This document shows positions 1-64,000 of a stretch of DNA of 64,000 bases, piece after piece. The stretch comes from Escherichia phage naam. The stretch is taken from sequence record MN850630.1; one strand, given 5' to 3'. The notes under the pieces are model-generated. The model worked only from the letters and a program-made list of their open reading frames with translations, ran no database searches and was not told where the DNA came from. A program made the translations under genes and the position numbers. Positions within the stretch are counted from its first letter, which is position 1. Every line of letters begins with the position of its first letter.

Positions 1-2473
1 CGGTGTCCTTGAGCATGGATATAGGATCTACTCTGAGGTAAGAAACGACAATAAGGCTTGGTTGACAATCCACCTCCACAAAGGTGCAAAAGGATCTGAA
101 ACTCATAGATATTTGGGTTTCCGCGAAGACGGTGTATTAGACTGCCCTAAATACATGCAGGTTGGGGATCTTACTGGTCAGCTGACAAACTGGGGACTTG
201 GAGAGTGGATACGTAGTTCAGGAGCAGAAAGAGGCTTCTGGGGATCTAAGAAAGCCGCCAAGATGGTTATCTGGGATGGCGGGATGGACGAATCCGGTAA
301 CGGCGCTCTGGAATGGGGTGTTTATAACAACCGGAAGGCCAAGTGGGAACCTCTACCTCAAGCCGCAGGTGGCACCGGGGCTACAACTCTAGCAGATGCT
401 CAGAATCTGTTCAAAGTTCCTATAGCAGCAGGTGTGAAAGACTTCTTAACACTGCCAAGAACCGCAGGGATGGAAGATGGGAAATACTACCCGATCATCG
501 TTAGAACAGATCCGTACTATGCTCCAGCAACTGGTACTGATATTACCATAGTTACCAGATCGTCATCTGGAAATTACCCTATGAACTGTGCTACCTTACA
601 GTGTCACTATAGAACTGGTGGTTGGACAGACAGAGGAGACTCTTTCTACGGGGTAGTAAATTTCTACCAGAATGAAAAAGCACTTCTTGGGATGGTTGCT
701 CCAACAAGGGGTAAACAAGAATATGTTGCTTTCTATGCAGAGGCGCGTGCTTTCCCTGTCAGCATATACGCAAGTAGAAATGTTGTCGAGGTGTTTACCA
801 GGGAGCAAGATTACCAGGTTGGCTCTGTAACAGACAATCAGGACGGTGTTAAGTTCGTTGCACCTCTCCAGTCAGCAGATTTAAATCTGGCTGTTCTCGG
901 AGATAACAATACCAACACCAGACCTATTGTTGACTTCAAAGGTACCTCTGGGTTCTACACTGGCGGCGGCACACAGTGGCACTATATAGGCACTGCTGAA
1001 CGCTATGCGATAATGAGCAAAATGAACATGCCTAAAGTAGAGCTATGGGCTGACGGTTTTGACTATTTGTGCTACAGTGGTCCTAGAAAGGCGCTATTCT
1101 CTAACGCAGGATTCCAGTGTGCATCAGATGGAACAGAGGATCTAACTAACGGCACGTTTACCTCTAAATGCGGTAATGGTGCTGGCCTTAAAGGTCAAGC
1201 AGAGTTCAGGTCTACTCCAGAGGCTGGTCAAGTTATTGTTCGAGATGTTGTGGGCACAGCTCATAGATTCTACAACTTCAATAAGGATGGTACTTTTTCA
1301 GCCCCAGGTGGTTTTGTATGTCATACTGGTGGAGACTGGAACAACCAGTTCGGGCCTAATAACCCGTCAAAAATAATGGCTGGTAATGTTAACGGTCCAC
1401 AAGACACCATGGTTGTAGGAGGTTTATCTGTAGGATTCTCGGGAAACTACGCTTTCCAGATTGCTGGCAGACAAAGTAACTTATACACCAGGTCTATAGA
1501 AGGCGGTAATCACCACCCCTGGAATAAGGCTATGCAGCACAGGGGTCAGGGTCTCGGTACCTCAGACCTTGACACCTATAATGGGTTGTGGGAAGGCATT
1601 TACCATCAATCGGCAAATAATGATGCAACATATGATCGTCATTATCCGGTAAATGAAGCTGGAACACTTATTGTGTTGCAGAATAACGCCAATAACGGTA
1701 ATGGGTGTGTTCAAGAGTATATTACCTATCACGGCGATAGATTTATACGTTATGGTAATATGGTGAGACAAACCTTCACTTGGGGCCCGTGGACCCAAAC
1801 AGGTGGCAATGGTGTTAGCTTCAGATATGGAGGAACAACTCCCGAAGGGGAAATACCGACCTCAGAGTTAAAGGTATATATTTCTGGAAGCCATGTTACT
1901 AATAACGGTGGCAACATGCCTGCGAATAGCGCTCATATGCACTATTGGGGCAACGGCAGCACAGGGGATCGCCCAAACGTGTTAGAGTTTAAGGTTCTTG
2001 ACGAGTCTCAAGCAAATTGGGTATGGAATTGCGGTACCTTGCCGGATAAATCAAGATATCTTTCTGTAAACGGTGCTGTGAATTGCACATCTGTCAATCA
2101 GAGTTCTGACAGAGACCTGAAAGACAACATATCTGTTATTCCTGATGCGTTAGAAGCTATCCGGAAGATGAAGGGTTATACCTACACTTTAAAAGAGAAT
2201 GGTATGCCTTATGCAGGTGTTATAGCACAAGAAGTGCTTGAAGCACTGCCGGAAGCAGTTAGCTCTTTCGTGCAAAGAAAGGAAATCCCAAACCCTGATC
2301 AAGATGGAACTCCTTTGATAACAGAGGAAAGATTCTACAGCGTGGATTACGCAGCCGTAACAGGCTTGCTTGTCCAGGTTTGTAGAGAACAGGACGATAA
2401 AATAACCGCCCTTGAGGAGCAGGTTAAAAAATTGACAGAGGTTGTTACTGGGTTGCAAGAGAAACTGAAGTAA
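1..2473 (+). CDS. Tail fibre protein (L-shaped fibre-like), 5' partial, with C-terminal intramolecular chaperone / S74-type autoproteolytic domain
   Basis: Frame is open from nt 2 to the window edge, so the TTG at 62 is not the true start. C-terminus has SDRDLKDNI, then GVIAQEV and a terminal coiled coil, as in endosialidase / T5 pb1-type chaperone domains. Terminator follows. Confidence 0.8.
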   Translation, partial: GVLEHGYRIYSEVRNDNKAWLTIHLHKGAKGSETHRYLGFREDGVLDCPKYMQVGDLTGQLTNWGLGEWIRSSGAERGFWGSKKAAKMVIWDGGMDESGNGALEWGVYNNRKAKWEPLPQAAGGTGATTLADAQNLFKVPIAAGVKDFLTLPRTAGMEDGKYYPIIVRTDPYYAPATGTDITIVTRSSSGNYPMNCATLQCHYRTGGWTDRGDSFYGVVNFYQNEKALLGMVAPTRGKQEYVAFYAEARAFPVSIYASRNVVEVFTREQDYQVGSVTDNQDGVKFVAPLQSADLNLAVLGDNNTNTRPIVDFKGTSGFYTGGGTQWHYIGTAERYAIMSKMNMPKVELWADGFDYLCYSGPRKALFSNAGFQCASDGTEDLTNGTFTSKCGNGAGLKGQAEFRSTPEAGQVIVRDVVGTAHRFYNFNKDGTFSAPGGFVCHTGGDWNNQFGPNNPSKIMAGNVNGPQDTMVVGGLSVGFSGNYAFQIAGRQSNLYTRSIEGGNHHPWNKAMQHRGQGLGTSDLDTYNGLWEGIYHQSANNDATYDRHYPVNEAGTLIVLQNNANNGNGCVQEYITYHGDRFIRYGNMVRQTFTWGPWTQTGGNGVSFRYGGTTPEGEIPTSELKVYISGSHVTNNGGNMPANSAHMHYWGNGSTGDRPNVLEFKVLDESQANWVWNCGTLPDKSRYLSVNGAVNCTSVNQSSDRDLKDNISVIPDALEAIRKMKGYTYTLKENGMPYAGVIAQEVLEALPEAVSSFVQRKEIPNPDQDGTPLITEERFYSVDYAAVTGLLVQVCREQDDKITALEEQVKKLTEVVTGLQEKLK

Positions 2474-2480
2474 CTGTTTT

Positions 2481-2510
2481 GCCCTCGCTTCGGCGGGGGC
2501 TTTTTGTTTG
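2481..2510 (+). terminator. Rho-independent terminator, UUCG-tetraloop hairpin plus U-tract
   Basis: gccctcgc-ttcg-gcgggggc followed by tttttgtttg, directly after the fibre stop codon. Confidence 0.8.
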
Positions 2511-2512
2511 TA

Positions 2513-2541
2513 TTGCGTATTAACTCAAAATCTGGTAAAAT
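2513..2541 (+). promoter_or_regulatory. Sigma70-like promoter (TTGCGT-17-TAAAAT)
   Basis: -35 at 2513-2518, -10 at 2536-2541; spacer shares the motif aaaatctggtaaaata with the promoter at 8024. Confidence 0.5.
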
Positions 2542-2572
2542 AACTATCATGATTGTTTAACCTGGAGGCACA

Positions 2573-3163
2573 ATGTTTTTATGGGAAAGGCCTAGATACC
2601 TTCCAGATATTAGATTGGAGCTGCTGGCAGATATTGTTACGTTTAAAAGTCCGTTTACAGGTAAAACGCAAAAAGTAACCTATGCCACACCTAACTGGAA
2701 AGGCACTTTGACGGTTTCCAATATCAGCGAGTCACAGTTGCTAGAGCTTAAGAGCTTTGTTGATCAGGTGTATAAAGATGGAAACATCTTTCTTATTAAA
2801 ACTTACGGTCACTCAGTTACAGCTAATGAGCCAATCGCCCTTGGGCCTACTGGTAACGACGATTTTTTGAAGACGGTTGGGTGGGAGCCAAACAGAGACA
2901 TAGCCAGAGCTGGGGATAAAATATCTGTCAATGATGAATTGAAAGTGGTAACAGCTCCAGTGCGTAGCGATGGTGTTGGGTCTGCTGTTATAAGCATATC
3001 TCCAAGACTTAGAAAACCTATTGCCGCAGGGGACACTATGAAGATAATAACTCAATCCCCGAAGGGTAGGTTTCATATCAGAGATATTTATAAAATTAAG
3101 CAAAAAGTCGATGCTATGCAAAAAGGGGATAATATAGTTATCAACTTCTTTGAGGATTTCTAA
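2573..3163 (+). CDS. Minor tail / tail-tip protein (position as lambda gpM/gpL), function tentative
   Basis: ORF with RBS ggagg; first of three small genes immediately upstream of the J-like gene; TLTVSN motif. Confidence 0.5.
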   Translation: MFLWERPRYLPDIRLELLADIVTFKSPFTGKTQKVTYATPNWKGTLTVSNISESQLLELKSFVDQVYKDGNIFLIKTYGHSVTANEPIALGPTGNDDFLKTVGWEPNRDIARAGDKISVNDELKVVTAPVRSDGVGSAVISISPRLRKPIAAGDTMKIITQSPKGRFHIRDIYKIKQKVDAMQKGDNIVINFFEDF

Positions 3164-3164
3164 G

Positions 3165-3716
3165 ATGATCAGAGCGCCATTAGATAATTTATTTCTTGAA
3201 AAGCTGGAGCTTGATGGTGTTGAGATCTTAATTGCTGCAAAGCTGGAGCTACCGACAGGAACTGTCAGGGTGTGCTCAGGCACTGGTGTTGTAGTAATTG
3301 AGGGGCAACATTTTATAGGGATAGGGGGATCAGCAACATTAACTGCTGTGTCTGAGAAAGATGCCACCAACTTCGGATCTGTGGTAGCAACATTGAACGG
3401 GTTTGATCCTAAGTATGTGGGTGATCTGCTGAAGACGGAGTATTCTGGTTGTCGTGCCACGTTGTACATTACCGCTATGGAGAATGGTCTACCTGTCACA
3501 ACTAATGGCTTGTTTGACGGCCTTATAACAGATATGGCTATTCAGACAGGTGAGAATAGTGCTTTGTCCATATCCATCTCTTCCATCTTCAACAGTTGGT
3601 TAAGAGGTTTTCCTTATCGGTACACGGAGGAAAGCCACAGCTCAAGAAACGATAATGACAGATTTTTTAAATATGTGGATCAGGTGGCGAGCCGCCCGAT
3701 CATTTGGGAGGTTTAA
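3165..3716 (+). CDS. Minor tail protein (tentative)
   Basis: ORF track starts at TTG 3150; the ATG at 3165 has an RBS (gagga) 8 nt upstream and TAATG-type coupling to the next gene. Confidence 0.5.
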   Translation: MIRAPLDNLFLEKLELDGVEILIAAKLELPTGTVRVCSGTGVVVIEGQHFIGIGGSATLTAVSEKDATNFGSVVATLNGFDPKYVGDLLKTEYSGCRATLYITAMENGLPVTTNGLFDGLITDMAIQTGENSALSISISSIFNSWLRGFPYRYTEESHSSRNDNDRFFKYVDQVASRPIIWEV

Positions 3717-4141
3717 TGAGCACACACCCTCGTTTAGTGGATTGGCAAGAAAGATTGTGGAAAGTGTTTGACGAAGAGGCCACCATACCTTTTGAATGGG
3801 GATTCCACGATTGTTGCACCTTTGCGGCTAAGTGTGTTGATGCCCAATACGGAACAGATTTTCTTTCCAACTTCGAAGGAACGTATAAAACAGAGTTGGA
3901 AAGCAAAAGATGGTGCATGCTTCGTTTCAAAACTACACACCTGCCTACTATTTTTGATCTCTTTATGACTCGACTGGATACTCCTAAACAGGTTCAGCGT
4001 GGCGATATTGTTATTTTCGAAGGTCTGAACGGGCTCACCGCTGGTGTGTTCTGGAACAACCAGATTTGCGCGAAAGGTGATAAAGGGGTCTTTATGTTCG
4101 ACATGAAAGATTCTATCGTTGTTGATGTCTGGAGGTATTAA
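3716..4141 (+). CDS. Tail-tip assembly protein with NlpC/P60-like Cys motif (gpK-like, tentative)
   Basis: ATG at 3716 overlaps the upstream stop (TAATG); motif GFHDCCTF...RGDIVIF; sits directly upstream of the J-like gene. Confidence 0.5.
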   Translation: MSTHPRLVDWQERLWKVFDEEATIPFEWGFHDCCTFAAKCVDAQYGTDFLSNFEGTYKTELESKRWCMLRFKTTHLPTIFDLFMTRLDTPKQVQRGDIVIFEGLNGLTAGVFWNNQICAKGDKGVFMFDMKDSIVVDVWRY

Positions 4142-7100
4142 TGCCAATTGCAATGATTGATAACATCGTTGCTTCTGCAAGATCTTCAAGTTATGACTGG
4201 AACGCATCCAAGGCAGCTCTGGCTGACAGCCTGAACACTGTGACCACCAGAACTTTGGATAAGATTTTTGAGGGCAACAAATCTTACAGAAGTCAGCAAG
4301 ATAGACAAAAGCTTCTCAGATCTTCTGCTGCACCTTGCTCTGTAGTGTATGGAAAGACACGCACATCTGGATTGCTTGCGTTTTTGGAGCAGGATAGCGA
4401 CAGAACCCTCCATTGTGCTATTGTTCTTGCCAATCACCCTCTGGAAGGTATAGAAGATATACTTATCGACGGTAATCCTATTTCCTCGTATGGAGATCTG
4501 GTATCGTGGGAGCTACATAACGACAGAAAAACATCTGATCCTTTCATGGGTACACACTGCCCATCATGGTCACCTGACATGATAGGTAGAGGGATCAGTT
4601 GGCTACGTGCCAGCTTCAGGTTTGACCCTAACAAGTTTCCTTTTGGGTTGCCAAACGTTACACTCGTCAAGATTGGTAAAAAATGCTATGATCCTCGTAT
4701 CAGTAAAGAGGTGTACACCAATAACGCTGCCTTGGTGATCCTAGACTATTTAAGAACGTACCTTAAATGTCCTGACGAAACCATCAACTGGGAGTCCTTC
4801 AAGGAGGCTGCCAACATATGCGACGAGGCGGTAAAAAACGCAGACGGAACCAGTGAGCGCCGTTACACCATTAACGGTGAGTTTGACATGGATGAGGCCC
4901 CAGCAAGTATTATGGCAGAAATGCTGAAAGCTTGCGGTGCAGATCTTAGTTATGTTGCTGGTAAGTATGGTTTGCTGGTTGGTGCATACTATGGCCCAGC
5001 AACAATGACACTTAGTGAGGACTGTGTCTGTGGTGAGGTTAAGATCTATCCGGAAGCCTCATTTGACAAAAGATCCAACACAATAACTGGCAGATTCACT
5101 AGCCCGACCAAAGGGTATTCTGAAACAGATTTTCCATCAGTGTTTGTCCCAGAGTGGATAGAGAAGGATGGAGAAAGAAAGATAATCGATATAGATTATC
5201 GCTTTGTTACCAGTCCTTACCAAGCTCAGCGTGTTTCTGCAATCTTCCTAAGACGTGCTAGAGCTGGCAGGATTATTGAAGTCACCTGCAATATGCGAGG
5301 TTTTAAATTTAAGCCTGGCCGTTATGTTACAATGGACCTCCCAAGTATTGGTATTGTGGGCCAAGAAATGAGGGTTCTTGAATGGGAGTTCACCAAAAAG
5401 GGCGGTGTCAAGGTAAAACTTCGTCAAGATGCTAAAGAGTGGAATGATGCCACAGGGCAACTTCCGGATTCCGGCGATGTAGATATTCCGATATCCCCGT
5501 CCGGTGTAGCTCAGCCGCAAAACTTCAGATACTCCGTTCTCCAAGCTGGGGAAGTAACTCACGGTGTTTTGGCCTGGGACAACGTTGGGACTTACGCTCA
5601 AAATATTGTGCAGGTAAGAAAGAACGGAGAGATTGTTTGGACAGCACAGACAGTTGAGCAGTTTGTCCGTGTTGAAGGTCTGACTAAAGGTTCCTACACA
5701 GCCACTGTTGTTGCAACATCTTATAAAGGTGGTGTATCTCCAGAAGCGTATTGTGAGTTTAACATTCAGGCACCTGAAGCTCCGGTTTCTGTAGAGGTTA
5801 AGCAAGGATACTTTGCTATCACCTTGATTCCGCATAGTAGGGATTTAGCAAGTGTTAGCACCCAGTATGACTTTTGGACATCCGGTATGACAAGGTTGCC
5901 CGACACCAGTGATGCAACCGTTACTTCAAACGCCACCCGTATGGGTGTTGGTTCAACTTGGACATCTGAAGGTCTGCAGAACGATAAGGTTTATTATTGG
6001 TATATTCGAACCACAAACGCTTTTGGTAGTTCTCAGTTTGTAGAATGCGCTGCACGCTGCTACACCTCTATTGAGGATTTGATGCCTCAGATAGATGCTG
6101 AATTCAAAAAGACAGAAACTTATAAAGAGTTGATGAGCACTTTGGATTCCTCTATTGAAGAGGTTGAAAATCGTGTCACAGAACTTAACAGGTACATGGA
6201 TGGTAGGGTAGATGAGGCATTCCAGCAACTTGGAGACAGAATAGGTGCGGTAGTTACAGAGACAACTCAGAAGTTTGAGGATGTCAATGGCAATATCACA
6301 GCGCTGGATAGGAAACTTGTTGCTGCACAGAACAAGTTCACCAACGATCTGAACACTGAAAGTGGAAGATTGGCATCCCTGATTGAGACAACCAATAAAG
6401 CAACTACTGATCTTCTGAACAAAAAGACAGAGGCTTTAGATGAGAAATTGGTTGCCGCCAAAGGTGAGCTGGTAGAGCAGATAGAGGGAGTTGAGAGCGG
6501 GTATTTAGCCGGAGATAAAACTCTGGATGGTAAGATCAATACTCAGAGAACAGAACTTGACGCAAGCATCTTGAGCACTAACCAGGCCACTGTGGATCTT
6601 TTGAACAGGACATCTGAAACTCTGGATCAAAAGATTAGTCAGACAAACGCGACGGTATCTAAAAACTATACCACCCTTGACGGCAAGATAACTACCGCAA
6701 AAACTGACCTCAACACCTTGATTGCCAATACCAACAAGGCCACCACTGACTTGTTGAATCAGAAAACATCTGCACTGTCAGAGCAGATAACTTCTGCACG
6801 TGGGGAGATTTCTACCAACAAGCAAGCGATTGATGCTTTGGATGGAAAACTGACCTCCACAAAAACAGCGCTGGATGCTACAATTTCCGATACCAATAAA
6901 GCCACTGTGGACCTTATCAACGGCACAGCGTCAGCTATTCGTCAAGAACTTGCTGTTGCTAAGCAGGAGATCATTGATGATGTTGGGGATGTGTCTGAGA
7001 TCAGGGCTGCAGTAGCTACAACATCTAAGGCTGTAACCGACTTAGAGGGTAAAGTAAATGCTCAATGGGGCACAAAAATACAGGTAGACTCCGCAGGGAA

Positions 7101-7980
7101 TAAATATGTTGCAGGTATTCAGTTGGGGATGGAAGGGTCTGGAGGCCAAGTTCAATCCTACTTCATGGTTAGCGCAAACAATTTTGCGGTATACAACCCT
7201 GGCAATGGAACAGCAACCCTTGCTTTCGCAATCAAGAACAACCAAGCGTTCTTGAAAGACGCTTTTATAGAGAATGGCACGATCTCCTCTGCCAAGATTG
7301 CACAAGAAATTTCGTCAAACAACTACGATGGCAACGGGTACCATAAATACGGTTGGTATATTAACAAGAACGGGCACGCCCAATTTATGGATGTGTGGGT
7401 GAAAGGCAACATCAACGCCAGTTCTGGTAACTTCACAGGGGCAGTTAACGCCACTAGTGGTACCTTCCGTGGGGATGTTTATGCCAATAATGGTAGCTTT
7501 AGAGGCACCATAGATGCAACCGGAGGTACCTTCCGTGGTCGTGTAGAAGCTTCTGTTATCCGCGCTAACCAGTTCGAAGGTGCAATTGTTGCACACAGGA
7601 CTTACGGAGATTGTGCTCCAGTATATAACTCCCGGCAAAGGGTTTGCCGTTGGAGGTGGAGATACGTAGATAACGTTTCAGGTCAGGGTAAGAACGTAAC
7701 ATTCTTCTTTAAACTGAATGGTACTCTTGCCAGCTCCCAGCTTAACGTTTGGATAGCCAGACATCAAATCCTTGCAGGTAAGAAGTACGGAAACGACAAC
7801 AACGGCATGTGTGCGGTAGGGATAACGGGTCTTGGTGAACAAACCATAGATATTGTTGTTGAAATCTACACACCATGGTCAACGTCTTCTGTAACAGGGG
7901 TCGCAATATCCTGTCCTACTGTTGTGGTAAGCCGTTCTAACTCTAGTTTCCAAGGACCTTGGAACGAGTCTCACGACTAA
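4141..7980 (+). CDS. Tip attachment / central tail fibre protein, lambda J-like, with internal coiled-coil repeat insertion
   Basis: Segments APEAPVSVEVKQGYFAITLIPHS, YDFWTS and YYWYIRTTNAFGSSQFVE match my recollection of the lambda J FN3-like region; about 300 aa of TNKATTDLLN-type repeats in the middle. Confidence 0.8.
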   Translation: MPIAMIDNIVASARSSSYDWNASKAALADSLNTVTTRTLDKIFEGNKSYRSQQDRQKLLRSSAAPCSVVYGKTRTSGLLAFLEQDSDRTLHCAIVLANHPLEGIEDILIDGNPISSYGDLVSWELHNDRKTSDPFMGTHCPSWSPDMIGRGISWLRASFRFDPNKFPFGLPNVTLVKIGKKCYDPRISKEVYTNNAALVILDYLRTYLKCPDETINWESFKEAANICDEAVKNADGTSERRYTINGEFDMDEAPASIMAEMLKACGADLSYVAGKYGLLVGAYYGPATMTLSEDCVCGEVKIYPEASFDKRSNTITGRFTSPTKGYSETDFPSVFVPEWIEKDGERKIIDIDYRFVTSPYQAQRVSAIFLRRARAGRIIEVTCNMRGFKFKPGRYVTMDLPSIGIVGQEMRVLEWEFTKKGGVKVKLRQDAKEWNDATGQLPDSGDVDIPISPSGVAQPQNFRYSVLQAGEVTHGVLAWDNVGTYAQNIVQVRKNGEIVWTAQTVEQFVRVEGLTKGSYTATVVATSYKGGVSPEAYCEFNIQAPEAPVSVEVKQGYFAITLIPHSRDLASVSTQYDFWTSGMTRLPDTSDATVTSNATRMGVGSTWTSEGLQNDKVYYWYIRTTNAFGSSQFVECAARCYTSIEDLMPQIDAEFKKTETYKELMSTLDSSIEEVENRVTELNRYMDGRVDEAFQQLGDRIGAVVTETTQKFEDVNGNITALDRKLVAAQNKFTNDLNTESGRLASLIETTNKATTDLLNKKTEALDEKLVAAKGELVEQIEGVESGYLAGDKTLDGKINTQRTELDASILSTNQATVDLLNRTSETLDQKISQTNATVSKNYTTLDGKITTAKTDLNTLIANTNKATTDLLNQKTSALSEQITSARGEISTNKQAIDALDGKLTSTKTALDATISDTNKATVDLINGTASAIRQELAVAKQEIIDDVGDVSEIRAAVATTSKAVTDLEGKVNAQWGTKIQVDSAGNKYVAGIQLGMEGSGGQVQSYFMVSANNFAVYNPGNGTATLAFAIKNNQAFLKDAFIENGTISSAKIAQEISSNNYDGNGYHKYGWYINKNGHAQFMDVWVKGNINASSGNFTGAVNATSGTFRGDVYANNGSFRGTIDATGGTFRGRVEASVIRANQFEGAIVAHRTYGDCAPVYNSRQRVCRWRWRYVDNVSGQGKNVTFFFKLNGTLASSQLNVWIARHQILAGKKYGNDNNGMCAVGITGLGEQTIDIVVEIYTPWSTSSVTGVAISCPTVVVSRSNSSFQGPWNESHD

Positions 7981-7988
7981 CCTTTAAA

Positions 7989-8015
7989 GCCCCGCTTCGG
8001 CGGGGTTTATTTTTA
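7989..8015 (+). terminator. Rho-independent terminator, UUCG-tetraloop hairpin plus U-tract
   Basis: gccccgc-ttcg-gcgggg followed by tttatttttat; same hairpin family as 2481 and 34148. Confidence 0.8.
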
Positions 8016-8023
8016 TGCTCAGA

Positions 8024-8052
8024 TTGACTATTGTTACAAAATTTGGTAAAAT
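8024..8052 (+). promoter_or_regulatory. Sigma70-like promoter (TTGACT-17-TAAAAT)
   Basis: -35 at 8024-8029, -10 at 8047-8052; shares aaaatttggtaaaata with the promoter at 2513. Confidence 0.55.
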
Positions 8053-8085
8053 ACCTTGTAGAGATTTTCATACCGGAGGAGTGAC

Positions 8086-9576
8086 GTGGCTAAGTATGGA
8101 TTGACAGAGGCTGGTTTCGTTATACCAACCCTAAATGACCTAATCGTTGAAACTAAGCAAAGCCTGATCCGTGCTTTTGGCGAAAACTTCAACGTACAGA
8201 GTAACTCCGTTGCAGATAAGCTGACCACTATCTTCAACGAGCGAGAGTATCAACTTATTCTTATGGCAGCATCTGTATACGCATCACAGACGCTGTATGG
8301 GGCAGAAGGTATTTACCTGGATGAGCTTCTTGGAAGACAGGGTATTTACCGAAGAGGCCGTTCTAAATCATCAGGTACCTGCCAGTTGACAATCAACACA
8401 ACTGTGCCGTACAATATGATTTATGATTCCAAAACTTATACGCTGGACAGTGGCAACTTTGTTCTTAGCAACGATGTGCAAGTAGCAGGGAATCTTATTG
8501 CTCACAGAATAAATGCTCCAGACCTAAGGATTGGTAAATACAACTTTCAAATTACCAACCAGACAGATGGAAGTATCAAAACAAAAAGTCTGGTTTTAAC
8601 AGATAAGTCTCTGGACTCTTCTGATTTGCCAAGCTTTTACGGAGAGATTAAGCAATTCATTGTCGATAATACAACCCTGTTGAACGACGATTTGATTCAG
8701 GTCGATATGTTGACAGGAACGTTGTGGATAGGGTACAATTCGAATCTTGATCAAGTTGGACTTAATAGTAGAGTAGATTTCAGAGTATCCCCGATTGTAG
8801 GGGAAAGAACTATCACCCTGGATGTTATCGCTAACGAGGCTGGTGAGCTGTCAAGAGAGGCAGAAACCGTGACAACAATGTCACCTACTCCCAGTGGATT
8901 TATCAAGCTTACCAACCGAGAAAGATTCAATGAGGGCAGGGATGTTGAGAAAGACTCAGAGTATCGCTTAAGAGCTTCCAGCACAAAACAGTTAACATCT
9001 AAGGCTACCCGTCCTGCAATCCTTAGCGCTGTAAGCGAGGTGAAAGGTGTTGAGAAAGTGAGGGTGTTCTCCAACAACACCGATAAAACTGATGCTAAAG
9101 GTATACCTCCTTACAAGTTCCAAGTGGTTGTGTTTGGTGGTGCAACGGAGGACATTTGCCAAGCACTTTACCAAACTATAGCCTGTACTAACAGGACTTA
9201 TGGTAATATTTTCTACGATGTCACTACATCTGATGGTCAAACTGAAAGAATTTATTACTCCAAGGCAAATACCTACCGCCTAGATGTAAGAATTACCTAC
9301 TCCGGTGCCGCACTTTCCACAACCGAAAAAGATGCCATTGTAGAGGCTCTTTTGCAGGTTGTTAACGGACTGGATGTTGCAGATACGTTGTATAATATCC
9401 AATTGGTCGGCGCTGCATCTGCTGCTGTATCAATAGGCAGATTTAATAGACTGGTAATTCAAGTTAAACCAGTAGGAGCTTCTGATGAAGCTTACACTAC
9501 AAACGATATTGTTGCGAACATGACCGAGGTGTTTGACCTCGACGAAAGTAATATAACTTTCCAACAAACTATTTAA
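8086..9576 (+). CDS. Hypothetical virion structural protein (tail/baseplate region)
   Basis: GTG start with RBS ggagg; 496 aa; located in the tail module. Confidence 0.55.
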   Translation: MAKYGLTEAGFVIPTLNDLIVETKQSLIRAFGENFNVQSNSVADKLTTIFNEREYQLILMAASVYASQTLYGAEGIYLDELLGRQGIYRRGRSKSSGTCQLTINTTVPYNMIYDSKTYTLDSGNFVLSNDVQVAGNLIAHRINAPDLRIGKYNFQITNQTDGSIKTKSLVLTDKSLDSSDLPSFYGEIKQFIVDNTTLLNDDLIQVDMLTGTLWIGYNSNLDQVGLNSRVDFRVSPIVGERTITLDVIANEAGELSREAETVTTMSPTPSGFIKLTNRERFNEGRDVEKDSEYRLRASSTKQLTSKATRPAILSAVSEVKGVEKVRVFSNNTDKTDAKGIPPYKFQVVVFGGATEDICQALYQTIACTNRTYGNIFYDVTTSDGQTERIYYSKANTYRLDVRITYSGAALSTTEKDAIVEALLQVVNGLDVADTLYNIQLVGAASAAVSIGRFNRLVIQVKPVGASDEAYTTNDIVANMTEVFDLDESNITFQQTI

Positions 9577-9587
9577 GGCGGCGAGAT

Positions 9588-10274
9588 ATGGCAGAGATTA
9601 AGTCGGATGTTAACCACATCCACACTCTGCCAGATTTTGTTCAGGGAGGTCTTGACTACCTGCCTGGAGATTTTCTGGCTGAGAAGGTTAATTTGGTCAC
9701 ATTCTTAACCGTGTACCTTAAAAGGTTGGAGGATGTTGATAAGATGCTGGTAGGTTTGGCTGAAGGAAGATTGCTTAACAATGCCAGCGGAAGATACCTT
9801 GACGAAGTTGGTAATCAACTTGGTATTCTTAGGAATGGACTTTCAGATGCTGATTTTCGTGCCACACTAATTATTCAGCAGGCCGCAGCATCAAGGGGCG
9901 GGACTCGCGAAGATGTCATCTCCACCTTGCGACAATTGTTCGGAAGAAACAATTTCGATACGTGGAAAGGAGACAACTTCAGGTTTGACATAAATATTAG
10001 AAAAACTTGCTTTGACATATTGCAGTCTATCGATCAGATCTTAGATATGCTACCATTGCCTTGTCATTTGCGTCTTACAGAATCGCAAGGGCAAGCTTTT
10101 GGTTTTGAAGGGGACCATACAGCTCTTGGCTTCGGATCAGTGTGGGAAGAAAACCAATTCGGAGTTGGTGGGCTGGCTACTTTGCTGTATGTTCCTGACG
10201 TAAGACCTGATTGGGACACCACAACCATTTATTGTGAAAGTATTACAGTAAACGCAACTAGACAGGAGGGTTAA
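9588..10274 (+). CDS. Hypothetical structural protein
   Basis: ATG with RBS; 228 aa; translationally coupled to the next gene (ATG overlaps stop). Confidence 0.55.
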   Translation: MAEIKSDVNHIHTLPDFVQGGLDYLPGDFLAEKVNLVTFLTVYLKRLEDVDKMLVGLAEGRLLNNASGRYLDEVGNQLGILRNGLSDADFRATLIIQQAAASRGGTREDVISTLRQLFGRNNFDTWKGDNFRFDINIRKTCFDILQSIDQILDMLPLPCHLRLTESQGQAFGFEGDHTALGFGSVWEENQFGVGGLATLLYVPDVRPDWDTTTIYCESITVNATRQEG

Positions 10275-12346
10275 TGGCAACAGCTATTTTTAAACCTTAC
10301 CGTGATTACTCTACAATGGCTGCACGGTTTCATTACCGCACAGTTCAGGATACTGCCGTTCCTGGTAGGGATTATAATCATGTTGAGGGTGATGTAACTA
10401 TCCCAATTGGGGCAACCAGTATTGAGATCCCAGTGGAAATTGTTGACAAATTACCCAACAGGTTGCCAAGAAGCTTCTTTATGGAGTTTTCATCAAAATC
10501 TCAAGGGGTGATGATTGGAACACAAAGGGCGAAATGTACAATAGTTTCAGATGAGAATCTTGACAGGATATCTTGGGATACTGTCGAGGAGAGAATGTTT
10601 CACCCAAGATATTGGGTTACAACTACCCAGCAGACTGAAAGCACCTGTATTGTTGCAGATAATAACTGTTGTATTAACCGTTTAGTGTCAAGAACATATG
10701 GAGGTATGGCTGGGTGCATTTGGGAAACAGTTGACAAGTATGACCATTTCGGTATTGGGTTTGATGATCATTATGAGATGAGAAATACCAAGCTTTGGTT
10801 CAGAATGTCAATAACCAACGCCAGCAACTTCTCCACTCCTGAAAAGATGATTATGACTGTAGACCTTGTTGATGGCACAATCATCTATGTTCCTTTAGCT
10901 CAATATGCTGTCAGCATCTCAGAGGATAAGAATGTTGCAGAAATTCATATTGATTTCGAGGACTGCGTCGGGATGGACCAGAACAACAATATGATGGGTG
11001 TTGATCCTCGACAGGTGAGAAGGATTTTAATACCGCTTATGCCTAAAGATTGGGTAAGCAATAGCACAAACCCAAGAACGGAAAATGTAGAGTGTGAGTT
11101 GCGCCTAGATCTGCTTCAGCCAGACACAGGCTGGAAAATGATGCAACTTAACAATATTCAGGTGAAAGAACACGACGTTGGGATCTGCACAGCATATGAC
11201 GATATGTGGAACGTGTCTCCTTTAAGGGTGTTGAACAATATCAAGCGTCTGGGCTATACCGGAACCATAAACCATTATGTTGGTATGAGTCATTATTATG
11301 ACTACACATGGTCAGGAACTCAATGGTCTATAAACAGAACAGGAGCGCTAAACGCTGCAGCTTATAAATGGCATGATGATTTTATGTACAATGCCAAACG
11401 ACATAACTTCGACGTTATGCAATCTGTAAGTTTTGAGCTTTTCAGCGATGCCTGCCCGTTGGAATGGACCCAAAGAGACTGGAACGATAACTACGCTAAA
11501 ACAGGGTATACACCTTGTAGCTACCTCCTGTCTCCAACCATTGAAGAGGGTATGAATTTCCTTACTGCAGTATTTAAGAATTTTGCATCAGCCGCTATGA
11601 GAAACAACCTGCCAGTGATTATGCAGGTTGGTGAACCGTGGTGGTGGTACAATACCGATACTCGTAGACCTTGTATTTATGATTACCCTACAAAGCAGGC
11701 GTTTTATGATGAGACAGGTGAGTATGCATTAGATATTGGGACTATTGACGATCCTAAAACTGGCGGTGTTTACGACAAGTATGTAGCATTTTGTCGTGGT
11801 AAGCTTGGCGCTCGTATTGCGGCTATTTCAAAGGCAGTAAAGGCACACGCTGCATCAGCTCAGATGACAGCTTTGCTGTTTTTCCCAACCATTATGGAAA
11901 CCGAGCTTACGCAAAAGCTGAACCTTGCTGACCAATATAAAAAGGAAGCAGGTGCTCTTGATTTCTTCTGCACTGAGTGCTACGATTGGGTGATGCAGGG
12001 AGGTATTGAAAAGGCAAAAGAGTCTGTAAACATACCTATCGTTAAGTTAGGTTGGCAACCGTCTGAAATACAATACCTTGCAGGGTTCGTTCCTAGTAAA
12101 GAGCTTGCTCCGGTATATGGCTACGACCCAACTAGGAATTACCAAGAATTTTTATGGAGATGTATTTGCGGAAACATGGCAACTATAGAGTATAGATACC
12201 CTGAGGTAAAACAGTATGTATGGGCATATCCGCAAGTAATGTCTGACAGCATCACTGTTACCGCTAGAGATTCTACCGTGCTTCATATGGGGCAGGTTGC
12301 TCTGAAAGGGTATGTAGAAGATGTTGTCCCGCCAGACTTCTCATAA
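10274..12346 (+). CDS. Hypothetical large tail-associated protein (possible proximal fibre or tailspike component)
   Basis: 690 aa ORF with RBS aggagg; directly upstream of the side-fibre/Tfa cassette. Confidence 0.55.
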   Translation: MATAIFKPYRDYSTMAARFHYRTVQDTAVPGRDYNHVEGDVTIPIGATSIEIPVEIVDKLPNRLPRSFFMEFSSKSQGVMIGTQRAKCTIVSDENLDRISWDTVEERMFHPRYWVTTTQQTESTCIVADNNCCINRLVSRTYGGMAGCIWETVDKYDHFGIGFDDHYEMRNTKLWFRMSITNASNFSTPEKMIMTVDLVDGTIIYVPLAQYAVSISEDKNVAEIHIDFEDCVGMDQNNNMMGVDPRQVRRILIPLMPKDWVSNSTNPRTENVECELRLDLLQPDTGWKMMQLNNIQVKEHDVGICTAYDDMWNVSPLRVLNNIKRLGYTGTINHYVGMSHYYDYTWSGTQWSINRTGALNAAAYKWHDDFMYNAKRHNFDVMQSVSFELFSDACPLEWTQRDWNDNYAKTGYTPCSYLLSPTIEEGMNFLTAVFKNFASAAMRNNLPVIMQVGEPWWWYNTDTRRPCIYDYPTKQAFYDETGEYALDIGTIDDPKTGGVYDKYVAFCRGKLGARIAAISKAVKAHAASAQMTALLFFPTIMETELTQKLNLADQYKKEAGALDFFCTECYDWVMQGGIEKAKESVNIPIVKLGWQPSEIQYLAGFVPSKELAPVYGYDPTRNYQEFLWRCICGNMATIEYRYPEVKQYVWAYPQVMSDSITVTARDSTVLHMGQVALKGYVEDVVPPDFS

Positions 12347-12358
12347 TCAGGAGATAAA

Positions 12359-13399
12359 ATGTCAAAACCTAGTTTTCCATTAGAGATTTGGGCAGAGGAG
12401 GATCAGGTTCTGCCTAACACCCACAGACAGAACAGGCTACGCCCGATTGATGATTTGTGGAGAAAAGGTTGGGATCTTGGTCAAAAGCCCTCATGTGAAG
12501 AACTTAACTATATTTTCAATATGCTCGGAACTTGGGCAAAATACATTGCTGACGAGCAGATCCCCGCTCAAGAAGGCCGTTATCTGGTACGTGATAATAA
12601 CTTGAGTGATCTTTTGAACATTCCTGTTGCCCGTAGAAACCTTGGGATTATTACTAGGGAAGAGGCAGACGCCAGGTATGTAAAAGTTACAGGTGATACA
12701 ATGACAGGCCCATTGGGTTTGCAACGTATCAACTTTAAAGCTGCCGAGACAGATAAGGCTTGGATAGAGACAACTATTGGCCCAGATAAGACAACTCTCG
12801 ACTTTGGGTTAAGTGATAATACTGGGGCGTTTGATGATGGTGGCACATCTACAATAGATGCGTTTCGTTGGAGATTCCAGCCAACTCAGCCGGATATTAA
12901 TCCGGAGTTCACTTTGATGTACCTTAACGCGATCACGGCTAACCGTGCGCTGTTGAAAGTGGTAGGCAATGTTGAAGTTGTCGATAACATGAGGTGCAAT
13001 AACCTTACTATCAGCAATACCGCAACATTCACCAACTGTAATGTGGCCAGTCAGTTGACGGCTGGGTCAGTATATGTTAATGGTGGTGCAAGTTGTGACA
13101 GTATGGTTGTAAGAAGCCAGCACTGTGTTGTAGGTAACAGAAATGTGGTTCGCTCCGTGAATGGAGTGACGGCTAACGGTAACGGTGATGTAACGATCAC
13201 TATCCCGCAGACAGGTGTGCAAGACATCAGAATCGGTGCAAGACTTGTGGACGGCGTTTCTGAATCTCCAATCCGCAACGGATACGTTGTCACAGGCTGG
13301 CATTTCGGTGACAAAAAAGAGATGCGTGGTTCAACCTACTGGGCAGGACCTTTACAAAAACTTGTAAATGGTCAATGGATCACTGTTAATTATGCATAG
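12359..13399 (+). CDS. Side tail fibre protein (distal, receptor-binding part), copy 1
   Basis: Followed by a Tfa-family gene; paralog of 14414-15457 with conserved N-terminus and C-terminal YWAGPLQKLVNGQWITVNYA. Confidence 0.7.
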   Translation: MSKPSFPLEIWAEEDQVLPNTHRQNRLRPIDDLWRKGWDLGQKPSCEELNYIFNMLGTWAKYIADEQIPAQEGRYLVRDNNLSDLLNIPVARRNLGIITREEADARYVKVTGDTMTGPLGLQRINFKAAETDKAWIETTIGPDKTTLDFGLSDNTGAFDDGGTSTIDAFRWRFQPTQPDINPEFTLMYLNAITANRALLKVVGNVEVVDNMRCNNLTISNTATFTNCNVASQLTAGSVYVNGGASCDSMVVRSQHCVVGNRNVVRSVNGVTANGNGDVTITIPQTGVQDIRIGARLVDGVSESPIRNGYVVTGWHFGDKKEMRGSTYWAGPLQKLVNGQWITVNYA

Positions 13400-13413
13400 A
13401 TCGGAGGACTAGC

Positions 13414-13998
13414 ATGAAAATACTTCAAGAGTTTAAACTTTACCAACCGGGATCTGGCGAATACCACTCCAACAAGGAAACCAAGGAGCTGACCCCTCAA
13501 GAGGTCGAGGATTACACCGCATACACTGGGTATTTTTTACGTAATGATGATGGTGATTGGTATGTGCAGTCACGAACATTACGACAAGAAAATCCAGGGT
13601 GTATTTTCCTACTTGTTGACGAGAAGGGAATTCTTAAGACATCTACAGAAGAACCTGATGCCTTATGGCCTGCTCCAGGTCTTCGTGTGGTTATCGCCAA
13701 AAAAGAAGAGGTACCAGAAAACATTATGCTTCACCACGACGCTTTGCGTTTAGTTGGTGATAAATTTGTCACAGACAATGAATTCTTTGTTCAACAGGCA
13801 GAGGGTGTCATAGAGACAGAACTTGCTTGGGCTACTGCTAGAATTGGTGCCTATCAAGACATGATTGACCTTGAATATGATCTTACTGATGACCAGAAAC
13901 GTAACATCAGAGATTTGAAAATGTACAGGGTAAAACTTCTTGAAATAGATACATCTAAAGCCCCTGACATTTTCTTCCCGGAGCGACCTACCCTCTAA
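13414..13998 (+). CDS. Tail fibre assembly protein (lambda Tfa family)
   Basis: 194 aa; C-terminal YRVKLLEIDTSKAPDIFFP matches the conserved lambda Tfa C-terminus (YRVLLNRVDTSTAPDIEWP) as I recall it. Confidence 0.75.
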   Translation: MKILQEFKLYQPGSGEYHSNKETKELTPQEVEDYTAYTGYFLRNDDGDWYVQSRTLRQENPGCIFLLVDEKGILKTSTEEPDALWPAPGLRVVIAKKEEVPENIMLHHDALRLVGDKFVTDNEFFVQQAEGVIETELAWATARIGAYQDMIDLEYDLTDDQKRNIRDLKMYRVKLLEIDTSKAPDIFFPERPTL

Positions 13999-14009
13999 GA
14001 GGAGGTGTT

Positions 14010-14324
14010 GTGGAGTTGGATTTGGCGGCATTGTACGGTATCTGCATGGGTACCGTTGTCCCGATCTGTGTATGGGCTTTCAACCAGTGGCACACCAAAT
14101 GGAAAGGCATTTCCAAGAGGTTGGATGAGCTGGAGAAAGACCTCATCTTAGTGAAAAACAGTATGGTTACAAAAGATAAACTTGATTCCGTTATAGAGAC
14201 CCGGTTAAGCAAGCTAGAGGCCGATATTAACGACCTTAAGCAGGATGTCAGGACAGATGTCTCCGGCATCAGAGCCGATGTACAAAAGATTTTGCACATG
14301 CTCGTAGAGCATAGTAAAAGGTAA
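14010..14324 (+). CDS. Hypothetical membrane / coiled-coil protein
   Basis: GTG start with RBS aagaggagg; N-terminal hydrophobic segment then coiled coil. Confidence 0.5.
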   Translation: MELDLAALYGICMGTVVPICVWAFNQWHTKWKGISKRLDELEKDLILVKNSMVTKDKLDSVIETRLSKLEADINDLKQDVRTDVSGIRADVQKILHMLVEHSKR

Positions 14325-14333
14325 ACAAAGGTC

Positions 14334-14366
14334 AGAACGGAAAGGACTCCGTTCTTGCATTTTGTT
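14334..14366 (+). terminator. Candidate intrinsic terminator
   Basis: agaacgg-aaaggact-ccgttct hairpin followed by tgcattttgtt. Confidence 0.5.
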
Positions 14367-14413
14367 CCCTAAAGTGTTAAAATAGTCCTAAGGAATTTTC
14401 TCAGGAGAACGTG

Positions 14414-15457
14414 ATGACTAAACCAGTTATCCCTCTTGATATTTGGGCCAATCAGGATGTTGTGCTTGAAAATACGGGAGAGTTGAATAAGTCTCAACCA
14501 AAAAAGGAAGAGAGATTGAAAGGTTGGGATATGACACAAAGAGTGGCATGTGAAGTTGTTAACTTTGAACTTCACATGCTTTCTGCGTGGTTAAAGCATT
14601 TAACAGAAGATGTTGTCCCAGGATGGGATAATAGATTCTTAAGGGTCACTAATAATCTAGCAGACGTTCCAGACAAAGCTGCTGCACGTCAAGTTCTCAA
14701 TGTATACTCGCCTGAAGAAATGGACGATCTGTATGTTGACAAGTCTGGAGACATAATGACTCAGACTCAAACTTTAGGCCTTCAAAGAATCGAGTTTGCA
14801 TCTGCGTCAACAGACAATGCGGCAATATATACCACCATAACTCCAGACAAGACGACGATGGACTTCTGGATTATGGACAACATCGGTGGTGCTGACGGCA
14901 CAGACCTTGATGATCCTTCTCACCAAATAGACGGGTTCCGTTGGAGATTTCAACCTTCTGGTGGGCAGCCTGTGTTTTCGGCTATGAAGCTCAATGCTAT
15001 AACTGCCAACCGTGCAAGACTGGCTATCCAAGGAAATCTTGAATGCAACGATGCAAAAAGTTCCTCTGCAAATGCCAATGCGGTCACGATACCAAGAGCC
15101 ACTGTTAACGGACAACAATCCTGCGGAAGCGCTCAAATAGGTGGAAGAGTTGATTGTAACGATGAAACCGTTAGAGGCCAATATGCAACCGTTGGTGGAA
15201 GAAACGTGGTCCGCAGGGTAAACGGTAACAGCGCAGACGGTAGTGGTAACCTTACTGTCCCTATGCCCAGTAGAGGGGTTGACGATGTAAGGATAGCGAA
15301 CCGTTTCAAAACCACCTACAGAGAGTCAAGAGTCTACCCTGGACATGTGATGTGCTCTGGTAACTACGCTTATAAACACCCTTATCAAGGTGATTACTGG
15401 ACAGGTGCTATCCAAAAACTTGTAAACGGTCAATGGATCACTATATCTTATGCTTAA
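14414..15457 (+). CDS. Side tail fibre protein, copy 2 (paralog, no cognate Tfa immediately downstream)
   Basis: ATG at 14414 with RBS aggaga (track start GTG 14411); paralog of 12359-13399 with diverged central region. Confidence 0.7.
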   Translation: MTKPVIPLDIWANQDVVLENTGELNKSQPKKEERLKGWDMTQRVACEVVNFELHMLSAWLKHLTEDVVPGWDNRFLRVTNNLADVPDKAAARQVLNVYSPEEMDDLYVDKSGDIMTQTQTLGLQRIEFASASTDNAAIYTTITPDKTTMDFWIMDNIGGADGTDLDDPSHQIDGFRWRFQPSGGQPVFSAMKLNAITANRARLAIQGNLECNDAKSSSANANAVTIPRATVNGQQSCGSAQIGGRVDCNDETVRGQYATVGGRNVVRRVNGNSADGSGNLTVPMPSRGVDDVRIANRFKTTYRESRVYPGHVMCSGNYAYKHPYQGDYWTGAIQKLVNGQWITISYA

Positions 15458-15468
15458 AAAGAGGGTAA

Positions 15469-15735
15469 ATGAAACTAACTCAGTTTTTATGGGGACTGGT
15501 TGCGGCATCTGATGACCCTACGAAAGTATCCCAATCTAAGCTATGGTCGAACATAGGCATGGCGGTGATGACTGGGGTGTTTATTCATATGGGGTATAAT
15601 GATACGCTTCCTGAATGGTATGCGTGGATATACGCGCCTTCAGTAGCTTGCCCCCAGCTTATTAGCAAATTCATCTCGCTCCGGTGGGGTTGCCAGCACC
15701 CTGACCACGTTAAAAACGAAGAGCAAAAAGCTTAA
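15469..15735 (+). CDS. Hypothetical small membrane protein
   Basis: 88 aa with one hydrophobic segment; RBS agaggg. Confidence 0.45.
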   Translation: MKLTQFLWGLVAASDDPTKVSQSKLWSNIGMAVMTGVFIHMGYNDTLPEWYAWIYAPSVACPQLISKFISLRWGCQHPDHVKNEEQKA

Positions 15736-15744
15736 GGAGAAATC

Positions 15745-17490
15745 ATGGCGCAAGACATGACAAGCTTTGAGCAGGCGGTAGATCAAGTAATTGTTGATTC
15801 TGAACGTTTGCACCTGATTGTCAACGGTAACGCTGTGGATGAAGTTGTCGTAGAGGATGGGACCACCATCCCTACGGTACGAAAAGCCATGCTTGACACC
15901 CTTTATTTTAAAACGCCACCGATCCCTTGGGCGTATGGTGCATCCACAACAGTTTTTAACCAGCTGTACGAGTTTAAGGGGGACACAGGCCCTCAGTGGT
16001 GGTACGCTCCCGCAGCATCAAAATCTAACCCGGTTAGAATGCCAGCAGATCCTTCACAATCTCCAAACTGGAGATTATATACCGATTCTGCAGTAATGGC
16101 AAAATACTACGCAAAACTTAACAGTCCGAGGTTCGAAGGTGACCCGCGAGTACCTACGCCTCCAATGGACGACAAATCCGAGTCTATAGCAAACACAGAG
16201 TTTGTTGTTGACTATGTGGATAGCATATTTGAAGCCATGGAGGGAATGAAAGTTACTGTAGGGTCTTTGGTGGTAAAAGGTCTTACAGAACTTGCTAACA
16301 CTATAGTTGGTGGCACACTCACCTTACATGGGCCTGTTAATGGAGCAGATTCTACTGCACGCTTCAGGAACCTAATCCTCACGGCAAATACTTCTACACT
16401 TACTTTTGCGTGGAGCGATCCTAAGCATGCAGACTGGAGAAGTACAGAGCTGCAACCTCATGAAGTGTCCACCCACAGGGTTATAGCTGACACTATAACT
16501 TCTGGGAAACCAGTGGCTAATAATAACGATGTGCATTTTGATGGTCTAGGTAATAACTTTTTTGACTACGTGTACATTCGTGGTAATGCCATGAAGGCAG
16601 CAACCGAACCGACATTGCAGGTCGATGGGACCGCCAGGGTTAAGAACCTTGAGGTGACAGGCACCGTTACAGGGATAACCTACTCTGTCGATGGCACCAT
16701 GATCTACCCTAGCTATATTGAAAGCACTGGTGATGCATTAATAAATGGCGATTTAGAGGTTGGTGGGTCTGTAGTTATTCGAGGTACAGCCTCTATCCAA
16801 AACATAGCTCTGAATACCCTGAGAGTCAATGAGCGTGCAACTTTTGAAGGGGAAGGGCTTACAGCCAACAAAGGCATAATTACCGAGCTGACAACAACCA
16901 CTTTAACCGCAACAACTGCAAACTCTGAAAACTGCAACGTTACCAGAAACTTGCAGGTAAATGGGGATGTTAGTTTAAACGCAGCAGGGACTGGCACCAC
17001 CTACCTTCACAACCTTGAAATATCCGGCACAGTGACTGGGTGGCTGCCAGACTTCTCTAATGTCAACTTTGTTTGTAATGGCATTAACTCCAGTGGTAAG
17101 ATAACCACCTCTCAAGAAATTGAGGCGGGTAAAACCATTACTGCCCCTACTTTCCACGCAGGAAAGGTAGATTTTGATTTAGAGGAGGTTGACGCGTCCA
17201 GTGGGACATGGACACCTAACGGGCAGGCCAGCATGTATGTTGTCCACGCGAAAGGGGATTTTACAATAGGGCAATGGCCTGGTACATCAGCGGAAGATAA
17301 ACCTTATCCATTCACTGCAGTTATCTATGTCATTCAGGATGCTGTAGGTCACAACGTGACTTTGCACGATAAGTATGCTATCCTGTCGGCAACACCTGTT
17401 ATTAACAACAAGGCTAACAGTGTTACCTTGCTGCAATTAACGTATTGTGGTGTTGGTGATATTGTAGACGTAGTAATTGCACAACGTTAA
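15745..17490 (+). CDS. Tail fibre / tailspike-like protein
   Basis: 581 aa, Thr/Ser/Gly/Asn-rich repetitive beta-type composition typical of fibres; RBS aaggag. Confidence 0.6.
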   Translation: MAQDMTSFEQAVDQVIVDSERLHLIVNGNAVDEVVVEDGTTIPTVRKAMLDTLYFKTPPIPWAYGASTTVFNQLYEFKGDTGPQWWYAPAASKSNPVRMPADPSQSPNWRLYTDSAVMAKYYAKLNSPRFEGDPRVPTPPMDDKSESIANTEFVVDYVDSIFEAMEGMKVTVGSLVVKGLTELANTIVGGTLTLHGPVNGADSTARFRNLILTANTSTLTFAWSDPKHADWRSTELQPHEVSTHRVIADTITSGKPVANNNDVHFDGLGNNFFDYVYIRGNAMKAATEPTLQVDGTARVKNLEVTGTVTGITYSVDGTMIYPSYIESTGDALINGDLEVGGSVVIRGTASIQNIALNTLRVNERATFEGEGLTANKGIITELTTTTLTATTANSENCNVTRNLQVNGDVSLNAAGTGTTYLHNLEISGTVTGWLPDFSNVNFVCNGINSSGKITTSQEIEAGKTITAPTFHAGKVDFDLEEVDASSGTWTPNGQASMYVVHAKGDFTIGQWPGTSAEDKPYPFTAVIYVIQDAVGHNVTLHDKYAILSATPVINNKANSVTLLQLTYCGVGDIVDVVIAQR

Positions 17491-17499
17491 TATATCTAA

Positions 17500-17526
17500 C
17501 CGCTCCTGACGGGGCGGTTTTCTTAT
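17500..17526 (+). terminator. Rho-independent terminator
   Basis: ccgctcc-tgac-ggggcgg hairpin (one G-U pair) followed by ttttcttat. Confidence 0.65.
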
Positions 17527-17538
17527 CTGGAGAACACA

Positions 17539-20500
17539 ATGCTTCCAATCCCTTTGCTAAAACTTGGTCGTCATTTCCTCGATAAGAGGGGTGGAATTAA
17601 GGAACTTGCTGTTCTGTCATACCCAATAGACAACAGTGATGGTACAAGCAACACAGTATCCTATGTAAATAGCTTAGCTATACTTTTTGATGATGGTCAG
17701 CTTAATATTACTGGCTATAATAGGTTCGGAGAGTGTCGGACTGGAGATCTTGATACAATAAACTATCCTAATGAGGCAGCTTGGAACGTAGACCATGTTT
17801 GGAGAGCTGACCGTGCATTTGTAATCCGCACATTCGATAATAAATTTTTCTATATTGGTTGCACAGCTGGTCTTATCGGATCGGAGGCAGCAGGTGGAAA
17901 CGATGTTTGTGTCAGAGAGTGGACACCTTTGCCGGAACAGATCGTAACAGGGTTGCATTTGGACACCCATCCTGAGAGACTTGTTGAAGTAATGGGTGGC
18001 GTAAACAATACAGTGTGGGTAATTGCTGCACCAGAGGCTGATGGTATGCTTCACCTGTACGGCTCTGGCAATAATACTTACGGCTCTCTTCATGTTGACA
18101 AAAGTCAACACGCTACTCCAGTTAAGATCGGTGAAACATCTGAAAGTCCAGAGACAGGTCCTTGGAAAAATCCAAGAATTAATTGTGAAGTTCATGACAA
18201 CTCGGTTATTTTTGGTGGTCCTAACGGATTCTGGATTGCAGGTTACGATTTCTTAAGAAATAACAGCAAAAACACACTAGTTTATCCAGCCGAGCATGTG
18301 ACTCTTGACCAGTTTAAAGGCATCCCGGTGGGCGAGACATGGAAAGGGTTCATGTGTGGACCTAATGGTGCAATTATAGCCACAGAAAGGATGCACAAAC
18401 CTGATGACCAACAGCTTGTTAATGTGTTTTATGGTCAGGATGTTTGGGGTGACGACACGTGGAGAAGCCTTAACATCACCTATACCCATGAAGTAATTAT
18501 GGCTCGTGGATACGGCACAAGTGGCATTTTCTTCAATAATGGCACCAAACAGTATCGTGGCTTCTCTCGCAATCTGTGCAATGATATTGGTGCACAATCT
18601 GCAAACAACAGTCCTAGGGCTAATTTTATTCACTATCAGGCTCTGGCTACGGCTAAATACGTCGAGCAACGGATGCCAGTAAGCTGGACAGAAAGTGTTT
18701 ATTTCCAGGGTATCCACAGGGAAGGTTTCTTAGGCACATTCTGTGTGGTAAATGGAAAGCTTTGGTGGTCAGGAATACCACGTGGTAGTTTTTCAGGATC
18801 TAATAACCTCTTTGGCGGCAGACTTAACAGCCAAGGGTTCACAGAGATTCCGGAGAATTGGTATAAAAATGTCCCGGTAGATAGCTGGGGTATCGAAGAC
18901 ATCTTTGATGTCAATGGTGTGAGCAATGTTAGCAACATTTACATCGGAGATACTGTCAAGATGAAATTGAAACCTCAGCCGGAGGGTGCTACGTTCATTA
19001 TTGACAAGATTGAGTTGGTAAATGCTGCAGGCACTGTTGTTACAGATGCAAACTATCAGTTCTCCACTAACTGGAACCATGGTGGTGCTAACGAAGTTGT
19101 GGTCACCCAGTATAACCGTAACATCAACAGACGTGGTTTGTATTCTATCAAGATCACCTACCATGACAAGCATGGCACTGGAAGAACCTATACGACAAGG
19201 ACTTTGAACTGGAACACTATAGTTCCTGCGTATCCGTCCAACGGCAAGTGGCATACCGTTGGTAGAAACAAGCAGTTCCATGTTAACGATACTGTATACT
19301 TTGGGCTGAATGGGACCCAGCCTGCAGTAGAAGGGGATACATCGTATATGGTCAGACTCCACAGAATGGATGCTGGATCAGTCACTTATGATGTGACCCA
19401 AGAGATCTACGATCAAAGACGCGCCACGTATGACAATATTGTGAAAACACAAGCCTTGTGGGAGTTCAATCCTAATGGCAAGGGTGGTAAAATGTTGCAG
19501 GTTAATGAGCAGAACGGAACGTCGTTGACTGTTCACGAACACCCAGACCCTTGGCCTGATCCTGGAAAACCTCACCCGGGAGCTCGTACACTGAAAATTG
19601 TCAGCCATGATGCAGGATATTTCGGAATACGCTGGGAAGCTACAGTAAGATATGTCGACGGGACAACAAACAACATAGGGATTACACTTGGCGGCACTAG
19701 TGAAGATAACTCGCTGAAAATTGCCTACACGCCCAGAGGTATCTCTATTGATAATATGGATGTTGTTCGCAATGGTTACGGCGATGTGAATGTCAAAGTT
19801 ACTCTTGGCGAACATCTTGGTGGGGAAAGGATCATCATGTATGCCTTTGATCATGATCCACGCACCAATGGAACTTATGCAAATCAGGCATGGAGTTACC
19901 TGATAAATGCACCTGAGCCGAATACTAAAGAGTTCTACTATGGTATGAAGCGAGATGTGTGCAAGAAAACAGGAACACATGACTGGATTGCTATCTGCGT
20001 TAAAGATGAGCGCACAGCTTGGGATGAACCTGTTAACAGATGGTTCATAGGTATTCCTACCAGAAGTGATAAGTATGTCGCAGAATATATTGTATGCATG
20101 GGTGGTACCAACCTGAACATGTGTTGGAACGAGGATGCAAACAAATACTCTGATTATGACTATATGAGGGATTACTCTTGTAATTTGTGGTTTAACCAAA
20201 CTACAGGTTACCCTCCAAGACAGGCGAGAGTAAACCCTGCAATCTTCACAGACACGCAGGTTTTCTTGACAAAACAGGCCAACGAGGTTCAGACCTTCAA
20301 GAATAAATACGATCCTAACAAGTGGTTCTACAACTGTTACGGCGCATTTTTCTGGGGACCTGGTGAGTTACCTGGTGGGGGATCTTGCTTGAATGAGGCA
20401 ACTTACGCAAGTGACTACATCATGGGGCAGGTCAAGAAGTATAAGATAATCCCCGGTCCTGAGACTTTGGGCAATGCCGTTGACCCTTATATCATCATGA

Positions 20501-23175
20501 CTGCACTGAGATCAAACATGGATGGGACATCCATGTCCATGCAAATTCCGGTAACAAACGGATACAAACGTGTTGTGATGATCATTAAGTGCGACCTGAT
20601 AGGTAAACAAGTTCTTGCAGAAAACGGGACATCCACACATCCTTTTGAGATCGCTCTGCACTATCAGTTTGCTGACTCACCTTTTGCAGGGGATAAGAGA
20701 ATATCTGATACAGACGCACAGCGTTGTAAGAAAGTCTTGTTGGGTGCAGGTTGGTGGTGGTATGAGTTTGATTTAACAGACAAATTCACCGACACGTCTA
20801 AAGTTGTAACAGGACTTCGTCTAGACCTTGGCGAGAACATGCACAAAGCTGTTTGTGATGGCACCTATGGTGACCCTACAATATACCTAAAATATGTTTC
20901 TTTTGAGCATCCGGAAGATGTTGTCTACGGTCCAAAACTGAGATTGTTTGGCAGCTGGATTGCAAAAGATAGGGTAGGCATGGGTAAGAAGGTAAGAGGG
21001 TTCTTGGTTGATGCAGGAACAGAAGACATGCTGGTTAATGCAGTATGGCCTGAATTACCTGGGACTCAGTGGGACAACTCAGCCAAATCTATAAACTGGT
21101 TTAACATTCATAGGGCCATGTGGACCACTAACTGCTACTTGTGGAGAGAGCTTAACGATCAGGCCTTTGGATTCAGCGATGGTAGAAGGATGGCGATCAT
21201 TTGCTGGACAACACTGCAAAGATGTTATGACCATGACTATGAGATTGGGGGCAGGGCATGGAAAAATATCAGGGATAGAATCATAACCAATTTTGCAGAC
21301 GACAACGGTGGTGGAGCACATAACTTTGGCACAAGCCGACTCATCCATTTGAACGGATCCTCAGCCTACAAGAAAGAAGGTTACTCTGGGTCTATGATCG
21401 AGTGGGGTCTGGTGAAAGATGCTCGCGTATTGATGGGCCAGCAACTTGCTGCCGCAATAGGTCCCAGCGCAGTGCAGTCGGTTAAACCAGCGTGGTTCGA
21501 TATTCCATTGTGGTCACCCGGAACACCGGGAACTGCTGCAATCAACCCTACCACTGGGGATCTAGAAATCTCCTGGGAGGACTTGAAGCAGGTCGGCGGT
21601 TGGGACAAAACAGGGTACCAGGTTCAGTGGTGGAGAGCTGATGGATCTTTAGCTGCTGATGAGTTTGTTAAGGACAATTTCTACACTATGTCCTCTGCAA
21701 AAGCACAGCAATTATTTGGTCAGGCAACTCCGTCAACGATCACCATGTCTATGTGCTGTAAAGACAACAGGACTGGAGCTTTGGGGCCAAGGGTTGCTAA
21801 AGTTTTCTCAGGTATTAAATGGAATCTACCTGTCCAAAGTATTTCATGGAAGCAAATAGGTGATAACAAGCTGCTGGTTACCCCTGCCTGTCAGTTCAAC
21901 GCAACTCTTAACGTTGATCCTGCTGTTGCGGCAAACTCAGCTAAAGCTTCTGACTTCTCTGTGTCTAACACTGCTATGGCAGATGTGAGGAAGATTGACA
22001 CGCTGAACGCCAGAATTACCTGTAAAAACACTTATGGCACATTCCAGATCATCAACAACTTCACAGATGCTGATTCTAAGGTAGTGAGGACAGCAAGCCA
22101 GACTTTGAGTTTAGGAACTCTGGCCTATGCGGCCCTGATCACTGAACAGTCGGCAACACTCCAAGGAGGTGGTGTAGGCAAGTCCATTACAACACCTGTG
22201 TGGAAGCCAAATGAGTGGGTTGTGTTTGATTTGACTGTGGACTTCTCCAGCGATAATAACTGGACATGGGTAAGGAATTGTTTGTCACAGTTGATGGGCG
22301 GTCCAAGCTCCGTTAGTGATAGTCACGACTCTACTGACCCGAGTGTGTTCCAGGTAGGTAAAACTCACCCAGAGACTGGAGAAACGTTGCCTGACAGGAA
22401 GTATGCTTTGGTTTGCATCTCTTACGGGAAGGCAGATGTCACCTTCTCAGGGACACACACTTATAACGGAACCTACAACTTCTCAAGGAAGTATAGTCTC
22501 AAAGCAGGGAACATTATAGACGAGGTTGGTGTGCTGTATAATCCGGGCAACGGCATAGGGATTGTGGGTGGTAAACTGCAGATGCAGGAACCTTCTATTA
22601 CCCCTTCCAACGTATCCGGGATTAGAAAGACTTGGGAAAGTAGTAATACCAACATTGCAACAGTGGATGCCACCACAGGACTGGTAACATTTAAAGCTAT
22701 TGGGAATGTCACCATAAAGTTTGTAGTTACAGATGATGCAGGGCGCAAAACGTCTTCAACATCTTTTACTGTCAAACAGATGGCACCACAGTGGAGAATG
22801 TGGATAGGTACAGCAACAAACGGGGCATACCCTAATCCGGCAGGTACTTCTGGTATGAAGACTTTCTCTACAAGCAAACCGATGGAGTACGGCAGCGGTC
22901 CTAAGGTAGGGCAGATGGTGTACTTTGGTGCGTATATTCCTGAAATTATAGGGCTTCCTAGAAGTCAGCTTCAGTTGCTGTTTGGGGCTGGTGTTGACGA
23001 TCTTGCCACTTTCGGGTATAGCGACAACATCGAGGCTGCAAGGAGTTCAGGATGGGTAGGGTTCAGAATGGAGTCTGGAAAGGAAGGCAGGATTCTAGGG
23101 ACAGCCTCTATAGGTGTTATGTTCCCTGGTGACCAGCAGTATCGTCTAGAAGCCTACGCAACCTTTTCTCGTTAA
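17539..23175 (+). CDS. Giant (1878 aa) putative virion host-recognition protein with Big_2-like Ig domain near the C-terminus
   Basis: Single uninterrupted ORF; segment ITPSNVSGIRKTWESSNTNIATVDATTGLVTFKAIGNVTIKFVVTDDAGRKT resembles bacterial Ig-like group 2 domains; ends at a bidirectional terminator. Confidence 0.65.
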   Translation: MLPIPLLKLGRHFLDKRGGIKELAVLSYPIDNSDGTSNTVSYVNSLAILFDDGQLNITGYNRFGECRTGDLDTINYPNEAAWNVDHVWRADRAFVIRTFDNKFFYIGCTAGLIGSEAAGGNDVCVREWTPLPEQIVTGLHLDTHPERLVEVMGGVNNTVWVIAAPEADGMLHLYGSGNNTYGSLHVDKSQHATPVKIGETSESPETGPWKNPRINCEVHDNSVIFGGPNGFWIAGYDFLRNNSKNTLVYPAEHVTLDQFKGIPVGETWKGFMCGPNGAIIATERMHKPDDQQLVNVFYGQDVWGDDTWRSLNITYTHEVIMARGYGTSGIFFNNGTKQYRGFSRNLCNDIGAQSANNSPRANFIHYQALATAKYVEQRMPVSWTESVYFQGIHREGFLGTFCVVNGKLWWSGIPRGSFSGSNNLFGGRLNSQGFTEIPENWYKNVPVDSWGIEDIFDVNGVSNVSNIYIGDTVKMKLKPQPEGATFIIDKIELVNAAGTVVTDANYQFSTNWNHGGANEVVVTQYNRNINRRGLYSIKITYHDKHGTGRTYTTRTLNWNTIVPAYPSNGKWHTVGRNKQFHVNDTVYFGLNGTQPAVEGDTSYMVRLHRMDAGSVTYDVTQEIYDQRRATYDNIVKTQALWEFNPNGKGGKMLQVNEQNGTSLTVHEHPDPWPDPGKPHPGARTLKIVSHDAGYFGIRWEATVRYVDGTTNNIGITLGGTSEDNSLKIAYTPRGISIDNMDVVRNGYGDVNVKVTLGEHLGGERIIMYAFDHDPRTNGTYANQAWSYLINAPEPNTKEFYYGMKRDVCKKTGTHDWIAICVKDERTAWDEPVNRWFIGIPTRSDKYVAEYIVCMGGTNLNMCWNEDANKYSDYDYMRDYSCNLWFNQTTGYPPRQARVNPAIFTDTQVFLTKQANEVQTFKNKYDPNKWFYNCYGAFFWGPGELPGGGSCLNEATYASDYIMGQVKKYKIIPGPETLGNAVDPYIIMTALRSNMDGTSMSMQIPVTNGYKRVVMIIKCDLIGKQVLAENGTSTHPFEIALHYQFADSPFAGDKRISDTDAQRCKKVLLGAGWWWYEFDLTDKFTDTSKVVTGLRLDLGENMHKAVCDGTYGDPTIYLKYVSFEHPEDVVYGPKLRLFGSWIAKDRVGMGKKVRGFLVDAGTEDMLVNAVWPELPGTQWDNSAKSINWFNIHRAMWTTNCYLWRELNDQAFGFSDGRRMAIICWTTLQRCYDHDYEIGGRAWKNIRDRIITNFADDNGGGAHNFGTSRLIHLNGSSAYKKEGYSGSMIEWGLVKDARVLMGQQLAAAIGPSAVQSVKPAWFDIPLWSPGTPGTAAINPTTGDLEISWEDLKQVGGWDKTGYQVQWWRADGSLAADEFVKDNFYTMSSAKAQQLFGQATPSTITMSMCCKDNRTGALGPRVAKVFSGIKWNLPVQSISWKQIGDNKLLVTPACQFNATLNVDPAVAANSAKASDFSVSNTAMADVRKIDTLNARITCKNTYGTFQIINNFTDADSKVVRTASQTLSLGTLAYAALITEQSATLQGGGVGKSITTPVWKPNEWVVFDLTVDFSSDNNWTWVRNCLSQLMGGPSSVSDSHDSTDPSVFQVGKTHPETGETLPDRKYALVCISYGKADVTFSGTHTYNGTYNFSRKYSLKAGNIIDEVGVLYNPGNGIGIVGGKLQMQEPSITPSNVSGIRKTWESSNTNIATVDATTGLVTFKAIGNVTIKFVVTDDAGRKTSSTSFTVKQMAPQWRMWIGTATNGAYPNPAGTSGMKTFSTSKPMEYGSGPKVGQMVYFGAYIPEIIGLPRSQLQLLFGAGVDDLATFGYSDNIEAARSSGWVGFRMESGKEGRILGTASIGVMFPGDQQYRLEAYATFSR

Positions 23176-23184
23176 CAAGGGGGT

Positions 23185-23219
23185 AAATAAAAAAGGGGCC
23201 GTTTGGCCCCTTTCTTTTT
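23185..23219. terminator. Bidirectional intrinsic terminator between convergent gene blocks
   Basis: A-tract, ggggcc-gttt-ggcccc hairpin, T-tract; sits between the + strand giant gene and the first - strand gene. Confidence 0.85.
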
Positions 23220-23223
23220 ATAG

Positions 23224-23424
23224 TTAGTAATACTCCCAACATGCCCCATCTTCAGACGGCTTGACGCGCTTACCTTTATGGTCAACATAGGTATAGCCAC
23301 AACCTTCACAAATAACAGGTGCTGCATAGCCTTCCTTCCACTGATCCTCAGTGATCAGACCTTCCAAATCTTTGCAGTCAAAGCCAAACAACTCTTCAGA
23401 GCAATCTTTACAAAAATCAGCCAT
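23224..23424 (-). CDS. Small zinc-ribbon protein
   Basis: 66 aa with CxxC...CxGC cysteine pairs. Confidence 0.55.
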   Translation of the reverse strand: MADFCKDCSEELFGFDCKDLEGLITEDQWKEGYAAPVICEGCGYTYVDHKGKRVKPSEDGACWEYY

Positions 23425-23427
23425 TTC

Positions 23428-23835
23428 TCAGTCCTCGCATTTAACAAATTTTTCTACAGATCCACCAAGCACAGCTTGTTGTTTGATGGCACTTTCTTCA
23501 TCATAGTGGATAGACTTATGTTCCGTACCTCCAAACTTACCTGTGTGGAAGGTGTGCACCCAAATCTCTTTAGGAAGGGATTTATTCTCTTCTTCCACCA
23601 ACTCCCACATTCCCCATAAGTGATCTGTGATATCTCTGATGAAATATCCCTCGCCGAGGTTTGTATTCACACTATAAGCTGATTCGTGATCTCCACAAAT
23701 ATAACGGAAGGCGGTGTACTCTTTCCCTGGCGTGAAGTGGGTATCCATTAGTATGGCTGTTAAAGAATTAGGGTCTCGAAAGCCCAAGAACTTTAGTTTA
23801 ACAATTTCGACATTTACATCTGCAAGATTATCCAT
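23428..23835 (-). CDS. Hypothetical protein with weak metallophosphoesterase-like motifs (D-x-H, GDHE)
   Basis: Track start TTG 23892 lies inside the promoter; internal ATG at 23835 has RBS agaggag and is 20-30 nt downstream of the -10. Confidence 0.5.
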   Translation of the reverse strand: MDNLADVNVEIVKLKFLGFRDPNSLTAILMDTHFTPGKEYTAFRYICGDHESAYSVNTNLGEGYFIRDITDHLWGMWELVEEENKSLPKEIWVHTFHTGKFGGTEHKSIHYDEESAIKQQAVLGGSVEKFVKCED

Positions 23836-23863
23836 GACGATCTCCTCTGTTTGGTTGGTGAGA

Positions 23864-23892
23864 ATTATATATAGATCTGGTGGTGGTGTCAA
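23864..23892 (-). promoter_or_regulatory. Consensus sigma70 promoter on the minus strand (TTGACA-17-TATAAT)
   Basis: Minus-strand reading aagcTTGACAccaccaccagatctataTATAATtctc. Confidence 0.7.
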
Positions 23893-23996
23893 GCTTAATT
23901 TTAAGAGATCTGAGAGGGTATTTTATTCAGGAAGGCAATCGCACAGGGTGGAGAAATTTATGAAGGCACAGGCCTCGTTTGAGGCCTTAAATTCTA

Positions 23997-24377
23997 TTAT
24001 GACACTTTGACATAGCGCTCTGACAAAGCTGGGAAGCCAAAAGTAGTGCCTATACTACCATAGGCTATCCACCATTGGAGTTCATCGTGACACCATTTTC
24101 CGATCAGGAAGGTGCTGGGATAGCGGGTCAGTATTTTGGCATAAGCTTTAGGATCTGCATCTTCTGGGATAATGATGCTTGGAATATCTTTGTTATGACC
24201 ACAGCAGCAGTTTAGCGTTTTCAAACCTGCTGCCCACAAACTCATGATAGGCTTAGCCATACACTTATCAAGGCACACACGTTTTTTGCCGTCACGAAGA
24301 TTTTTAGGCACATCAACGATAACATTTGGATGCTTGGCACCTTTCACTTTCCAATTATAGGATTTACACTTGCACAT
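23997..24377 (-). CDS. Hypothetical Cys-rich protein
   Basis: 126 aa with CKCK, CLDKC, NCCCGHN and WCHDE clusters; putative metal binding. Confidence 0.5.
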   Translation of the reverse strand: MCKCKSYNWKVKGAKHPNVIVDVPKNLRDGKKRVCLDKCMAKPIMSLWAAGLKTLNCCCGHNKDIPSIIIPEDADPKAYAKILTRYPSTFLIGKWCHDELQWWIAYGSIGTTFGFPALSERYVKVS

Positions 24378-24427
24378 TTAATCAGTCTCCGTCTAGAAAG
24401 CCGCACTATACGTTTTTGAGGTATACT

Positions 24428-24598
24428 TTACTTAAAGTCTTTATCACCTGCCACGATTGCATGAATCCACTCATTGTGATGCTCAATAGCGGTGAGATGT
24501 AACATGATGTAGTGATCGTCATTGCCAAACATGATATGATAGGCTTTGGCAGCATTTTGATATAACTTCCACATCAGGTAATGATATCTTCGCCTCAT
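24428..24598 (-). CDS. Hypothetical small protein (56 aa)
   Basis: Not in the ORF track (under 60 aa); ATG with RBS ggag inside the end of the upstream gene; fills an otherwise empty gap. Confidence 0.3.
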   Translation of the reverse strand: MRRRYHYLMWKLYQNAAKAYHIMFGNDDHYIMLHLTAIEHHNEWIHAIVAGDKDFK

Positions 24599-24603
24599 GG
24601 CTC

Positions 24604-25074
24604 TTACTCCGGTTCAGGATCTGGGTAATCTTCAATAATAAAGGGCCATCCGTTCCGCTTAGCCTCAGACTTATACTCAATCTCCTTCATTGCAAACTCT
24701 AACTGATTCTTAGCCGGAATACATGCCGGAGAATCATCAATCCAGATATCTGGGTAGATATCAAACTGCGCCAGGTAGGCTGCCTTCTGAACACCACCTG
24801 TGTAGAACACACCAACATCGAGCTCCTTGCGCCAATACTCAATGTCTACATTGTCTTGAGTAATGAATCGGAAAGTCACAAGGTAGACTGTCCACCCCTC
24901 CTTCTTCAGATCCCTGATCAGGCTGGAGAAGATGAAAGGGCTCGCATTAAACGTTCCATCAAAGTCGATGGCAATGATGTGCGTGCCGTGGCGAGTCTCA
25001 TATGGATTGCTCGTGGTAAGATTGCTGTAATTAAAAGGGACTTCTTCCCCGCAGTAGCTGTAGTCCATATTCAC
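24604..25074 (-). CDS. HAD-superfamily phosphatase-like protein (possible nucleotidase)
   Basis: HAD motif I IAIDFDGTF near the N-terminus and a later WIDDSP motif. Confidence 0.6.
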   Translation of the reverse strand: MNMDYSYCGEEVPFNYSNLTTSNPYETRHGTHIIAIDFDGTFNASPFIFSSLIRDLKKEGWTVYLVTFRFITQDNVDIEYWRKELDVGVFYTGGVQKAAYLAQFDIYPDIWIDDSPACIPAKNQLEFAMKEIEYKSEAKRNGWPFIIEDYPDPEPE

Positions 25075-25346
25075 ACCTTCTCGTTGATAAATTTACGGGC
25101 GGTTTGGTGAGTTGTTTCTGCTGTCTTCAGAATGATATTAATTTTATCGTCAAGATCATTCATCTCGGCAGTTAATTCAGGAATCTCTCCGGCATGCATG
25201 GTGAAATCATACATAGACATGCCCAAGATCTCATTGATGCGGCGGTTGCATTCTGCAGCACGCTGGTTCATTTTCCAAGCTAACACCAAAGCCTCCTGCG
25301 TAGCCTCTAGTGCAAAATCTAATACGTCGGCCTCTTCTTTCGTCAT
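25071..25346 (-). CDS. Hypothetical protein
   Basis: 91 aa ORF, start overlaps the downstream gene (ATGA coupling). Confidence 0.5.
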   Translation of the reverse strand: MTKEEADVLDFALEATQEALVLAWKMNQRAAECNRRINEILGMSMYDFTMHAGEIPELTAEMNDLDDKINIILKTAETTHQTARKFINEKV

Positions 25347-25403
25347 CTCAGTCTCTCCTGTTGTATTGTTGGTAGGTGTATGAACACCTTATAACTCACC
25401 TTT

Positions 25404-25970
25404 TTATTCAAACTGCAACAGTAAGTCCACCACCGCGCTAGGTCTGTCAACAAATTCCCCAGGTCCACATGCCCACAGAGGGTATCCGTCTACATACCGC
25501 CAAATCCAACCTGCAGTGTGGAGTTCGAGCAGGGCAGTACCGTCCTTGCTGTCAACCACTCTTTCCCACAGTGTTGGGCAGCGAAGCTTGAGAATCGGAT
25601 CACCTCCCTTATACCCGTCCATGTAGATACCCATTGCAAAGTTCAGCATCATCTTTTTGTGCACTGATCTCTTACTGAGGGTGCTCATCACTTCCTCTTT
25701 GTGAATGTTTGTAAGCTTCTCTTTGGCTACCCGCAGATCGTTGCAACCATTGTTCAGCAGATCTTCCAAACACTTAATCCGAAGGTCGTGAATGTCTTTG
25801 TCGTGTACCGTTGGCACAGGGTCGTAGCGGTATAGCACTGTTGATACAAGGTTGCTCGGGTGCGGGTCTGACAGCAACCCATAGCCCCAATACTCTTCTG
25901 TATCTGAAAGGACAAGACACCCAATGTCTCTGTCAAGCTTTCCTGTGTTGTAAGCCACATTGACCGCCAT
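25404..25970 (-). CDS. Hypothetical protein
   Basis: 188 aa ORF in the minus-strand cassette. Confidence 0.55.
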   Translation of the reverse strand: MAVNVAYNTGKLDRDIGCLVLSDTEEYWGYGLLSDPHPSNLVSTVLYRYDPVPTVHDKDIHDLRIKCLEDLLNNGCNDLRVAKEKLTNIHKEEVMSTLSKRSVHKKMMLNFAMGIYMDGYKGGDPILKLRCPTLWERVVDSKDGTALLELHTAGWIWRYVDGYPLWACGPGEFVDRPSAVVDLLLQFE

Positions 25971-25972
25971 GA

Positions 25973-26218
25973 CTATAGCTCCACTAGCAAAGTGCTTTCA
26001 AAGTGCCGTTCATGCAGACCGTTGTAAGTGACCACCTCCACAACGCCATCACGGACATATGGAGCCATCATAGTGGTATAATCCCCAAACGGGTTGGTAT
26101 TGTCACTAACCACAACCACCTTCTGCCCTTCCTTGGCAGAGTGCCAAATAGATCTGCACTTCATCAGGTGTTCGAGGGCTCCAGGTAAAATTTTGTTACG
26201 TTCTTTACGGGTCTTCAT
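25973..26218 (-). CDS. Hypothetical protein
   Basis: 81 aa ORF, tightly packed. Confidence 0.5.
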   Translation of the reverse strand: MKTRKERNKILPGALEHLMKCRSIWHSAKEGQKVVVVSDNTNPFGDYTTMMAPYVRDGVVEVVTYNGLHERHFESTLLVEL

Positions 26219-26664
26219 AACAGGTATAGCTCCTTATGAAAGTGATCTTTTAATTTCTCACTGAGAAACTTCTTGATACCTTCCTCTAAAGTGTTTTCGA
26301 TGTAGTCCAGCTTAACTGCTTCGATGGACATATCATAGATCGCCAGCTCTAAGCTGTCAAGTCCCATCATAGCATGAACCATAAGATTTTCATCTTCAGA
26401 TACATTCAGGGGACTTCCTATAACATCTGGAGGCAGAATAGTTTCCCAATTATTCTGGGTGGTAGTTCTCCCTCCCTCTACTTTACGGCGCAGTTCGAAT
26501 GTGTTCTTAGTGTAGAACACTTCATAAGAAACGATACGACTGTCACTCTCGTAATAAACGAAGTTCAGGTAGGAGCCTAGCCGCAGTCGGCAAACTTCTA
26601 CCCCAAACCATTGTTTCTTATAAGAATTCAGGCTAATGCTGTCGCATTCACGTTTGCTCAACAC
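26215..26664 (-). CDS. Hypothetical protein
   Basis: 149 aa ORF, ATGA-type overlap with the downstream gene. Confidence 0.55.
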   Translation of the reverse strand: MLSKRECDSISLNSYKKQWFGVEVCRLRLGSYLNFVYYESDSRIVSYEVFYTKNTFELRRKVEGGRTTTQNNWETILPPDVIGSPLNVSEDENLMVHAMMGLDSLELAIYDMSIEAVKLDYIENTLEEGIKKFLSEKLKDHFHKELYLL

Positions 26665-26680
26665 GGCTCTCTCCTTTTTG

Positions 26681-26917
26681 TTAATCTTCGTAAATCAGGA
26701 TTTCTGCTTTAGGTTTTCGTGCTTTCATGTCCAGCTCTATCCAGTGCACCATAGCTGTTTCAAGAAAAACAGCCTGGATGCATCCGTCCTCAGCAGCGTG
26801 CCCTAGCAGCATGACAAGATCTTCTCCTTCGTCATCTGCATCACGAACATACAGAATCTCTCCAGGTTCAAAATCTTTCACAATCTGATTGTTGGATAAT
26901 TTACGAATTTTTGCCAT
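26681..26917 (-). CDS. Hypothetical protein
   Basis: 78 aa ORF. Confidence 0.5.
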   Translation of the reverse strand: MAKIRKLSNNQIVKDFEPGEILYVRDADDEGEDLVMLLGHAAEDGCIQAVFLETAMVHWIELDMKARKPKAEILIYED

Positions 26918-26918
26918 A

Positions 26919-27182
26919 TCAGAAACCCTCTAAAAAGCTCTTGTAGAAAACAATCTCAGTATCAACACCAGTCACAATCTTGTCGTTCCTGATTTCATCG
27001 GTAAGATAGGTATCAAAACGCAGAACCTGGGTCGTGTTGTCACACATCCACTCAGCTGTGACCATTGCGAAAATCTTAGCATCTTCATTATCTGGTGTGA
27101 ATGTTACCACCTCACCGCATTTAAACTTTTCAATAGGTTGCGTATTAGCTTTCGGTTCTGCAATAGTAATTTTCGTGGTCAT
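26919..27182 (-). CDS. Hypothetical protein
   Basis: 87 aa ORF. Confidence 0.5.
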   Translation of the reverse strand: MTTKITIAEPKANTQPIEKFKCGEVVTFTPDNEDAKIFAMVTAEWMCDNTTQVLRFDTYLTDEIRNDKIVTGVDTEIVFYKSFLEGF

Positions 27183-27448
27183 TACTCTTCCTCCATAGTT
27201 TCACCAAATACTTCGATACAGGCATCGAGCTCGGTTGCTTTCAGCTCCCCAACAAAATCTTTCAGTTCTTTCTCGTCCAGATCGTAAGCCCACACACAAG
27301 AAGAACATGCAGATTTCACAATCAGCAGCGTAGATACACGACCTGACTCTGTGATCATGCTCACAATGGTTCCTACAGGGAACGTGTTGATAGCTTTTTT
27401 AACTGGGCGTTCAGCTTTGATTACTACCTCTGTTGCCATAAATAACAT
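27182..27448 (-). CDS. Hypothetical protein
   Basis: 88 aa ORF, start overlaps the downstream stop. Confidence 0.5.
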   Translation of the reverse strand: MLFMATEVVIKAERPVKKAINTFPVGTIVSMITESGRVSTLLIVKSACSSCVWAYDLDEKELKDFVGELKATELDACIEVFGETMEEE

Positions 27449-27454
27449 CCTCTC

Positions 27455-28936
27455 TCACTTGGCGTACTCGATTAATTCTACAGTTTTCCCAAAGCTCGGG
27501 ATATAATTTTTATTATACCCCTCGGTGAGAACCCATAAAGTATCGTACTTTTTCCACTTGTTGTCAACAGCCTTTTGTTCAAAGTTATGCTCAAAGTATA
27601 GGTCGGTCAGGACGATGACATCTTTTGCATTCGGTATGTTGGCATCCAGATACTCAAACACACAAGCAGCTGTTGTGCCCCATGTTGAGTGGACCTCATA
27701 GTTGATCATCTCGTCTATGTTGCCGCGAGTGTATACTTTAACCTCTCCAACCTCAGTTGACCAACAGAACATTGTAACCTTAAACTCTTTATACAGATTG
27801 CACAATCCGGTGATTTCATTGAACATTTTCTTTAAAGTTCTTTGAGAGATCGAGCCAGAAACGTCTAAAGCCACCACAATATCTATGGTGTTTTCCGGAT
27901 TACGACCAGGAACAATAACGTGCTGGTTCTTGTTTATAGCCCCAACTTTTCGCATTGTGCTGGTCAAAGAACCAGATCGGCGACCAGGTTTTCTGTAGGT
28001 CAGTTCAGCCTTTCGTTTAGACAACATGCGTTGCTTAATAATGTCTATATAGTTGATTACAGGCTTGCCTCTGTTCTTGACGAACTCACGCACCGCCTCA
28101 GGGCAACGACCTCCGGAAGCTTGCATTGCTGCCTCCAGCATGTCACCAGAGTCCTGCATGGCCTGATCTTTATCAGATTGGCTGATTACAGGTTGTGGCT
28201 GATCATACCCCATAGCCTTTCCAAGATCATCACTGGTGCCACCGTTCCCACTCATGTGATCATCGGTTTGTCGCTTATCCCCTTGAGAGTTCTCACCTTT
28301 ACCGCTCTTACTTTTACCGTTATTCTGATCTCTTTGCTTATCAAGAACTGCATAGACGTTCTCAGCAATCCATCCATGAAACTTCATGTCGCAGTAGCAG
28401 CTGGCTAAGAAGCCAAAAGGCTTACCTTTTACGAACGTAGTGCTTTTCCCCTTCGGGAAGAAAACACAAGGGGGCTTACTAAAGTCAACCACAAGACCTG
28501 TGTTGATAACGTGATCACAAGCAATATTGAACAGTTCTGGCTCAAAACTTTTACCACGGACCAGGTGATCACAGATAATATGCCCCACCTCATGTGACAG
28601 AAGAAAGGCCACCTCCTTCACAGATTTGGGGGAATAGAAAACCTCAGCCATCCCAAACTGTTCGTCAGTTAGAGAAGCCTTAAGAATAGCCCTGCGTTCA
28701 TCAGCCAATCCCATAATGAACTCAGGACTGTAATAGATGCGTTTATGGTCGGTTGCCATGGTAGAGCACCATGTGTGGTTTTCTACGAACTGCAACCCTG
28801 ACAGTAGCGTGCCATAAAACGGCAGCTTTTCAAGGAGATACATACGTGCAGCCTGCAACATTCTCAGGGCATCATCTTTCTGTGAGGCAATGATTTCTGA
28901 ACTTCTGCTATCCATTAAAACTCCAGAAGGGGCCAT
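27455..28936 (-). CDS. vWA-domain protein with N-terminal HExxH metallopeptidase-like domain (partner type of MoxR-class AAA+ ATPases)
   Basis: HEVGHIICDH zinc-peptidase-like motif in the N-terminal third; MIDAS-like VVALDVSGSIS in the C-terminal third. Confidence 0.7.
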   Translation of the reverse strand: MAPSGVLMDSRSSEIIASQKDDALRMLQAARMYLLEKLPFYGTLLSGLQFVENHTWCSTMATDHKRIYYSPEFIMGLADERRAILKASLTDEQFGMAEVFYSPKSVKEVAFLLSHEVGHIICDHLVRGKSFEPELFNIACDHVINTGLVVDFSKPPCVFFPKGKSTTFVKGKPFGFLASCYCDMKFHGWIAENVYAVLDKQRDQNNGKSKSGKGENSQGDKRQTDDHMSGNGGTSDDLGKAMGYDQPQPVISQSDKDQAMQDSGDMLEAAMQASGGRCPEAVREFVKNRGKPVINYIDIIKQRMLSKRKAELTYRKPGRRSGSLTSTMRKVGAINKNQHVIVPGRNPENTIDIVVALDVSGSISQRTLKKMFNEITGLCNLYKEFKVTMFCWSTEVGEVKVYTRGNIDEMINYEVHSTWGTTAACVFEYLDANIPNAKDVIVLTDLYFEHNFEQKAVDNKWKKYDTLWVLTEGYNKNYIPSFGKTVELIEYAK

Positions 28937-28948
28937 TGGCCCCTGTCA

Positions 28949-29992
28949 TTATTTAACGTGTTTGAAAATACCTGCCAACTCGGTCATTGTCATGCGGGTG
29001 GTCTTCATAAGATCTGTCATAGCTTTCTCCATAATTGGAGATACTACCATAAAATTTCCTTTAGTGAAACCTTTATTCCAGTCGGTCACCAACAGTGGTT
29101 TAAGTCCAGCCCCGAGACGTTCACCTGTTAAAGCACAGCATTTGCGAATATACGAACTCTTAAATTGGCTGAACGACAGATCAACTTTCATACCTGCATC
29201 GTAGAACGTTTGACAATAGAAAGTATAAGCCTTAGCAATCTCAACATCATCAGGCAGTGCAGGAACCTCTTCTGCAATCTCCTCTTCGACCTTCTGAGGC
29301 TCTTTTTCCTCTTCAGGAGTCTGTTCTTCAATTTCTTCTGTCACAGTCTCGTTCACGATGTCTGAAATATGTTTGTTGGCTGCACGATCAGCCATGAAAT
29401 TTTTAAAATCCTGCATTGGTGACATATCTTCTTCCTCTTCGTCAAATAGTGCTAGTTTATCTTCTTCTGTCCCGTATTGCAAGATGAAATCTTCAAAAGT
29501 ATAATCACCTTTCAATTTCTCCATACGCTCTTCGCTCAGGTGGAGCATCATCTGCTGGACAATTTTTCGATCGGTTTTGTCTTTAATCAGGATTGCAGTC
29601 TTTTTATCTACCAGACAGTCTTTCAGAGCGTTGCACCTCAACCCTACCACACAACAATTGTCAATTGCGTAAGGACCTTCATCATCTATACGCTCTAAAG
29701 ATGGGTAGAAAGGATTTCCCAGTCCGTTTTCATCTGTGTGCATGTCGAAAGGTATAAGAGTGTAGTCGCATACCCCTTCTCCTAAAAGTTTTTTACCAAA
29801 TAGGAGGTATTCTTCCCACGACAGGTCGAACTCTATATCTCGTTTCCGTGCATTATTCTGTTTGCGTCTATATTTTTTGAGCAGGCGCTCTAACTCTTCT
29901 GGTGTATAATATTTTTCAAGATTCATGAGTTGTCTCTCGTGCTCTGTAAGTGAAGAAATCGTATCAATTGTCTCAACAGATGTCAACATCAA
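28949..29992 (-). CDS. Hypothetical protein with very acidic central linker and possible degenerate HNH-like motif
   Basis: 347 aa; TTG/ATG start at the divergent promoter hub; LERIDDEGPYAIDNCCVVGLRCN; long D/E-rich stretch. Confidence 0.55.
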   Translation of the reverse strand: MMLTSVETIDTISSLTEHERQLMNLEKYYTPEELERLLKKYRRKQNNARKRDIEFDLSWEEYLLFGKKLLGEGVCDYTLIPFDMHTDENGLGNPFYPSLERIDDEGPYAIDNCCVVGLRCNALKDCLVDKKTAILIKDKTDRKIVQQMMLHLSEERMEKLKGDYTFEDFILQYGTEEDKLALFDEEEEDMSPMQDFKNFMADRAANKHISDIVNETVTEEIEEQTPEEEKEPQKVEEEIAEEVPALPDDVEIAKAYTFYCQTFYDAGMKVDLSFSQFKSSYIRKCCALTGERLGAGLKPLLVTDWNKGFTKGNFMVVSPIMEKAMTDLMKTTRMTMTELAGIFKHVK

Positions 29993-29999
29993 AAACGTG

Positions 30000-30028
30000 T
30001 TGACTTTACTCTAAATCTCCGATATAGT
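30000..30028 (+). promoter_or_regulatory. Sigma70-like promoter (TTGACT-17-TATAGT) in the divergent hub
   Basis: -35 at 30000-30005, -10 at 30023-30028; drives the 30069 gene. Confidence 0.6.
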
Positions 30029-30068
30029 GCACCCATTCGAAAGAAAACTAACATAGGAGCACTTACTC

Positions 30069-30968
30069 ATGGCAAATCTTAACAGTTTTAGCACCAGGTG
30101 GCAACAGGATATAACAACCAATCTTTCAGCTGGGGATATCCTTTCTGCAATTTACGAGGCTTTGGATGATAAAGCTACTTCAAGATCGGTTTGTACTAAT
30201 CCGCTAATTCCTATGGTGATGAAGGTAATTGAGCGGAGGTTGGTATCCGGGTCTGATAAGTGGACATACCTTGATAATGGAGGGCATACTTACTCCAACG
30301 GATATGTTGATATAAAAGTAGAATACGCAGTATCATACCGCCGGAGCGGTTCTGTAACTTTCAACTTCTCTGGAGGTTTTCGATCTCTGGCTACTTCACC
30401 TTTTGTTTCCTCAGAGGAGAAGTATGAGCTGCCATTTCTTTGGATGATGGCTAACGCGACAGGAAAAACCCCCGTTAGCATCCGAGTAAAATACAACTAC
30501 AACGGATCTAGTAAGATCTATGCCGAAAGTGTTTCAGCAAGTTTTTATTTTGTGATGGGGGATGGAATCCTCAAACATATAAAGATGTGCGATATGCATG
30601 ATGTTATAAATGAAGTGACTGATAAGAATGTTCTAGTGAAAGACCTCAATAATTTTTATACACCTGGAGACTATTACGTCAACCGTCCACTGTGCATCTT
30701 TAATGCCGCACACCCTTTGGGTGAGTATTTGATCGCTAATAGCGATATTGCCAATAACCGCTTCGAGGTGGCAAGAGTACAGAATGGGGTATTGACATCT
30801 TGCAAGAGCGGTGATAAGTTTACCGAAGAAGAGATGGGTGTTTTAGAGATGATGGGATATAAGTGTAGCCTTTGGGTAGATGAGGTGTTTAATGACGGCA
30901 TCTATGGACAGGATATTTACCCACTAAAGAAGTATACTGATTCCAGTTTAATTTACGCGGAGATTTGA
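30069..30968 (+). CDS. Hypothetical protein
   Basis: 299 aa ORF with RBS aggag; first gene of the long + strand block. Confidence 0.6.
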   Translation: MANLNSFSTRWQQDITTNLSAGDILSAIYEALDDKATSRSVCTNPLIPMVMKVIERRLVSGSDKWTYLDNGGHTYSNGYVDIKVEYAVSYRRSGSVTFNFSGGFRSLATSPFVSSEEKYELPFLWMMANATGKTPVSIRVKYNYNGSSKIYAESVSASFYFVMGDGILKHIKMCDMHDVINEVTDKNVLVKDLNNFYTPGDYYVNRPLCIFNAAHPLGEYLIANSDIANNRFEVARVQNGVLTSCKSGDKFTEEEMGVLEMMGYKCSLWVDEVFNDGIYGQDIYPLKKYTDSSLIYAEI

Positions 30969-31243
30969 CTATGATGAAGGCATGTGGTAGTGTATATTAT
31001 GTGGGTGAAAATATACAGGCAGACAGTGTGTGGAAATCCATTAAATCCACCACCGACGATGCCTTCTTGAGTGGGCTATGTTTCCCCAGTCCAGGTGACA
31101 TTCTCCCTTACCCTGGAGATTTTGTTGTCAATAAGATGGACGGTTACACCGTGTGCCTGATGGTTGAAAAAATCTTTTTAGACACTAGACACAATCACCG
31201 TCTTGTGCTAAAATTCAAAGAATGTAAAATGACAGTTGCCTAA
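30965..31243 (+). CDS. Hypothetical protein
   Basis: 92 aa ORF, start overlaps the upstream stop. Confidence 0.5.
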   Translation: MTMMKACGSVYYVGENIQADSVWKSIKSTTDDAFLSGLCFPSPGDILPYPGDFVVNKMDGYTVCLMVEKIFLDTRHNHRLVLKFKECKMTVA

Positions 31244-31255
31244 GGAGGCCTATCA

Positions 31256-31612
31256 ATGTCTAAAGTTACTTATCGTGCAGCTATTTACTGCAATGAGCAC
31301 CCAATCAATAATGATGGTCACTGCTTTTTTAAAGAAAATCAGTTGGGCTGTATTGCCCTCCCTGATGAAGGGGAAGGTTATATGATTGCATTGACAGGGT
31401 TTGAGCCTGAAGCCTTGGAAGCCAATCTGGACTACCTGGTAGAGAAGGGTGCTGCAGACTTGGTTGCCAATGGCCTCTCCATAAGCCTTGAAGAAGTGGA
31501 GCGCTTCATGGGCAATTACCGTGTAGTGCGTGAGTTTACTATCGAGGTGGAAACTCCAGAGTGGGGTAGCACTGAAACTAATGCTGAAGAAAAAGAAGAG
31601 GGGGTAGAATAA
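31256..31612 (+). CDS. Hypothetical protein
   Basis: 118 aa ORF with RBS aaggagg. Confidence 0.5.
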   Translation: MSKVTYRAAIYCNEHPINNDGHCFFKENQLGCIALPDEGEGYMIALTGFEPEALEANLDYLVEKGAADLVANGLSISLEEVERFMGNYRVVREFTIEVETPEWGSTETNAEEKEEGVE

Positions 31613-31869
31613 TGAAAGTGCAGATCTTGACTAATGCCGAAAAGATGTTTATTGAAGATACACCTTTTGAAGCTGGTGAACTACAGTTCGTTTATTTTGT
31701 TGACTTAGATAAGGTGTTTCCTGCACTGAATATGGGGCTGGATGAAGTTCCTCATAAAGTTTTGCGCCAAGTTGTTCGCGCCTTGGCTGCTGACGGGGAG
31801 TTTCACACCCTTGAAGATATCCAGACCTATGGGTATCTTGAGCTGCAACGGGAAGAAGAGGTAGACTGA
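31612..31869 (+). CDS. Hypothetical protein
   Basis: 85 aa ORF, translationally coupled. Confidence 0.5.
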   Translation: MKVQILTNAEKMFIEDTPFEAGELQFVYFVDLDKVFPALNMGLDEVPHKVLRQVVRALAADGEFHTLEDIQTYGYLELQREEEVD

Positions 31870-31871
31870 TA

Positions 31872-32252
31872 ATGGCACAGTGGAAGACAACAGTTGATCT
31901 CCATGAACAGTGGCTAGGACGCATCGATGAAGACGGGAAACTGGTAGATTGGGACAACAAGCATGTTAGCGAGCTGGCAAGTATCGTAGCTGACAAGTTA
32001 CGTGCCAAGTTTTCTGAGCGGCTGGATCCTGATAATTTAAAGTTCGACCCTGAATTGGAGGATGTTGTATACTACTTCGACACTGTGGATGACTACGATT
32101 CGTGGTTTGCAGCAATGAATCATTTCCCTCAAGGTTCTGGTATGCGCCGAATGGAAGAAGATTATCCTCCGTGTGAGCAATTCAATAGCGCAATGACTTG
32201 CCTCTATGATTGGGCAGATAAGAACCTTGTCTGGATTCGAACTGCATTCTAG
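31872..32252 (+). CDS. Hypothetical protein
   Basis: 126 aa ORF. Confidence 0.5.
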   Translation: MAQWKTTVDLHEQWLGRIDEDGKLVDWDNKHVSELASIVADKLRAKFSERLDPDNLKFDPELEDVVYYFDTVDDYDSWFAAMNHFPQGSGMRRMEEDYPPCEQFNSAMTCLYDWADKNLVWIRTAF

Positions 32253-32255
32253 CAG

Positions 32256-32561
32256 GTGGGGGCAGGGATGCCGCTTAGAAGAGTAATAAACATGTTATAC
32301 CAGAAACACGAACTTTGTGCAGAAAAAGAGTTAAATTTTGACAAAGTTATCCACAAATATTGTTACGGGAAAACCGGAAGATACCTAAAAAGGTGCACTC
32401 CAGCATTCTTTCACCCCAGCAGGCGACTAAGCCCTGAAGAAGCAACAGCAGAAAGGGTTGCATACAACTGGGAAGTTGTGTACGATATTGACAGATCCGA
32501 TGTGACATCTGTTTTGGAAAACTTTGAAAACACTTACACACAAGTAGAGGACTTTTACTAA
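32256..32561 (+). CDS. Hypothetical protein
   Basis: 101 aa ORF. Confidence 0.5.
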   Translation: MGAGMPLRRVINMLYQKHELCAEKELNFDKVIHKYCYGKTGRYLKRCTPAFFHPSRRLSPEEATAERVAYNWEVVYDIDRSDVTSVLENFENTYTQVEDFY

Positions 32562-33745
32562 TGTCAAGAAACGTATTTGAAAGTGGTCAAATCACTGTCC
32601 GTGAGTTGCCAGCCATCATTCAGTTTGCCCAGCGTCATAACCGATCTGTCCTGATTTTAGGACCAATGGGCGTGGGGAAGAGCCAGGTGATGAAGCAGAT
32701 CGCTAATAATATGTTCGGTGAGCGAGATGACAACCTGGTTGACGTGCGGCTGTCAGATAAAGATCCTGCCGACTTATCTGGGCTACCTATCCCTGTAGAA
32801 GCGGATGGAACTACACGTACAGTGTTTGCAATTCCAGAATTTTGGCCTGCAGATCCGGACTGGAGCGGAATTATCTTTCTGGATGAGCTCACTCATGCAG
32901 ATAATTACCTGCAAAAGGTTGCAATGCAAATTATGCTCGACCACAAGTGCGGCACCTATGCATTCCCCAAGGGCTCTGTTTTTGTAGCTGCAGGTAACCG
33001 TTCTACAGATGGTGCGGTTCTCTCGGCGCTCGAAGCTCCTCTGGCTAACCGCTTTATCATTGTAGAGGTTACAAGCAATGCAGAGGTGTTTATTGAGGAC
33101 TACGCATTCCTCAACGGGGTGCACTCATCTGTAATTGGGTATCTGAAAAGAGTTCCATCAGCTATCGATAATTATGAGGCTATGGCTGAGATTAATTGTC
33201 CATCTTTTGCCACACCGCGATCTTGGGTTGCTGCATCTGACATCTTGCACGATTTTGACAGCGGTATTATTTCTGACGCTATGGCCCGTGTTCTTCTGCA
33301 AGGTGCTATTGGTCACACTGCAGCGGTAGAGATCTGGACTTACCACACTAAGAAACGCAACTTACCGGAAATCGGTCGGATTATGGCAGGGGGTTGCAAA
33401 GAATACGTAGGTCCTAAACAGCCAGACATCTTGTGGATTCTTGGGTCTGAAGGTTGTATCGCTATTCGTAATATGATGGAAAATGCAAGTATCTCTGACG
33501 AAGATCTTGTTAGCTGTGTGGCAAACTTCCTCGATTTCCTTTGGGAAAATTTCAAGGACGAGAACCGAGATTTTGTATTCTCAGTCTTTATGGCAATGAT
33601 GAAGCCTAATGCCTTAGGAAATGCCTTACTTATCGGTAAAGGGCGTGACAAGATTGTTGCTCAGCTGATCAAAGCATACCCAAACCTGATGAAGATTGTA
33701 AAAGAGTTTGGTGAAGAGTTTAGCGCCATTTTAGCTAAAGCTTGA
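32561..33745 (+). CDS. AAA+ ATPase, MoxR/CobS-like (AAA_5 type)
   Basis: Walker A GPMGVGKS, Walker B IIFLDEL, sensor-1-like AAGNR. Confidence 0.7.
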   Translation: MSRNVFESGQITVRELPAIIQFAQRHNRSVLILGPMGVGKSQVMKQIANNMFGERDDNLVDVRLSDKDPADLSGLPIPVEADGTTRTVFAIPEFWPADPDWSGIIFLDELTHADNYLQKVAMQIMLDHKCGTYAFPKGSVFVAAGNRSTDGAVLSALEAPLANRFIIVEVTSNAEVFIEDYAFLNGVHSSVIGYLKRVPSAIDNYEAMAEINCPSFATPRSWVAASDILHDFDSGIISDAMARVLLQGAIGHTAAVEIWTYHTKKRNLPEIGRIMAGGCKEYVGPKQPDILWILGSEGCIAIRNMMENASISDEDLVSCVANFLDFLWENFKDENRDFVFSVFMAMMKPNALGNALLIGKGRDKIVAQLIKAYPNLMKIVKEFGEEFSAILAKA

Positions 33746-33754
33746 GGAGGTTGT

Positions 33755-34135
33755 ATGGCTAAAGTAGGTAAGCGGGGAAACTACCTAGTGGTATTGACCG
33801 AGGAGCCGGAGAAGGAGTACGAATGCAGCTCCACTTGCGTGATCGATATCCGAGAAAAAGATGTAGATGAAATCTGGTTTGAAATACTAGACGCTTGCGA
33901 CAGCAGTGATTATTTCTTCATCTATGTCAACGATAAGGCTGGGTTCTTCCATGACGACGGAGAGTTGCCGTATGAAATCTATGAACTTGTAGAGGCTTGC
34001 CATCGTGGAGATGCGGAGTTGTTTGGCCTACGGCTGAAAAGCGGTAAATTCTTCTATCAAGATGAGTGCATGAATCTTCATAACTTTGTAGAGGGAACTT
34101 GCAACGATGGAGAGATTTTGGCACACTACGATTAA
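33755..34135 (+). CDS. Hypothetical protein
   Basis: 126 aa ORF with RBS gaggagg, followed by a terminator. Confidence 0.5.
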   Translation: MAKVGKRGNYLVVLTEEPEKEYECSSTCVIDIREKDVDEIWFEILDACDSSDYFFIYVNDKAGFFHDDGELPYEIYELVEACHRGDAELFGLRLKSGKFFYQDECMNLHNFVEGTCNDGEILAHYD

Positions 34136-34147
34136 TTTCTAAGACCT

Positions 34148-34175
34148 CCCCCGCTTCGGCGGGGATTTTCTATTT
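34148..34175 (+). terminator. Rho-independent terminator, UUCG-tetraloop family
   Basis: cccccgc-ttcg-gcgggg followed by attttctattt. Confidence 0.75.
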
Positions 34176-34184
34176 GGAGTCATT

Positions 34185-34685
34185 GTGAAAATTAAGATCT
34201 TTGCTATTATTTTGAGCGCACTTTTATCGCTGCCTGTTGTTGCAGCACCAAAACAAAAAGTATATCATACTTGCAAGCCATCAGATACTAAGGAAAACAT
34301 TCTGGCATGCAATATCTACAGGGAAGCTAGAGGAGATGGCACGATGGGTATGCTGGCATCTGGGTTTGCCACACTAAACAGGAAATCCCACCCTAAATAC
34401 CCAGACACTATAAGAAAGATTGTCTACCAACCTAACCAGTTTTCGTGGACAAACCACGGCAAAACTTTTAAGGTGACAGAAAAAGATTCATGGGATCACG
34501 CTAAAAGTCTTGCAAAGATGCTTCTAAAGGTCTATAATAACAACCATGTTGCATACATGGCTATGGACATAACAGGTGGAGCAACACACTACCATACAAC
34601 CAAAGTACGACCGAAATGGGCAAAAAAGATGCAGAGGACAGCTCAATTCGGGAGCCATATCTACTACAAGGAGCGCAATAAATGA
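34185..34685 (+). CDS. Secreted cell-wall hydrolase, SleB/CwlJ-like (candidate endolysin)
   Basis: GTG start; N-terminal signal-peptide-like segment KIKIFAIILSALLSLPVVAAP; motifs NIYREARGDG, LNRKSHPKYPDTI and QPNQFSW typical of the SleB family. Confidence 0.65.
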   Translation: MKIKIFAIILSALLSLPVVAAPKQKVYHTCKPSDTKENILACNIYREARGDGTMGMLASGFATLNRKSHPKYPDTIRKIVYQPNQFSWTNHGKTFKVTEKDSWDHAKSLAKMLLKVYNNNHVAYMAMDITGGATHYHTTKVRPKWAKKMQRTAQFGSHIYYKERNK

Positions 34686-36664
34686 TCGTAAACAGTAATG
34701 AAACTAAAGCGGTACTAACCGGTAATATGGAGGTCACCAGGGGCTCAATTTCTCTGAACAAAGAGACTTTTGGGCTAATCATTAAAGGGATTTACGAAGA
34801 TAAGGTGCTGGCAAGCTGCCGTGAACCAATCTTCAATGCCGTGGACTCCCATGTTGAGTCTGGACGGGGTGATGTACCGATCATTATTCACTCTCCTACA
34901 GACCTTGAACCATACTTCTTTGTGCAGGACGTCGGATTGGGCATGTCAGAAGAGATGGTCCGCAACACTTTCATGAACCTCGGGGAGTCAACCAAGCGCA
35001 ACAGCAACGCTCTGGTAGGTAATAAAGGTGTTGGTTCAAAGGCTCCGTTCAGCATGGTGGACACTTTCGATGTTATCAGTGTGCACAATGGTGTTGAAAG
35101 CACATATCTATTGTTCTTGGATCAGGGTATCCCAAACGTTACCAAGATCCGTGAGCGGAAGACTGAAGAGCACAACGGGGTAAAAGTTCAGTTCCATGTT
35201 AAGAAAGAGCATGTCCTGAAATATCGCACTGCTATTGCATCGTGCTTACGCTATGCGAAGTTTCCGTTCATCGTCACCGATCCTATGACCAGTAAGATGT
35301 TAGAAGGTGACAAGGTTGAGGCACAGTATCATTACGAGAAGGATGGCTGGAAAATGACCATCCTGAAAGGTTATACCAGTTCTGATGAGAGCCGTGTTGT
35401 GATGGGTCACCAACCTTACCGCTCTAAGTTTCTGGAAACATTGACAGACTACCCTGCAATCTGCGTGGAAATTCCTATTGGGGATTGCAATATTAACCCT
35501 GGGCGTGAATGGACCATAGAGGGCCATGACGACGGTGGATTCCAGGATCGCCTGGAGGCATTTGTTAAAGAAGGTATACGTCTTCGCGGGGCAGAAGTTG
35601 TTGCAGAACTGGAGACGGCAAAAACCTCCGCAGAAGCACGTGAAATGATGAAGAATAGTGGAGTGTTCGGACACATCTTCGGCAAGAACTTTATGTGGAA
35701 CCGTTGGGAAGAAACAGGGCTTGGCGACTTAGGCGATTGTGAAATTTTCGCTGGCGGCTTAAATAAAGGCCGCATAGGCTATGCTCGTTACGGAAAGTCG
35801 GAGTTCTTACGAGGTGTATACCTTGTATTTAACGACGGAGACGGCAAATATAACCGGAATAAGTGTAACTACTTAAGCGAGATCACCGGACGCAACGTTT
35901 TCTATTGCCGGAACACGGATCTGGTGAAAGAGTTTAAAGAGGCGGCACACCATCCGTTCTTTGCAGATACGGTCAAATTGTTATCGGAGCTTCCACGCCG
36001 ACCTGCGAAGAAAGGTGAAACCAAAACTCGTTACGAGCCAGGCTACTGGGTTAAGAAGCTTAGAGAGGATGGCTACTTCCATCGTGAGCGCCTCACGAAG
36101 GCAGAGTTCAAGAAGATTAAGCATTGCATCCCTTATGAGGGGGATATCCAACGGGGAAGCTGCTGGCTGGGCCAGATGAGTAACATCTACCAGCAAAATT
36201 ATGACCGTGTGCGTGCTGCACTCCAGATTCCTGAAGGTGAAGATCTGTACCTGGTATCAGAATCTCGTCTGCTTTGGACTGATCCTGATTGCCAGTATGT
36301 TACAGAGAAGAATGTGGAACATTTGTTGAAAGAGGATGCTTGGAAATTCTTACTGACTCGCGCAGCAAATGAAACTTCATATGACAGCCTATATAGACAA
36401 TTAGGGAAAATTATCCCCATGCAGGATTTTGGAAATTATCGGCCACATTTCCACAAGTGGGAAGGTAACACCGCGTGGAAGCACAGTGAGCTAAATCATC
36501 GTGCCAAAATCTTAATCGCCAACCGGGTTAAGTGCGGGAAGGCCTATATTGCAAGATTGGAAAAGAAATATCCACTTTTGAAGCATGTGGGCTTGAAATA
36601 TTGGGACACTCCTGCTATGATTGAATACCGTGAACTGATCGATACAAAGAATAACATCAAATAA
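34682..36664 (+). CDS. GHKL/HATPase_c-type ATPase domain protein (rIIA-like, tentative)
   Basis: Bergerat-fold-like motifs VQDVGLGM and GNKGVGSKAPF in the N-terminal region; 660 aa. Confidence 0.45.
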   Translation: MIVNSNETKAVLTGNMEVTRGSISLNKETFGLIIKGIYEDKVLASCREPIFNAVDSHVESGRGDVPIIIHSPTDLEPYFFVQDVGLGMSEEMVRNTFMNLGESTKRNSNALVGNKGVGSKAPFSMVDTFDVISVHNGVESTYLLFLDQGIPNVTKIRERKTEEHNGVKVQFHVKKEHVLKYRTAIASCLRYAKFPFIVTDPMTSKMLEGDKVEAQYHYEKDGWKMTILKGYTSSDESRVVMGHQPYRSKFLETLTDYPAICVEIPIGDCNINPGREWTIEGHDDGGFQDRLEAFVKEGIRLRGAEVVAELETAKTSAEAREMMKNSGVFGHIFGKNFMWNRWEETGLGDLGDCEIFAGGLNKGRIGYARYGKSEFLRGVYLVFNDGDGKYNRNKCNYLSEITGRNVFYCRNTDLVKEFKEAAHHPFFADTVKLLSELPRRPAKKGETKTRYEPGYWVKKLREDGYFHRERLTKAEFKKIKHCIPYEGDIQRGSCWLGQMSNIYQQNYDRVRAALQIPEGEDLYLVSESRLLWTDPDCQYVTEKNVEHLLKEDAWKFLLTRAANETSYDSLYRQLGKIIPMQDFGNYRPHFHKWEGNTAWKHSELNHRAKILIANRVKCGKAYIARLEKKYPLLKHVGLKYWDTPAMIEYRELIDTKNNIK

Positions 36665-36674
36665 GGAGACCAAG

Positions 36675-37880
36675 ATGATTTTCATCTACGAACATTTCAA
36701 AACCCGTAAAGAAGCACGAGACCGCCGTGCAGAACTTGAGAAGAAGGGTTTCACATGTGCCATTGAGAAAGGCGACACAACCTGGACACTGGCAGTTGGT
36801 GCCCCAGAGTTGTTCGATCCTGACCGTGACAGCGTCTGCTACACCCGTGAGGATTTTGAAACCCGCGAAGAGGCCCGTTTATTTCGATACGGTCTGGAAG
36901 ATAACGGTAAGTACGCTATGATCTTAGATTTAGGCGAAGGTTCCGTTAAACGTTGGGGCGTGGTATACCCACTGTGTGTTGTTCACGGTGTGGGGTTCAC
37001 TGGGGTAGCAATCAAGTCAGAAGAACCTTTAGTAGAAGTCAAAGATCCGGTGCTGGAGGTGGTGAGCAGTGTGTCTCAGCAACAGACTCGAAGCATCGAG
37101 CCTTTGGTAGTTATTTGTGGGGAACTCCTCCAGATCACCTGCAACGAAGGCATTTTTGAAATTCGCCGCAGCGAAAGTGAGGAAGTTTACCAGAAAGTCT
37201 TCGACCATATCTCTGTTCAGGAATATGATGAGGCAATTGGTGAAATCCTTGTCTGGCTGGAACGCAAGAATGAGTTCACCACACTTGCAGACAACCTGAT
37301 CATGAAAGATGGTAAGCTCTACTACTACGGTGTAGAGATGCGATCCACCATTGCAAAGAAAATTGAGAAAGATTATGCAGACGGAACGCTGGATGACCGC
37401 TATGTGAAATTCCTCGTTCGCCTGCTACGCAATCCTTCTGCAAAATCTGTAAACATGCTCTACGATTTTATGCAGGCCAACGATATCCAGATTGCCGAAG
37501 ATGGTCGAATCATTTGCTACAAAGGGGTTCAGTTTAACGGCAGCAAGTGGGTGGATTGGCACAGTGGTAAAGTTCCACAATACCAGGGTGCTTTTGTATC
37601 CATGCCTCGTAACTTTGTAGAGGATGATCCGGAAGCTGCGTGCTCCTATGGCTTACACTGCGCCAGCAAAGAGTATGCAAAGAGCTACGGCACTGTAATG
37701 ACTGTTATGGTTGATCCTGCAGATGTGGTTAGTGTGCCATACCAACACAATAGCGCTAAGTGCCGTGCATGCCGCTATGAGATTGTGGTAGCTCCGGAAG
37801 CACGCAAAGATGGAGACCCTATTGAATATGTAGTTGATCGTGACGGTAACACTATCGACATTCTTTACGAGGAGGCGTAA
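36675..37880 (+). CDS. Hypothetical protein with tandem N-terminal repeat (possible rIIB-like partner)
   Basis: 401 aa; segments HFKTRKEARDRRAELEKKGFTCAI and DFETREEARLFRYGLEDNGKYAMI form an internal duplication. Confidence 0.45.
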   Translation: MIFIYEHFKTRKEARDRRAELEKKGFTCAIEKGDTTWTLAVGAPELFDPDRDSVCYTREDFETREEARLFRYGLEDNGKYAMILDLGEGSVKRWGVVYPLCVVHGVGFTGVAIKSEEPLVEVKDPVLEVVSSVSQQQTRSIEPLVVICGELLQITCNEGIFEIRRSESEEVYQKVFDHISVQEYDEAIGEILVWLERKNEFTTLADNLIMKDGKLYYYGVEMRSTIAKKIEKDYADGTLDDRYVKFLVRLLRNPSAKSVNMLYDFMQANDIQIAEDGRIICYKGVQFNGSKWVDWHSGKVPQYQGAFVSMPRNFVEDDPEAACSYGLHCASKEYAKSYGTVMTVMVDPADVVSVPYQHNSAKCRACRYEIVVAPEARKDGDPIEYVVDRDGNTIDILYEEA

Positions 37881-39250
37881 TGGAAAAAGGGCAGTATGAT
37901 GTAGGCACAGATGCTGCCCTCGTTGCAATCATGAGCGGTGAGAATGTCTTCGTTTCAGGACCCGCAGGTTGTGGGAAGACGTACCTCATCAACATGATCC
38001 AGTCAATGTATGGAGACTCTTGCATAACGGTTGCCCCGACAGGGGTAGCCGCTTTAAACGTTAATGGAGCAACAGCACACCGAACCTTCGATCTTGCAGC
38101 AGGTGTGAGCATGGAGTCGGACTGGACCGCAATAAGGGCAAAAACAGCAAAGCCTTTGAAAAGCAAGGCATTTACCATCCTAATTATCGATGAAATCTCT
38201 ATGATCCGTGCTGATAAGTTTATAGAGATGGATAGGAAACTCCGCTTCCTTCGAAAAAATGACAAACCTTTCGGGGGCATACAGGTCATATTGTTTGGCG
38301 ATTTTTACCAGGCACCTCCTGTTGTCTCTTCTATGGAGAAGGAAGCCTACTTCAACTTCTACCATACGGACCTGTGTTGCTATACCGAATCTTGGAAAGA
38401 GCTTGACCTCCACAACATAGCCCTAATAGATCAGTTCCGACAGGAGTCTATTCGATTTGCTACAATGCTCAACTGTGTTCGTGAGGGTCGTCGCATAAAA
38501 GAGGTTGTAGCAGAACTTAATGCTCGCTGTTACAAAGGAGGTGTACCAACAGACGCTCTCACAATTTGCGCCACCAACAAACAAGCAGAGGAAGTGAACA
38601 GAAGGTTCTATGATGCCATCAACGCCCCAGAGAAGGTATACACTGGTGAAATGAAGGGTAAGTTTCCCTCCACCCTGCCAGTTGAGCAGGAGATGAAGTT
38701 GAAAATTGGCATGAAAGTTATGATAACCGCCAACGATGTTGACCCGACGCACAAAGTACCTTATTATGTTAACGGAACACGTGCCACAATTGTTAAATTT
38801 AAGAACAAGGCGGTGGTGGTAGAGCTTGAAGATGGAACACAGGTTGACATAGAGCAGAGGTTGTGGGAGAATAACGAGTATAAGCCATCTCAGAGATACA
38901 ACATTGCAGAAAGGAAGATGGAGAAGTTTATAGAGAGGGTAGTGATTGGGTCATACAAGCAACTTCCTCTGAAATCTGGGTACGCCGTAACATCTCATAA
39001 AAGTCAAGGACTTACACTAGATTGTTACAACCTAGACCTTGGAAAGAACGGAGCTTTCTCTCCTGGGATGACGTATGTCGCTTTGAGTAGAGTTAAGACA
39101 ATACAAGGGATAAACTTGTTGCGTCCACTAAGAGAAGTTGACATTATTGTTGACCCGCGAGTCGTAGAGTTTTACAATACAACATTCCCTGACTTAGACA
39201 AAATTGTCAGGAAAGATTTTGAAACCAGAGCCGAAGAGGGGGACGTATGA
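37880..39250 (+). CDS. SF1 DNA helicase (Pif1/RecD/Dda-like)
   Basis: Walker A GPAGCGKT followed by VAPTGVAALNVNGATAH; Walker B-like ILIIDEISM; start overlaps the upstream stop. Confidence 0.8.
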   Translation: MEKGQYDVGTDAALVAIMSGENVFVSGPAGCGKTYLINMIQSMYGDSCITVAPTGVAALNVNGATAHRTFDLAAGVSMESDWTAIRAKTAKPLKSKAFTILIIDEISMIRADKFIEMDRKLRFLRKNDKPFGGIQVILFGDFYQAPPVVSSMEKEAYFNFYHTDLCCYTESWKELDLHNIALIDQFRQESIRFATMLNCVREGRRIKEVVAELNARCYKGGVPTDALTICATNKQAEEVNRRFYDAINAPEKVYTGEMKGKFPSTLPVEQEMKLKIGMKVMITANDVDPTHKVPYYVNGTRATIVKFKNKAVVVELEDGTQVDIEQRLWENNEYKPSQRYNIAERKMEKFIERVVIGSYKQLPLKSGYAVTSHKSQGLTLDCYNLDLGKNGAFSPGMTYVALSRVKTIQGINLLRPLREVDIIVDPRVVEFYNTTFPDLDKIVRKDFETRAEEGDV

Positions 39251-39588
39251 GTTTGTGGAGAAATATAGTTAACTACGTGTGTGGCAATCCAACTCCTGAA
39301 GAGAAGGATGTTTTGATTCACGATTTTACTAAAAGATCCCGTGAAAAAGATCTACTGTTAACAAAGGTGACTGATAAAGACCCTGCAGTAGGGGACTGGG
39401 CAGGTTTTGCGTTTACATCGGACAAATACACCTTTAACAAAGGTGACTACCTTGTTGTGGATTTTAACGAAGACATCGAGGGTGCTGAACCTTACTATCA
39501 GACCCTTATTGTTGCAGGGTGTGTTAATCTATCTTCAGGCATGCACAGTTTGATTCTTTTTGAGCTTGACTCTGAAGACCTTGAGTAG
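39247..39588 (+). CDS. Hypothetical protein
   Basis: 113 aa ORF overlapping the helicase stop. Confidence 0.5.
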   Translation: MSLWRNIVNYVCGNPTPEEKDVLIHDFTKRSREKDLLLTKVTDKDPAVGDWAGFAFTSDKYTFNKGDYLVVDFNEDIEGAEPYYQTLIVAGCVNLSSGMHSLILFELDSEDLE

Positions 39589-39649
39589 TAAGATGTGAGT
39601 ATAAAGGGGAGGCCTCCTCCCCACAAAAAACTAAGGAGAGCACCAAACG

Positions 39650-40975
39650 ATGAGCAAAACCAAATTAGAACTTACCTGGATAGGTAAAAACGAGCGCAAA
39701 AAGTTAGAGCCGCACATTTTATTAGAAGATTCTAGCAAGTCTTACCGCAGCCAGAAAGTGACCGAAAACGATATTTTTGATAATAAACTGATTTTTGGAG
39801 ATAACTTATTAGCATTGAAGGCGCTAGAGCAAGAGTATGCAGGCAAAGTGAAGTGTGTTTACATAGACCCGCCATTCAATACCGGGAGGGCTTTTGAGCA
39901 CTACGATGATAGCCTGGAGCATTCCATTTGGCTGGGCTTAATGAGGGATAGGTTAGAAATAATTCGTAATCTTCTAAGTGATGATGGGGTAATATTCGTT
40001 CACTTAGATGATTGCGAAATGGCGTATTTAAAAGTTTTGATGGACGAGATTTTTGGTCGTGCAAATCAGTTAAATACCATATCGATGACCACAAATTCCC
40101 CTTCGGGATTTAAGGCAACAGGAGCCACAGTTTTCTCCACAGCAAACTTTTTGCTTGTATATGCAAAAGATCGCACCCAGAAACCGCTTAACAAAATCTA
40201 TATACCTAAAGGGTACGATACAGGATATAACAAATACCTATTAAACCCGGATGACCATTATAAAAATTGGACGTGGTGCAGTATTGCCGATGCGTTTGCA
40301 AAGGCCAATGGCTATAAGGATGCAAAAGAAGCCAAGAAAAAACTACCTGACACATTCGATGATGAATTAGCACAATTCGCAATTGATAATGCAGAACGTG
40401 TATTTCAATCTGTTGCAATTGGTGGTGGTGCTAAAATAAAGAGAAAAGAAACTATCGAGAAGTCAAAGAAAGATAGGGATAAGGTTTATGTACATCCAAA
40501 TGAGGATGTTGAAGGATTTTATATCGCAAATGGTAGGCAAATGGTCTTTTACTCCAATAGACTTTTGGAAATTGACGGTGAGATGCAACCTGCGGAACTA
40601 ATAACTGATGTTTGGACTGATATTAGTTGGAATGGAATAGCAAATGAAGGCGGCGTCAGTTTCAAAAATGGGAAAAAACCAGAAGCGCTTTTGAAGCGGA
40701 TTTTAGAAATGTGTACGCGAGAAGGCGATTTGGTATTGGATTCATTCGGTGGTTCGGGAACTACTGCTGCTGTAGCTCACAAGATGAAAAGACGTTGGAT
40801 CTCAATCGAGCTAGGTGATCATTGTCATACCCATATTATTCCGCGCTTGGAAAAAGTGATCGATGGCGAAGATCAAGGCGGTATTTCTAAGTCTGTAAAC
40901 TGGAAAGGTGGTGGTGGCTTCCGTTATTACAAACTTACCCCGACCTTAATTGCGAAAGATAAGTCTGATCAATAA
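39650..40975 (+). CDS. DNA methyltransferase (N6-adenine or N4-cytosine, beta-class)
   Basis: Catalytic motif IV VYIDPPFNTG precedes SAM-binding motif I SFGGSGTT, the order of beta-class amino-MTases. Confidence 0.8.
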   Translation: MSKTKLELTWIGKNERKKLEPHILLEDSSKSYRSQKVTENDIFDNKLIFGDNLLALKALEQEYAGKVKCVYIDPPFNTGRAFEHYDDSLEHSIWLGLMRDRLEIIRNLLSDDGVIFVHLDDCEMAYLKVLMDEIFGRANQLNTISMTTNSPSGFKATGATVFSTANFLLVYAKDRTQKPLNKIYIPKGYDTGYNKYLLNPDDHYKNWTWCSIADAFAKANGYKDAKEAKKKLPDTFDDELAQFAIDNAERVFQSVAIGGGAKIKRKETIEKSKKDRDKVYVHPNEDVEGFYIANGRQMVFYSNRLLEIDGEMQPAELITDVWTDISWNGIANEGGVSFKNGKKPEALLKRILEMCTREGDLVLDSFGGSGTTAAVAHKMKRRWISIELGDHCHTHIIPRLEKVIDGEDQGGISKSVNWKGGGGFRYYKLTPTLIAKDKSDQ

Positions 40976-40988
40976 AGAGTACAATCAA

Positions 40989-41294
40989 ATGATGAAACGT
41001 TATAAACCATACACTTTTGAAATCGATTTCGAACTTGACGATATGTTCACTGTGGAAGCTCAGGCAGTTGTCCAGTTGCCAGACCCAGCGTGCCGTGATT
41101 CTGATGTTGACTATTATGGATTTAGACAAATTACCGATGTGCATGTTTACCACAACGGTGAAGAGGTGGACTTCCACAAACTGCCAAACGATATGCGCCA
41201 CTCAATTTACAAACGTGCAGCCCGTGAACTAGAGTCCTATCTTGATGCAGCGACGACAGCAGCTGCATTTGCCGAAGAAGTGGGAGGTTTCTGA
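40989..41294 (+). CDS. Hypothetical protein
   Basis: Track start 40950 lies inside the MTase gene; first ATG after the MTase stop is 40989. Confidence 0.45.
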   Translation: MMKRYKPYTFEIDFELDDMFTVEAQAVVQLPDPACRDSDVDYYGFRQITDVHVYHNGEEVDFHKLPNDMRHSIYKRAARELESYLDAATTAAAFAEEVGGF

Positions 41295-41689
41295 TGATTA
41301 CAGGTGTGAAGATTATCCAATACCACTTAACCAAGTTGGAAGATGCTGAGAAAGAGCTTGCAGAAGTTCTGAACAGTGGATATACTTTGCTATCATGCGC
41401 CTGTTCAGACACCTACGCTGTGTGGACACTTATCCGGAAGGAAGAGCCTGCAGGGATCTTGGTGCCAAACCCTAAGATTATTAGTGAGGTGGATGACTAC
41501 CCCCAAGACGGCCTGCCAGAAGGCTGGGAAGTATGGGAAGGTGGTGAAAACCCTGCACCAGGTAAGTGGGTAAAATACAAACTACGTAGTGGTGCACAGT
41601 ACGCTGACTACTCTGATGACCTAGACTGGAGTCATTCTTCACCAGGATCGTCTGCAAGTTCATATGATATCGTTGCTTTTCAGGAATAA
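41294..41689 (+). CDS. Hypothetical protein
   Basis: 131 aa ORF with RBS ggagg. Confidence 0.5.
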   Translation: MITGVKIIQYHLTKLEDAEKELAEVLNSGYTLLSCACSDTYAVWTLIRKEEPAGILVPNPKIISEVDDYPQDGLPEGWEVWEGGENPAPGKWVKYKLRSGAQYADYSDDLDWSHSSPGSSASSYDIVAFQE

Positions 41690-41701
41690 GGAGAGAGTAC
41701 T

Positions 41702-42184
41702 ATGTCAGATTTTATGTGGAAAGTAGGCTATGCCACTCCTGAAATGTGCGAGGCTTGCTTTGTGAAAATAGGCCGCGAGGATATCGACAAAGTGATCCTT
41801 AAGTTTCGTGATGTGGCTGTGATCGGCAACCGGGTGCTTAAGCACTTAAAGAATCTGAAGCTCACTAAAAAGAAGTTCTTCGGACTTTTCGAAGAGAAAG
41901 TTGATGCTTGGACCCATTGCATTCAGGAAGCTAAATCTCACTACAGTGCTATCGTTACTCCAGAACGGGTAGCTAAGATGGAAGGATTCATCAACAGCAC
42001 AGAATTTGAGTGTCTGAAAGCTGCACTTGATAGTTATCCGAAATGCCTCAAGCACTTGGACAAGTATGCAGAAAAGGATGGGGAAATGTATCTAACCCTG
42101 GACGCATATTATGAGATGCAAGAAATTTTAAATTTAGATTTGACATTGGTATCCACCGAGTACACAATAGGTATCCGGGTTTAA
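41702..42184 (+). CDS. Hypothetical protein
   Basis: 160 aa ORF with RBS ggagag, followed by a terminator. Confidence 0.5.
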   Translation: MSDFMWKVGYATPEMCEACFVKIGREDIDKVILKFRDVAVIGNRVLKHLKNLKLTKKKFFGLFEEKVDAWTHCIQEAKSHYSAIVTPERVAKMEGFINSTEFECLKAALDSYPKCLKHLDKYAEKDGEMYLTLDAYYEMQEILNLDLTLVSTEYTIGIRV

Positions 42185-42190
42185 CACTAG

Positions 42191-42218
42191 GCCCTGCCCG
42201 AAAGGGTGGGGCTTTTTG
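42191..42218 (+). terminator. Rho-independent terminator, GAAA-tetraloop hairpin
   Basis: gccctgccc-gaaa-gggtggggc followed by tttttg; identical hairpin recurs at 52325. Confidence 0.8.
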
Positions 42219-42235
42219 CATTAGGAGACAGCAAA

Positions 42236-43000
42236 TTGAAATTTATCTACAAAGAACACTACCATAAAGGTGTTGTGTGGAGTCTATTTGACGGGTCTGG
42301 TGGTGCAGTCATTGACTGGGCAAAAGCTGGGTACCTGTGCCTGTGCTTTAATGCAGAAGGCGCTGATCACGGCAGTTATGCAGAGGTGATCACCGATCAT
42401 CCCAACATTCACTATGTGGACTATTGGATTGACCCGTGGTTCCCTCAGGAAACTTTTTGCATGTATCCGGCTCCAGACTTTATTCTTGCATTTCCTCCGT
42501 GCACGCATTTAGCGGTATCAGGTGCTGCACATTTTAAGAAAAAGCTGGCTAAGGACCCCATGATCCAAATTAATGCTGTAAAGGATGCTCGGGTTGCGGA
42601 AGAGCTGGGAGAGATTTACGATTGCCCGTGGCATGTAGAGAATCCTGTGGGTGTTATGTCCACACTGTGGCGCAAACCTGATTACCGTTTTCACCCTTCG
42701 GATTATGGCGGGTATTTACCGGAAGATGATGTAAACCCATGGTTTCCTGAATTTATAGCTCCACGTGATGCCTATCCAAAAATAACTTGCGGCTGGATAG
42801 GTAATGGATTTATAATCCCAGCCACAAAACCTGTCCCGCAAATAGTTGACGCGGTTAGCGGGTATTCCATGCAACACGCCAAGCTGGGTGGAAAGAGTGC
42901 AAGAACGAAGATGATTCGAAGCCTCACACCACGTGGCTGGGCAAAAGCCGTATTCCTAGCAAACGAGCCTGTAGTAAGGAGCAGAATTAATGGGAAGTAA
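42236..43000 (+). CDS. C5-cytosine methyltransferase-like protein with non-canonical motifs and no obvious target-recognition domain
   Basis: Track GTG start 42206 is inside the terminator stem; TTG at 42236 has RBS aggaga. Motif I-like SLFDGSGG, PC-like FPPCTH, ENV-like VENPVG. Confidence 0.45.
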   Translation: MKFIYKEHYHKGVVWSLFDGSGGAVIDWAKAGYLCLCFNAEGADHGSYAEVITDHPNIHYVDYWIDPWFPQETFCMYPAPDFILAFPPCTHLAVSGAAHFKKKLAKDPMIQINAVKDARVAEELGEIYDCPWHVENPVGVMSTLWRKPDYRFHPSDYGGYLPEDDVNPWFPEFIAPRDAYPKITCGWIGNGFIIPATKPVPQIVDAVSGYSMQHAKLGGKSARTKMIRSLTPRGWAKAVFLANEPVVRSRINGK

Positions 43001-45068
43001 ATTTATGGCATCTGCATACAACCGTTTCGGTGAGCCAAACCCGAAAGCAACTAAGTATAAAAGTGGGGGAAGTGTGAAACGAGACTATCGTGATGAAAAA
43101 GAAGTTGAAACTGTAGAGACTGTTTTAGAAAATACTAAAATTGTCCCTGTCCCACAACAAAATATCGGTCTGATGGCTGCACAATATTTTGGTGTGCGAT
43201 CAGCATTGTCACAAGAAGACGGTGTGACAGTCACTGCAACATATTTCCCATATTACGACCGCTACGGAAATCTGTCCGGTTTCAAAAAGCGTGACTGGAC
43301 TATTCCTAAAGAACAAAGGGGCCACTTCTCCGTTGTTGGCATCGTAAAGGCCAACTCCCAGATGTTTGGTCAAAAGCTGTGTGCATCTTCCAACAACCGT
43401 AAGCAGATTAACGTTTGTGAGGGAGAAGGTGATGTTATTGCAGCATGGCAGGCTGCATATCAGATACAAGTAAAAGGGATTCTCACCAACGCTAAAGCCC
43501 CGGCAAAGGTGAAGCAGTGGGCTAAAGAGGTCCAGGACGGGATCGACGCAGTTATCAACGGTGGTGATCTGGCAGGAAAACCCTGCCTGCCTTTTGTTGG
43601 AATTAACTGTGGATGTGCAAACGCAGTAGATACTTTTGCAAACAATGAGAAGTTTATCCGTAGCTATGGAACAGTTGTGCTGGCAATGGATAACGATGCA
43701 GCTAACGAGGTAGAGAAGCAAAAACACGTCATTAAAGGTGTCGAGGCCACGCACAATATCGCAGCATTTTTGATGGCTGATAACGTTTACCACGTAGAAT
43801 ACCCTGGTGAAGTAAACGACCCTGACGGTGTAAAAGATATCCGAGACATGCTGAAGGCTAAAAAGCTGGAAGATATTGTCAACATGTTCCGGCATCCTGT
43901 TAAATATGTGCCTGATGCTGTGTCGGATTTAGAAGACTTCTCTATCGAGTCTTTGCGGAAAAAGACTTCCAACGGGGTAGATATCAGCGCAGAGTTCCCA
44001 AAACTGCAAAAAATGCTAAAAGGCTTGCACAAAGGTACACTCGTAATGCTTACAGGCCCATCAGGTGGCGGTAAAACAACCGTAGCTAAAAAACTGGAAC
44101 ACTGTATTGCAAGATACCTAATGGACCCGACATGCCCGAAGGCTGATGACTATGAAGAGGATGATCGTCTATGTATGATCCATCTTGAGGAGGACCCAGA
44201 GGAAGCAATTAACTCCTTGTATGCAAACCAGTTAGGGTTTGATGTTAAAGAGTTTGTTGAAGATCCTAGCCAGTTTTTAACTGATCAAGAACACGCAGAG
44301 ATTCATCAGTCATGGGCAAAAGCTGGAAAAATCAAAGTGTTCAAACATTTCGGGTCTATTCCGGTGGATGAGTTGATTACCAAGCTTAAGCAAATGGTTT
44401 GCCTGTACCATTGCCGTTATATTGTGCTGGATCACCTGTCCATGGTAATTTCAGGGCTTAATGTTAAGGATGAGCGAAAAGAACTGGACATGGCTATGAC
44501 CCAACTGGCTGCGTTTTGTAAGCAGTTTAATGTGTTTATCTTGGTGATCGCTCACCTCAAACGTACAGAGATTGTGCCTCCTAAGGACAAGGATGGTAAC
44601 CCGTTACCTTTCTGGTATCCTGTGCGAAAAGAGAATTTGCGAGGATCGGCGGGGCTTGAACAGTTGAGTTGGGTAGTCATAGGTGTCGAGGCCGAAGAAA
44701 TGGTGGATCGTTCTCGTGGGCGTGTCCGTCTGGTAGGTCTTAAAAACCGTCCAGCAAAAACTTTAGGTATTGCTGACACTTTAGTTATGGACCCGCACAC
44801 AGGTAAGTTCCATGATGCCAGTAACTGGTACTGGGACAAAGAAATGCAAATGTTTACAGACGGAGAAGGTGGGGAGGTTGTTTGGAGACCTCAGGCTATG
44901 TTTGAGGATCAGGAGCATGCAGTTGTAGAAACACCTATGGGCAAGGTTGTGGCTGATAAGGTTGTAACTCCTACTGTTAAGCCTGTTGACACGCAGGAAG
45001 ACCTCCAGTACGATGATCCGTCCTCTGACCATGTTCCTGGTTTTGAGGATGATGAAACACCTTTTTAA
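42990..45068 (+). CDS. Replicative helicase with N-terminal TOPRIM (primase-like) domain, T7 gp4-like architecture
   Basis: TOPRIM-like CEGEGDV and VVLAMDNDAANE; Walker A LTGPSGGGKTT; DnaB-type FILVIAHLKR; acidic C-terminus ending FEDDETPF. Confidence 0.75.
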   Translation: MGSKFMASAYNRFGEPNPKATKYKSGGSVKRDYRDEKEVETVETVLENTKIVPVPQQNIGLMAAQYFGVRSALSQEDGVTVTATYFPYYDRYGNLSGFKKRDWTIPKEQRGHFSVVGIVKANSQMFGQKLCASSNNRKQINVCEGEGDVIAAWQAAYQIQVKGILTNAKAPAKVKQWAKEVQDGIDAVINGGDLAGKPCLPFVGINCGCANAVDTFANNEKFIRSYGTVVLAMDNDAANEVEKQKHVIKGVEATHNIAAFLMADNVYHVEYPGEVNDPDGVKDIRDMLKAKKLEDIVNMFRHPVKYVPDAVSDLEDFSIESLRKKTSNGVDISAEFPKLQKMLKGLHKGTLVMLTGPSGGGKTTVAKKLEHCIARYLMDPTCPKADDYEEDDRLCMIHLEEDPEEAINSLYANQLGFDVKEFVEDPSQFLTDQEHAEIHQSWAKAGKIKVFKHFGSIPVDELITKLKQMVCLYHCRYIVLDHLSMVISGLNVKDERKELDMAMTQLAAFCKQFNVFILVIAHLKRTEIVPPKDKDGNPLPFWYPVRKENLRGSAGLEQLSWVVIGVEAEEMVDRSRGRVRLVGLKNRPAKTLGIADTLVMDPHTGKFHDASNWYWDKEMQMFTDGEGGEVVWRPQAMFEDQEHAVVETPMGKVVADKVVTPTVKPVDTQEDLQYDDPSSDHVPGFEDDETPF

Positions 45069-45126
45069 TGTTTAACAAAGAGTGGGAGGGGTAGTACAAC
45101 CGCCTCCCCTTTAAGGAGAACTGTAT

Positions 45127-47904
45127 ATGAGCATGTGGTCGTTCGATTTTGAGTCATCCGGTTTGCTGGAAGACCCAGATCTTTATTATCACTGCGGCCT
45201 GTTTAAAGAGCTGAATAAGAACCGTTTTATGCTGTTCCTTCCTCTGAATGACCGCACACACTACTCCGAGGAGGATATAGAGAAGGCCAAGAACTTTATT
45301 CTGGCAAAGAAAACTCTTTATAAGGATTTTGAAGTTCGCATAGCAGATTTTTCGGAGTTGGAAGGTTGGCTTACAGGAAATTCCGACTGGTCACCAACAG
45401 CTTTGAACTGCCATAACTGCTACAGTTATGACTTTATGCTGATGGAGAGATTATCCGGTATTCATTTTGATATGTTCCGTGATCCTAAATGTATGGGGAC
45501 TATCAACGACCACCAGGTTAACCTGTTTGATACGTTGGCGATGAGCCGAATCTTGTGGCCTGATCGCCCTTTACCAAAAGGTTGTCCGGACTCCGTATTC
45601 AACCCGGTTACTAAGAAAATGCAGCCTGTTGGTCCTCACGGCCTTATGGCATGGGGCTACGCCCTTGGTAACCAGAAAGTTCAAATTGATGACTGGCGCG
45701 ATCTTCCGTTGTGGAAGTATGTGGATCGTGTATTCGAGGACGTTATCATCCAGGAGCTACTCTGGAAAGAGCTGGTAGCGGAATCAAAAGGTGTATTCTA
45801 CGGCAAATCTGACATGCAGAACTTTATGTACGATCCTGCCAAAGAGAAGCCGAAAGGGTTCAAGAAGATCACCTGGAAGAACGCATTGCGCCGGGGTATG
45901 CTGCAACACTTCCTGATGGAGCTGCAGGCCCGTCAGGGTGTGTATTTTGACATAGATGGGGCTATTGCTTTACGTGACCGTTGCGATGCTTGGATGAAAG
46001 AAATCGCTGATCGTGTTGAACCACAACTACCTTTAAAAGAGCTGTCAATGTCTCAGCGGCCCAAGTTCCCTGAAAAGCCGTTTAACCAAGATGGGACAAT
46101 CTCCAATAATGGTTGGAAATGGTTAAAAGATAAGCTTGGCTATCCTGTGGACATGAGTGCTTTAGAGTTCAAGGCCCCGCCTAAGCGAGCATTTACCTCT
46201 ACAGGAGATGTCAGTAAGATGGGGATAAAATGGTGTGAAGAGATGGGCTGCAAAGACCCAGATAAGATGGCTGATTTCTTGAGAGGCTATATTAAGGGCA
46301 CCTCCACACCACAACCTTTGCCTAAAGAGCTAATGGATCAGGCAATAAGTGATCTACAGCAGAAGCGAATGCCGGACTGCAAGATACCTATGAAAATCAG
46401 CAACCAGGACGACATTAAGCGATACCTGATCAGTGCTGGTTGGCTTCCGACAATGTGGAGAACTAAGGATGTAACTAAAGACAGCAAGAAGAAAGCTCTA
46501 CCTGATGCAGATGTTGATGCACGAGTATATGCATATATGGACGAGCTTTTAGAGTCAGAGTATTGTGACCTGATTATCAACTTCTGGAACAAAACTGATG
46601 CTAAGTTCCAGACAACCGTGCACAAGTTCCGAAGCTTTCCTAACTCCGAAAGGATTAAAAAGGAAGTATTCGGGAAAATACGTAGAAAAGCTAGGGCACT
46701 TATTACTTCTCCGCAACTGAAAGATACTTTTGGACACCTATGTCCAAATCTTGAAAAATTGAACGGAGAGATGGCTAAAGATATCGTCTTGTGGTTATCA
46801 TTGCGAAACCGCAGATCGGTCCTTGATCCAATCAAGGAGGATAAGGTTGATACTGGTCTTCTTAATCACCCACGTTTGAAGATTGACCATAAGCTTCCTG
46901 CTAAAAGCTCTGGATTAACAAACACTTCCCGACAGAAACACAGTATTTGTGCAAACATGCCTAAACCATCTCCTAAAGTGGTTATGGGTAAAGAGATGCG
47001 TAGTCTGTGGGGTGTTCCTCCAGGATACTTTGAGATCGGTATTGACGGGTCCAACTTAGAGCAGCTTATCGGGGCTTGGGGTGCCTTTGAGTTCGACAAC
47101 GGCTTGTATTATGATGTTGTAAGTAACGGAGACGCACACCAAAACAACGCCGAGGCATATACAAAAGTAGCAGGCAGAGAGGTATCTCGTAACGACGGTA
47201 AACCTATCACGTATGGGGTTATGTACGGGGCACAAAAAGACAAAGTTGCAGACATGCTGGATATCTCCCCAGAGTTGGGACAAAGGGTAATTGATGCACT
47301 TTGGGATGCCAACCCTGGTCTTAAGGGGCGTAAAGAAGATCTGGAGAAATTCTGGGAAGCAACGGGTAAGAAGTTTATCTACTCTTTTGATGGTCATGCT
47401 ATCTGGACCCGATCTAAACACTCTTTACTTAATGCATACCAACAGAATGGTGGTGCATCGTTGTGTGACTTAGTTGGGATACTCATGCACCACCAAATGG
47501 TGAAGCGTGGGTGGTACGATGAAGGTGTTCGTCGTATTATTTATTACCATGACGAATATCAGCTTCAAGTCCCTGACACACCTAAGTATAAGACTGTGTA
47601 CACCTTCGACACAATTGAAGAACTGGAAGCATTTAAGGCAGAGCAGGAGTCCAAACTTCATGTGTTCGACGGTCATAAGTACAAAAAGGCACGCAAGGAT
47701 GAGGACGGAAACGAAGTGGTTGACAGAGACGGAAACACGGTGTACGATCCTATCCTGAACGATGACGGAAAGCTTGAACTTATCTGGAGCCCTGTGGGTG
47801 AAATGGTGGTGCATTGCTTCTGGCAAGCTTCTAAAATGATGGGCGTCCCGTTTCAGATCACAGGTGAATACCTGTGTGGTCGTAATTGGGGTGATTGTCA
47901 CTAA
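45127..47904 (+). CDS. DNA polymerase, family A (Pol I-like) with N-terminal exonuclease region
   Basis: Motif B-like RNDGKPITYGVMYGAQ, motif C YYHDEYQLQV, N-terminal FDFESSGL exo-like motif; 925 aa. Confidence 0.85.
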   Translation: MSMWSFDFESSGLLEDPDLYYHCGLFKELNKNRFMLFLPLNDRTHYSEEDIEKAKNFILAKKTLYKDFEVRIADFSELEGWLTGNSDWSPTALNCHNCYSYDFMLMERLSGIHFDMFRDPKCMGTINDHQVNLFDTLAMSRILWPDRPLPKGCPDSVFNPVTKKMQPVGPHGLMAWGYALGNQKVQIDDWRDLPLWKYVDRVFEDVIIQELLWKELVAESKGVFYGKSDMQNFMYDPAKEKPKGFKKITWKNALRRGMLQHFLMELQARQGVYFDIDGAIALRDRCDAWMKEIADRVEPQLPLKELSMSQRPKFPEKPFNQDGTISNNGWKWLKDKLGYPVDMSALEFKAPPKRAFTSTGDVSKMGIKWCEEMGCKDPDKMADFLRGYIKGTSTPQPLPKELMDQAISDLQQKRMPDCKIPMKISNQDDIKRYLISAGWLPTMWRTKDVTKDSKKKALPDADVDARVYAYMDELLESEYCDLIINFWNKTDAKFQTTVHKFRSFPNSERIKKEVFGKIRRKARALITSPQLKDTFGHLCPNLEKLNGEMAKDIVLWLSLRNRRSVLDPIKEDKVDTGLLNHPRLKIDHKLPAKSSGLTNTSRQKHSICANMPKPSPKVVMGKEMRSLWGVPPGYFEIGIDGSNLEQLIGAWGAFEFDNGLYYDVVSNGDAHQNNAEAYTKVAGREVSRNDGKPITYGVMYGAQKDKVADMLDISPELGQRVIDALWDANPGLKGRKEDLEKFWEATGKKFIYSFDGHAIWTRSKHSLLNAYQQNGGASLCDLVGILMHHQMVKRGWYDEGVRRIIYYHDEYQLQVPDTPKYKTVYTFDTIEELEAFKAEQESKLHVFDGHKYKKARKDEDGNEVVDRDGNTVYDPILNDDGKLELIWSPVGEMVVHCFWQASKMMGVPFQITGEYLCGRNWGDCH

Positions 47905-47953
47905 TGTAAACTATCAACACATGGAAGTGTTGTTGAGCAAAGAGGAGACTTTT

Positions 47954-48238
47954 ATGGTAGTAGAACCAACAAAAACATTTACATCCATGACTATCCCTGT
48001 TATTATGCAGGTGGAGTGTGTTCAGGTATCTCAAGTGTGGCCAGGCACTAAAATCCCAACAGGGCCTGATTTCTTTCAGGTTGGGAAAGTGTACAATGTC
48101 TGGAAGGCACCAGATTGTCACCCTTTCATCAAAGATGACCGTGGAATGCTGTGGTATCTTGGAAATGATTTGACACTGCACCTTGGGAATGCTATTATTG
48201 CAGTATTCAGACTTAACAAGAAGGAGACTGATCAATGA
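47954..48238 (+). CDS. Small hypothetical protein, member of a tandem paralog family
   Basis: Track start 47864 overlaps the polymerase; ATG at 47954 has RBS agaggag; motif KVYNVWKA...IKDDRGMLWYL. Confidence 0.45.
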   Translation: MVVEPTKTFTSMTIPVIMQVECVQVSQVWPGTKIPTGPDFFQVGKVYNVWKAPDCHPFIKDDRGMLWYLGNDLTLHLGNAIIAVFRLNKKETDQ

Positions 48239-48462
48239 CGACTTTGGTTAAAGCTACCTTTGTAGAAGAAAAGATGACAGACCTGTCATTCTTTAAAGAA
48301 GGAAAGACCTACGAGGTTTATTACGATAAAGCTCGTGCAAACAAGATGATTAAAGACGAGGAAGGGATTGCCTGGTTTATCTCCCATCTGGCAAACGGTG
48401 AGTATCATATCTACGGAACCACCCTGCTTGCCAAGTTTGTAGCTGTTGAAGAGGACCTATGA
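48235..48462 (+). CDS. Small hypothetical protein, tandem paralog
   Basis: Motif GKTYEVYYD...IKDEEGIAWFI. Confidence 0.5.
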   Translation: MTTLVKATFVEEKMTDLSFFKEGKTYEVYYDKARANKMIKDEEGIAWFISHLANGEYHIYGTTLLAKFVAVEEDL

Positions 48463-48653
48463 AAGTAAAGTATCTGGCTGAGGGTATGAGTAGGTATTTC
48501 ACCCTTGGTGAAGAATATTGGCCCTTTACAAGCAACGGCGATGTCTACGTGAAAGATAATTTCGGCACGCCGTGGTTTCTGCACCCTAATGGGCTGGGAT
48601 ACTCCATTTACTGCGGTGCAGTGAACAACACAACACTTGCAGAGTTTGTATAG
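48459..48653 (+). CDS. Small hypothetical protein, tandem paralog
   Basis: Motif GEEYWPF...VKDNFGTPWFL. Confidence 0.5.
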   Translation: MKVKYLAEGMSRYFTLGEEYWPFTSNGDVYVKDNFGTPWFLHPNGLGYSIYCGAVNNTTLAEFV

Positions 48654-48663
48654 AGGAGGTAGA

Positions 48664-49035
48664 ATGTTAGTAAAAGGTACCCACACAGTCAAACAACGTA
48701 TTGAAGTTGAGATTGATGACTGCGAGCTGAAGCATATTTTACGGTCATGCTCCAACGTTTTGCTCCTTAGCATTCTTCAGGAGCGAGCAGAGAACGAGTT
48801 CTTAAATGCACTGGCAGGCCGTCCTGGTGACTTCTGTGTGCGTAAGCGTGGTGACAACAAGTCATGGCTGTGGGAGATAGACGCAGAATGGGATTACCAC
48901 AAAAATGAGGGTATAGATGAGCCTATTCGTGAATTGACAGACAAAGAGGTTCAGATGTACAATGAAGTTTGTCATTGGGCAACACGCCAACAAATTTACC
49001 TCGACCCCGTGTGGCTGATTGAAAATAGTCATTGA
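48664..49035 (+). CDS. Hypothetical protein
   Basis: ATG at 48664 with RBS agaggagg (track start 48637). Confidence 0.5.
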   Translation: MLVKGTHTVKQRIEVEIDDCELKHILRSCSNVLLLSILQERAENEFLNALAGRPGDFCVRKRGDNKSWLWEIDAEWDYHKNEGIDEPIRELTDKEVQMYNEVCHWATRQQIYLDPVWLIENSH

Positions 49036-49060
49036 CAAGAAGTAAGATTAGATATAAGAT
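49032..49060 (+). promoter_or_regulatory. Sigma70-like promoter (TTGACA-17-TAAGAT)
   Basis: -35 at 49032-49037 overlaps the upstream stop codon; drives the 49112 gene. Confidence 0.55.
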
Positions 49061-49111
49061 GCTTCACACAAACAGAGCGTTGATTTTTAAATAACTAAGG
49101 AGACTGCTAAG

Positions 49112-49366
49112 ATGAAAATTACTTTGAAGTCAGAATGCGTTGCAAATGACCGAGCTTTTAAAGATTGCACAGTCGGTGCAATTTATGAAGCAGAGTTTTG
49201 TGAGAACCCTCTGGTAAAAGCCCTCCTGGAAGAAGGGGCCCCTTTATCACAAGAAGAGATCGATGAGCTGGAAAACTCAGCACAGTGCCTTACCTTTAAA
49301 GATGATGAAGGAGACTCTGTCTGGTGCACTGTTAATGAAGTAGTTTTTGTAAAACCTGAACATTAA
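49112..49366 (+). CDS. Small hypothetical protein, paralog of 49430-49690
   Basis: Shared motifs AFKDCTVGAIY and DEGDSVWCTVNEV; RBS aaggag. Confidence 0.5.
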   Translation: MKITLKSECVANDRAFKDCTVGAIYEAEFCENPLVKALLEEGAPLSQEEIDELENSAQCLTFKDDEGDSVWCTVNEVVFVKPEH

Positions 49367-49369
49367 TAC

Positions 49370-49398
49370 TTGACAACAGTGATGGGGCCTAATATAAT
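49370..49398 (+). promoter_or_regulatory. Consensus sigma70 promoter (TTGACA-17-TATAAT) with gggcc/ggccc inverted repeat around the -10
   Basis: -35 at 49370-49375, -10 at 49393-49398. Confidence 0.7.
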
Positions 49399-49429
49399 GG
49401 CCCTATCAAAACGAAAGGGGACCACAGCA

Positions 49430-49690
49430 ATGACCAAACAATATCAACGAATTAAAGCCAAGGTTAAGCCAGACTATCTGGAGAAAGACTCTGCTTTTCG
49501 GGACTGCACAGCCGACAAAGTTTACACAGGGGCTGTCCTGTTGAACGATAAGCTTGAAGTAGATGTGCTGGGTAAAGAGGCCGTTATCGAGGATGACAAC
49601 GGTGACTGTGTTTTCTGCACCACACGGGAGCTAGAAGTCTTAGAATACTTCGGTGAAATCTTCAACTCCTTAGACGACGAGGAAGCGTGA
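49430..49690 (+). CDS. Small hypothetical protein, paralog of 49112-49366
   Basis: Track start TTG 49370 is the promoter -35; ATG at 49430 is the first start downstream of the -10; motifs AFRDCTADKVY and DNGDCVFCTTREL. Confidence 0.5.
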   Translation: MTKQYQRIKAKVKPDYLEKDSAFRDCTADKVYTGAVLLNDKLEVDVLGKEAVIEDDNGDCVFCTTRELEVLEYFGEIFNSLDDEEA

Positions 49691-50079
49691 TGAAAAATAT
49701 TTGGGATATTGATATCTTTGAAGCCTCTAAGCTTGACGGTGCTGATGGAGTTATTATGGTGTCTGATGGCAAGGCAACACTAACTTCCGGAGATATCATC
49801 TATGCCTTGGACGAGCTGGCGCTTCTGAAATCTACCGGTAACACTTTAGAGGAGCGTCTTCAAGGCTTCGCCTTCAAAGAAGGCACAAATACCGCCATGA
49901 TGTGCACCACACGGACAGTTCAGGTTGGTAACGGTGTCTATATGATCATTGCTGTGTGTCCTAAATTCAGCAACGTCAACAAAGATGATGCTGACGCTGT
50001 CAACGATGTGGTTGTTCTCTTCGTGGGTGACGCTATGGCAGACCTGATGAATGCAGGAGAAGCGGCAAATGAAGACTGA
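49687..50079 (+). CDS. Hypothetical protein
   Basis: 130 aa ORF, ATGA coupling. Confidence 0.5.
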   Translation: MMKNIWDIDIFEASKLDGADGVIMVSDGKATLTSGDIIYALDELALLKSTGNTLEERLQGFAFKEGTNTAMMCTTRTVQVGNGVYMIIAVCPKFSNVNKDDADAVNDVVVLFVGDAMADLMNAGEAANED

Positions 50080-50371
50080 AAACATTACCCCAGCAGGGTT
50101 CTTAAAAGTATACCGTGAACTGCTATATACTACAGAGGACAGTGTTCTAGAGTATCCAGAATATCTTTTGCTGTATAAGTATCTACAGGAAGCTGGTGAA
50201 AATCTGCCAGTTAGTGCAGAAGGCGGTCCGAACTGGGTATACAGCGCATGGAGAAAGGTTGACATTCTCCCAGATCCAGGTAAAGATATGGTAGTTTGGC
50301 AGCTTATCAACAACATCGGGATTCCAATCTTTGATGAAGCTGTTAAAATCTATTTTGAACTTGACGATTAA
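50069..50371 (+). CDS. Hypothetical protein
   Basis: ATG at 50069 with RBS aggaga (track start 50051). Confidence 0.5.
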   Translation: MKTENITPAGFLKVYRELLYTTEDSVLEYPEYLLLYKYLQEAGENLPVSAEGGPNWVYSAWRKVDILPDPGKDMVVWQLINNIGIPIFDEAVKIYFELDD

Positions 50372-50388
50372 TATCAGGAGACCTTAAG

Positions 50389-50634
50389 ATGACTGAAGTA
50401 GTTGCTCGCGCAGGACAGAAAGTACGTTGTGTTGAAGTAGGTTTTGGTGGCAAAGGGTGTCAAAACTTGACTCAAGGTAAGGAATACGCTGTTATTTCTG
50501 GTGGTGGCGACGAAAGTATTGTGTTCGAGGGCCACATCCTGGATGCTGAAAACTTTGAAATCTTTGACGACGATGGGGATCCGATCACCTGCCTGCTGGA
50601 CGGGAATTGGGGAACTTTTGAAGTGATTGGCTAA
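50389..50634 (+). CDS. Hypothetical small acidic protein
   Basis: 81 aa ORF with RBS aggaga. Confidence 0.5.
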   Translation: MTEVVARAGQKVRCVEVGFGGKGCQNLTQGKEYAVISGGGDESIVFEGHILDAENFEIFDDDGDPITCLLDGNWGTFEVIG

Positions 50635-50644
50635 CAAATATCTA

Positions 50645-50673
50645 TTGTAATTTACAGAAGGGGATGCTAAAAT
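50645..50673 (+). promoter_or_regulatory. Sigma70-like promoter (TTGTAA-17-TAAAAT)
   Basis: Upstream of the 50718 gene; followed by a near-palindrome agaagggga...tctccttct. Confidence 0.5.
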
Positions 50674-50717
50674 AGTGTCTCCTTCTATGTTGTTCAAATA
50701 AAATCGGAGATTCCATA

Positions 50718-51083
50718 ATGGAACAAATGAACGATCAAGCGTCGGTTGCGATGAACGAGCAAGAACAACCTCAAGAATTTTTCTTAGGGTTAAGTAAAGA
50801 TCAAGTGTCTCTTCTGCTAGTGCTTTCTTCTTTCATGGGAAGACTTCAGGAGCTTACACAACAGCCAGAGGCTGAACAATTATTCCAGGCTCTGCGTGAA
50901 GAAGAAAAATATCGTCGTTTGGACTATGCCTTAGGTTGGGTAGCTCAACAACGGGATATGCTGATGGCCCTCTCTGGGACCACAAGTTTTGCAATGGGCC
51001 TGCTGGCTCAAGTTCAGGACAAATTAATTCAAGCAGGGTTTGCACACACGGCAAACACTAACGAAGAACAAGGAGACAAATAA
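50718..51083 (+). CDS. Hypothetical protein
   Basis: 121 aa ORF with RBS ggag; coupled to the SSB-like gene. Confidence 0.5.
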   Translation: MEQMNDQASVAMNEQEQPQEFFLGLSKDQVSLLLVLSSFMGRLQELTQQPEAEQLFQALREEEKYRRLDYALGWVAQQRDMLMALSGTTSFAMGLLAQVQDKLIQAGFAHTANTNEEQGDK

Positions 51084-52309
51084 TGAGCGTTATCCAACAA
51101 TTCGCTAACCCGATGAATCCGCGTGAAACTGTTTTACTGGCTCACGGCATGATTAAACGTGTCAGCATCAAGCCTATCAAAGGTGCTGATCCTACAACAG
51201 GTATTAAAACCACTGTGTGGCAAGGTAAGAAAATTGAATCCAGCCACACCATCTCTTTACTGATTTCTGAACTGGATTCCTCTGATAACCTGCTTCAAGG
51301 TGGTGAAGAAGTCTGGATCAGCATGGGTGATAAACTGCTTAAACCGGGTCATCAAGACTCTGTCTCTGTTAAGATTGATGACAAGTGGGAAACCGTAACG
51401 CCAGGATGGATCGTAAATATCCCTTTGAAGGCAAACGAGCATAACGGTAAGACCTATTACAAAGGCTCACTGGCTAAGATGGTTAAGCTGGGTGCAGGAG
51501 AGGCTCCAGCAGCGGCTCAGCAGCAAAAACAGCAACAAGGTGCACAATCACAAGGCCAGAAGCAGAAACCTCAGCAGAATGCCAATCAGGACGTTTTACG
51601 CATCTATGGTGATGTGACTCAGATTGTTGGCAACGTGGTTACTGTTAATGACCACAAGATTGGCGAAGGTGCTATGGTTGTCACTGATGAGCAGCTTAAA
51701 GACCTGGTGGTAGGTGGTCGTGTTGCAGCCATTGTTGACAAAGACACCGGAAACATTATCAGTGGTTTCAAGGCCTATCCTCCTAAGGCAGAGAACGGCA
51801 CTCAAGGCTCTGGTGGCAAGCGTAAATCCTCTTACGACCCTATCGGTGTGGAGACGGGACATAGCATCAATGCGTTGCAGATCATCCTGGATCGCGGGTT
51901 TAAGGTGGACGACCCACTAGGCGTGGCTAAAACACTGCACGTAGTCACCATTGAGCTTAAGAAAGAGTATGCTCAAGCCACCAACCGAACTGAAGATGAA
52001 GTAGGTGCCAGTGTCGGCAATGCGGTGTTGAACGCTTGTCGCCGTATTGACAAGAAAACGAAAGTTGATGATTTTGCAGCGGCAATTACTGCAGAAGCAA
52101 AAGATGTCTTGACTAATCTGGCTGAGCCGTTGTACGATTGGATCAAGAACGGTGCTGGGTCCACTGACCATCAAGAACCTCAAGCTGCCAAACAGGAAGC
52201 AGCTCCACAGCAAAACACTGTAGACGCTCCTCCTGTAAATGACGAGGAAGATGACCCGATGGATCAGAATCCAGCACAGTACGCCTTTGATGATGACATC
52301 CCATTCTAA
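51083..52309 (+). CDS. ssDNA-binding protein-like, with Q-rich linker and E. coli SSB-type acidic tip
   Basis: Ends PMDQNPAQYAFDDDIPF; E. coli SSB ends MDFDDDIPF; internal QQQKQQQGAQSQGQKQKPQQ low-complexity linker. Confidence 0.55.
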   Translation: MSVIQQFANPMNPRETVLLAHGMIKRVSIKPIKGADPTTGIKTTVWQGKKIESSHTISLLISELDSSDNLLQGGEEVWISMGDKLLKPGHQDSVSVKIDDKWETVTPGWIVNIPLKANEHNGKTYYKGSLAKMVKLGAGEAPAAAQQQKQQQGAQSQGQKQKPQQNANQDVLRIYGDVTQIVGNVVTVNDHKIGEGAMVVTDEQLKDLVVGGRVAAIVDKDTGNIISGFKAYPPKAENGTQGSGGKRKSSYDPIGVETGHSINALQIILDRGFKVDDPLGVAKTLHVVTIELKKEYAQATNRTEDEVGASVGNAVLNACRRIDKKTKVDDFAAAITAEAKDVLTNLAEPLYDWIKNGAGSTDHQEPQAAKQEAAPQQNTVDAPPVNDEEDDPMDQNPAQYAFDDDIPF

Positions 52310-52324
52310 CATCTAGTTAACATA

Positions 52325-52353
52325 GCCCTGCCCGAAAGGGTGGGGCATTTTTG
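52325..52353 (+). terminator. Rho-independent terminator, GAAA-tetraloop hairpin (same 22-nt hairpin as at 42191)
   Basis: gccctgcccgaaagggtggggc followed by atttttg. Confidence 0.8.
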
Positions 52354-52371
52354 TATAAGGAGATCTGAAAA

Positions 52372-52788
52372 ATGACATTAGAAGATATCATTGTTAAACC
52401 TGAGAACTATGACCAATACAACCTGTCAACTCAATCTGTAGACCTTGGATGCGCCACGGTCAGTGCGTGGATGGTTAACGGAAAAGAGCTGGATAAATGC
52501 TTAGAAGCTCACATGTCTATTAACAAGTTTCTGGATGAAAATACTCACTGGCTTGAGGGTGCAGGTGTGTATGCTTCATGGTTGGAGAGTATGGGATTCG
52601 ACTACCAATCTGAAGAGGGGTGGTGGAGCTATTTAGCTATCTGCCCAGAGACGCTGCAATGCTTCATGAAATATTCTGAAGATTTGGAGTACCGGGCGGT
52701 GGTTGATAGTGCTATTGCCCGTTATAGCCGTAAACCTTTTTCCCACGACATTAAAACTGTGGAAGAATTTGTTGAAGTTTTCTGTTGA
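52372..52788 (+). CDS. Hypothetical protein
   Basis: 138 aa ORF with RBS aaggaga. Confidence 0.5.
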   Translation: MTLEDIIVKPENYDQYNLSTQSVDLGCATVSAWMVNGKELDKCLEAHMSINKFLDENTHWLEGAGVYASWLESMGFDYQSEEGWWSYLAICPETLQCFMKYSEDLEYRAVVDSAIARYSRKPFSHDIKTVEEFVEVFC

Positions 52789-52813
52789 CACAAGTTGAAA
52801 GGTGTGCAATTAT
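52785..52813 (+). promoter_or_regulatory. Candidate sigma70-like promoter (TTGACA-17-AATTAT)
   Basis: -35 overlaps the stop codon of the 52372 gene; -10 is weaker. Confidence 0.4.
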
Positions 52814-52884
52814 AACTTCATAGAACGGGAGGACGTGATGAACGAAGAAAACTGGGATGTATAACTAACAGGAGGCCACTGCCC

Positions 52885-53082
52885 ATGATTTATCGAATCC
52901 GTGTAAGAGAAGATGCACCAGGCTGTTACTTTGACTGGCGTGGGTGGTGGTTTCTCCACCCGATGGATGGACTCACAGATAGAATGCTGGATGCTGCCCT
53001 TTATACAGATACCGATATAGAATATAATCTCTATCTGAAGGATGGTATAGATAACGGTCTATTTGAAGCAATTCCTGTGTAA
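52885..53082 (+). CDS. Hypothetical small protein
   Basis: 65 aa ORF with RBS aggagg. Confidence 0.45.
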   Translation: MIYRIRVREDAPGCYFDWRGWWFLHPMDGLTDRMLDAALYTDTDIEYNLYLKDGIDNGLFEAIPV

Positions 53083-53150
53083 GAAACTGTGATAGCCATG
53101 TTTTATGATCTTCCTGTAGCACCACCACCTGTTGAACCCGGAGAACTAAG

Positions 53151-53576
53151 ATGATCTATGAAATGCCAAAACTGATTCGTGACGATGCCCAAAACGCTCA
53201 CACCATTATTATGGGCAAACGAATGGATATTATTTGTCATAAAGATTTCTGGGAAGGAAGTTACTTCACAGAGTATTTTGGTAAACTGGACAATGGTCTG
53301 CTGATCCAGTTCTACACCGATGCGGAAAACAACATTCACTGGGAGTTCGAAACTGAAGATATCCATAAACTTTTCACCTTCCTCGATATTAAGGTTGAGG
53401 CCAAGTTTGAAGAAGGTGAGTGCGACGATTGTGGATTCTATGAGGTAACAGATTTCTATCTCCCGAGTGGTGAGAACCTTTACTATGAAAGCCACTTCGG
53501 TAACTCCAATATGCCACAGTGCTGGACTGAGTTTTTTGAAATTGCGGAAGAGGAGCTGGCATACCGTGATTATTGA
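53151..53576 (+). CDS. Hypothetical protein
   Basis: 141 aa ORF. Confidence 0.5.
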   Translation: MIYEMPKLIRDDAQNAHTIIMGKRMDIICHKDFWEGSYFTEYFGKLDNGLLIQFYTDAENNIHWEFETEDIHKLFTFLDIKVEAKFEEGECDDCGFYEVTDFYLPSGENLYYESHFGNSNMPQCWTEFFEIAEEELAYRDY

Positions 53577-54024
53577 TACTGTAGAGGGAGATCTAATCTC
53601 CATTTTCAAGAAAGGGTCAGGCCACATGATCCACGGTTGTAACTGCTTTCACACAATGGGTGCAGGTATAGCGAAAGATATTGCCCGTGAGTTCCCTCAA
53701 GCACTGGCAGCCGACAAAGAGACTGCTTATGGTAATCTAGACAAGTTGGGTATGTTTTCTTGTTGGGAGCATTTTGCCAAGAACAGGGTCGTATATGGAA
53801 TCAACCTGTATACCCAGTTCTACCCAGGGCCCAATGCTGAATACTTCTCAATCATGAAAGGTTTTGAGCGAGTCAACGAGGTATTCAAAGGTGTGTCATT
53901 GCCGTTCTACATTCCTAAAATCGGATGCGGTATTGGCGGTCTAAAGTGGGAACATGTAGAAGATGTAATTAATCTTGCAACCACAGATATTGATGTGGTT
54001 GTGGTAGAGTACAAAAAGTGTTGA
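53566..54024 (+). CDS. Macro-domain protein (ADP-ribose binding / de-ADP-ribosylating), candidate anti-defence factor
   Basis: Track start 53467 overlaps the upstream gene by 110 nt; GTG at 53566 is just before the fold begins. EGDLISIF...HMIHGCNCFHTMGAGIAKDI resembles the GDIT...NAAN...GGGV macro motif. Confidence 0.5.
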   Translation: MIIDTVEGDLISIFKKGSGHMIHGCNCFHTMGAGIAKDIAREFPQALAADKETAYGNLDKLGMFSCWEHFAKNRVVYGINLYTQFYPGPNAEYFSIMKGFERVNEVFKGVSLPFYIPKIGCGIGGLKWEHVEDVINLATTDIDVVVVEYKKC

Positions 54025-54049
54025 CGACCATCTTCTGAGGTGATATAGT
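54021..54049 (+). promoter_or_regulatory. Sigma70-like promoter (TTGACG-17-TATAGT)
   Basis: -35 overlaps the macro-domain gene stop codon. Confidence 0.55.
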
Positions 54050-54078
54050 TCCCACAACAGCTAAGAGAGGAGAGCACT

Positions 54079-54249
54079 GTGGAGACTAAAATCTTAATTC
54101 TTGCTGTGGTAGATACAACCGAAGGAGCTATATTCGAATCTGCAGGAGGGTATTTCTACCTACCATACGGAAAAAGAACTTCCGAGCCAAGTAAAGATTC
54201 AATCCTCAAAGTGTTCCCGTGTGCTTTCTGGCTGGAGATTTTGGTATAA
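54079..54249 (+). CDS. Hypothetical small protein (56 aa)
   Basis: Not in the ORF track; GTG start after RBS agagaggagag, just downstream of the 54021 promoter. Confidence 0.3.
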   Translation: METKILILAVVDTTEGAIFESAGGYFYLPYGKRTSEPSKDSILKVFPCAFWLEILV

Positions 54250-54275
54250 GATTGCAGAGGATTTGGGAGAGAATT

Positions 54276-54470
54276 ATGAGAAACAAGAAAGAGCTTTACT
54301 CTGGTGAGTGGATCAACGATCAACAGGTGGGAGAGGTAACCTGCTTCAGATGTTTTACCAGGTACAATCTTAAAACTGCACCAAAAAGTGTTCCAAAGAC
54401 TGATGGTTATTACATAAAAGAACCTCATTGCCCAAAATGTAAATGCCGATTGTGCTGGAGCAATCTGTAA
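54276..54470 (+). CDS. Small zinc-ribbon protein
   Basis: ATG at 54276 with RBS gggagag (track start 54219); CFRC...CPKCKC cysteine pairs. Confidence 0.5.
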   Translation: MRNKKELYSGEWINDQQVGEVTCFRCFTRYNLKTAPKSVPKTDGYYIKEPHCPKCKCRLCWSNL

Positions 54471-54474
54471 GAGG

Positions 54475-54502
54475 TTGACATCTGAAAACTGCAGTGTATA
54501 AT
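54475..54502 (+). promoter_or_regulatory. Consensus sigma70 promoter (TTGACA-16-TATAAT)
   Basis: -35 at 54475-54480, -10 at 54497-54502. Confidence 0.7.
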
Positions 54503-54533
54503 ATACGCATAAACTAACAGAGAGCGATGCATT

Positions 54534-54725
54534 ATGGTAATTTTTAACCGGGATGGTATCATAGTTAGACAGCACCCGTTCCTTGAATACTATCAAATTG
54601 AGCAATGGTGCTACGGGGATTGCAGTCACTCCTATGGGCAAAGTTGGGGATATCGTACAGTTTTTGAATCAACAGATCTTGACAAAGTAAGACAGAAAGT
54701 TTTAGAACTTATTAACAACAAGTGA
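54534..54725 (+). CDS. Hypothetical small protein
   Basis: 63 aa ORF. Confidence 0.45.
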   Translation: MVIFNRDGIIVRQHPFLEYYQIEQWCYGDCSHSYGQSWGYRTVFESTDLDKVRQKVLELINNK

Positions 54726-54732
54726 GTATGAT

Positions 54733-55068
54733 ATGGTAACATTAGAAAGACGTAAAGCTATCGCCGCCACACTGGCAGACATCTTTTGGGAGTGCAATTT
54801 AAAAGATACCCGATATTGTGGCGCATCTGTAGATGCATTATTCCCACGGCCCACTATTGTTGCAATGGGAAACCTGTCAAACGTGGTGTATGGAGCATGG
54901 GACAAAGAAGGTGGATTTTATATCTGGCAACCTGACTACGGGACCTGGAAAGAGGTAAGGGGTGCGGATGACTTTGGGCCTGCAGTTGCCAAAACGATGG
55001 ATGGCTGGCAAATTTATGTTGGAAATGACATGAAGCTGAAAGGCGAGATTGTTTACTGGTTACCTTAA
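54733..55068 (+). CDS. Hypothetical protein
   Basis: 111 aa ORF. Confidence 0.5.
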   Translation: MVTLERRKAIAATLADIFWECNLKDTRYCGASVDALFPRPTIVAMGNLSNVVYGAWDKEGGFYIWQPDYGTWKEVRGADDFGPAVAKTMDGWQIYVGNDMKLKGEIVYWLP

Positions 55069-55088
55069 GAAAGTGCAGGAGATAAAGT

Positions 55089-55334
55089 ATGAACAAAGGG
55101 TGGACATTTGTAGACGGCGTTGAAAACATGCCTCTAGGAAAGTATATTGTAGCCATGGCAGATGAGAATGGCAAGGTTGATTTCGGAGCTTGCGAGATTG
55201 TTCTTGCAGGATCTGGTGACCATGTGCACAAAACTGGGATAATTAACGGTCATTTCTACTTTGATTACAACCCTGTTGTGGCGTATATGGCTATGCCAGA
55301 GTTAGAGCTCCCAAAGGAGGGTGCAGATGTTTAA
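55089..55334 (+). CDS. Hypothetical protein
   Basis: 81 aa ORF with RBS aggaga. Confidence 0.5.
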   Translation: MNKGWTFVDGVENMPLGKYIVAMADENGKVDFGACEIVLAGSGDHVHKTGIINGHFYFDYNPVVAYMAMPELELPKEGADV

Positions 55335-55524
55335 GCTTAAATCTGCATGGAACATCGCTGTGGGGGACGAGATCCGCATCCCAGGTGGAAAGACCATTAT
55401 GAAGATATCACGTATCGAGTATGAAGGTGATCGTGTATTTCATATCTTTGCAGAAGATGGTCGAGAAATTTATATACAGGCAGGCTCTCATATCTATATC
55501 CATAAGAAAGGGGACGACAAATGA
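55327..55524 (+). CDS. Hypothetical small protein
   Basis: ATG at 55327 with RBS aaaggagg (track GTG start 55321). Confidence 0.45.
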   Translation: MFKLKSAWNIAVGDEIRIPGGKTIMKISRIEYEGDRVFHIFAEDGREIYIQAGSHIYIHKKGDDK

Positions 55525-55853
55525 CAGAGATCATCGTTTCAACTGCAGGGTATGTATTCCTGACAATCATTGCGTTGGCTATTCTGGTGGCGGTGTATGG
55601 ATTTGTTATCCTGCCTATTCTTGAGACATTTAGCTTGTGTCGGTGTTGGAGAAAAGCTTACGGACCACAACCGTGGAAAGACTGGTTTCATTTGGTGCGT
55701 ATAGCGTTCTCTTATGCCTATGATCACTCCAGCAGTGCATGCGTAACCGGGTACCATGCCTACAACTGGAACTGGGAAGGGCTGGGGAGATGGACTGTTA
55801 CAAAAACTATACCCTTACGGTTGTATAAAGGAAAGAACACACTGGGAGCCTGA
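55521..55853 (+). CDS. Hypothetical membrane protein
   Basis: 110 aa with N-terminal hydrophobic helix IVSTAGYVFLTIIALAILVAVYGFVILPIL; last gene before the repeat region. Confidence 0.5.
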   Translation: MTEIIVSTAGYVFLTIIALAILVAVYGFVILPILETFSLCRCWRKAYGPQPWKDWFHLVRIAFSYAYDHSSSACVTGYHAYNWNWEGLGRWTVTKTIPLRLYKGKNTLGA

Positions 55854-56159
55854 TATTTTAAGTTATCAGGTTGCCAGAGATCAGGAGGATTTCTAAAATG
55901 GATTTCCTCCTTTTGATATTTTACCTACCAGGATATTTTAAAATCCTTAGAAAATCAGAAAATGGATCGAAAACTAAAATGGATTTTTCAGAGCAGGCAC
56001 GACGAGATGAACCACTCATCCTATCGTCTGCACCATATTCCAGACCACCATTACAGATTTCCCGCACATGCTCACACCCTTCTACTAGAACTTCCCCCAC
56101 TTACCCTTGACCTTTTATAGTAATAATCCAACCACTACCTTGAAGTTGTGGCGCAGCTT

Positions 56160-56345
56160 TCCAAGTACTCGATCTGTTTTTCGTTTCAAAGATTGAATTT
56201 TCTGAAAATTTTTCTCGATAAATTTCTCAGTACTCGATCTGTTTTTCGTTTTCTGAATCGGATTTTCTGGAAATCGTTCCGGCTCTCGACCTGAAATTTT
56301 TGGGGACGAAATCGATTTTTCGTTTTCAGAAATGGATTTTTAAAA
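56160..56345. repeat. Tandem direct repeats (about 65-bp period; two near-identical copies plus one degenerate), iteron-like
   Basis: agtactcgatctgtttttcgttt at 56164 and 56229; third diverged copy around 56307-56340; AT-rich, with recurring aaaatggat words nearby. Confidence 0.7.
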
Positions 56346-56401
56346 TTTCTATATGGGAATATTTTAGTGGATACTATTTTATAGGAAATTGTTACGGAGG
56401 G

Positions 56402-56419
56402 TAATTAGCGTGCTAATTA
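56402..56419. repeat. Palindrome taattag-cgtg-ctaatta (candidate protein-binding site)
   Basis: 7-bp inverted arms around a 4-bp centre in an AT-rich stretch. Confidence 0.5.
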
Positions 56420-56457
56420 AATTTATTAAATGCGAGGAGTTCTCATTTAGAATTTTG

Positions 56458-56700
56458 AATGATAATCATTCTCGTTTGCAGAATAACGGGCAGGCCCGGT
56501 GATTGTCTCCCGGCCCCTGTTGCCCCGGCTTGTTATTATAGTATCACACAGGACAAAGAAGGCAAGGATTTTTTGCATAAATTTTTAAATGATAATGATA
56601 ACCGTTCTCATTTTATGCAGCGCCCATCCCCGGTGGTTGTCTCCCCCGTCACCGGTGCCTGCCGTCCTTTCGATAGGTATATTGTGCCACCTGGCGGGGC
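56458..56700. repeat. Two diverged copies of a roughly 100-bp element (aatgataat...ccggtg.ttgtctccc...)
   Basis: Copy A about 56458-56545, copy B about 56588-56700; the ORF-track 95-aa ORF here is probably not coding. Confidence 0.55.
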
Positions 56701-56866
56701 CGCTGTCAACACCTTTTCAAAAAATTTTTCTAACCTGATGCGCTAACCGTTGCAACCTGGCGGGGCCAGCCTGGCAGGACCTAACTGACCAGGTGGGAGA
56801 GGGTGAAATCTTGCAAACCTGGTAGGCCCATGCTGTAGGGTAAACAATTGAAGAGGAGGTACAAAA

Positions 56867-57109
56867 ATGAAAGGTAATGCTACTCACCTGGGAAATGTAG
56901 CGATTAATGACGCTGAGGCTATCACCCTGGTTGAAAAGGCTATGGCGGGAGCGTTGGAACATAAAGAAGAGTACGAAAAAATGATGGTTAACCTGGCAGG
57001 GGCGGCGGCTGGAGAATTCTGCCCAAAAAATAATTCTAACCAATGGTTGACAGCTCGGATAGTTCTGTTATTCTTATCCTCGCAAGGTGAACAACACCAC
57101 ACTAATTAA
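56867..57109 (+). CDS. Early small protein, hypothetical
   Basis: 80 aa ORF with strong RBS gaagaggagg; first gene after the repeat region. Confidence 0.55.
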   Translation: MKGNATHLGNVAINDAEAITLVEKAMAGALEHKEEYEKMMVNLAGAAAGEFCPKNNSNQWLTARIVLLFLSSQGEQHHTN

Positions 57110-57126
57110 CAGAGAGGATAAAAATC

Positions 57127-57324
57127 ATGAACGCCTACGGAATTAAAGTACGTCGCAACACTCGCCAGGCCGTCACCGATCAAATGGTTTGCCAGGTGGA
57201 CGTAACCATCAACAACGGGCAAGGCCTTTATAAATTCCGTCGCGGTCAGAGCTATACCCGGCAACAGCTTAATCGTTGCGCCCTGACAAAAGGCCAGATC
57301 AACCACTGGTTTAATAAAAAATAA
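57127..57324 (+). CDS. Early small basic protein, hypothetical
   Basis: 65 aa; RBS context agaggataaaaatcATG recurs at other early genes. Confidence 0.5.
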   Translation: MNAYGIKVRRNTRQAVTDQMVCQVDVTINNGQGLYKFRRGQSYTRQQLNRCALTKGQINHWFNKK

Positions 57325-57327
57325 GTA

Positions 57328-57356
57328 TTGACATATAGTCCGACACCAAATACACT
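57328..57356 (+). promoter_or_regulatory. Sigma70-like promoter (TTGACA-17-TACACT)
   Basis: Begins 4 nt after the upstream stop codon; A-rich upstream. Confidence 0.6.
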
Positions 57357-57388
57357 AAAAGCACAAAAGACACTAAGAGGATAAAATC

Positions 57389-57787
57389 ATGAAAACCACT
57401 ACCTTTAATTTTGATAATGCGGACTTTTCTTTTTCTGATGTCAAGAACTGCCGCCGTGATCGTGGATTCTACAAGGCTTATAATCTGGTTGGCCTGGACG
57501 ATGACAATAATTTGCACGAAGTAGCTGAGATCCGGTATTATGCCGCCGCCAGCGGGAACACTCACTACTGCGTGTTTTGGATTCACGACAACAAGAACAA
57601 TAAGTACGGTTATACTGGCGGCAAGGCGAGCGGTCACGGTTACGATAAAGCTAACGCAGCACTTGAGAGCGCATTAAATGCTATGGGGATCACTGCCGAC
57701 GGCTGGATCTACGAAGAAGAGTTTTTGTCGGCACTTGCTGACCACCTGGGCTATAAAAAACACATTGTAACATGCGCCCACGAATAA
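57389..57787 (+). CDS. Early protein, hypothetical
   Basis: 132 aa ORF with RBS aagagga. Confidence 0.55.
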   Translation: MKTTTFNFDNADFSFSDVKNCRRDRGFYKAYNLVGLDDDNNLHEVAEIRYYAAASGNTHYCVFWIHDNKNNKYGYTGGKASGHGYDKANAALESALNAMGITADGWIYEEEFLSALADHLGYKKHIVTCAHE

Positions 57788-57793
57788 AAATCA

Positions 57794-57821
57794 TTGACAC
57801 GCTGCAAAATTTAAGTAAACT
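57794..57821 (+). promoter_or_regulatory. Sigma70-like promoter (TTGACA-16-TAAACT) followed by 5'-UTR hairpin
   Basis: Hairpin ggcggga-atgtt-tcccgcc at 57832-57850 between the -10 and the RBS. Confidence 0.6.
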
Positions 57822-57869
57822 AGACACAAAAGGCGGGAATGTTTCCCGCCAGCACAAAGGAAAAAGATC

Positions 57870-58265
57870 ATGAATAAGAACGTACGCCGCATCATGAACG
57901 AACTGGCAAACGATGAAAAAATTATTGATATGCATTTGGTCAACATTTGCCGCCGTTGTGTAACATATAACAACCGCGCCGCAAAAGCGCGTGAGATGAA
58001 CGCAAAAGGCACCTTAAAGCCCTTTCAGGTGGTTGTAAAATCTATAACTAGCGCAGCAGGCCAGGCGCAGGACCACAACAACGAGAGCGCTAATATTGAT
58101 CCGTCTTACGTAATGAAACGGATCCGGACTTGCAAGAATAAAGAGCAGGTATATAACGTCATAGATTGGCTGGACTCCCTGGGCGATGTGGTTTACAATA
58201 GGTTTTCTGCAGCTATCGAGATCCAGCTTGACAGATTGGACGGGAAAGTACTAAAAACTTATTGA
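57870..58265 (+). CDS. Early protein, hypothetical
   Basis: 131 aa ORF with RBS aaggaaaaag. Confidence 0.55.
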   Translation: MNKNVRRIMNELANDEKIIDMHLVNICRRCVTYNNRAAKAREMNAKGTLKPFQVVVKSITSAAGQAQDHNNESANIDPSYVMKRIRTCKNKEQVYNVIDWLDSLGDVVYNRFSAAIEIQLDRLDGKVLKTY

Positions 58266-58313
58266 GTTTATTTTTAGATGGCCTTGACACCAGGGCCATC
58301 AATAAAGTAAACT
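58266..58313 (+). promoter_or_regulatory. Repeated 47-bp element, copy 1: palindrome GATGGCC-N10-GGCCATC around TTGACA, then TAAACT
   Basis: Starts right after the upstream stop; palindrome arms at 58277-58283 and 58294-58300; -35 at 58284-58289; -10-like at 58308-58313. Confidence 0.6.
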
Positions 58314-58345
58314 AACCACAGTTGAGCGGAAAAGGAGGCTTAAAG

Positions 58346-58465
58346 ATGAGCACTACACGCCAGCACACAAAGGTAACCATCATCGTTTGCATCATTGGGT
58401 ACATCCTGGCGCAAATGTTGATGGGTAGCGCCAACGGTGTCGCAAAATTTTTCTTAAACTTTTAA
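58346..58465 (+). CDS. Small hydrophobic peptide (39 aa), hypothetical
   Basis: Not in the ORF track; ATG after RBS aaaaggagg; product MSTTRQHTKVTIIVCIIGYILAQMLMGSANGVAKFFLNF has one predicted TM helix. Confidence 0.4.
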   Translation: MSTTRQHTKVTIIVCIIGYILAQMLMGSANGVAKFFLNF

Positions 58466-58493
58466 TTGACAAGCTAACTTAAATCGATATAAT
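58466..58493 (+). promoter_or_regulatory. Consensus sigma70 promoter (TTGACA-16-TATAAT)
   Basis: Followed by a small 5'-UTR hairpin (gggaa...ttccc) and the strong RBS of the acidic protein gene. Confidence 0.75.
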
Positions 58494-58544
58494 AAGCACA
58501 TAAACGGGAAAACTTCCCAGAACACACAAAAGGAGAAAAACACC

Positions 58545-58886
58545 ATGACTACTATGACCGCCTCAGAAAAAGCTATGCAGATCGCTGAACTGAAAAAACA
58601 GATCGCAGACCTTGAGAATAAGATCGATAACTTTGAAATCGACGAGGACAAGTACGACGAAAACTATGATGAATGGTTAGACGAGATCTACGGCGAAATT
58701 ATGATCGGAAACATTTCTTTTCTTCCGTCGCGTATCCTCAAGGAGCTAGATCCTATCGCTTACCGCTGCGGATTTAGCGACTACATCGACAGCCTGGATA
58801 TTGAGGACGATGAAGAATACCAGGAATTACAGACAGAGTTAGAAGAAGCAAAAGAAGAGCTTGCGGAGCTGGAAGAAAACGAGTAA
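58545..58886 (+). CDS. Highly acidic 113-aa protein, candidate DNA mimic / anti-restriction (Ocr-like in concept)
   Basis: About one third D+E by hand count, very few K/R, coiled-coil-like segments; behind a perfect consensus promoter. Confidence 0.5.
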   Translation: MTTMTASEKAMQIAELKKQIADLENKIDNFEIDEDKYDENYDEWLDEIYGEIMIGNISFLPSRILKELDPIAYRCGFSDYIDSLDIEDDEEYQELQTELEEAKEELAELEENE

Positions 58887-58934
58887 GCTTATTTTTAGAT
58901 GGCCTTGACACCAGGGCCATCAATAAAGTAAACT
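58887..58934 (+). promoter_or_regulatory. Repeated 47-bp element, copy 2
   Basis: Identical core ttatttttagatggccttgacaccagggccatcaataaagtaaac immediately after the stop codon. Confidence 0.6.
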
Positions 58935-58975
58935 TTATACTGTTAACACTGAACTAATGCATAGGAGTTAAAACC

Positions 58976-59221
58976 ATGGCAGCACTAATCACCAAATATT
59001 ATGCCCCTACCAACACCAAAAGCGCCCGTATCATGGTAAAAGGCTTCGGACGTAAAAAGGTGTACACCTGGGATTATGCCTTAGACACGGAAGACAACTA
59101 CACCAACGCGATGACCGATTTTATTAATGATCTGAACACGCGGATCTTGACAAATTATAAAATTACCGATATTGCCTATATAGGGGAAGGCGGGATCTGT
59201 TTTGTCGGTATCGTCAAATAA
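58976..59221 (+). CDS. Early protein, hypothetical
   Basis: 81 aa ORF with RBS aggag. Confidence 0.55.
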   Translation: MAALITKYYAPTNTKSARIMVKGFGRKKVYTWDYALDTEDNYTNAMTDFINDLNTRILTNYKITDIAYIGEGGICFVGIVK

Positions 59222-59296
59222 GCTGTTTTTTCGGTGGTCCTGGTAGCAGGGCCATCTATAAAGATAGTTTATCAATACAATGAAAGGAGAAAGTAC

Positions 59297-59650
59297 ATGA
59301 TCAGCGGGGCAAGTTTTATTATTGGCGCTATTGCTACGGCTTTAATTGTAAACAAGATCCAATCTAAAAACGAAAAAGATAGCAACGCCCTTACAGAATA
59401 CCCGTTTTGGGTATTCAACGACAATGAAGACTATATTATCAAGTACAAGAATGAGAAGGGCGACCAGGTAACACCGCGACCGATCCCGGCTTACAAGATG
59501 CAAGAAACACTATACCGCCTAAAGGCTGGAGGCGCAAAAATCGTAGACTTTTGGGGATACGATCACACAGATCAGGAAGTTATAAAGCGCCGTATCCGGG
59601 CTATTCAGGCCAATATTGAAGTTAGCAAGGGGGGAATATATGAAGATTAA
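59297..59650 (+). CDS. Early protein with N-terminal transmembrane helix, hypothetical
   Basis: ATG at 59297 with RBS aaaggagaaag (track start 59234 lies in the degenerate repeat copy); MISGASFIIGAIATALIV. Confidence 0.5.
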   Translation: MISGASFIIGAIATALIVNKIQSKNEKDSNALTEYPFWVFNDNEDYIIKYKNEKGDQVTPRPIPAYKMQETLYRLKAGGAKIVDFWGYDHTDQEVIKRRIRAIQANIEVSKGGIYED

Positions 59651-59837
59651 TTTTGAGAAGATTGTAAAGCGATCTCATGATTCCGAAGAGCTGCCGGAAC
59701 GCCGCCAGCGCAACAATAAACTGAATAAGCCAAAAAGATTTGGGAAGATCTGGCGGAATCATTATGATCGCAAATTACCGGGCCTGCTTTTGGAACGTGA
59801 ACGACAGGCGGAACGATACCGCCACAAAGGCAAATAA
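59640..59837 (+). CDS. Small highly basic protein, hypothetical
   Basis: ATG at 59640 with RBS aagggggga (track start 59616); Arg/Lys-rich. Confidence 0.45.
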   Translation: MKINFEKIVKRSHDSEELPERRQRNNKLNKPKRFGKIWRNHYDRKLPGLLLERERQAERYRHKGK

Positions 59838-59845
59838 CAACCAAC

Positions 59846-59874
59846 GCCCCGCCATTGTGCGGGGCTTTTTATTT
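59846..59874 (+). terminator. Rho-independent terminator
   Basis: gccccgc-cattgt-gcggggc followed by tttttattt. Confidence 0.8.
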
Positions 59875-60018
59875 CTATCCTACGAATAGCGCCCCTGGTT
59901 GGCCCTGTAAGCGCCAAAAAGGCCCCACCTATACAATCGCCCCCCTTTAACCTGAAAACATCGCTTAGGGCCGTTTTATGGCGTTAAAAATATCATTGAC
60001 AGTGATTTTATTTAAAGC

Positions 60019-60046
60019 TTGACATCTTAAACAGGTTAGCTATACT
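60019..60046 (+). promoter_or_regulatory. Sigma70-like promoter (TTGACA-16-TATACT)
   Basis: A second TTGACA lies 23 nt upstream (59996). Confidence 0.65.
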
Positions 60047-60078
60047 AACCACATCAAAGAGAGAAAGGAGTAAACGCC

Positions 60079-60339
60079 ATGCGTAAATTAAAAAATTTTG
60101 ATAAAGTTGATGTTGTCCTGAATAATTTTTACTACTGCAACAACAAGGCCATTTGGTGGCGTGATAGTTCCACCGATAAAGTTAAAGCTCGCTTTCTCCA
60201 AGGGCACTGGCAAGGCCGTCCAGTGATTAAAATACTGGGGCAACTGGTAGCGTTTAAAAATTGCCGCCGTGTTGATGACGTTGAAGAGATCTTGAACATT
60301 TTACGCCACAATAATTTAAAAAATAGTGTTGACAAGTAA
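60079..60339 (+). CDS. Early protein, hypothetical
   Basis: 86 aa ORF with RBS aaaggag. Confidence 0.55.
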   Translation: MRKLKNFDKVDVVLNNFYYCNNKAIWWRDSSTDKVKARFLQGHWQGRPVIKILGQLVAFKNCRRVDDVEEILNILRHNNLKNSVDK

Positions 60340-60356
60340 ATCTCGATAAGTATACT
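60329..60356 (+). promoter_or_regulatory. Sigma70-like promoter (TTGACA-16-TATACT) followed by 5'-UTR hairpin
   Basis: -35 overlaps the upstream gene's 3' end; hairpin ggcgggaaaacttcccgcc at 60367-60385. Confidence 0.65.
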
Positions 60357-60413
60357 TAAACACACAGGCGGGAAAACTTCCCGCCACTAACAAAGAAAAT
60401 AGGAGAAAATATC

Positions 60414-61037
60414 ATGACCACCGTTAACATTACCACAGGTTACAATTTATCTTTCGACGTGCTGACCGACGAACAAAAAGAAAAAGCTATTGAAATGGTC
60501 CGCGAAAGAGAAGAACACAGCGGGGATAATTTTTTTGCAGAAAGTGTAATTGAACACTATAAAGAATATGTCTTTCCAGAGTACGGCCTTGAAGATACCG
60601 AAGTACGTTGGTCCGGCTTTTGGTGTCAAGGCGATGGCGCGTCAATCAGTGCTGAAAACGTGGATTTAGAAAAATTCTTGCGTAAAGTAAAGGCCCTGAC
60701 CAAGTTCCGATCAATTCGTCACTTGTTCGGCACAATGCACGATGGCGAGTTATCAGCCAGTGTTGAACGTATCCCGTTTAGCCATTATCATCACGAAAAC
60801 ACAATAGGAGGGTGCATCGATACTAATTGGCTAGACCTGACCACCAAGCAAGAGGACAAAGTTGAAGAGCTGGAAGAGCTGATCACCGAGACGGTACGGG
60901 AGCTATCACGCAAGGTTTACGTAGACCTGGAGGAGGCCTATCTTGAACAGTTTACTACCGAAAACCTGATCGGCCTTATTGAAGCCAATGATTGGCGGTT
61001 TGATGTGGATGAATATGGGGAGATGAGTTTTTCATAA
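60414..61037 (+). CDS. Acidic early protein (207 aa), hypothetical
   Basis: ORF with RBS aggagaaaa; D/E-rich. Confidence 0.55.
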   Translation: MTTVNITTGYNLSFDVLTDEQKEKAIEMVREREEHSGDNFFAESVIEHYKEYVFPEYGLEDTEVRWSGFWCQGDGASISAENVDLEKFLRKVKALTKFRSIRHLFGTMHDGELSASVERIPFSHYHHENTIGGCIDTNWLDLTTKQEDKVEELEELITETVRELSRKVYVDLEEAYLEQFTTENLIGLIEANDWRFDVDEYGEMSFS

Positions 61038-61045
61038 ATAAAGTG

Positions 61046-61073
61046 TTGCAATAATCTAAAAACCTGCTATATT
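61046..61073 (+). promoter_or_regulatory. Sigma70-like promoter (TTGCAA-16-TATATT) followed by 5'-UTR hairpin
   Basis: Hairpin at 61084-61103 whose loop contains the ATG wrongly used by the ORF track. Confidence 0.6.
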
Positions 61074-61127
61074 AAAAACTCAAGGGGCGAGATGACTTGC
61101 CCCCCACAAAACAAAGAGGAAAACATC

Positions 61128-61508
61128 ATGAAAAACACTACTAAAGCTATTGACACCGTTATGTTTAACCTGGTTACATTCCGTGAAGATATGAAAGATC
61201 TTCCACGTGAAACAGTGTGCGACCATATCGAAAACTATCGCAAACTAATCAAAGAGTTGCCTTTAAAACGTGACCAGTACGCGGCTAACGCTATGCTTAA
61301 CGCCATGATCAAAAAGATGATCCAGTGTGATTTAACTCTGGCCTATGATTATGCAGGCGGTCGTTTTGCAGTATACAATCAGCCCGTGCCCGGTATGAGC
61401 ACCACCGAAGAATTGCACGCGTTAAATCTGAAACAAGATGTATGGGATAACATGCCCCGCGTGGTGGTGTGGGCAGAAAGCGGAAAGATTTACGGCGATA
61501 ATTTTTAA
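61128..61508 (+). CDS. Early protein, hypothetical
   Basis: ATG at 61128 with RBS aagagga (track start 61092 is in the UTR hairpin loop). Confidence 0.5.
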   Translation: MKNTTKAIDTVMFNLVTFREDMKDLPRETVCDHIENYRKLIKELPLKRDQYAANAMLNAMIKKMIQCDLTLAYDYAGGRFAVYNQPVPGMSTTEELHALNLKQDVWDNMPRVVVWAESGKIYGDNF

Positions 61509-61572
61509 TCAGGTAACAGGCGGCATATTTGCCGCCTTATTGTTAAACAGAACTGCAAAAGAGGTACATAGA

Positions 61573-61944
61573 ATGGAATTTATTATTTTGGCTGTAGTAG
61601 TTGCCTTGTTCAACGCCTGGATCGCTGGCAAGATGGGTAGATCCGCCTTTTTATGGTTTATTATATCTATTTTCCTGGGGGTGGTTGCAACTATTGTACT
61701 TGTTATCCTTGCAATTGTTGACAAGGGGAATAATAGAAAGGGTAAAGTATTTTCAGACCTGTACGACGCTCAAACATTTGTCAACGCCTACTACAGCGAT
61801 CTTCCAGTCTCCCTACGTTGCAGCCTTGCACAACAGGTTTTCGATGAAGCTAAAACCAGAGATCACGCCCATGAGATTTGTTTAACTGAGGCGGATCGCC
61901 TATTTGAGAGGAATAGAAAATATGTGGACCAGCCGTTTAAATAA
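61573..61944 (+). CDS. Small membrane protein (two predicted TM helices), hypothetical
   Basis: ATG at 61573 with RBS aaaagagg (track start 61438 overlaps the upstream gene); MEFIILAVVVALFNAWIAG and LWFIISIFLGVVATIVLVILAIV. Confidence 0.5.
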   Translation: MEFIILAVVVALFNAWIAGKMGRSAFLWFIISIFLGVVATIVLVILAIVDKGNNRKGKVFSDLYDAQTFVNAYYSDLPVSLRCSLAQQVFDEAKTRDHAHEICLTEADRLFERNRKYVDQPFK

Positions 61945-62143
61945 TGCCACGTTAATTAACCCCTTTAGTGAAGATTTGAAGCCAGCCGCCTGGCGGGATG
62001 GATTCAATAACGAAAGCTTTATTTTCAGGCCTGATCTTAAGGAATTTTATAACAATGGATCGAACAACGACAGAGATAATTTTTCTTGTAATGTGCGTGG
62101 TGATAATACTCCTGGGGGCCATTGCAAACCACGTCACTGCTAA
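61922..62143 (+). CDS. Hypothetical small protein (frame uncertain)
   Basis: ATG at 61922 after gagagg; an alternative overlapping frame (61998-62180) encodes a TM peptide, so the assignment is ambiguous. Confidence 0.3.
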   Translation: MWTSRLNNATLINPFSEDLKPAAWRDGFNNESFIFRPDLKEFYNNGSNNDRDNFSCNVRGDNTPGGHCKPRHC

Positions 62144-62163
62144 CAGGAGGAAAGGGGGAGACG

Positions 62164-62283
62164 ATGACACCCAAGGATAAGCCCCGCACCGATAAGGCGC
62201 GCCGTGTTATGGTATGGCTTGAGATCATCGCCCTTGAAATATTGTTAGGCGTAGGGATGTATTTTATCGCTGTAAGTAACTGA
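62164..62283 (+). CDS. Small membrane peptide (39 aa), hypothetical
   Basis: Not in the ORF track; ATG after strong RBS aggaggaaagggggag; hydrophobic WLEIIALEILLGVGMYFIAV; terminator follows. Confidence 0.4.
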   Translation: MTPKDKPRTDKARRVMVWLEIIALEILLGVGMYFIAVSN

Positions 62284-62287
62284 TAAC

Positions 62288-62325
62288 GGCCCCGATCCCT
62301 GGGGCCTAACTTTTCAAATTTTTTT
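62288..62325 (+). terminator. Rho-independent terminator
   Basis: ggcccc-gatccct-ggggcc followed by taacttttcaaattttttt. Confidence 0.75.
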
Positions 62326-62336
62326 CTCCCTGAGTG

Positions 62337-62365
62337 TTGCAATCCGATCCAGAATATGGATAATA
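62337..62365 (+). promoter_or_regulatory. Sigma70-like promoter (TTGCAA-17-ATAATA) followed by 5'-UTR hairpin
   Basis: Shares aatatggataata with the promoter at 63155; hairpin gggga-gacac-tcccc at 62375-62389. Confidence 0.55.
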
Positions 62366-62423
62366 ACAATCAACGGGGAGACACTCCCCACCGCATAGAC
62401 AAAGTTCCAAAAGGAGAAACAAA

Positions 62424-62624
62424 ATGAGCAACAATATCCGCGTTATTAACTTCAAAAAAGAAGAAAAAATTGCCGTGCTGATTGACGGTCAAGAAATCTT
62501 TAAAGGTGATTATGAAGATCATCAAACGGCGATTAGTATCACTCGCGTGATTGGTTACCATAATTTTTACCCTCAAGGCGCTGAGGCAGCAGTAAAACGA
62601 ATTAAAGAGATTGTAGGCCTGTAA
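62424..62624 (+). CDS. Early small protein, hypothetical
   Basis: 66 aa ORF with RBS aaaggagaaa. Confidence 0.5.
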   Translation: MSNNIRVINFKKEEKIAVLIDGQEIFKGDYEDHQTAISITRVIGYHNFYPQGAEAAVKRIKEIVGL

Positions 62625-62673
62625 AATTTATTTTTAGATGGCCTTGACTCCAGGGCCATCAATAAAGTAAATT
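62625..62673 (+). promoter_or_regulatory. Repeated 47-bp element, copy 3 (TTGACT variant)
   Basis: Palindrome arms at 62637-62643 and 62654-62660; immediately after the upstream stop. Confidence 0.6.
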
Positions 62674-62715
62674 TAAACCCTGTTAAAATAATCAGTGCAA
62701 AAAGGAGTAATGATC

Positions 62716-63015
62716 ATGTTTATCCAGGCTAATAATCTTTATTTCTTTGATGGTCAGATCGTAGACGGCGTGGAGGTGGAAATAACCGGGTGCCCTGGCG
62801 GTCAGGTTATGACTTTTCGGAATAATGCCTTTGATGATTCTCATATCGTTATGAGAATGGAAGTTAGTAAGCTGGATGACAAGAAAACACTTATCGACTA
62901 TTCCGTCAAAGATCATCCAGACTACCACATGATCTATGGTGATTTGTGCATTGTTGACCGTGACAAGGTGAACGGCATTGTTATAGCCATTGTGAACGAT
63001 GTTTTCTCTGAATAA
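62716..63015 (+). CDS. Early protein, hypothetical
   Basis: ATG at 62716 is 8 nt after RBS aaaggag (track GTG start 62695). Confidence 0.5.
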   Translation: MFIQANNLYFFDGQIVDGVEVEITGCPGGQVMTFRNNAFDDSHIVMRMEVSKLDDKKTLIDYSVKDHPDYHMIYGDLCIVDRDKVNGIVIAIVNDVFSE

Positions 63016-63154
63016 TTCCGGCAAATGATGCAAAATAAGGCCCCTAGCAGGGCCTGCAGCGATATAATCACATAAAGGCTATGCGGTTGCATGGCCTTTA
63101 TTATTTTAGCGTTACAGCGGCCCCAAGGCGCTTAAAAAATTTTTAAAGAAGTAC

Positions 63155-63183
63155 TTGCATCAAGTCCTACAATATGGATAATA
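63155..63183 (+). promoter_or_regulatory. Sigma70-like promoter (TTGCAT-17-ATAATA) followed by 5'-UTR hairpin
   Basis: Hairpin ggggg-cgg-ccccc at 63195-63207. Confidence 0.55.
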
Positions 63184-63239
63184 GGACGTGTCAGGGGGGC
63201 GGCCCCCAATCATTAACCGGATAGATAGGAGTTAAAATC

Positions 63240-63524
63240 ATGGCTATTGTCACCGTTGGCGATGTAGTGGAAATGGAAGCAAAATACTTAAAAGCGGGTA
63301 TGCATATCCTACGGAATGATCAAGAATTGTTATTAACGATGGTAGACTATAATCCCGGCCAGGATTATCCAAGCATCGACTACTTTTTTGAGTATGTTGA
63401 TGAAGAATTGAAAGAGGATGAGACTTATCAGGGTGAATTCTGCAATTTCTTTTGCCCTGATGAGGTTGTAAAAGTTATCTATCAACCTGGCGTACCTTTC
63501 CCGCTGCACGCTATCAATAAATAA
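63240..63524 (+). CDS. Early protein, hypothetical
   Basis: 94 aa ORF with RBS aggag. Confidence 0.55.
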   Translation: MAIVTVGDVVEMEAKYLKAGMHILRNDQELLLTMVDYNPGQDYPSIDYFFEYVDEELKEDETYQGEFCNFFCPDEVVKVIYQPGVPFPLHAINK

Positions 63525-63555
63525 ACCTGGCGGGGCCGAAAAGGCCCCCGCCTGA
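63525..63555 (+). other. Strong GC hairpin without U-tract (ggcggggcc-gaaaa-ggcccccgcc), contains third copy of 13-mer ACCTGGCGGGGCC
   Basis: Immediately after the stop of the 63240 gene; possible RNA stability or processing element or weak terminator. Confidence 0.45.
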
Positions 63556-63586
63556 AATTATGAAAAATAAAAAGAGGCAAACTATC

Positions 63587-63817
63587 ATGATGGAACAAAT
63601 TAAACGCGCTGAGGCTATTAATGGCAATGTGATCTATTTTGTCAGCAATAACGAAAAAGGCGTACCATATGCGGCGGTAATAGTACAGCCTGACGGCAAT
63701 TATTGGTTTACTGTATACGGATCTTATTCTTTCGGGCGTCCGGTGCATGATAGAATTTTAAAAGTAGCGAACCCAACCGGGAAGAATATCACAGCAGAAA
63801 AATTTTTTGAAAAATAG
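63587..63817 (+). CDS. Early protein, hypothetical
   Basis: ATG at 63587 with RBS aagagg (track start 63560). Confidence 0.5.
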   Translation: MMEQIKRAEAINGNVIYFVSNNEKGVPYAAVIVQPDGNYWFTVYGSYSFGRPVHDRILKVANPTGKNITAEKFFEK

Positions 63818-63845
63818 TTGACATGGCCTTATAAGACTGTAGAAT
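63818..63845 (+). promoter_or_regulatory. Sigma70-like promoter (TTGACA-16-TAGAAT) followed by 5'-UTR hairpin
   Basis: Starts right after the upstream stop; hairpin ggggc-aa-gcccc at 63856-63867. Confidence 0.6.
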
Positions 63846-63892
63846 ATAAATCAAAGGGGCAAGCCCCATCAACGGCAAAGAGGATAAAAATC

Positions 63893-64000
63893 ATGGCTAT
63901 TATTGCAAAGACTGAGATCGTAGGCTTAGATTCTATTCTCCTCGCATATGAGGAAGCTATAGAAATGTATGTGGTTTCCTATGGTGAGTATATCCGTGAA
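63893..64000 (+). CDS. Early protein, 3' partial (runs off the window)
   Basis: ATG with RBS agaggataaaaatc; no stop before the window end. Confidence 0.45.
   Translation, partial: MAIIAKTEIVGLDSILLAYEEAIEMYVVSYGEYIRE

Follow-up and report, generated by a model that had tools for sequence, protein, structure and literature searches.

A leftward, predicted early operon in an rV5-like Vequintavirus and its candidate host-acting core

The minus-strand gene block at 23224-29992 of Escherichia phage naam (MN850630.1; the window, i.e. the whole stretch analysed, comprises 64,000 nucleotides) represents the leftward, predicted early operon that rV5-like members of Vequintavirus carry, equivalent to rV5 genes 11 to 26. 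Our preferred reading, with a probability of roughly 0.6, is that this operon contains a host-acting core, whose metallopeptidase-vWA protein works with a MoxR-type ATPase encoded outside the operon and helps to overcome host defence, with DS-28 as a candidate target.

Organization and conservation of the operon

The ORF listing and GC skew define a contiguous run of leftward genes at 23224-29992, with negative GC skew confined to 23-30 kb. The block of about 14 leftward genes described in an earlier note on this DNA is borne out, with 14 real genes on the minus strand between a terminator at 23192-23213 and promoters near 30000. The gene list of that note was incomplete, as it left out a Srd-like gene at 28949-29926. 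Intergenic spacing is -4 to +57 nt, with a single exception (a 161-nt gap), and GGAG-type ribosome sites precede nearly all genes. The genes, named after their rV5 orthologues, are as follows:

23224..23424, minus strand: ORF26 orthologue, 66 aa, CxxC...CxxC zinc ribbon (phrog_2210)
23428..23835, minus strand: ORF25 orthologue, 135 aa, mosaic; variable islet 1
23997..24377, minus strand: ORF24 orthologue, 126 aa, Cys-rich; phrog_12958, genus-restricted
24428..24598, minus strand: ORF22 orthologue, 56 aa; 79% identical to Bas52
24604..25074, minus strand: ORF21 orthologue, 156 aa, HAD-like small phosphatase candidate
25071..25346, minus strand: ORF20 orthologue, 91 aa
25404..25970, minus strand: ORF19 orthologue, 188 aa
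25973..26218, minus strand: ORF18 orthologue, 81 aa
26215..26664, minus strand: ORF17 orthologue, 149 aa (phrog_6790), candidate vWA-peptidase cofactor
26681..27448, minus strand: ORF16, ORF15 and ORF14 orthologues (78, 87 and 88 aa); the ORF14 position is variable islet 2
27455..28936, minus strand: ORF12 orthologue, zincin metallopeptidase (HEVGH) fused to vWA with MIDAS (DVSGS)
28949..29926, minus strand: ORF11 orthologue, 325 aa, Srd-like / degenerate endonuclease-VII-like; host-takeover candidate
32561..33745, plus strand: MoxR-type AAA+ ATPase (rV5 ORF4, phrog_1297), outside 23224-29992; annotated MoxR in rV5

For the vWA gene, 28915 is the probable start. The start of the last, Srd-like gene is most likely 29926 and not 29992, because the latter overlaps the gene's own promoter.

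Identity to phage rV5 is ∼97% at the DNA level, the whole block included. Gene set and order are shared with the rV5 transcription unit "genes 11-26", which has the corresponding terminator and divergent promoters (Kropinski et al. 2013, PMC3606486); the architecture of the cassette has thus been published since 2013 and is not new. In rV5, ORF12 and ORF13 are split, whereas the cassette has a single vWA-peptidase gene; the overlapping rV5 ORF23 is probably no gene. The comparison with relatives proposed in the earlier note shows variability at two islets (the ORF25 and ORF14 loci), swapped between genomes otherwise ∼95% identical; gene order is kept within the genus, where 113 records cover at least 80% of the block. 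In other genera, 4-5 of the 14 genes are detected, with the Srd-like, vWA-peptidase, ORF17-family and HAD-like genes persisting. The other small genes are genus-specific accessory genes, among them the HAD-like candidate, the zinc ribbon, which other phage families have too, and a variable paralogue array.

Transcription signals

The following signals were identified:

23192..23213, both strands: bidirectional rho-independent terminator, common to the convergent late tail-fibre gene (plus strand) and the cassette (minus strand)
23864..23892, minus strand: perfect sigma-70 promoter TTGACA-17-TATAAT, ahead of ORF25-ORF26
23970..23987, minus strand: GC hairpin AGGCCUCaaacGAGGCCU, directly past the ORF24 stop; conserved
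26332..26360, minus strand: internal promoter-like site TTGACA-17-TATGAT (11/12 consensus match), in ORF17, upstream of ORF18
28928..28944, minus strand: GC hairpin AGGGGCCaauGGCCCCU, between the Srd-like and vWA genes
29958..29986, minus strand: leftward promoter P11, TTGACA-17-TACGAT with a TG extended -10
30000..30028, plus strand: rightward promoter, TTGACT-17-TATAGT

In the terminator, a GC stem of 9-12 bp precedes a U-run on either strand (minus strand: -19.7 kcal/mol, z -3.6). The stem is kept in rV5 and Bas52 with an inverted loop, and the rV5 annotation marks it on both strands, in agreement with the bidirectional terminator proposed earlier at 23185-23219. The divergent promoter hub claimed near 30000 was likewise recovered, as back-to-back sigma-70 promoters on both strands whose -35 boxes lie inside an 8-bp inverted repeat (29982-30004). 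In rV5 and Bas52 the hub differs only slightly, and neither the -35/-10 boxes nor the inverted repeat are altered.

Perfect TTGACA-17-TATAAT sequences occur at two sites in the window, compared to 0.01 expected from shuffles. The sequence and site of the minus-strand copy that the earlier note placed inside the cassette (23892-23864) are correct, with its position now specified as intergenic. It falls within the 161-nt gap that separates ORF24 from ORF25; the ORF25 ATG (23835) follows 29 nt downstream, and a GAGGAG ribosome site precedes this ATG within the interval. The TTGACA -35 is kept in place in rV5 and in the alternative Bas52 allele; ahead of gene 25 of rV5, in contrast to the perfect consensus here, the -10 is TAGGAT and the site is unannotated. 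Hairpin AGGCCUCaaacGAGGCCU (-13.9 kcal/mol, z -2.5) has no clear U-tract, and allele replacement starts just downstream of it (lower coordinates). The late-type motif TGGTAAAATA is present upstream of structural genes and absent upstream of cassette genes.

From these consensus matches we infer early timing and promoter use. Host sigma-70 RNA polymerase would start at the back-to-back promoters near 30000, and leftward transcription would cross the 14 genes to end at the bidirectional terminator by the convergent late tail-fibre gene. The two internal consensus-type promoters may boost the distal genes.

Distal and middle genes

The zinc-ribbon protein noticed earlier is confirmed in the ORF26 orthologue, which shares 68% identity with gp94 of Felixounavirus Bas63, C5, C8, C39 and C42 being invariant; at the nucleotide level, many Felixounavirus phages and some ∼112-114-kb phages match the locus with ∼70% identity. 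The N-terminal half of the ORF25 orthologue matches phrog_30425 and its C-terminal 45 aa match phrog_3955-type modules, while no match was found in Pfam, NCBIfam or PDB. Phages of the Bas52/Bas54 type carry two genes in its place, phrog_12630 and a 72-aa homologue of the N-terminal half of ORF25. The Cys-rich protein was also correctly recognized (ORF24 orthologue, with eight cysteines: C2, C4, C35, C39, C57-59 and C96); it has no match in Pfam, NCBIfam, PADLOC or PDB.

Morons are promoter-gene-terminator units inserted in phage genomes. The ORF25-ORF26 pair resembles them in having its own consensus promoter, with a hairpin upstream and a terminator downstream, and in that the promoter-proximal gene, ORF25, is swapped between close relatives. 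Unlike morons, the pair resides in a strictly lytic phage, at an operon end and not amid prophage late genes. The perfect promoter may make it a semi-autonomous, exchangeable two-gene unit.

The ORF21 orthologue contains all four HAD-like motifs (D37-x-D39-x-T41, T67, K97 and D113-D114), which are invariant in the family. The HAD-family phosphatase proposed earlier is partly supported by these motifs, but unconfirmed by profile or fold search. The ORF19 orthologue has no match in Pfam or NCBIfam. ORF16, ORF15 and ORF14 are probably a tandem array of diverged paralogues (match probabilities: 98% for ORF14 and an extra Bas52 copy, 41% for the extra copy and ORF15, 15% for ORF15 and ORF16). This array has four copies in Bas52, which differs from the window by a replacement of the ORF14 region.

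The conserved core and its partner

The vWA protein of the earlier note is confirmed and has, in addition, an HExxH metallopeptidase domain (PF13203, E 4.6e-28; vWA, PF09967, E 3.6e-11). Homologues are present in 670 phage records (tblastn). Residues H115, E116, H119, D358, S360 and S362 are invariant in five genomes from four lineages, and protein identity is 99% between genomes with 95% DNA identity, indicating a selected, shared function.

The MoxR ATPase is the probable partner of this protein. The MoxR orthologues of the window and of Bas52 share 99.5% identity. In Schitoviridae, jumbo phages and Vequintavirinae, MoxR and the metallopeptidase-vWA gene occur together, the latter usually right after the former, and tblastn searches with the two proteins gave near-equal taxon counts. 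In W70, N4-like FBKp27 and jumbo phages, MoxR immediately precedes the vWA gene in the same orientation; one small HNH gene intervenes in CB7, and the five non-Vequintavirinae records present in both tblastn tables have MoxR upstream on the same strand within ∼1.5 kb. Counting against the pairing, the two genes are 3.6 kb apart on opposite strands in this genus. MoxR/vWA chaperone-cochaperone pairs have a cellular example in RavA-ViaA, and a MoxR-type ATPase is encoded in the same genome here too. The closest likeness is to the metallopeptidase-vWA fusion and MoxR pair of jumbo phages (Iyer et al. 2021, PMC7824862), in which a DUF2201 vWA domain (PF09967) with its MIDAS intact is likewise joined to an HExxH domain (PF13203). 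Unlike the jumbo-phage pair, the two genes flank the divergent promoter hub here and in Seunavirus and Henunavirus, and in the latter two an ORF17-family gene follows the vWA gene.

In Seunavirus and Henunavirus, this ORF17-family gene (phrog_6790) overlaps the stop codon of the vWA gene. The AF2 model of ORF17 (pLDDT 81) has a five-strand sheet and three helices. Its BFVD structural matches, PVP-SE1 gp215 (TM 0.70/0.81) and a Hena1 protein (TM 0.64/0.75), support the family assignment; no fold match was found in PDB. The label "tail protein" of phrog_6790 has no backing in the present data.

The rV5 ORF11 was described as a probable Srd homologue (PMC3606486). The orthologue here matches phrog_3118 (E 8e-111), phrog_4592 "decoy of host sigma70" (3e-14) and phrog_1400 "Srd" (6e-9), and no Pfam model. 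It resembles T4 Srd (annotated anti-sigma factor / sigma-70 decoy) in these profiles and in coming first after a strong early promoter, and differs in its larger size (325 aa) and in having a separate family, phrog_3118, as best match. A Srd-like gene also heads the operon in Seunavirus and Henunavirus.

Phenotypes in the relative Bas54

Cassette genes have been shown by others to be dispensable in the laboratory host K-12 in the close relative Bas54. In the HIDEN-SEQ Tn-seq study (10.1101/2025.11.20.689424), bas54_0042-0056 were all classed "Non-essential" in K-12 (one "Reduced fitness"), with insertions tolerated at 79-100% of TA sites. The vWA-metallopeptidase gene, bas54_0055, was depleted in the clinical isolate CFE311 (log2FC -2.20, q 0.009, 85 TA sites), a moderate effect from a pooled screen in one wild isolate. 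The MoxR gene, bas54_0063, had a log2FC of -7.23 in CFE311, and its knockout was specifically sensitive to DS-28 cloned in K-12. The preprint gives bas54_0063 and bas54_0140 as anti-DS-28 genes and does not mention the vWA-peptidase; the window encodes the orthologues of bas54_0063 and bas54_0055, and bas54_0140 is outside it. The intervening bas54_0053 and 0054 were unaffected in CFE311, which argues against simple polarity. Most cassette-gene orthologues had a log2FC near 0 in CFE311; the HAD-like orthologue showed no phenotype there, nor did the Srd-like one, for which CFE311 was the only host examined here. The ORF17 orthologue, 0051, had a log2FC of -2.28 (p 0.028, q 0.195), not significant after multiple-test correction. 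Functional evidence is confined to four of the 14 cassette genes.

Alternative explanations

The cassette may consist of ordinary early genes with little or no individual effect, the vWA depletion being indirect or noise and MoxR countering DS-28 alone. This is unlikely, although the effect on the vWA-peptidase falls far short of that on MoxR, the authors of the preprint pursued only 0063 and 0140, and the unrelated run bas54_0123-0129 was also depleted at about -2, so that depletion of this size can stem from general or regional effects. The significance of the depletion over 85 TA sites, the co-occurrence with MoxR across three phage groups and the strong protein conservation with invariant catalytic residues argue against it. 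Another explanation, which we consider improbable, is an assembly chaperone/processing system for virion or tail-fibre proteins, made up of MoxR, the vWA-peptidase and ORF17. It would account for the location of the cassette next to the last lateral tail-fibre gene, and the CFE311 phenotype would reflect a different tail-fibre set needed there; several tail-fibre genes do shift essentiality in CFE311. For the jumbo-phage version of this fused pair, a virion-assembly/processing role was proposed, citing an archaeal-virus MoxR-vWA system required in tail development (Iyer et al. 2021, PMC7824862), and the phrog_6790 label, unbacked as it is, points the same way. However, 94% of the TA sites in MoxR and vWA tolerate insertions in K-12, a host in which infective virions are no less required, and the specific DS-28 sensitivity of the MoxR knockout points to counter-defence. 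Both genes are behind sigma-70-type promoters without the late motif, and the pair is away from tail genes in other genera.

The earlier note also speculated that two phosphatase-like enzymes and the vWA protein act jointly on a nucleotide or phospho-signalling substrate; degradation of an immune second messenger would be one form of this. The invariant ORF21 motifs and a fold model compatible with a HAD core fit this idea, which is nevertheless very improbable. The possible metallophosphoesterase (ORF25 by list order) is unsupported, since none is detectable in any cassette protein, and the HAD-like protein matches no known phosphatase family in profile searches including Pfam and NCBIfam. 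No conserved linkage of the HAD-like and vWA genes was found; the conserved vWA partners are ORF17 and an ATPase encoded outside the cassette.

Implications for host defence

The suggestion of an accessory, anti-defence cassette holds in part. It agrees with the dispensability in K-12, the few genes shared beyond the genus, the swapped islets, the depletion of the vWA-peptidase in CFE311 and the validated anti-DS-28 role of its usual partner. Vequintavirinae are reported to be unusually R-M-sensitive and common targets of abortive infection, and thus are not obviously rich in counter-defences. In the host-acting operon that we favour, the conserved core would act on the host, with the Srd-like pseudo-nuclease as a host-takeover candidate. 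The most likely partner of the metallopeptidase-vWA protein is the MoxR AAA+ ATPase, whose gene lies on the other side of the promoter hub, and the ORF17-family protein may be a cofactor. The ATPase would remodel a host target held by the vWA MIDAS site and cleaved by the HExxH domain, and this cleavage may help the phage overcome host defence, DS-28 being the candidate target.

The leftward block and its counterpart in rV5

The earlier note had counted about 14 leftward genes between a terminator and a divergent promoter hub. The ORF map gives 14 closely packed genes on the minus strand, from 23224 to about 29926. The genes discussed below, named after their orthologues in the Vequintavirus phage rV5, and the MoxR gene outside the block are as follows.

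23224-23424 (-), ORF26, zinc-ribbon protein
23428-23835 (-), ORF25, mosaic protein
23997-24377 (-), ORF24, Cys-rich protein
24604-25074 (-), ORF21, HAD-like candidate
26215-26664 (-), ORF17
26681-27448 (-), ORF14, ORF15 and ORF16, which resemble small, diverged paralogues arranged in tandem (counterpart in the related phage Bas52 at 15188-15714)
27455-28936 (-), ORF12, vWA-metallopeptidase
28949-29926 (-), ORF11, Srd-like protein
32561-33745 (+), MoxR ATPase

The region 23000-30200 matches 121 phage records in a megablast search, 113 of which have a query coverage of 80% or more and identities of 90-97%; nearly all of these belong to Vequintavirus, the rV5-like myoviruses of E. coli. The rV5-type records V18, JES2013 and V5 (rV5) cover 100% of the query with identities of 96.9-97.0%. 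Sixteen records of the MG0656xx series, 94-97% identical to the window sequence, are labelled 'Campylobacter phage' (host Campylobacter jejuni), a host label that looks doubtful.

The window and the rV5 record are in reverse-complementary orientation. According to the feature tables, rV5 ORF26 through ORF11 correspond one to one to the genes of the block, with the order kept, in the interval bounded by tail-fibre gene 27 and gene 10. [quoted passage not shown] 2013, PMC3606486). Both signals are present here, placing the block in this unit. Thus, the cassette observation is confirmed yet not new; its architecture was described correctly but had already been published. The sole signal of the block missing from the rV5 record is the gene-25 promoter, where the -10 element of rV5 reads TAGGAT.

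Transcription signals

Genes of the block are spaced by -4 to +57 nt, a single 161-nt gap excepted, GGAG-type ribosome sites precede nearly all starts, and negative GC skew is confined to 23-30 kb. The predicted bidirectional terminator is found at 23192-23213, as a GC stem of 9-12 bp followed by U-runs on both strands. Its stem is kept in rV5 and Bas52 and its 4-nt loop is inverted (GTTT in the window versus AAAC in these two phages). The divergent hub near 30000 is also borne out, with TTGACA-17-TACGAT with TG on the minus strand lying back to back with TTGACT-17-TATAGT on the plus strand. The -35 hexamers of both promoters fall within the arms of an 8-bp inverted repeat (29982-30004, GTCAACAT-N7-GTGTTGAC), which is identical in rV5 and Bas52 and might serve as a regulator binding site.

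The perfect TTGACA-17-TATAAT promoter reported inside the block (23892-23864) is real; the window holds two such sites, compared to 0.01 expected. ORF24 is followed by the 161-nt gap, and the promoter falls within it; 29 nt separate it from the downstream ORF25 start, a stretch that includes a GAGGAG ribosome site. In the right-hand part of the window, the plus strand carries three further perfect TTGACA/TATAAT promoters (49370-49398, 54475 and 58466, with spacers of 17, 16 and 16 nt, respectively).

A late-promoter-like motif reported for rV5, TGGTAAAATA, is repeated in the structural region, on the plus strand (2533, 8044 and elsewhere within 2-22 kb), and was not found upstream of the genes of the block. 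The sigma-70 consensus sites, together with the absence of this late motif from the block, suggest that it is transcribed early by the host RNA polymerase. No Vequintavirus transcriptome was found in the literature. Scans of the block returned no Rfam families or tRNAs. A 7-bp GC hairpin (28928-28944), placed after the stop codon of the Srd-like gene and ahead of the vWA gene, could, judged from its sequence, be an RNA stability or attenuation element. The first ATG of the vWA gene (28936) is inside this hairpin; the start at 28915, preceded by a GGAG ribosome site, is the better one, and is that annotated in Bas54 (a close relative) and I29.

Proteins of the block

Only one protein of the block, the 493-residue product of the ORF at 27455-28936, contains Pfam domains, and searches of Pfam, NCBIfam, PADLOC and PDB sequences gave nothing usable for the small ORFs. 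The description of a zinc-ribbon protein holds for ORF26, which has the form CxxC...CxxC and is 68% identical to a Felixounavirus protein, the four ribbon cysteines being its only invariant ones. The Cys-rich protein is ORF24 (8 Cys in 126 residues), for which no relatives were detectable outside the genus. Word-indexed protein searches with ORF17, ORF21 and ORF25 returned near-identical Vequintavirus proteins only. ORF25 is a 135-residue mosaic of two small modules. A metallophosphoesterase had also been suggested; no protein of the block matches the calcineurin-like family (DxH/GDxxD/GNHE) in Pfam, NCBIfam, PHROGs or PDB.

The assignment of ORF21 as a HAD-family phosphatase stands in part. 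The four motifs, DxDxT, T, K and DD, occur in order, with no variation among 5 homologues at D37, D39, T41, T67, K97, D113 and D114. In the AF2 model (pLDDT 63, moderate confidence), strands of a Rossmannoid core end at these catalytic-motif residues. On the other side, no significant profile or fold match links ORF21 to known HAD families: neither the single sequence nor a 5-sequence profile reached one in Pfam, NCBIfam or PDB, and one family member gave a weak match to PF06189 (E 0.078). We therefore term ORF21 HAD-like, rather than filing it as a HAD member. The 'phosphatase' genes of CB7 and SPLA5a were dropped as candidate homologues (15-19% identity, no alignment with the ORF21 family). 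The proposal that a phosphatase pair acts with the vWA protein on a phospho-signalling substrate is not supported.

The largest omission from the earlier gene list is ORF11. It shows profile similarity to phrog_4592 (E 3.3e-14) and to phrog_1400, 'Srd anti-sigma factor' (E 5.6e-9), with phrog_3118 as its best family, and contains a degenerate endonuclease-VII-like domain; it has no match in Pfam. The rV5 authors reached the same Srd-like conclusion for this gene (PMC3606486). A role in host takeover is predicted. In the published Tn-seq survey (HIDEN-SEQ, 10.1101/2025.11.20.689424), the Bas54 orthologue is neutral in both K-12 and isolate CFE311. A gene of the T-even phage Bas37 annotated as 'putative anti-sigma factor Srd' has a log2FC of -3.44 (q 0.006) in one Bas37 comparison condition (HIDEN-SEQ Extended Data Table 7).

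A vWA-metallopeptidase and its probable MoxR partner

The vWA protein had been recognized correctly: ORF12 carries a DUF2201 vWA domain (PF09967, E 3.6e-11) with a MIDAS motif (DxSxS...T...D). Its N-terminal domain is an HExxH zincin (DUF2201_N, PF13203, E 4.6e-28). The MIDAS residues D358, S360, S362 and D445, as well as H115, E116, H119 and H124 of the peptidase domain, are invariant in five genomes from four lineages.

A MoxR-class AAA+ ATPase is encoded 3.6 kb from the vWA gene, on the opposite strand. In Vequintavirus, Seunavirus and Henunavirus, the divergent promoter hub separates the two genes. In W70 and the N4-like Klebsiella phage FBKp27, the vWA-peptidase gene is immediately preceded by a MoxR-type ATPase gene in the same orientation, and in CB7 the two genes, again on the same strand, are separated by one small HNH gene. 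Five non-Vequintavirinae records (one Aeromonas phage, two N4-like phages and two jumbo phages) are common to both tblastn tables; in each, MoxR precedes the vWA-peptidase gene in the same orientation, no more than about 1.5 kb away. The tblastn searches matched 670 phage records for the vWA-peptidase and 812 for MoxR, with nearly equal taxon counts. A fused metallopeptidase-vWA protein paired with MoxR has been described in jumbo phages, where a role in assembly was proposed (Iyer et al. 2021, PMC7824862).

The rIIA gene is located a few kb from the pair both in the window (34682-37880) and in FBKp27, which may be a recurring neighbourhood. Several PHROG labels look wrong, namely 'HNH endonuclease' for phrog_1314 (the metallopeptidase-vWA family) and phrog_3118 (Srd-like), and 'tail protein' for phrog_6790; these have spread into the RefSeq and Pharokka annotations of many phages.

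In Seunavirus and Henunavirus, a gene of phrog_6790, the family to which ORF17 belongs, has a 17-nt overlap with the end of the vWA gene, stop codon included. ORF17 was modelled well by AF2 (pLDDT 81), and comparison of the model with BFVD recovered its counterparts in PVP-SE1 and Hena1, with no match among solved structures; an exhaustive HMMER search with ORF17 gave one real relative. The gene after vWA in CB7 and W70 (phrog_12385) aligns with ORF17 in hhalign (17%, E 1.4e-3) and shares an ETxLxPD-like motif with it, and may be a distant homologue. A third gene of this kind is absent from N4-like phages, and we therefore claim no universal third component. In Vequintavirus, three small genes (ORF14-16) lie between the vWA gene and ORF17; the copy number of this array differs in close relatives, with 3 in the window and 4 in Bas52.

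Conservation and variable islets

The Bas54 orthologues of the block (bas54_0042 to 0056) are non-essential in K-12, one gene being scored as 'reduced fitness' (HIDEN-SEQ, 10.1101/2025.11.20.689424). Conservation drops sharply outside the genus. In a Seunavirus, the tblastn matches near the locus were limited to the HAD-like, vWA, Srd-like, ORF6 and MoxR genes, and a phrog_6790 (ORF17-family) gene follows vWA. Over 50 kb in a Certrevirus, only vWA, MoxR and SleB were found. The order in a Henunavirus is Srd-like, phrog_10489, vWA and phrog_6790, with MoxR across the hub. Two segments are replaced relative to Bas52, whose DNA is about 95% identical to that of the window.

23450-23944, islet 1, promoter region and ORF25 swapped for two genes in Bas52
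27195-27424, islet 2, ORF14 swapped for two diverged copies in Bas52

Between the two phages, protein identity reaches 98-99.5% for vWA, MoxR, Srd-like, ORF17 and HAD-like. By its sequence, ORF25-ORF26 fits the description of a moron, with its own promoter and terminator and a content that varies among close relatives. The accessory character of the block is thus addressed by three findings: the dispensability of the Bas54 orthologues in K-12, the drop in conservation beyond the genus, and the two segments replaced relative to Bas52.

Host-specific depletion in published Tn-seq data

DS-28 is a two-gene predicted defence system of CFE311, and a Bas54 MoxR knockout is specifically sensitive to it, according to the HIDEN-SEQ preprint (10.1101/2025.11.20.689424). 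In its K-12 versus CFE311 table, MoxR has a log2FC of -7.23. The vWA-peptidase is also depleted in CFE311 (log2FC -2.20, p 0.0009, q 0.009, 85 TA sites), a modest effect, with similar values shown by blocks of other genes. The corresponding values for the ORF17 orthologue are log2FC -2.28, p 0.028 and q 0.195. The genes between the vWA-peptidase and ORF17 orthologues are unaffected in CFE311, which argues against polarity. The vWA gene is not discussed in the preprint.

Other Bas54 genes show strong effects in the same comparison. The 'DNA helicase' bas54_0068 (window orthologue 37880-39250, plus strand) is non-essential in K-12 and has a log2FC of -6.32 (q 0) in CFE311, and bas54_0150-0152 are likewise non-essential in K-12 and strongly depleted in CFE311; the main-text Bas54 results examined here offer no explanation for either. 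In the copy used of Extended Data Table 8 (supplement file 9, S6/S7), the K-12 versus CFE303 sheet for Bas54 carries the numbers and the CFE311 input name of the CFE311 sheet.

Proposed function

The block had been proposed to be an accessory, anti-defence cassette. This is borne out in part, by dispensability in Bas54 on K-12 and chiefly through one gene, the vWA-peptidase, which is depleted in CFE311 and whose probable partner, MoxR, lies outside the interval. We infer that MoxR, the vWA-peptidase and ORF17 cooperate in remodelling and cleaving components of host defence. The vWA-metallopeptidase, the ORF17-family protein and MoxR would form one ATP-driven 'grab, remodel and cleave' machine; its targets for inactivation would be components of DS-28, and perhaps of further immune systems of the host. 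We hold this reading tentatively, with a probability of roughly 0.4. For the putative cooperation of MoxR with the vWA-peptidase, the sole evidence is the host-specific depletion common to both in the published Tn-seq data.

As a cassette, the block is unremarkable and has been described before; what makes it useful is that it points to a testable MoxR/vWA-peptidase hypothesis. Public Tn-seq data already hold a vWA-metallopeptidase signal in CFE311, the isolate in which MoxR is needed against DS-28, and the link between vWA-peptidase, MoxR and DS-28 is not yet drawn in print. The hypervariable islets at ORF25 and ORF14 are sensible places to search for further host-specific factors. The MoxR/peptidase-vWA pair, so far annotated as HNH endonuclease or assembly chaperone, has been sequenced in some 700-800 phages of the N4-like, jumbo and rV5-like groups, and the proposed machine, if true, would therefore represent a widespread and hitherto unrecognised proteolytic class of anti-defence. 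Should the two proteins act jointly, a function would be assigned to a gene pair that is very common in phages and mis-annotated, and protease-based immune evasion would be directly testable with existing strains.

Follow-up and report, generated by a model that had tools for sequence, protein, structure and literature searches.

Escherichia phage naam (MN850630.1) was analysed over a window of 64,000 nucleotides, the whole stretch of DNA considered here, which shares about 95% identity with over 100 public rV5-like genomes. Within the window a MoxR-class AAA+ ATPase gene of 394 aa was located on the plus strand at 32561-33745 (ORF list, PHROG, homologs and AF2 model), and a VWA/metallopeptidase-partner gene, with a longest ORF of 493 aa, on the minus strand at 27455-28936 (ORF list and Pfam). 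The two ORFs are separated by 3,624 bp and diverge from the intergenic region 29993-30068. The coordinates thereby confirmed the ORF lengths, the opposite strands and the spacing of about 3.6 kb given in the sequence-only reading. The first gene of the minus-strand unit carries the public label 'anti-sigma factor' (Srd-like; PHROG 3118; 28949-29992, minus strand) and lies directly upstream of the VWA gene in the same direction; its start is likely Met23 at 29926, resulting in 325 aa. The minus-strand block adjoins tail-fibre genes. In the plus-strand unit six small/unknown genes (299, 92, 118, 85, 126 and 101 aa; 30069-32561) precede the ATPase gene, and the unit of the ATPase and the following 126-aa gene is closed by a terminator-like hairpin, CCCCGCTTCGGCGGGG, followed by a T-run (34149-34164, plus strand, pattern match).

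Putative back-to-back sigma-70-like promoters were found on both strands at 29958-30028 by pattern matching, in a consensus scan that returned 21 matches compared to 14.2 expected in shuffles. The minus-strand match was TTGACA-17-TACGAT (29986-29958) and the plus-strand match TTGACT-17-TATAGT (30000-30028). Their two -35 boxes form an inverted repeat, GTCAACA-N9-TGTTGAC, at 29982-30004. We presume that this 76-bp back-to-back promoter region serves as a shared control region for both units.

The 394-aa protein matched PHROG 1297 with an E-value of 1.4e-110. Searched against Pfam directly, every AAA match remained below the gathering threshold, with bpMoxR at E 0.0072 (15.9 bits vs 27) and AAA_5 at E 0.0078 (16.7 vs 22). 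Homologs with E-values of ~1e-42 to 1e-45, aligning over 70-92% of the query at 31-38% identity, carry PF07726 and PF07728 and in some cases PF20030, and AAA_3 (MoxR family), AAA_5 and bpMoxR were present in relatives at about 34% identity (E ~1e-44). In a Foldseek search of the AlphaFold model against the PDB, ranks 1-17 were occupied by NorQ (9qh4-9qhg) and CbbQ2 (6l1q), with E-values from 1e-8 to 5e-7. Because the protein's own Pfam matches are sub-threshold, its assignment is based on the Pfam domains of the homologs together with the structural matches, by which the plus-strand ORF is a MoxR-class AAA+ ATPase. It had earlier been described as 'MoxR/CobS-like'; the homologs and the NorQ/CbbQ2 structures bear out the first half of this label, and the second half is not specifically supported, as no CobS match was obtained. 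A CobS/CobT-type cobaltochelatase pair is likewise not supported, with no CobS family match in Pfam or NCBIfam and with NorQ/CbbQ as the nearest structures; BchD was only one of many VWA structural matches of the partner.

G37, G39, K40, S41, D108, E109, N146, R147, R164 and R220 were invariant in the alignment of 32 ATPase homologs. Positions were verified for the Walker A motif GPMGVGKS (residues 34-41, 32660-32683), the Walker B motif IIFLDEL with D108 and E109 (residues 104-110, 32870-32890) and for the sensor-1 region AAGNR with N146 (residues 143-147, 32987-33001), all on the plus strand. Further downstream on this strand, PLANRF (33038-33055) contains the invariant R164, which we take to be the arginine finger by analogy with MoxR proteins, and FATPRSW (33206-33226) contains the invariant P219 and R220 and is, also by analogy, a putative sensor 2. 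The AF2 model (pLDDT 84.6) ends in an additional helical region at the C-terminus (about 110 residues). Its secondary-structure string, the only source for the elements that follow, indicated a beta-hairpin (75-81/84-90) after strand 2 and ahead of Walker B, a candidate for the helix-2 insert of the MoxR clade. Two short strand marks, at about 129-135, precede the sensor-1 strand and may represent the pre-sensor-1 hairpin.

The minus-strand protein comprises PF13203 DUF2201_N and then PF09967 DUF2201, both above their gathering scores and in the expected order. In Pfam, DUF2201_N ('putative metallopeptidase') was matched at E 4.6e-28 (99 bits vs a cut-off of 23.2) and DUF2201 ('VWA-like') at E 3.6e-11 (43.7 bits vs 26.4), and this architecture was common to 59 of 59 homologs having both domains. 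The domain identities proposed in the sequence-only reading were hence recovered by profile searches, as DUF2201_N plus DUF2201 for the partner and as MoxR-family domains for the relatives of the ATPase. The HExxH zinc-binding/catalytic motif is found in HEVGHIICDH (residues 115-124, including H124; 28565-28594, minus strand, position verified). Across the HExxH helix the N-terminal domain profile matched selecase MJ1213 (E 7e-4), the M48 peptidase 3c37, HtpX and BepA; these matches to M48/minigluzincin structures were weak and consistent. A low-complexity disordered linker (residues ~209-234; 28235-28312, minus strand; from pLDDT and alignment) connects the peptidase to the pre-VWA/VWA part. 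In the AF2 model (pLDDT 84.9) the linker falls below pLDDT 50 at residues 209-226 and 228-234, and in the alignment its length varies across DUF2201-type homologs.

The C-terminal part gave VWA fold matches and satisfies the MIDAS pattern DxSxS...T...D. It contains the MIDAS-like motif DVSGSIS (residues 358-364; 27845-27865, minus strand, position verified), and the alignment placed the remaining MIDAS residues within 27602-27679 on the same strand, with G420-T421 at 27674-27679 and T444-D445 at 27602-27607. Among 40 homologs, reaching down to about 20% identity, H115, E116, H119, H124, D141, D358, S360, G361, S362, G420, T421 and D445 were invariant and T444 was at least 90% conserved. As judged from its sequence, the 493-aa ORF is a member of the DUF2201 family in which a disordered linker joins the N-terminal HExxH zincin domain to a C-terminal VWA domain whose MIDAS is complete. 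The literature search returned no biochemical study for any DUF2201 family member. The five motifs that had been quoted for the two proteins were all found at verified positions and conserved in homologs, and by these alignments they are not chance occurrences, because the key residues are invariant in 40 VWA and 32 ATPase homologs. The earlier length of 493 aa is correct for the longest ORF; the true start is likely Met8 (ATG at 28915), giving 486 aa in agreement with public annotation. We favoured Met8 because it is preceded by a GGAG Shine-Dalgarno sequence and because the first ATG lies within a hairpin. This GC-rich hairpin, AGGGGCCAATGGCCCCT (28928-28944, minus strand), is positioned between the upstream gene's stop codon and the VWA gene and covers the first in-frame ATG.

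In bacteria, MoxR ATPase genes had been said to be usually adjacent to that of their vWA partner. This was shown to hold for the present subfamily, to which the split pair is an exception: in IMG/VR the ATPase gene was followed by an adjacent VWA gene on the same strand, at gaps of 87-590 bp, in 69 of 80 environmental viral loci, many of which are closely related (~17 non-redundant lineages after clustering). Another 9 of the 80 loci end too near the ATPase to judge the partner; adjacency was thus found in 69 of the 71 loci with room for a partner, and none with room lacked one. The same order on one strand was seen in seven of eight other lineages sampled. It occurs in a bacterium, in Schitoviridae, Certrevirus and a W70-like phage, and in jumbo phages of Agrobacterium, Aeromonas, Pseudomonas and Bacillus; CB7, Atu_ph07, phiA009, Goe21 and the Sulfurivermis chromosome have it, as does W70 with a gap of 87 bp, and in G7C it is interrupted only by an HNH gene. 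In Cassandra the two genes are 2.85 kb apart on the same strand.

Among the lineages sampled, the divergent split was found only in Vequintavirus and Seunavirus. Read from this gene order, the ATPase gene ancestrally stood directly ahead of the VWA gene on the same strand, and the divergent split is a derived rearrangement because it is confined to these two genera. In Seunavirus the Srd-like gene is followed by the VWA gene as in this phage, and of the products of the six small genes just one, the 126-aa protein, has a detectable Seunavirus counterpart, there also upstream of the ATPase. A local rearrangement in an ancestor shared by Vequintavirus and Seunavirus probably shifted the ATPase gene into the opposite transcription unit. 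Most likely this would have been an inversion across the divergent promoter region that had the ATPase/VWA spacer as one of its breakpoints. For the flanking small genes, no homologs were detectable when split and unsplit genera were compared, so the inversion model stays short of proof.

The pair itself is already known as the gp24/gp25 core pair of N4-like phages (PMC4193335, PMC2784036), which are middle genes in N4 (PMC4193335). Many public rV5-like genomes carry annotations for both genes, in some cases with the labels 'MoxR ATPase' and 'metallopeptidase/VWA'. N4 gp24 (AAA ATPase) and gp25 (vWFA) of the Schitoviridae are homologous to the two proteins described here and have the same domain content, at an identity to N4-like proteins of about 21-27%. 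The gp24 and gp25 genes of G7C, annotated as similar to those of N4, matched our two HMMs with E-values of 2.9e-47 and 8.2e-90. N4-like phages have the two genes side by side on the same strand, in contrast to the opposite strands and the distance of 3.6 kb in this phage. Bacterial AAA_5 + DUF2201 pairs, such as that of Sulfurivermis fontis (HMM E-values 5.9e-73 and 4.7e-118), have the same Pfam architectures and the same order of ATPase and DUF2201, but they are chromosomal and adjacent while the present pair is phage-borne and split. On a role in phage infection, the literature search found no functional study of the pair, in agreement with the sequence-only reading.

Because the genes are linked in relatives, we infer that the ATPase and its partner interact, and sequence comparisons support that they form a cognate pair and one conserved module of the N4 gp24/gp25 family. 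At 95% identity or more the two proteins were counted in 118 and 117 phage-collection records, with near-equal counts by host genus too. The pairwise divergences of the two proteins were correlated (r = 0.92, Mantel 0/2000) with the split lineages on the trend, a correlation that is also expected of any two vertically co-inherited genes. After the split the genes could have become functionally independent in rV5-like phages, each acting alone or with another partner. They belong to separate transcription units at a distance of 3.6 kb and are no longer co-translated or stoichiometrically coupled through a single mRNA, and the Cassandra pair has also drifted apart, on one strand. However, both genes were kept with all catalytic residues intact in all rV5-like and Seunavirus genomes sampled, and the 64-kb window contains no second VWA or MoxR gene that could substitute as partner. 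Furthermore, evolution is not accelerated for either protein in the split lineages (VWA/MoxR identity ratio 0.99 vs 0.90 in unsplit pairs), and the same promoter region stands at the start of both units. We therefore regard independence as very improbable. Both genes are probably still expressed together and working together; their joint production is probable because a single 76-bp region of back-to-back promoters lies upstream of both.

Among the structural matches, NorQ was the best for the phage ATPase (E ~1e-8) and the NorD VWA domain was among those of the partner; NorQ structures were solved together with the VWA partner NorD. NorD and the phage partner are alike in layout, with a disordered linker between the N-terminal domain and a C-terminal VWA domain that has a MIDAS (PMC9976466). 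In NorD, the N-terminal domain is, unlike that of the phage partner, not a zincin peptidase, and the phage ATPase differs from NorQ by its extra C-terminal helical region of ~110 residues. NorQ/NorD mature a respiratory enzyme, by iron insertion into nitric oxide reductase. The second-best match was CbbQ2 (6l1q), a MoxR-type Rubisco activase with 24% identity over the aligned region; the VWA partner of CbbQ, CbbO, is without peptidase domain, and the client Rubisco is absent from the phage biology considered here.

Taken together, we consider it quite probable that the two genes encode two subunits of one machine, the N4 gp24/gp25 module in a derived split arrangement, working in a NorQ/NorD-like, ATP-driven way that would end in proteolysis. 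As modelled on NorQ/NorD (PMC13036017, PMC9976466), the ATPase would assemble as a hexameric ring onto which the VWA domain of the partner would dock. The MIDAS metal site would then hold an acidic residue of the target protein, ATP hydrolysis would pull or remodel the partner or the target, and the attached zincin domain would cleave the target. Such logic would be that of a substrate-specific ATP-dependent protease in two pieces, like FtsH split into two proteins. FtsH couples an AAA+ motor to an HExxH metalloprotease and is used as an analogy only; it is one membrane-anchored polypeptide from another AAA+ clade, with an M41 peptidase and without a VWA/MIDAS targeting domain. Our best guess by analogy is an ATP-driven, VWA-targeted protease or remodeller of early or mid infection, in which the physical complex, the proteolysis, the nature of the target and the expression timing are inferred only.

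All characterised MoxR/VWA pairs are maturation chaperones that remodel or mature enzyme complexes and not proteases (PMC13036017, PMC9976466, PMC7159879). A cognate pair could accordingly act as a maturation or metal-insertion chaperone on a metallo-enzyme of the phage or the host, such as one of nucleotide metabolism whose gene lies nearby, with the HExxH domain as a metal-binding or target-binding module and with NorQ/NorD, CbbQ/CbbO, CoxD/CoxE and the chelatases as models. The closest structures to the ATPase and the NorD-like layout of the partner agree with such a function, as do the replication and nucleotide-metabolism genes that surround the module in several phages (G7C: dCTP deaminase, ThyX; Atu_ph07: DNA polymerase, glutaredoxin, RNA ligase; Goe21: gyrB). 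On the other hand, the catalytic E116 of HExxH and the metal ligands are invariant in every homolog, which is expected of an active peptidase and not of a metal carrier, the N-terminal domain resembles true M48/minigluzincin proteases, and no single potential client is found regularly next to the module in the different lineages. We find the chaperone function rather unlikely.

Within the preferred protease reading, a more specific version can be put forward tentatively, as a possibility that we rate below even: the MoxR/DUF2201 pair would be a novel two-component, ATP-dependent, MIDAS-targeted metalloprotease cutting a specific host protein early, for takeover or anti-defence. If true, this protease pair would be used by several major virulent phage groups (N4-like, rV5-like, RaK2- and PA5oct-like jumbo phages and also some Bacillus and Agrobacterium jumbo phages), and the natural split in rV5-like phages would mean that the two parts assemble in trans. 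Membership in the ternary conflict/defence systems built on MoxR-vWA (Kaur et al. 2020, PMC7159879), whose third component is VMAP, iSTAND, beta-propeller or FtsH, is not supported, as bpMoxR was sub-threshold and no conserved third gene was seen with the pair across lineages. PADLOC gave no match for the partner, and its matches for the ATPase were only at P-loop level.

We also considered that the pair might be a chaperone of virion assembly, in the way suggested for ATV, an archaeal virus whose MoxR/VWA proteins would take part in tail development. PMC7159879 refers to a MoxR-vWA 'archaeal phage-tail assembly system', and in this window tail-fibre genes are found next to the minus-strand block. 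We give this function hardly any chance: the N4 homologs gp24 and gp25 are middle genes and not late structural ones (PMC4193335), the module lies within early/replication-type regions in most lineages, and its immediate surroundings here are rIIA/rIIB, a helicase and the anti-sigma-like gene, none of them structural.

The sequence-only reading had pointed to two genes on opposite strands, encoding an AAA+ ATPase and a protein with zincin-like and VWA domains. Both ORFs were confirmed in the ORF list, the VWA gene at 27455-28936 on the minus strand (493 aa) and the ATPase gene at 32561-33745 on the plus strand (394 aa). All motifs quoted for them were present and their positions in the window were verified; the separation of about 3.6 kb was measured as 3,624 bp, with the two ORFs diverging from the intergenic region 29993-30068. 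Among 40 aligned homologs of the VWA partner, the most distant at approx. 20% identity, no substitution occurs at the zincin positions H115, E116, H119, H124 and D141 or in the complete MIDAS set (D358, S360, S362, T421 and D445). In the ATPase, the Walker A residues G37, G39, K40 and S41, the Walker B residues D108 and E109, and likewise N146, R147, R164 and R220 were invariant among 32 homologs. These alignments indicate that the motifs of both proteins are kept by selection and did not arise by chance.

A GC-rich hairpin at 28928-28944 covers the first ATG of the 493-aa ORF. Translation from the following ATG (Met8, 28915), which has GGAG in front of it, gives a protein of 486 aa, the length in the public annotation and in the 536-member protein cluster of the VWA partner. 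The hairpin is perfect, with a 7-bp stem (AGGGGCC-AAT-GGCCCCT), and is located between the stop codon of the upstream Srd-like gene and the VWA gene; its role could lie in the processing, stability or attenuation of the minus-strand transcript. An insertion of about 40 residues (~76-113) immediately precedes the HExxH helix in every Vequintavirinae version of the partner; it is missing in the N4-like, jumbo-phage and bacterial homologs (columns ~128-165 of the partner alignment).

The Pfam AAA matches of the ATPase itself were all below threshold. Its relatives at approx. 34% identity (E ~1e-44) carry AAA_3 (MoxR family), AAA_5 and sometimes bpMoxR. In the predicted model (pLDDT 84.6) a hairpin is inserted between strand 2 and Walker B, and the 17 best PDB matches of this model were NorQ, solved together with the NorD VWA domain, and CbbQ2. 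From the domains of the relatives and the structural matches, we assigned the plus-strand protein to the MoxR-class ATPases of the NorQ/CbbQ type. Of the earlier assignment as "MoxR/CobS-like", the MoxR half is borne out by the relatives' Pfam domains and the PDB matches, but the CobS half found no CobS-specific Pfam or NCBIfam signal. A PDB sequence search with the ATPase returned only Clp and p97 matches at the level of the P-loop, uninformative on the subfamily, and the same search with the 493-aa partner gave no match. The NCBIfam search yielded no useful family for either protein, and PADLOC assigned no defence-system model to the pair.

Each protein was searched by tblastn against 50,697 phage records, and both were found in the same phage groups in nearly equal numbers. 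At a minimum of 95% identity there were 118 and 117 records for the two proteins, and by organism name the counts were 211 and 213 for Escherichia, 104 and 108 for Pseudomonas, 26 and 26 for Pectobacterium and 17 and 17 for Cronobacter. Gene order was followed in 80 environmental viral loci, fetched through the ATPase alignment and then scanned with HMMs of both proteins. A DUF2201 gene, the family of the VWA partner, was located directly downstream of the ATPase gene on the same strand in 69 of the 80, with gaps of 87-590 bp; nine contigs stop within ~1.1 kb downstream of the ATPase, and only two loci, one rV5-like and one Seunavirus-like contig, have the divergent layout. Among annotated genomes the two genes are adjacent in W70, an unclassified member of the Vequintavirinae (gap 87 bp), in Agrobacterium jumbo phage Atu_ph07, in Aeromonas phage phiA009 and in Bacillus phage Goe21, and in Certrevirus CB7 save for an inserted HNH gene. 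Schitovirus G7C has the order gp24, HNH gp24.1, gp25, and on the Sulfurivermis fontis chromosome an AAA_5 gene is followed by a DUF2201 gene. The G7C gp24 and gp25 genes are annotated as similar to gp24 and gp25 of N4, which are middle genes and both belong to the 14-gene core of N4-like phages (PMC4193335, PMC2784036). Viral loci and annotated genomes of independent lineages thus uphold the claim that the two proteins are a cognate pair whose genes are usually adjacent, and we consider the evidence for the pair strong.

Pseudomonas phage Cassandra, a PA5oct-like jumbo phage, carries the two genes on the same strand 2.85 kb apart (1964-7149 of its locus); here the pair has loosened a second time, independently. 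Four genes lie in between, one of them encoding a 498-aa protein also labelled "homing endonuclease". The 87-bp spacer of W70 (11891-11980 of its locus) contains a TTGACA...TAATAT site that resembles a promoter, as well as a hairpin with T6 behind it, so that the adjacent genes may not be strictly co-transcribed in W70 either.

Within the Vequintavirinae, Certrevirus and W70 retain the layout of the outgroups, and Vequintavirus and Seunavirus share the divergent one, with separations of 3.6 and 3.9 kb. In both of these genera SleB and rIIA follow in the unit of the ATPase gene; the VWA gene stands behind the Srd-like "anti-sigma" gene. The ATPases of Vequintavirus and Seunavirus are 50-54% identical to each other, and only 35-38% identical to those of Certrevirus or W70. 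The pattern fits a single rearrangement in the common ancestor of Vequintavirus and Seunavirus. Exactly this split layout would result if a segment spanning the divergent promoter region were inverted, with one of its breakpoints in the ATPase/VWA spacer. When the flanking small genes were compared between the split (rV5, Seunavirus) and unsplit (CB7, W70) layouts, only the ATPase gene, the VWA gene and SleB were detectably shared, and the inversion path is for this reason one that we infer. Free-standing HNH genes are found exactly between the ATPase and VWA genes in CB7 (CB7_109, 11475-11987 of its locus) and in G7C (gp24.1, 3918-4394 of its locus), two very distant phages; over 61 aa the cores of the two HNH proteins share 46% identity (E 5e-16). 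Homing seems to have recurred at this junction, which is also the place where the rV5/Seunavirus pair was broken. Since the spacer takes homing-endonuclease insertions in two such distant phages, DNA breaks would be plausible there, which we offer as speculation.

In the window both transcription units begin at one 76-bp region, where pattern matching found back-to-back sigma-70-like promoters, and a terminator-like hairpin at 34149, likewise a pattern match, closes the ATPase unit. No second VWA or MoxR gene was present in the 64 kb. Across 17 non-redundant lineages the pairwise divergences of the ATPase and the partner were correlated (r = 0.92, Mantel 0/2000), and pairs with split lineages followed the same trend (identity ratio 0.99 vs 0.90). 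By this measure neither gene has accelerated since the split. The correlation fits a continuing joint function of the pair and would also be yielded by shared ancestry alone.

Several smaller features of this region were recorded. The -35 hexamers of the predicted promoters (29958-30028) form an inverted repeat, GTCAACA-N9-TGTTGAC (29982-30004). The minus-strand promoter is located inside the longest, TTG-started version of the Srd-like ORF (347 aa), so the most likely start of the gene is Met23 (29926; 325 aa), the one used in the annotation of phage AlexBoehm. A small plus-strand ORF at 32256-32561 (listed at 101 aa, annotated at 89 aa in public records) ends at the exact start of the ATPase gene. 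It belongs to PHROG 13164, labelled "ATPase", and is without a P-loop; in Seunavirus, Certrevirus and W70 the stretch before the ATPase gene holds no detectable counterpart. Between about 24 and 30 kb both GC skew and AT skew are negative, matching the minus-strand gene block, and the rest of the window is plus-strand with positive skew.

NorQ/NorD works through a finger of the VWA domain that enters the pore of the ring, a MIDAS that binds the client and a NorD linker that is stretched by ATP hydrolysis (PMC13036017, PMC9976466). By analogy, the phage ATPase would form a hexamer with the VWA domain of the partner docked on it. The partner has the same plan as NorD, with an N-terminal domain, a disordered linker and a VWA domain, but its N-terminal domain differs in being a zincin with an invariant catalytic glutamate. 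This combination leads us to favour, tentatively and at somewhat less than an even chance, an ATP-driven protease that would be targeted through the MIDAS; the main alternative, a maturation chaperone that would act without proteolysis, we regard as rather unlikely. Most lineages carry the module in early or replication-type regions, and its N4 homologs are middle genes; this genomic setting favours a role inside the cell, early or midway in infection, over one in virion assembly.

The literature search found no functional study of the pair. The module itself is of a known class, comprising bacterial AAA_5 with DUF2201 and N4 gp24/gp25 within the broad MoxR/VWA class. The 7.2-kb stretch 27000-34200 is ~95% identical to more than 100 public genomes of rV5-like coliphages (genus Vequintavirus), and both genes are essentially identical to deposited ones that are already in part correctly annotated: "putative metallopeptidase" (bas56_0053) and "ATPase / MoxR ATPase" (bas56_0061) in AlexBoehm, "VWA-like domain containing protein" and "MoxR ATPase" elsewhere. 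The sole new element, read from comparative gene order and not found stated in the searchable literature, is that the Vequintavirus/Seunavirus layout derives from the splitting of a pair that is tightly linked elsewhere. On its own this is a minor evolutionary detail that would not surprise a specialist. The module recurs in N4-like core genes, rV5-like phages, several jumbo-phage groups and bacteria, and the rV5 genes are the same module pulled apart, so that annotators should treat both as one system. The split is also convenient for genetics, as each gene can be targeted by itself in coliphages that are easy to grow, the BASEL phage AlexBoehm being one.

Recognising the module also corrects a misleading label spread by PHROG-based pipelines. 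PHROG 1314, the DUF2201 VWA/zincin family, is labelled "HNH endonuclease"; its members include the window gene at 27455-28936 (-), 11986-13422 of locus L002 and 5965-7149 of the Cassandra locus. We rejected this name for the 493-aa protein, as Pfam shows no HNH domain. The label probably arose by adjacency, from real HNH genes inserted beside the VWA gene elsewhere. HNH or homing endonuclease names for the VWA/zincin gene are now in GenBank for SPLA5a, Cassandra and many Vibrio phages, and further names given to it in the records are "anti-sigma factor" and "DNA repair ATPase". For the Srd-like gene (28949-29992, minus strand), which gave no Pfam match and whose product has a long acidic, low-complexity middle region, the PHROG labels conflict between HNH endonuclease, endonuclease VII, Srd anti-sigma factor and "decoy of host sigma70". 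Finally, over 27000-34200 rV5-like E. coli phages are ~95% identical to 16 unannotated GenBank records that carry the name "Campylobacter phage" (MG0656xx, host Campylobacter jejuni) and look like mislabelled or contaminant genomes.

Follow-up and report, generated by a model that had tools for sequence, protein, structure and literature searches.

The window analysed here, a 64,000-nt stretch of Escherichia phage naam (sequence record MN850630.1), derives from a Vequintavirus, an rV5-like phage of E. coli. On its plus strand it carries two adjacent open reading frames encoding proteins of 660 and 401 amino acids, located exactly where a preliminary description made from the sequence alone had placed them (Table 1), and that description had suggested a possible rIIA/rIIB pair. 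The first frame lies directly upstream of the second on the same strand, and the 10-nt gap between them contains an AAGGAG ribosome-binding site. The hydrolase gene, whose product is assigned a signal peptide on the basis of its hydrophobic N-terminus, opens the unit and ends in a stop codon that overlaps with the rIIA start codon (ATGA). The helicase gene is a neighbour lying outside the rII pair, and is counted in the same tightly packed unit because the rIIB stop codon and its own start codon overlap (TAATG). Hydrolase, rIIA, rIIB, and helicase form, in that order, one tightly packed transcription unit, the upstream limit of which is marked by a putative terminator, a GC-rich hairpin; phage EdH4 has an annotated terminator at the corresponding position. 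The order of rIIA followed by rIIB is also present in relatives at 35–49% identity, and the placement of the helicase after rIIB is retained in distant relatives. The promoter scan returned 18 candidates against 16.5 expected, which is background level, and no promoter was assigned; across the whole window, neither the Rfam nor the tRNA scan gave a hit. The short stretches of DNA that match between the two genes (repeats D1 and D3) were put down to chance.

Table 1. Features of the rII locus and its neighbours, in window coordinates.
Feature	Position	Strand	Evidence
Terminator-like GC-rich hairpin (CCCCGCTTCGGCGGGG, then T-run)	34149..34164	+	Consensus scan; pattern match only
Secreted SleB/CwlJ-type cell-wall hydrolase, 166 aa, with signal peptide	34185..34685	+	Pfam Hydrolase_2, E 2e-19; PHROG 938 endolysin
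rIIA gene, 660 aa, ATG start	34682..36664	+	PHROG 612 RIIA, E 3e-124
GHKL (Bergerat-fold) ATPase domain of rIIA, residues 50–147	34829..35122	+	Pfam HATPase_c_3
rIIB gene, 401 aa, ATG start	36675..37880	+	PHROG 609 RIIB, E 1.3e-61
rIIB repeat 1, residues 3–42, beta-alpha-beta-beta, F-K-T-R-K-E-A-R ... W-T-L	36681..36800	+	AF2 secondary structure; Pfam SPOR
rIIB repeat 2, residues 53–103, beta-alpha-beta-beta, F-E-T-R-E-E-A-R ... R-W-G-V	36831..36983	+	AF2 models; similarity to repeat 1
Indel-rich, low-confidence rIIB linker, about residues 104–141	36984..37097	+	AF2 pLDDT; homolog alignment
Conserved rIIB core, about residues 142–401, common to T4 rIIB	37098..37877	+	BLASTP to T4 rIIB; Foldseek BFVD; invariant residues
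Pif1/Dda-like SF1 helicase	37880..39250	+	Pfam PIF1, E 1e-32; PHROG 325 Dda-like helicase

Profile searches, which had been proposed as the check on the rII reading, supported it for both proteins. The 660-aa protein is a full-length rIIA, matching PHROG 612 ('RIIA lysis inhibitor') along its whole length with residues 1–658 aligned to positions 1–724 of 725, and residues 132–375 of the 401-aa protein matched PHROG 609 ('RIIB lysis inhibitor'). The Pfam family PF26926 (Phage_T4_rIIB) is moreover recorded for protein P0001, which is identical to the window rIIB. The rIIA (NP_049616) and rIIB (NP_049889) proteins of phage T4 fall into the same two PHROGs, with T4 rIIA matching PHROG 612 at E 9e-250. 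Searches of PDB sequences with rIIA and rIIB gave no significant match, the NCBIfam search returned only sub-threshold GHKL matches for rIIA and none for rIIB, and neither protein had a meaningful defence-system match in PADLOC.

The Bergerat-fold motifs from which an HATPase_c-type domain had been suspected, VQDVGLGM and GNKGVGSKAPF, were located in rIIA at residues 81–88 and 113–123, respectively, and Pfam HATPase_c_3 scored 34.9 bits (E 1.8e-8; gathering cutoff 25 bits) over the domain. These stretches hold GHKL motif II (D83-x-G-x-G87) and motif III (G113-x-x-G-x-G118), while motif I (E48-x3-N52-x2-D55) starts at 34823, just upstream of the Pfam-matched stretch. The N-terminal part of rIIA is thus a GHKL ATPase domain whose nucleotide-binding motifs are intact, and a long C-terminal region comes after it; the N-terminal GHKL architecture of rIIA has been described (PMC7824862). 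Neither rIIA nor rIIB has a predicted transmembrane segment, and their sequences do not show the membrane association expected from T4.

The rIIB protein consists of a lineage-specific pair of beta-alpha-beta-beta units and a flexible linker, followed by a conserved core in the C-terminal two-thirds. Residues 101–141 had AF2 pLDDT values of 22–27 and contained insertions and deletions in the homolog alignment. A Foldseek search of BFVD returned 29 significant matches from diverse phages, nearly all annotated as rIIB, and the core had no match at E ≤ 0.001 when the model was searched against the PDB. A sequence scan revealed no signal peptide in rIIB, and its sole weakly hydrophobic stretch (residues 95–113, Kyte-Doolittle 1.69) is not conserved in homologs; as rIIB thus lacks both a signal peptide and a conserved transmembrane segment, its N-terminal module should be cytoplasmic.

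The tandem F-x-TR-x-EAR repeat that had been noticed at the rIIB N-terminus, represented by F-K-T-R-K-E-A-R at residues 8–15 and F-E-T-R-E-E-A-R at residues 61–68, is real and beyond chance on three tests. The two halves aligned to each other by BLASTP with 11 identities in 20 positions (E 1e-4), their Smith-Waterman score (z = 5.7) was reached by only 2 of 5000 shuffles, and hhalign of the repeat-1 and repeat-2 family profiles gave a probability of 93.5% (E 2.3e-7, 36 columns). Both copies are kept in homologs down to 35% identity. A recent DNA duplication was rejected as the source of the repeat, there being no DNA-level repeat between the copies and both being conserved in distant homologs. 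Of 1.84 billion cluster representatives, only 8 contained the module. The earlier observation stands with a narrower scope: the repeat is confined to rV5-like phages and their relatives and does not characterise rIIB proteins in general.

Comparison with T4 showed the same arrangement of rIIA immediately upstream of rIIB on the same strand, although the flanking genes differ, being rIIA.1/gene 60 and denB in T4 and the hydrolase and Pif1-like helicase in the window. T4 rIIA (725 aa, against 660 aa here) aligned with the window protein by BLASTP over residues 1–198 (28% identity, E 3e-21), where the GHKL motifs align, whereas its C-terminal part is linked to that of the window protein at the profile level only. 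T4 rIIB (312 aa, against 401 aa here) aligned with the window rIIB core over residues 172–371 (37% identity, E 4e-39). At the N-terminus, residues 7–50 of T4 rIIB match HTH_7 and HTH_28, whereas the window protein has the two repeats and the linker; the repeat module thus replaces the HTH-like N-terminus of T4 rIIB, and is a minor lineage-specific detail. The fused RIIA-RIIB protein of Escherichia phage RB43 (Q56C47) likewise contains the GHKL part of rIIA and the fold of the rIIB core (Foldseek E 2e-16), as one polypeptide in contrast to the two separate reading frames of the window.

Annotated rIIB proteins among the Foldseek BFVD matches range from 147 to 1049 aa, and the rIIB N-terminus is therefore variable. 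Given this variation across the family, the HTH-like N-terminus is probably not a defining rIIB feature. Because of this range of lengths, the HTH-like segment found at this place in T4, and the restriction of the repeat module to so few representatives, the N-terminal repeat of the window protein is most likely an interchangeable accessory or adaptor module and not the functional core.

The functional assignment draws on EdH4, a Vequintavirus whose rIIA is identical to the window protein at 653 of 660 residues (99%) and whose rIIB is identical at 391 of 401 (98%). Gene order and neighbours in EdH4 and rV5 are as in the window, and the orthologs of these phages differ by a handful of amino-acid substitutions, with nothing suggesting a functional difference. 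A plating defect on hosts carrying an exclusion system, which the preliminary description had proposed to seek with deletion mutants, has been reported for the EdH4 pair by knock-down: CRISPRi-ART against RIIA or RIIB lowered plating on E. coli expressing RexAB, while plating on Rex-free cells was not reduced (Adler et al., 2025; PMC11879866), a result that the main text of that paper gives for five phages collectively, EdH4 included. As the EdH4 orthologs are, by that account, dispensable on ordinary hosts and needed for efficient plating in the presence of lambda RexAB, the pair is viewed as a counter-defence module. We therefore consider it very probable that the genes at 34682–37880 are the rIIA and rIIB of an rV5-like phage and constitute a predicted RexAB counter-defence module, a role that T4 rII also has.

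With regard to mechanism, rIIA and rIIB would work as one complex; natural RIIA-RIIB fusions such as that of RB43 (1049 aa) exist, which fits this view. ATP-driven dimerisation or clamping by the GHKL domain of rIIA may power the complex, which might either mask or remodel whatever RexA senses or stabilise the membrane before the RexB channel opens, with the outcome that depolarisation and abortive infection would not start.

Other readings of the pair and of its N-terminal module were also weighed. The weak, sub-threshold matches that the 660-aa protein has with sacsin, HSP90, and restriction-enzyme GHKL models, together with a hit to TRAP1 in the PDB (E 0.1), could suggest that the pair is instead a different kind of GHKL-ATPase system (MORC-like, Hsp90-like, or topoisomerase-like) whose partner protein is unrelated to rIIB. 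These matches are all far below the family cutoffs, however, and such an identity, to which we give practically no credence, is refuted by the full-length PHROG rIIA match, the BLASTP alignments of both proteins with T4, and the PHROGs shared with T4. A different case is the possible, though rather unlikely, reading of the pair as a general membrane-integrity or lysis-timing module, for which RexAB protection would be one visible consequence and not the purpose, and which might act here against other prophage-encoded or chromosomal exclusion systems. The T4 RefSeq note ('membrane integrity protector; mutants give rapid lysis on various lysogenic strains') and the same name in the BASEL records are consistent with this broader role, as are the HIDEN-SEQ results, which showed the Bas37 orthologs of RIIA and RIIB to be important in certain clinical E. 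coli isolates, and the position of rIIA directly after, and translationally coupled to, a secreted cell-wall hydrolase, an order retained in relatives. Against it, the sole phenotype reported for Vequintavirus orthologs, as given in the main text of the EdH4 study, is Rex-dependent; a general module of this kind is, moreover, not truly exclusive of the counter-defence explanation.

The other two readings concern the rIIB repeat. Residues 8–42 match positions 12–49 of the 76 in the Pfam SPOR profile (PF05036), and a SPOR match was obtained in five of eight rIIB homologs. The full-length protein scored 19.3 bits, below the gathering cutoff of 21, and the isolated N-terminal module (residues 1–105) scored 23.4 bits, above it, with residues 8–42 as the only matching part. 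The first half of the SPOR domain, as in B. subtilis CwlC (1x60) and P. aeruginosa RlpA (6i0n), is weakly similar in sequence to each rIIB repeat, and one repeat superposes locally on 1x60. A genuine peptidoglycan-binding SPOR domain that tethers the rII complex to the cell wall or the septum, perhaps in concert with the upstream hydrolase, nevertheless seems very improbable. Only half of the profile is matched, and the complete SPOR domain of about 70 aa is beta-alpha-beta-beta-alpha-beta, whereas each rIIB unit is half-length and beta-alpha-beta-beta. SPOR domains are also periplasmic or extracytoplasmic, whereas rIIB lacks a signal peptide or conserved transmembrane segment, and its predicted cytoplasmic location places the module away from peptidoglycan. 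The repeat was accordingly not filed as a SPOR domain, given its half length, differing topology, lack of an export signal, and generic fold. A more speculative extension of the accessory-module reading, and on balance an unlikely one, is that this half-SPOR-like tandem module serves as a swappable specificity or adaptor domain, which could retarget the rII complex to another exclusion system or envelope component, or hide the rIIB core from sensors of the host, among them the CARD/gasdermin systems that sense T6 RIIB; triggering of gasdermin by RIIB has been shown only for T6 RIIB (PMC10312443). If the swappable-domain reading were true, the variable rIIB N-termini, HTH-like in T4 and tandem mini-domains here, would testify to an arms race. 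The lineage-specific module also offers a small, well-defined handle for domain swaps on rII specificity.

The rII locus has long been famous, and rV5-like phages are already known to carry it, its annotation there dating back to the rV5 genome record, in which the rIIB counterpart (99.8% nucleotide identity to the window) is named 'rIIB protector'. In PMBT16, nomine, and APECc02 the counterpart of the first gene carries the rIIA name, and rV5-like genomes are conventionally opened at rIIA, after the rV5 precedent (PMC4591320). With the Rex-dependent phenotype also already reported, in the main text of the EdH4 study, for a pair of 98–99% identity, the present finding is without new biology. 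In several close relatives, including O157 typing phage 5 and phiWec191, the two genes are still entered as 'hypothetical protein', and those entries could be re-annotated as rIIA/rIIB.

The preliminary description had proposed that a 660-aa protein (rIIA) with GHKL-like motifs and the adjacent 401-aa protein (rIIB) might form an rIIA/rIIB-like pair. Both open reading frames are present on the + strand at exactly 34682-36664 and 36675-37880. Profile searches matched the 660-aa protein, over its full length, to PHROG 612 'RIIA lysis inhibitor' (E 3e-124), and residues 132-375 of the 401-aa protein to PHROG 609 'RIIB lysis inhibitor' (E 1.3e-61); T4 rIIA and rIIB from NC_000866, run against PHROG as a control, likewise fell into 612 and 609. 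Direct BLASTP comparison with the T4 proteins agreed with this assignment, showing 28% identity over rIIA residues 1-198 (E 3e-21), with all three GHKL motifs aligned, and 37% identity over rIIB residues 172-371 (E 4e-39). In addition, a database protein identical to rIIB is listed under the more recent Pfam family PF26926 'Phage_T4_rIIB', and a Foldseek search of the rIIB AF2 model against BFVD returned 29 significant matches, nearly all annotated as rIIB and from very diverse phages.

The motifs reported earlier for rIIA, VQDVGLGM (residues 81-88) and GNKGVGSKAPF (residues 113-123), are in place and together with E48-x3-N52-x2-D55 make up GHKL motifs I-III. The Pfam domain HATPase_c_3 covers residues 50-147 (34.9 bits; gathering cutoff 25), and a GHKL ATPase followed by a variable C-terminal domain is the architecture described for rIIA in the literature (PMC7824862). 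The PHROG 609 profile (1055 positions) also matched the GHKL part of rIIA, both in the window (E 1e-23) and in T4 (E 2e-58), likely because RIIA-RIIB fusions, among them RB43 Q56C47, went into its construction; automatic annotation can be misled by this double match. In the rIIB core, an alignment of 17 sequences including T4 (A1) revealed invariant R312, D317, C323, G326-L327-H328, K362, R364, and C366, of which the Cys...His...Cys pattern could represent a metal-binding or catalytic site.

The pair is already known and annotated. The region shares 97-99% nt identity with about 120 Vequintavirus (rV5-like) records; the second gene is named 'rIIB protector' in the rV5 record DQ832317 (99.8% identity), the genes are labelled rIIA and rIIB in nomine, APECc02, and PMBT16, and both carry the label 'membrane integrity protector' in BASEL phages. 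The same nt identity (97-99%) was found to 16 unannotated 'Campylobacter phage' records (among MG065644-MG065690), 15 of which give C. jejuni as host; these host labels seem questionable, with contamination of the stocks as another possible explanation. The database protein P0005 (498 aa; 3.3-kb ENA contig), in which TPR repeats are fused to a segment 99% identical to the C-terminal 55% of rIIB, is most likely a chimera from assembly or gene calling.

Features of the rII region and their positions
Feature	Position	Strand	Basis or remark
Terminator-like hairpin	34149-34164		pattern scan; ahead of packed unit; annotated in EdH4 too
SleB/CwlJ-type hydrolase, secreted	34185-34685	+	first gene of unit; signal peptide MKIKIFAIILSALLSLPVVAA
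rIIA gene	34682-36664	+	ORF of 660 aa; PHROG 612 match
rIIB gene	36675-37880	+	ORF of 401 aa; PHROG 609 match
rIIB repeat 1, beta-alpha-beta-beta	residues 3-42		AF2 model
rIIB repeat 2, beta-alpha-beta-beta	residues 53-103		AF2 model
rIIB linker, disordered and indel-rich	residues about 101-141		AF2 model; conserved core next
rIIB invariant-residue stretch	37608-37775	+	residues 312-366; alignment A1

Genomic context analyses revealed a compact unit made up, from 5' to 3', of the hydrolase, rIIA, rIIB, a Pif1/Dda-like helicase, and a 113-aa ORF. The hydrolase stop overlaps the rIIA start codon (ATGA), by which the two genes are translationally coupled; a 10-nt gap containing the ribosome-binding site AAGGAG separates rIIA from rIIB, and the rIIB stop overlaps the helicase start codon (TAATG). 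Relatives at 35-49% identity retain rIIA, rIIB, and the Pif1-like helicase in this order, in most cases preceded by the hydrolase, and the full four-gene order also occurs in Klebsiella-phage relatives at 35% identity (loci L007 and L008). The hydrolase is called 'endolysin' in some records, and a lytic enzyme immediately 5' of 'lysis inhibitor' genes is a curious arrangement. No transmembrane segment or signal peptide was predicted in rIIA or rIIB. Two genes upstream of the hydrolase lies a MoxR-like AAA ATPase (32561-33745, +; PHROG 1297, E 1e-110), and farther upstream are divergent genes (27455-29926, -) whose counterparts in relatives carry the labels DUF2201-type metallopeptidase and 'anti-sigma factor'; the arrangement may represent a MoxR partner pair. 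The GC skew of the window shows a strand switch at ~23.4-30 kb; neither tRNA genes nor Rfam families at gathering threshold were found in 1-64000.

Knock-down of RIIA or RIIB in T4, MM02, EdH4, SUSP1, and N4 was reported, in the main text of Adler et al. (2025; PMC11879866), collectively for the five phages: plating on Rex-free E. coli was unchanged, and plating efficiency was lower on E. coli expressing lambda RexAB. The rII genes of EdH4 (Vequintavirus murica) were located in MK327930, and their products are nearly identical to those of the window (rIIA, 653/660 residues; rIIB, 391/401), so the plating test proposed earlier has in effect already been done. The plating defect agrees with the earlier prediction, though it was obtained by knock-down rather than deletion. 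The original observation is confirmed and its rIIA/rIIB interpretation supported: homology, domain content, and operon arrangement come from the present analysis, and the Rex-dependent requirement from the literature on near-identical orthologs. The two proteins would act as one complex, consistent with the natural RIIA-RIIB fusion carried by RB43, and activation of RexA/RexB would be prevented by a conformational step powered by the rIIA GHKL ATPase. T6 RIIB alone sets off CARD/gasdermin defence systems and is toxic when expressed (PMC10312443), and the Bas37 RIIA/RIIB orthologs are of importance in some clinical isolates (bioRxiv 10.1101/2025.11.20.689424).

The tandem repeat noticed at the rIIB N-terminus was recovered as F-K-T-R-K-E-A-R (residues 8-15) and F-E-T-R-E-E-A-R (61-68). 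Judged from sequence statistics, the duplication is real by three tests: BLASTP of the halves against each other (E 1e-4), a Smith-Waterman score (z = 5.7) reached by 2 of 5000 shuffles, and hhalign of repeat profiles derived from eight homologs (93.5% probability, E 2.3e-7). Since no DNA-level repeat matching the protein repeats was found and both copies are kept in homologs of only 35% identity, the duplication is old. The AF2 pLDDT was 73 for full-length rIIB and 79 for the N-terminal module (residues 1-105) alone. Brief similarities in DNA and peptide sequence link rIIA AELETAKTSAEAREMM (residues 308-323; window 35602-35643) with rIIB repeat 1 KTRKEARDRRAELEKK (36699-36741); listed as DNA repeats D1 and D3, they are probably due to chance.

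One GenBank record automatically names rIIB 'SPOR domain-containing protein'. The Pfam SPOR model was matched by five of eight rIIB homologs, and one repeat copy superposes on the CwlC SPOR domain 1x60 (42 columns, 1.6 A; Foldseek, model). Only positions 12-49 of the 76 in the model align (rIIB residues 8-42), the score is split about the cutoff of 21 bits (19.3 for whole rIIB, 23.4 for the isolated module), and no export signal was predicted in rIIB; the unit is therefore termed half-SPOR-like rather than a SPOR domain.

An exhaustive HMMER search of 1.84 billion cluster representatives with the module profile gave only eight matches, namely rIIB-like proteins of ~400 aa, some fragments, one stand-alone protein of 150 aa with two copies (P0126), and one of 42 aa with a single copy (P0125). 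The matches of a single-sequence tblastn to the module all lay in Vequintavirus records, with aa identity of at least 95%. T4 rIIB has an HTH-like N-terminus where the window protein has the tandem repeat, and annotated rIIB lengths range from 147 to 1049 aa; the conserved core therefore seems to carry a variable accessory module at its N-terminus, a point on which no published discussion was found. The lineage-restricted tandem mini-domain is the sole mildly new detail. Several phage mini-proteins of 38-45 aa (BFVD A0A5B7LKJ6, A0A2I7RAJ6, and A0A142IEA5) superpose on one rIIB repeat at ~1 A.
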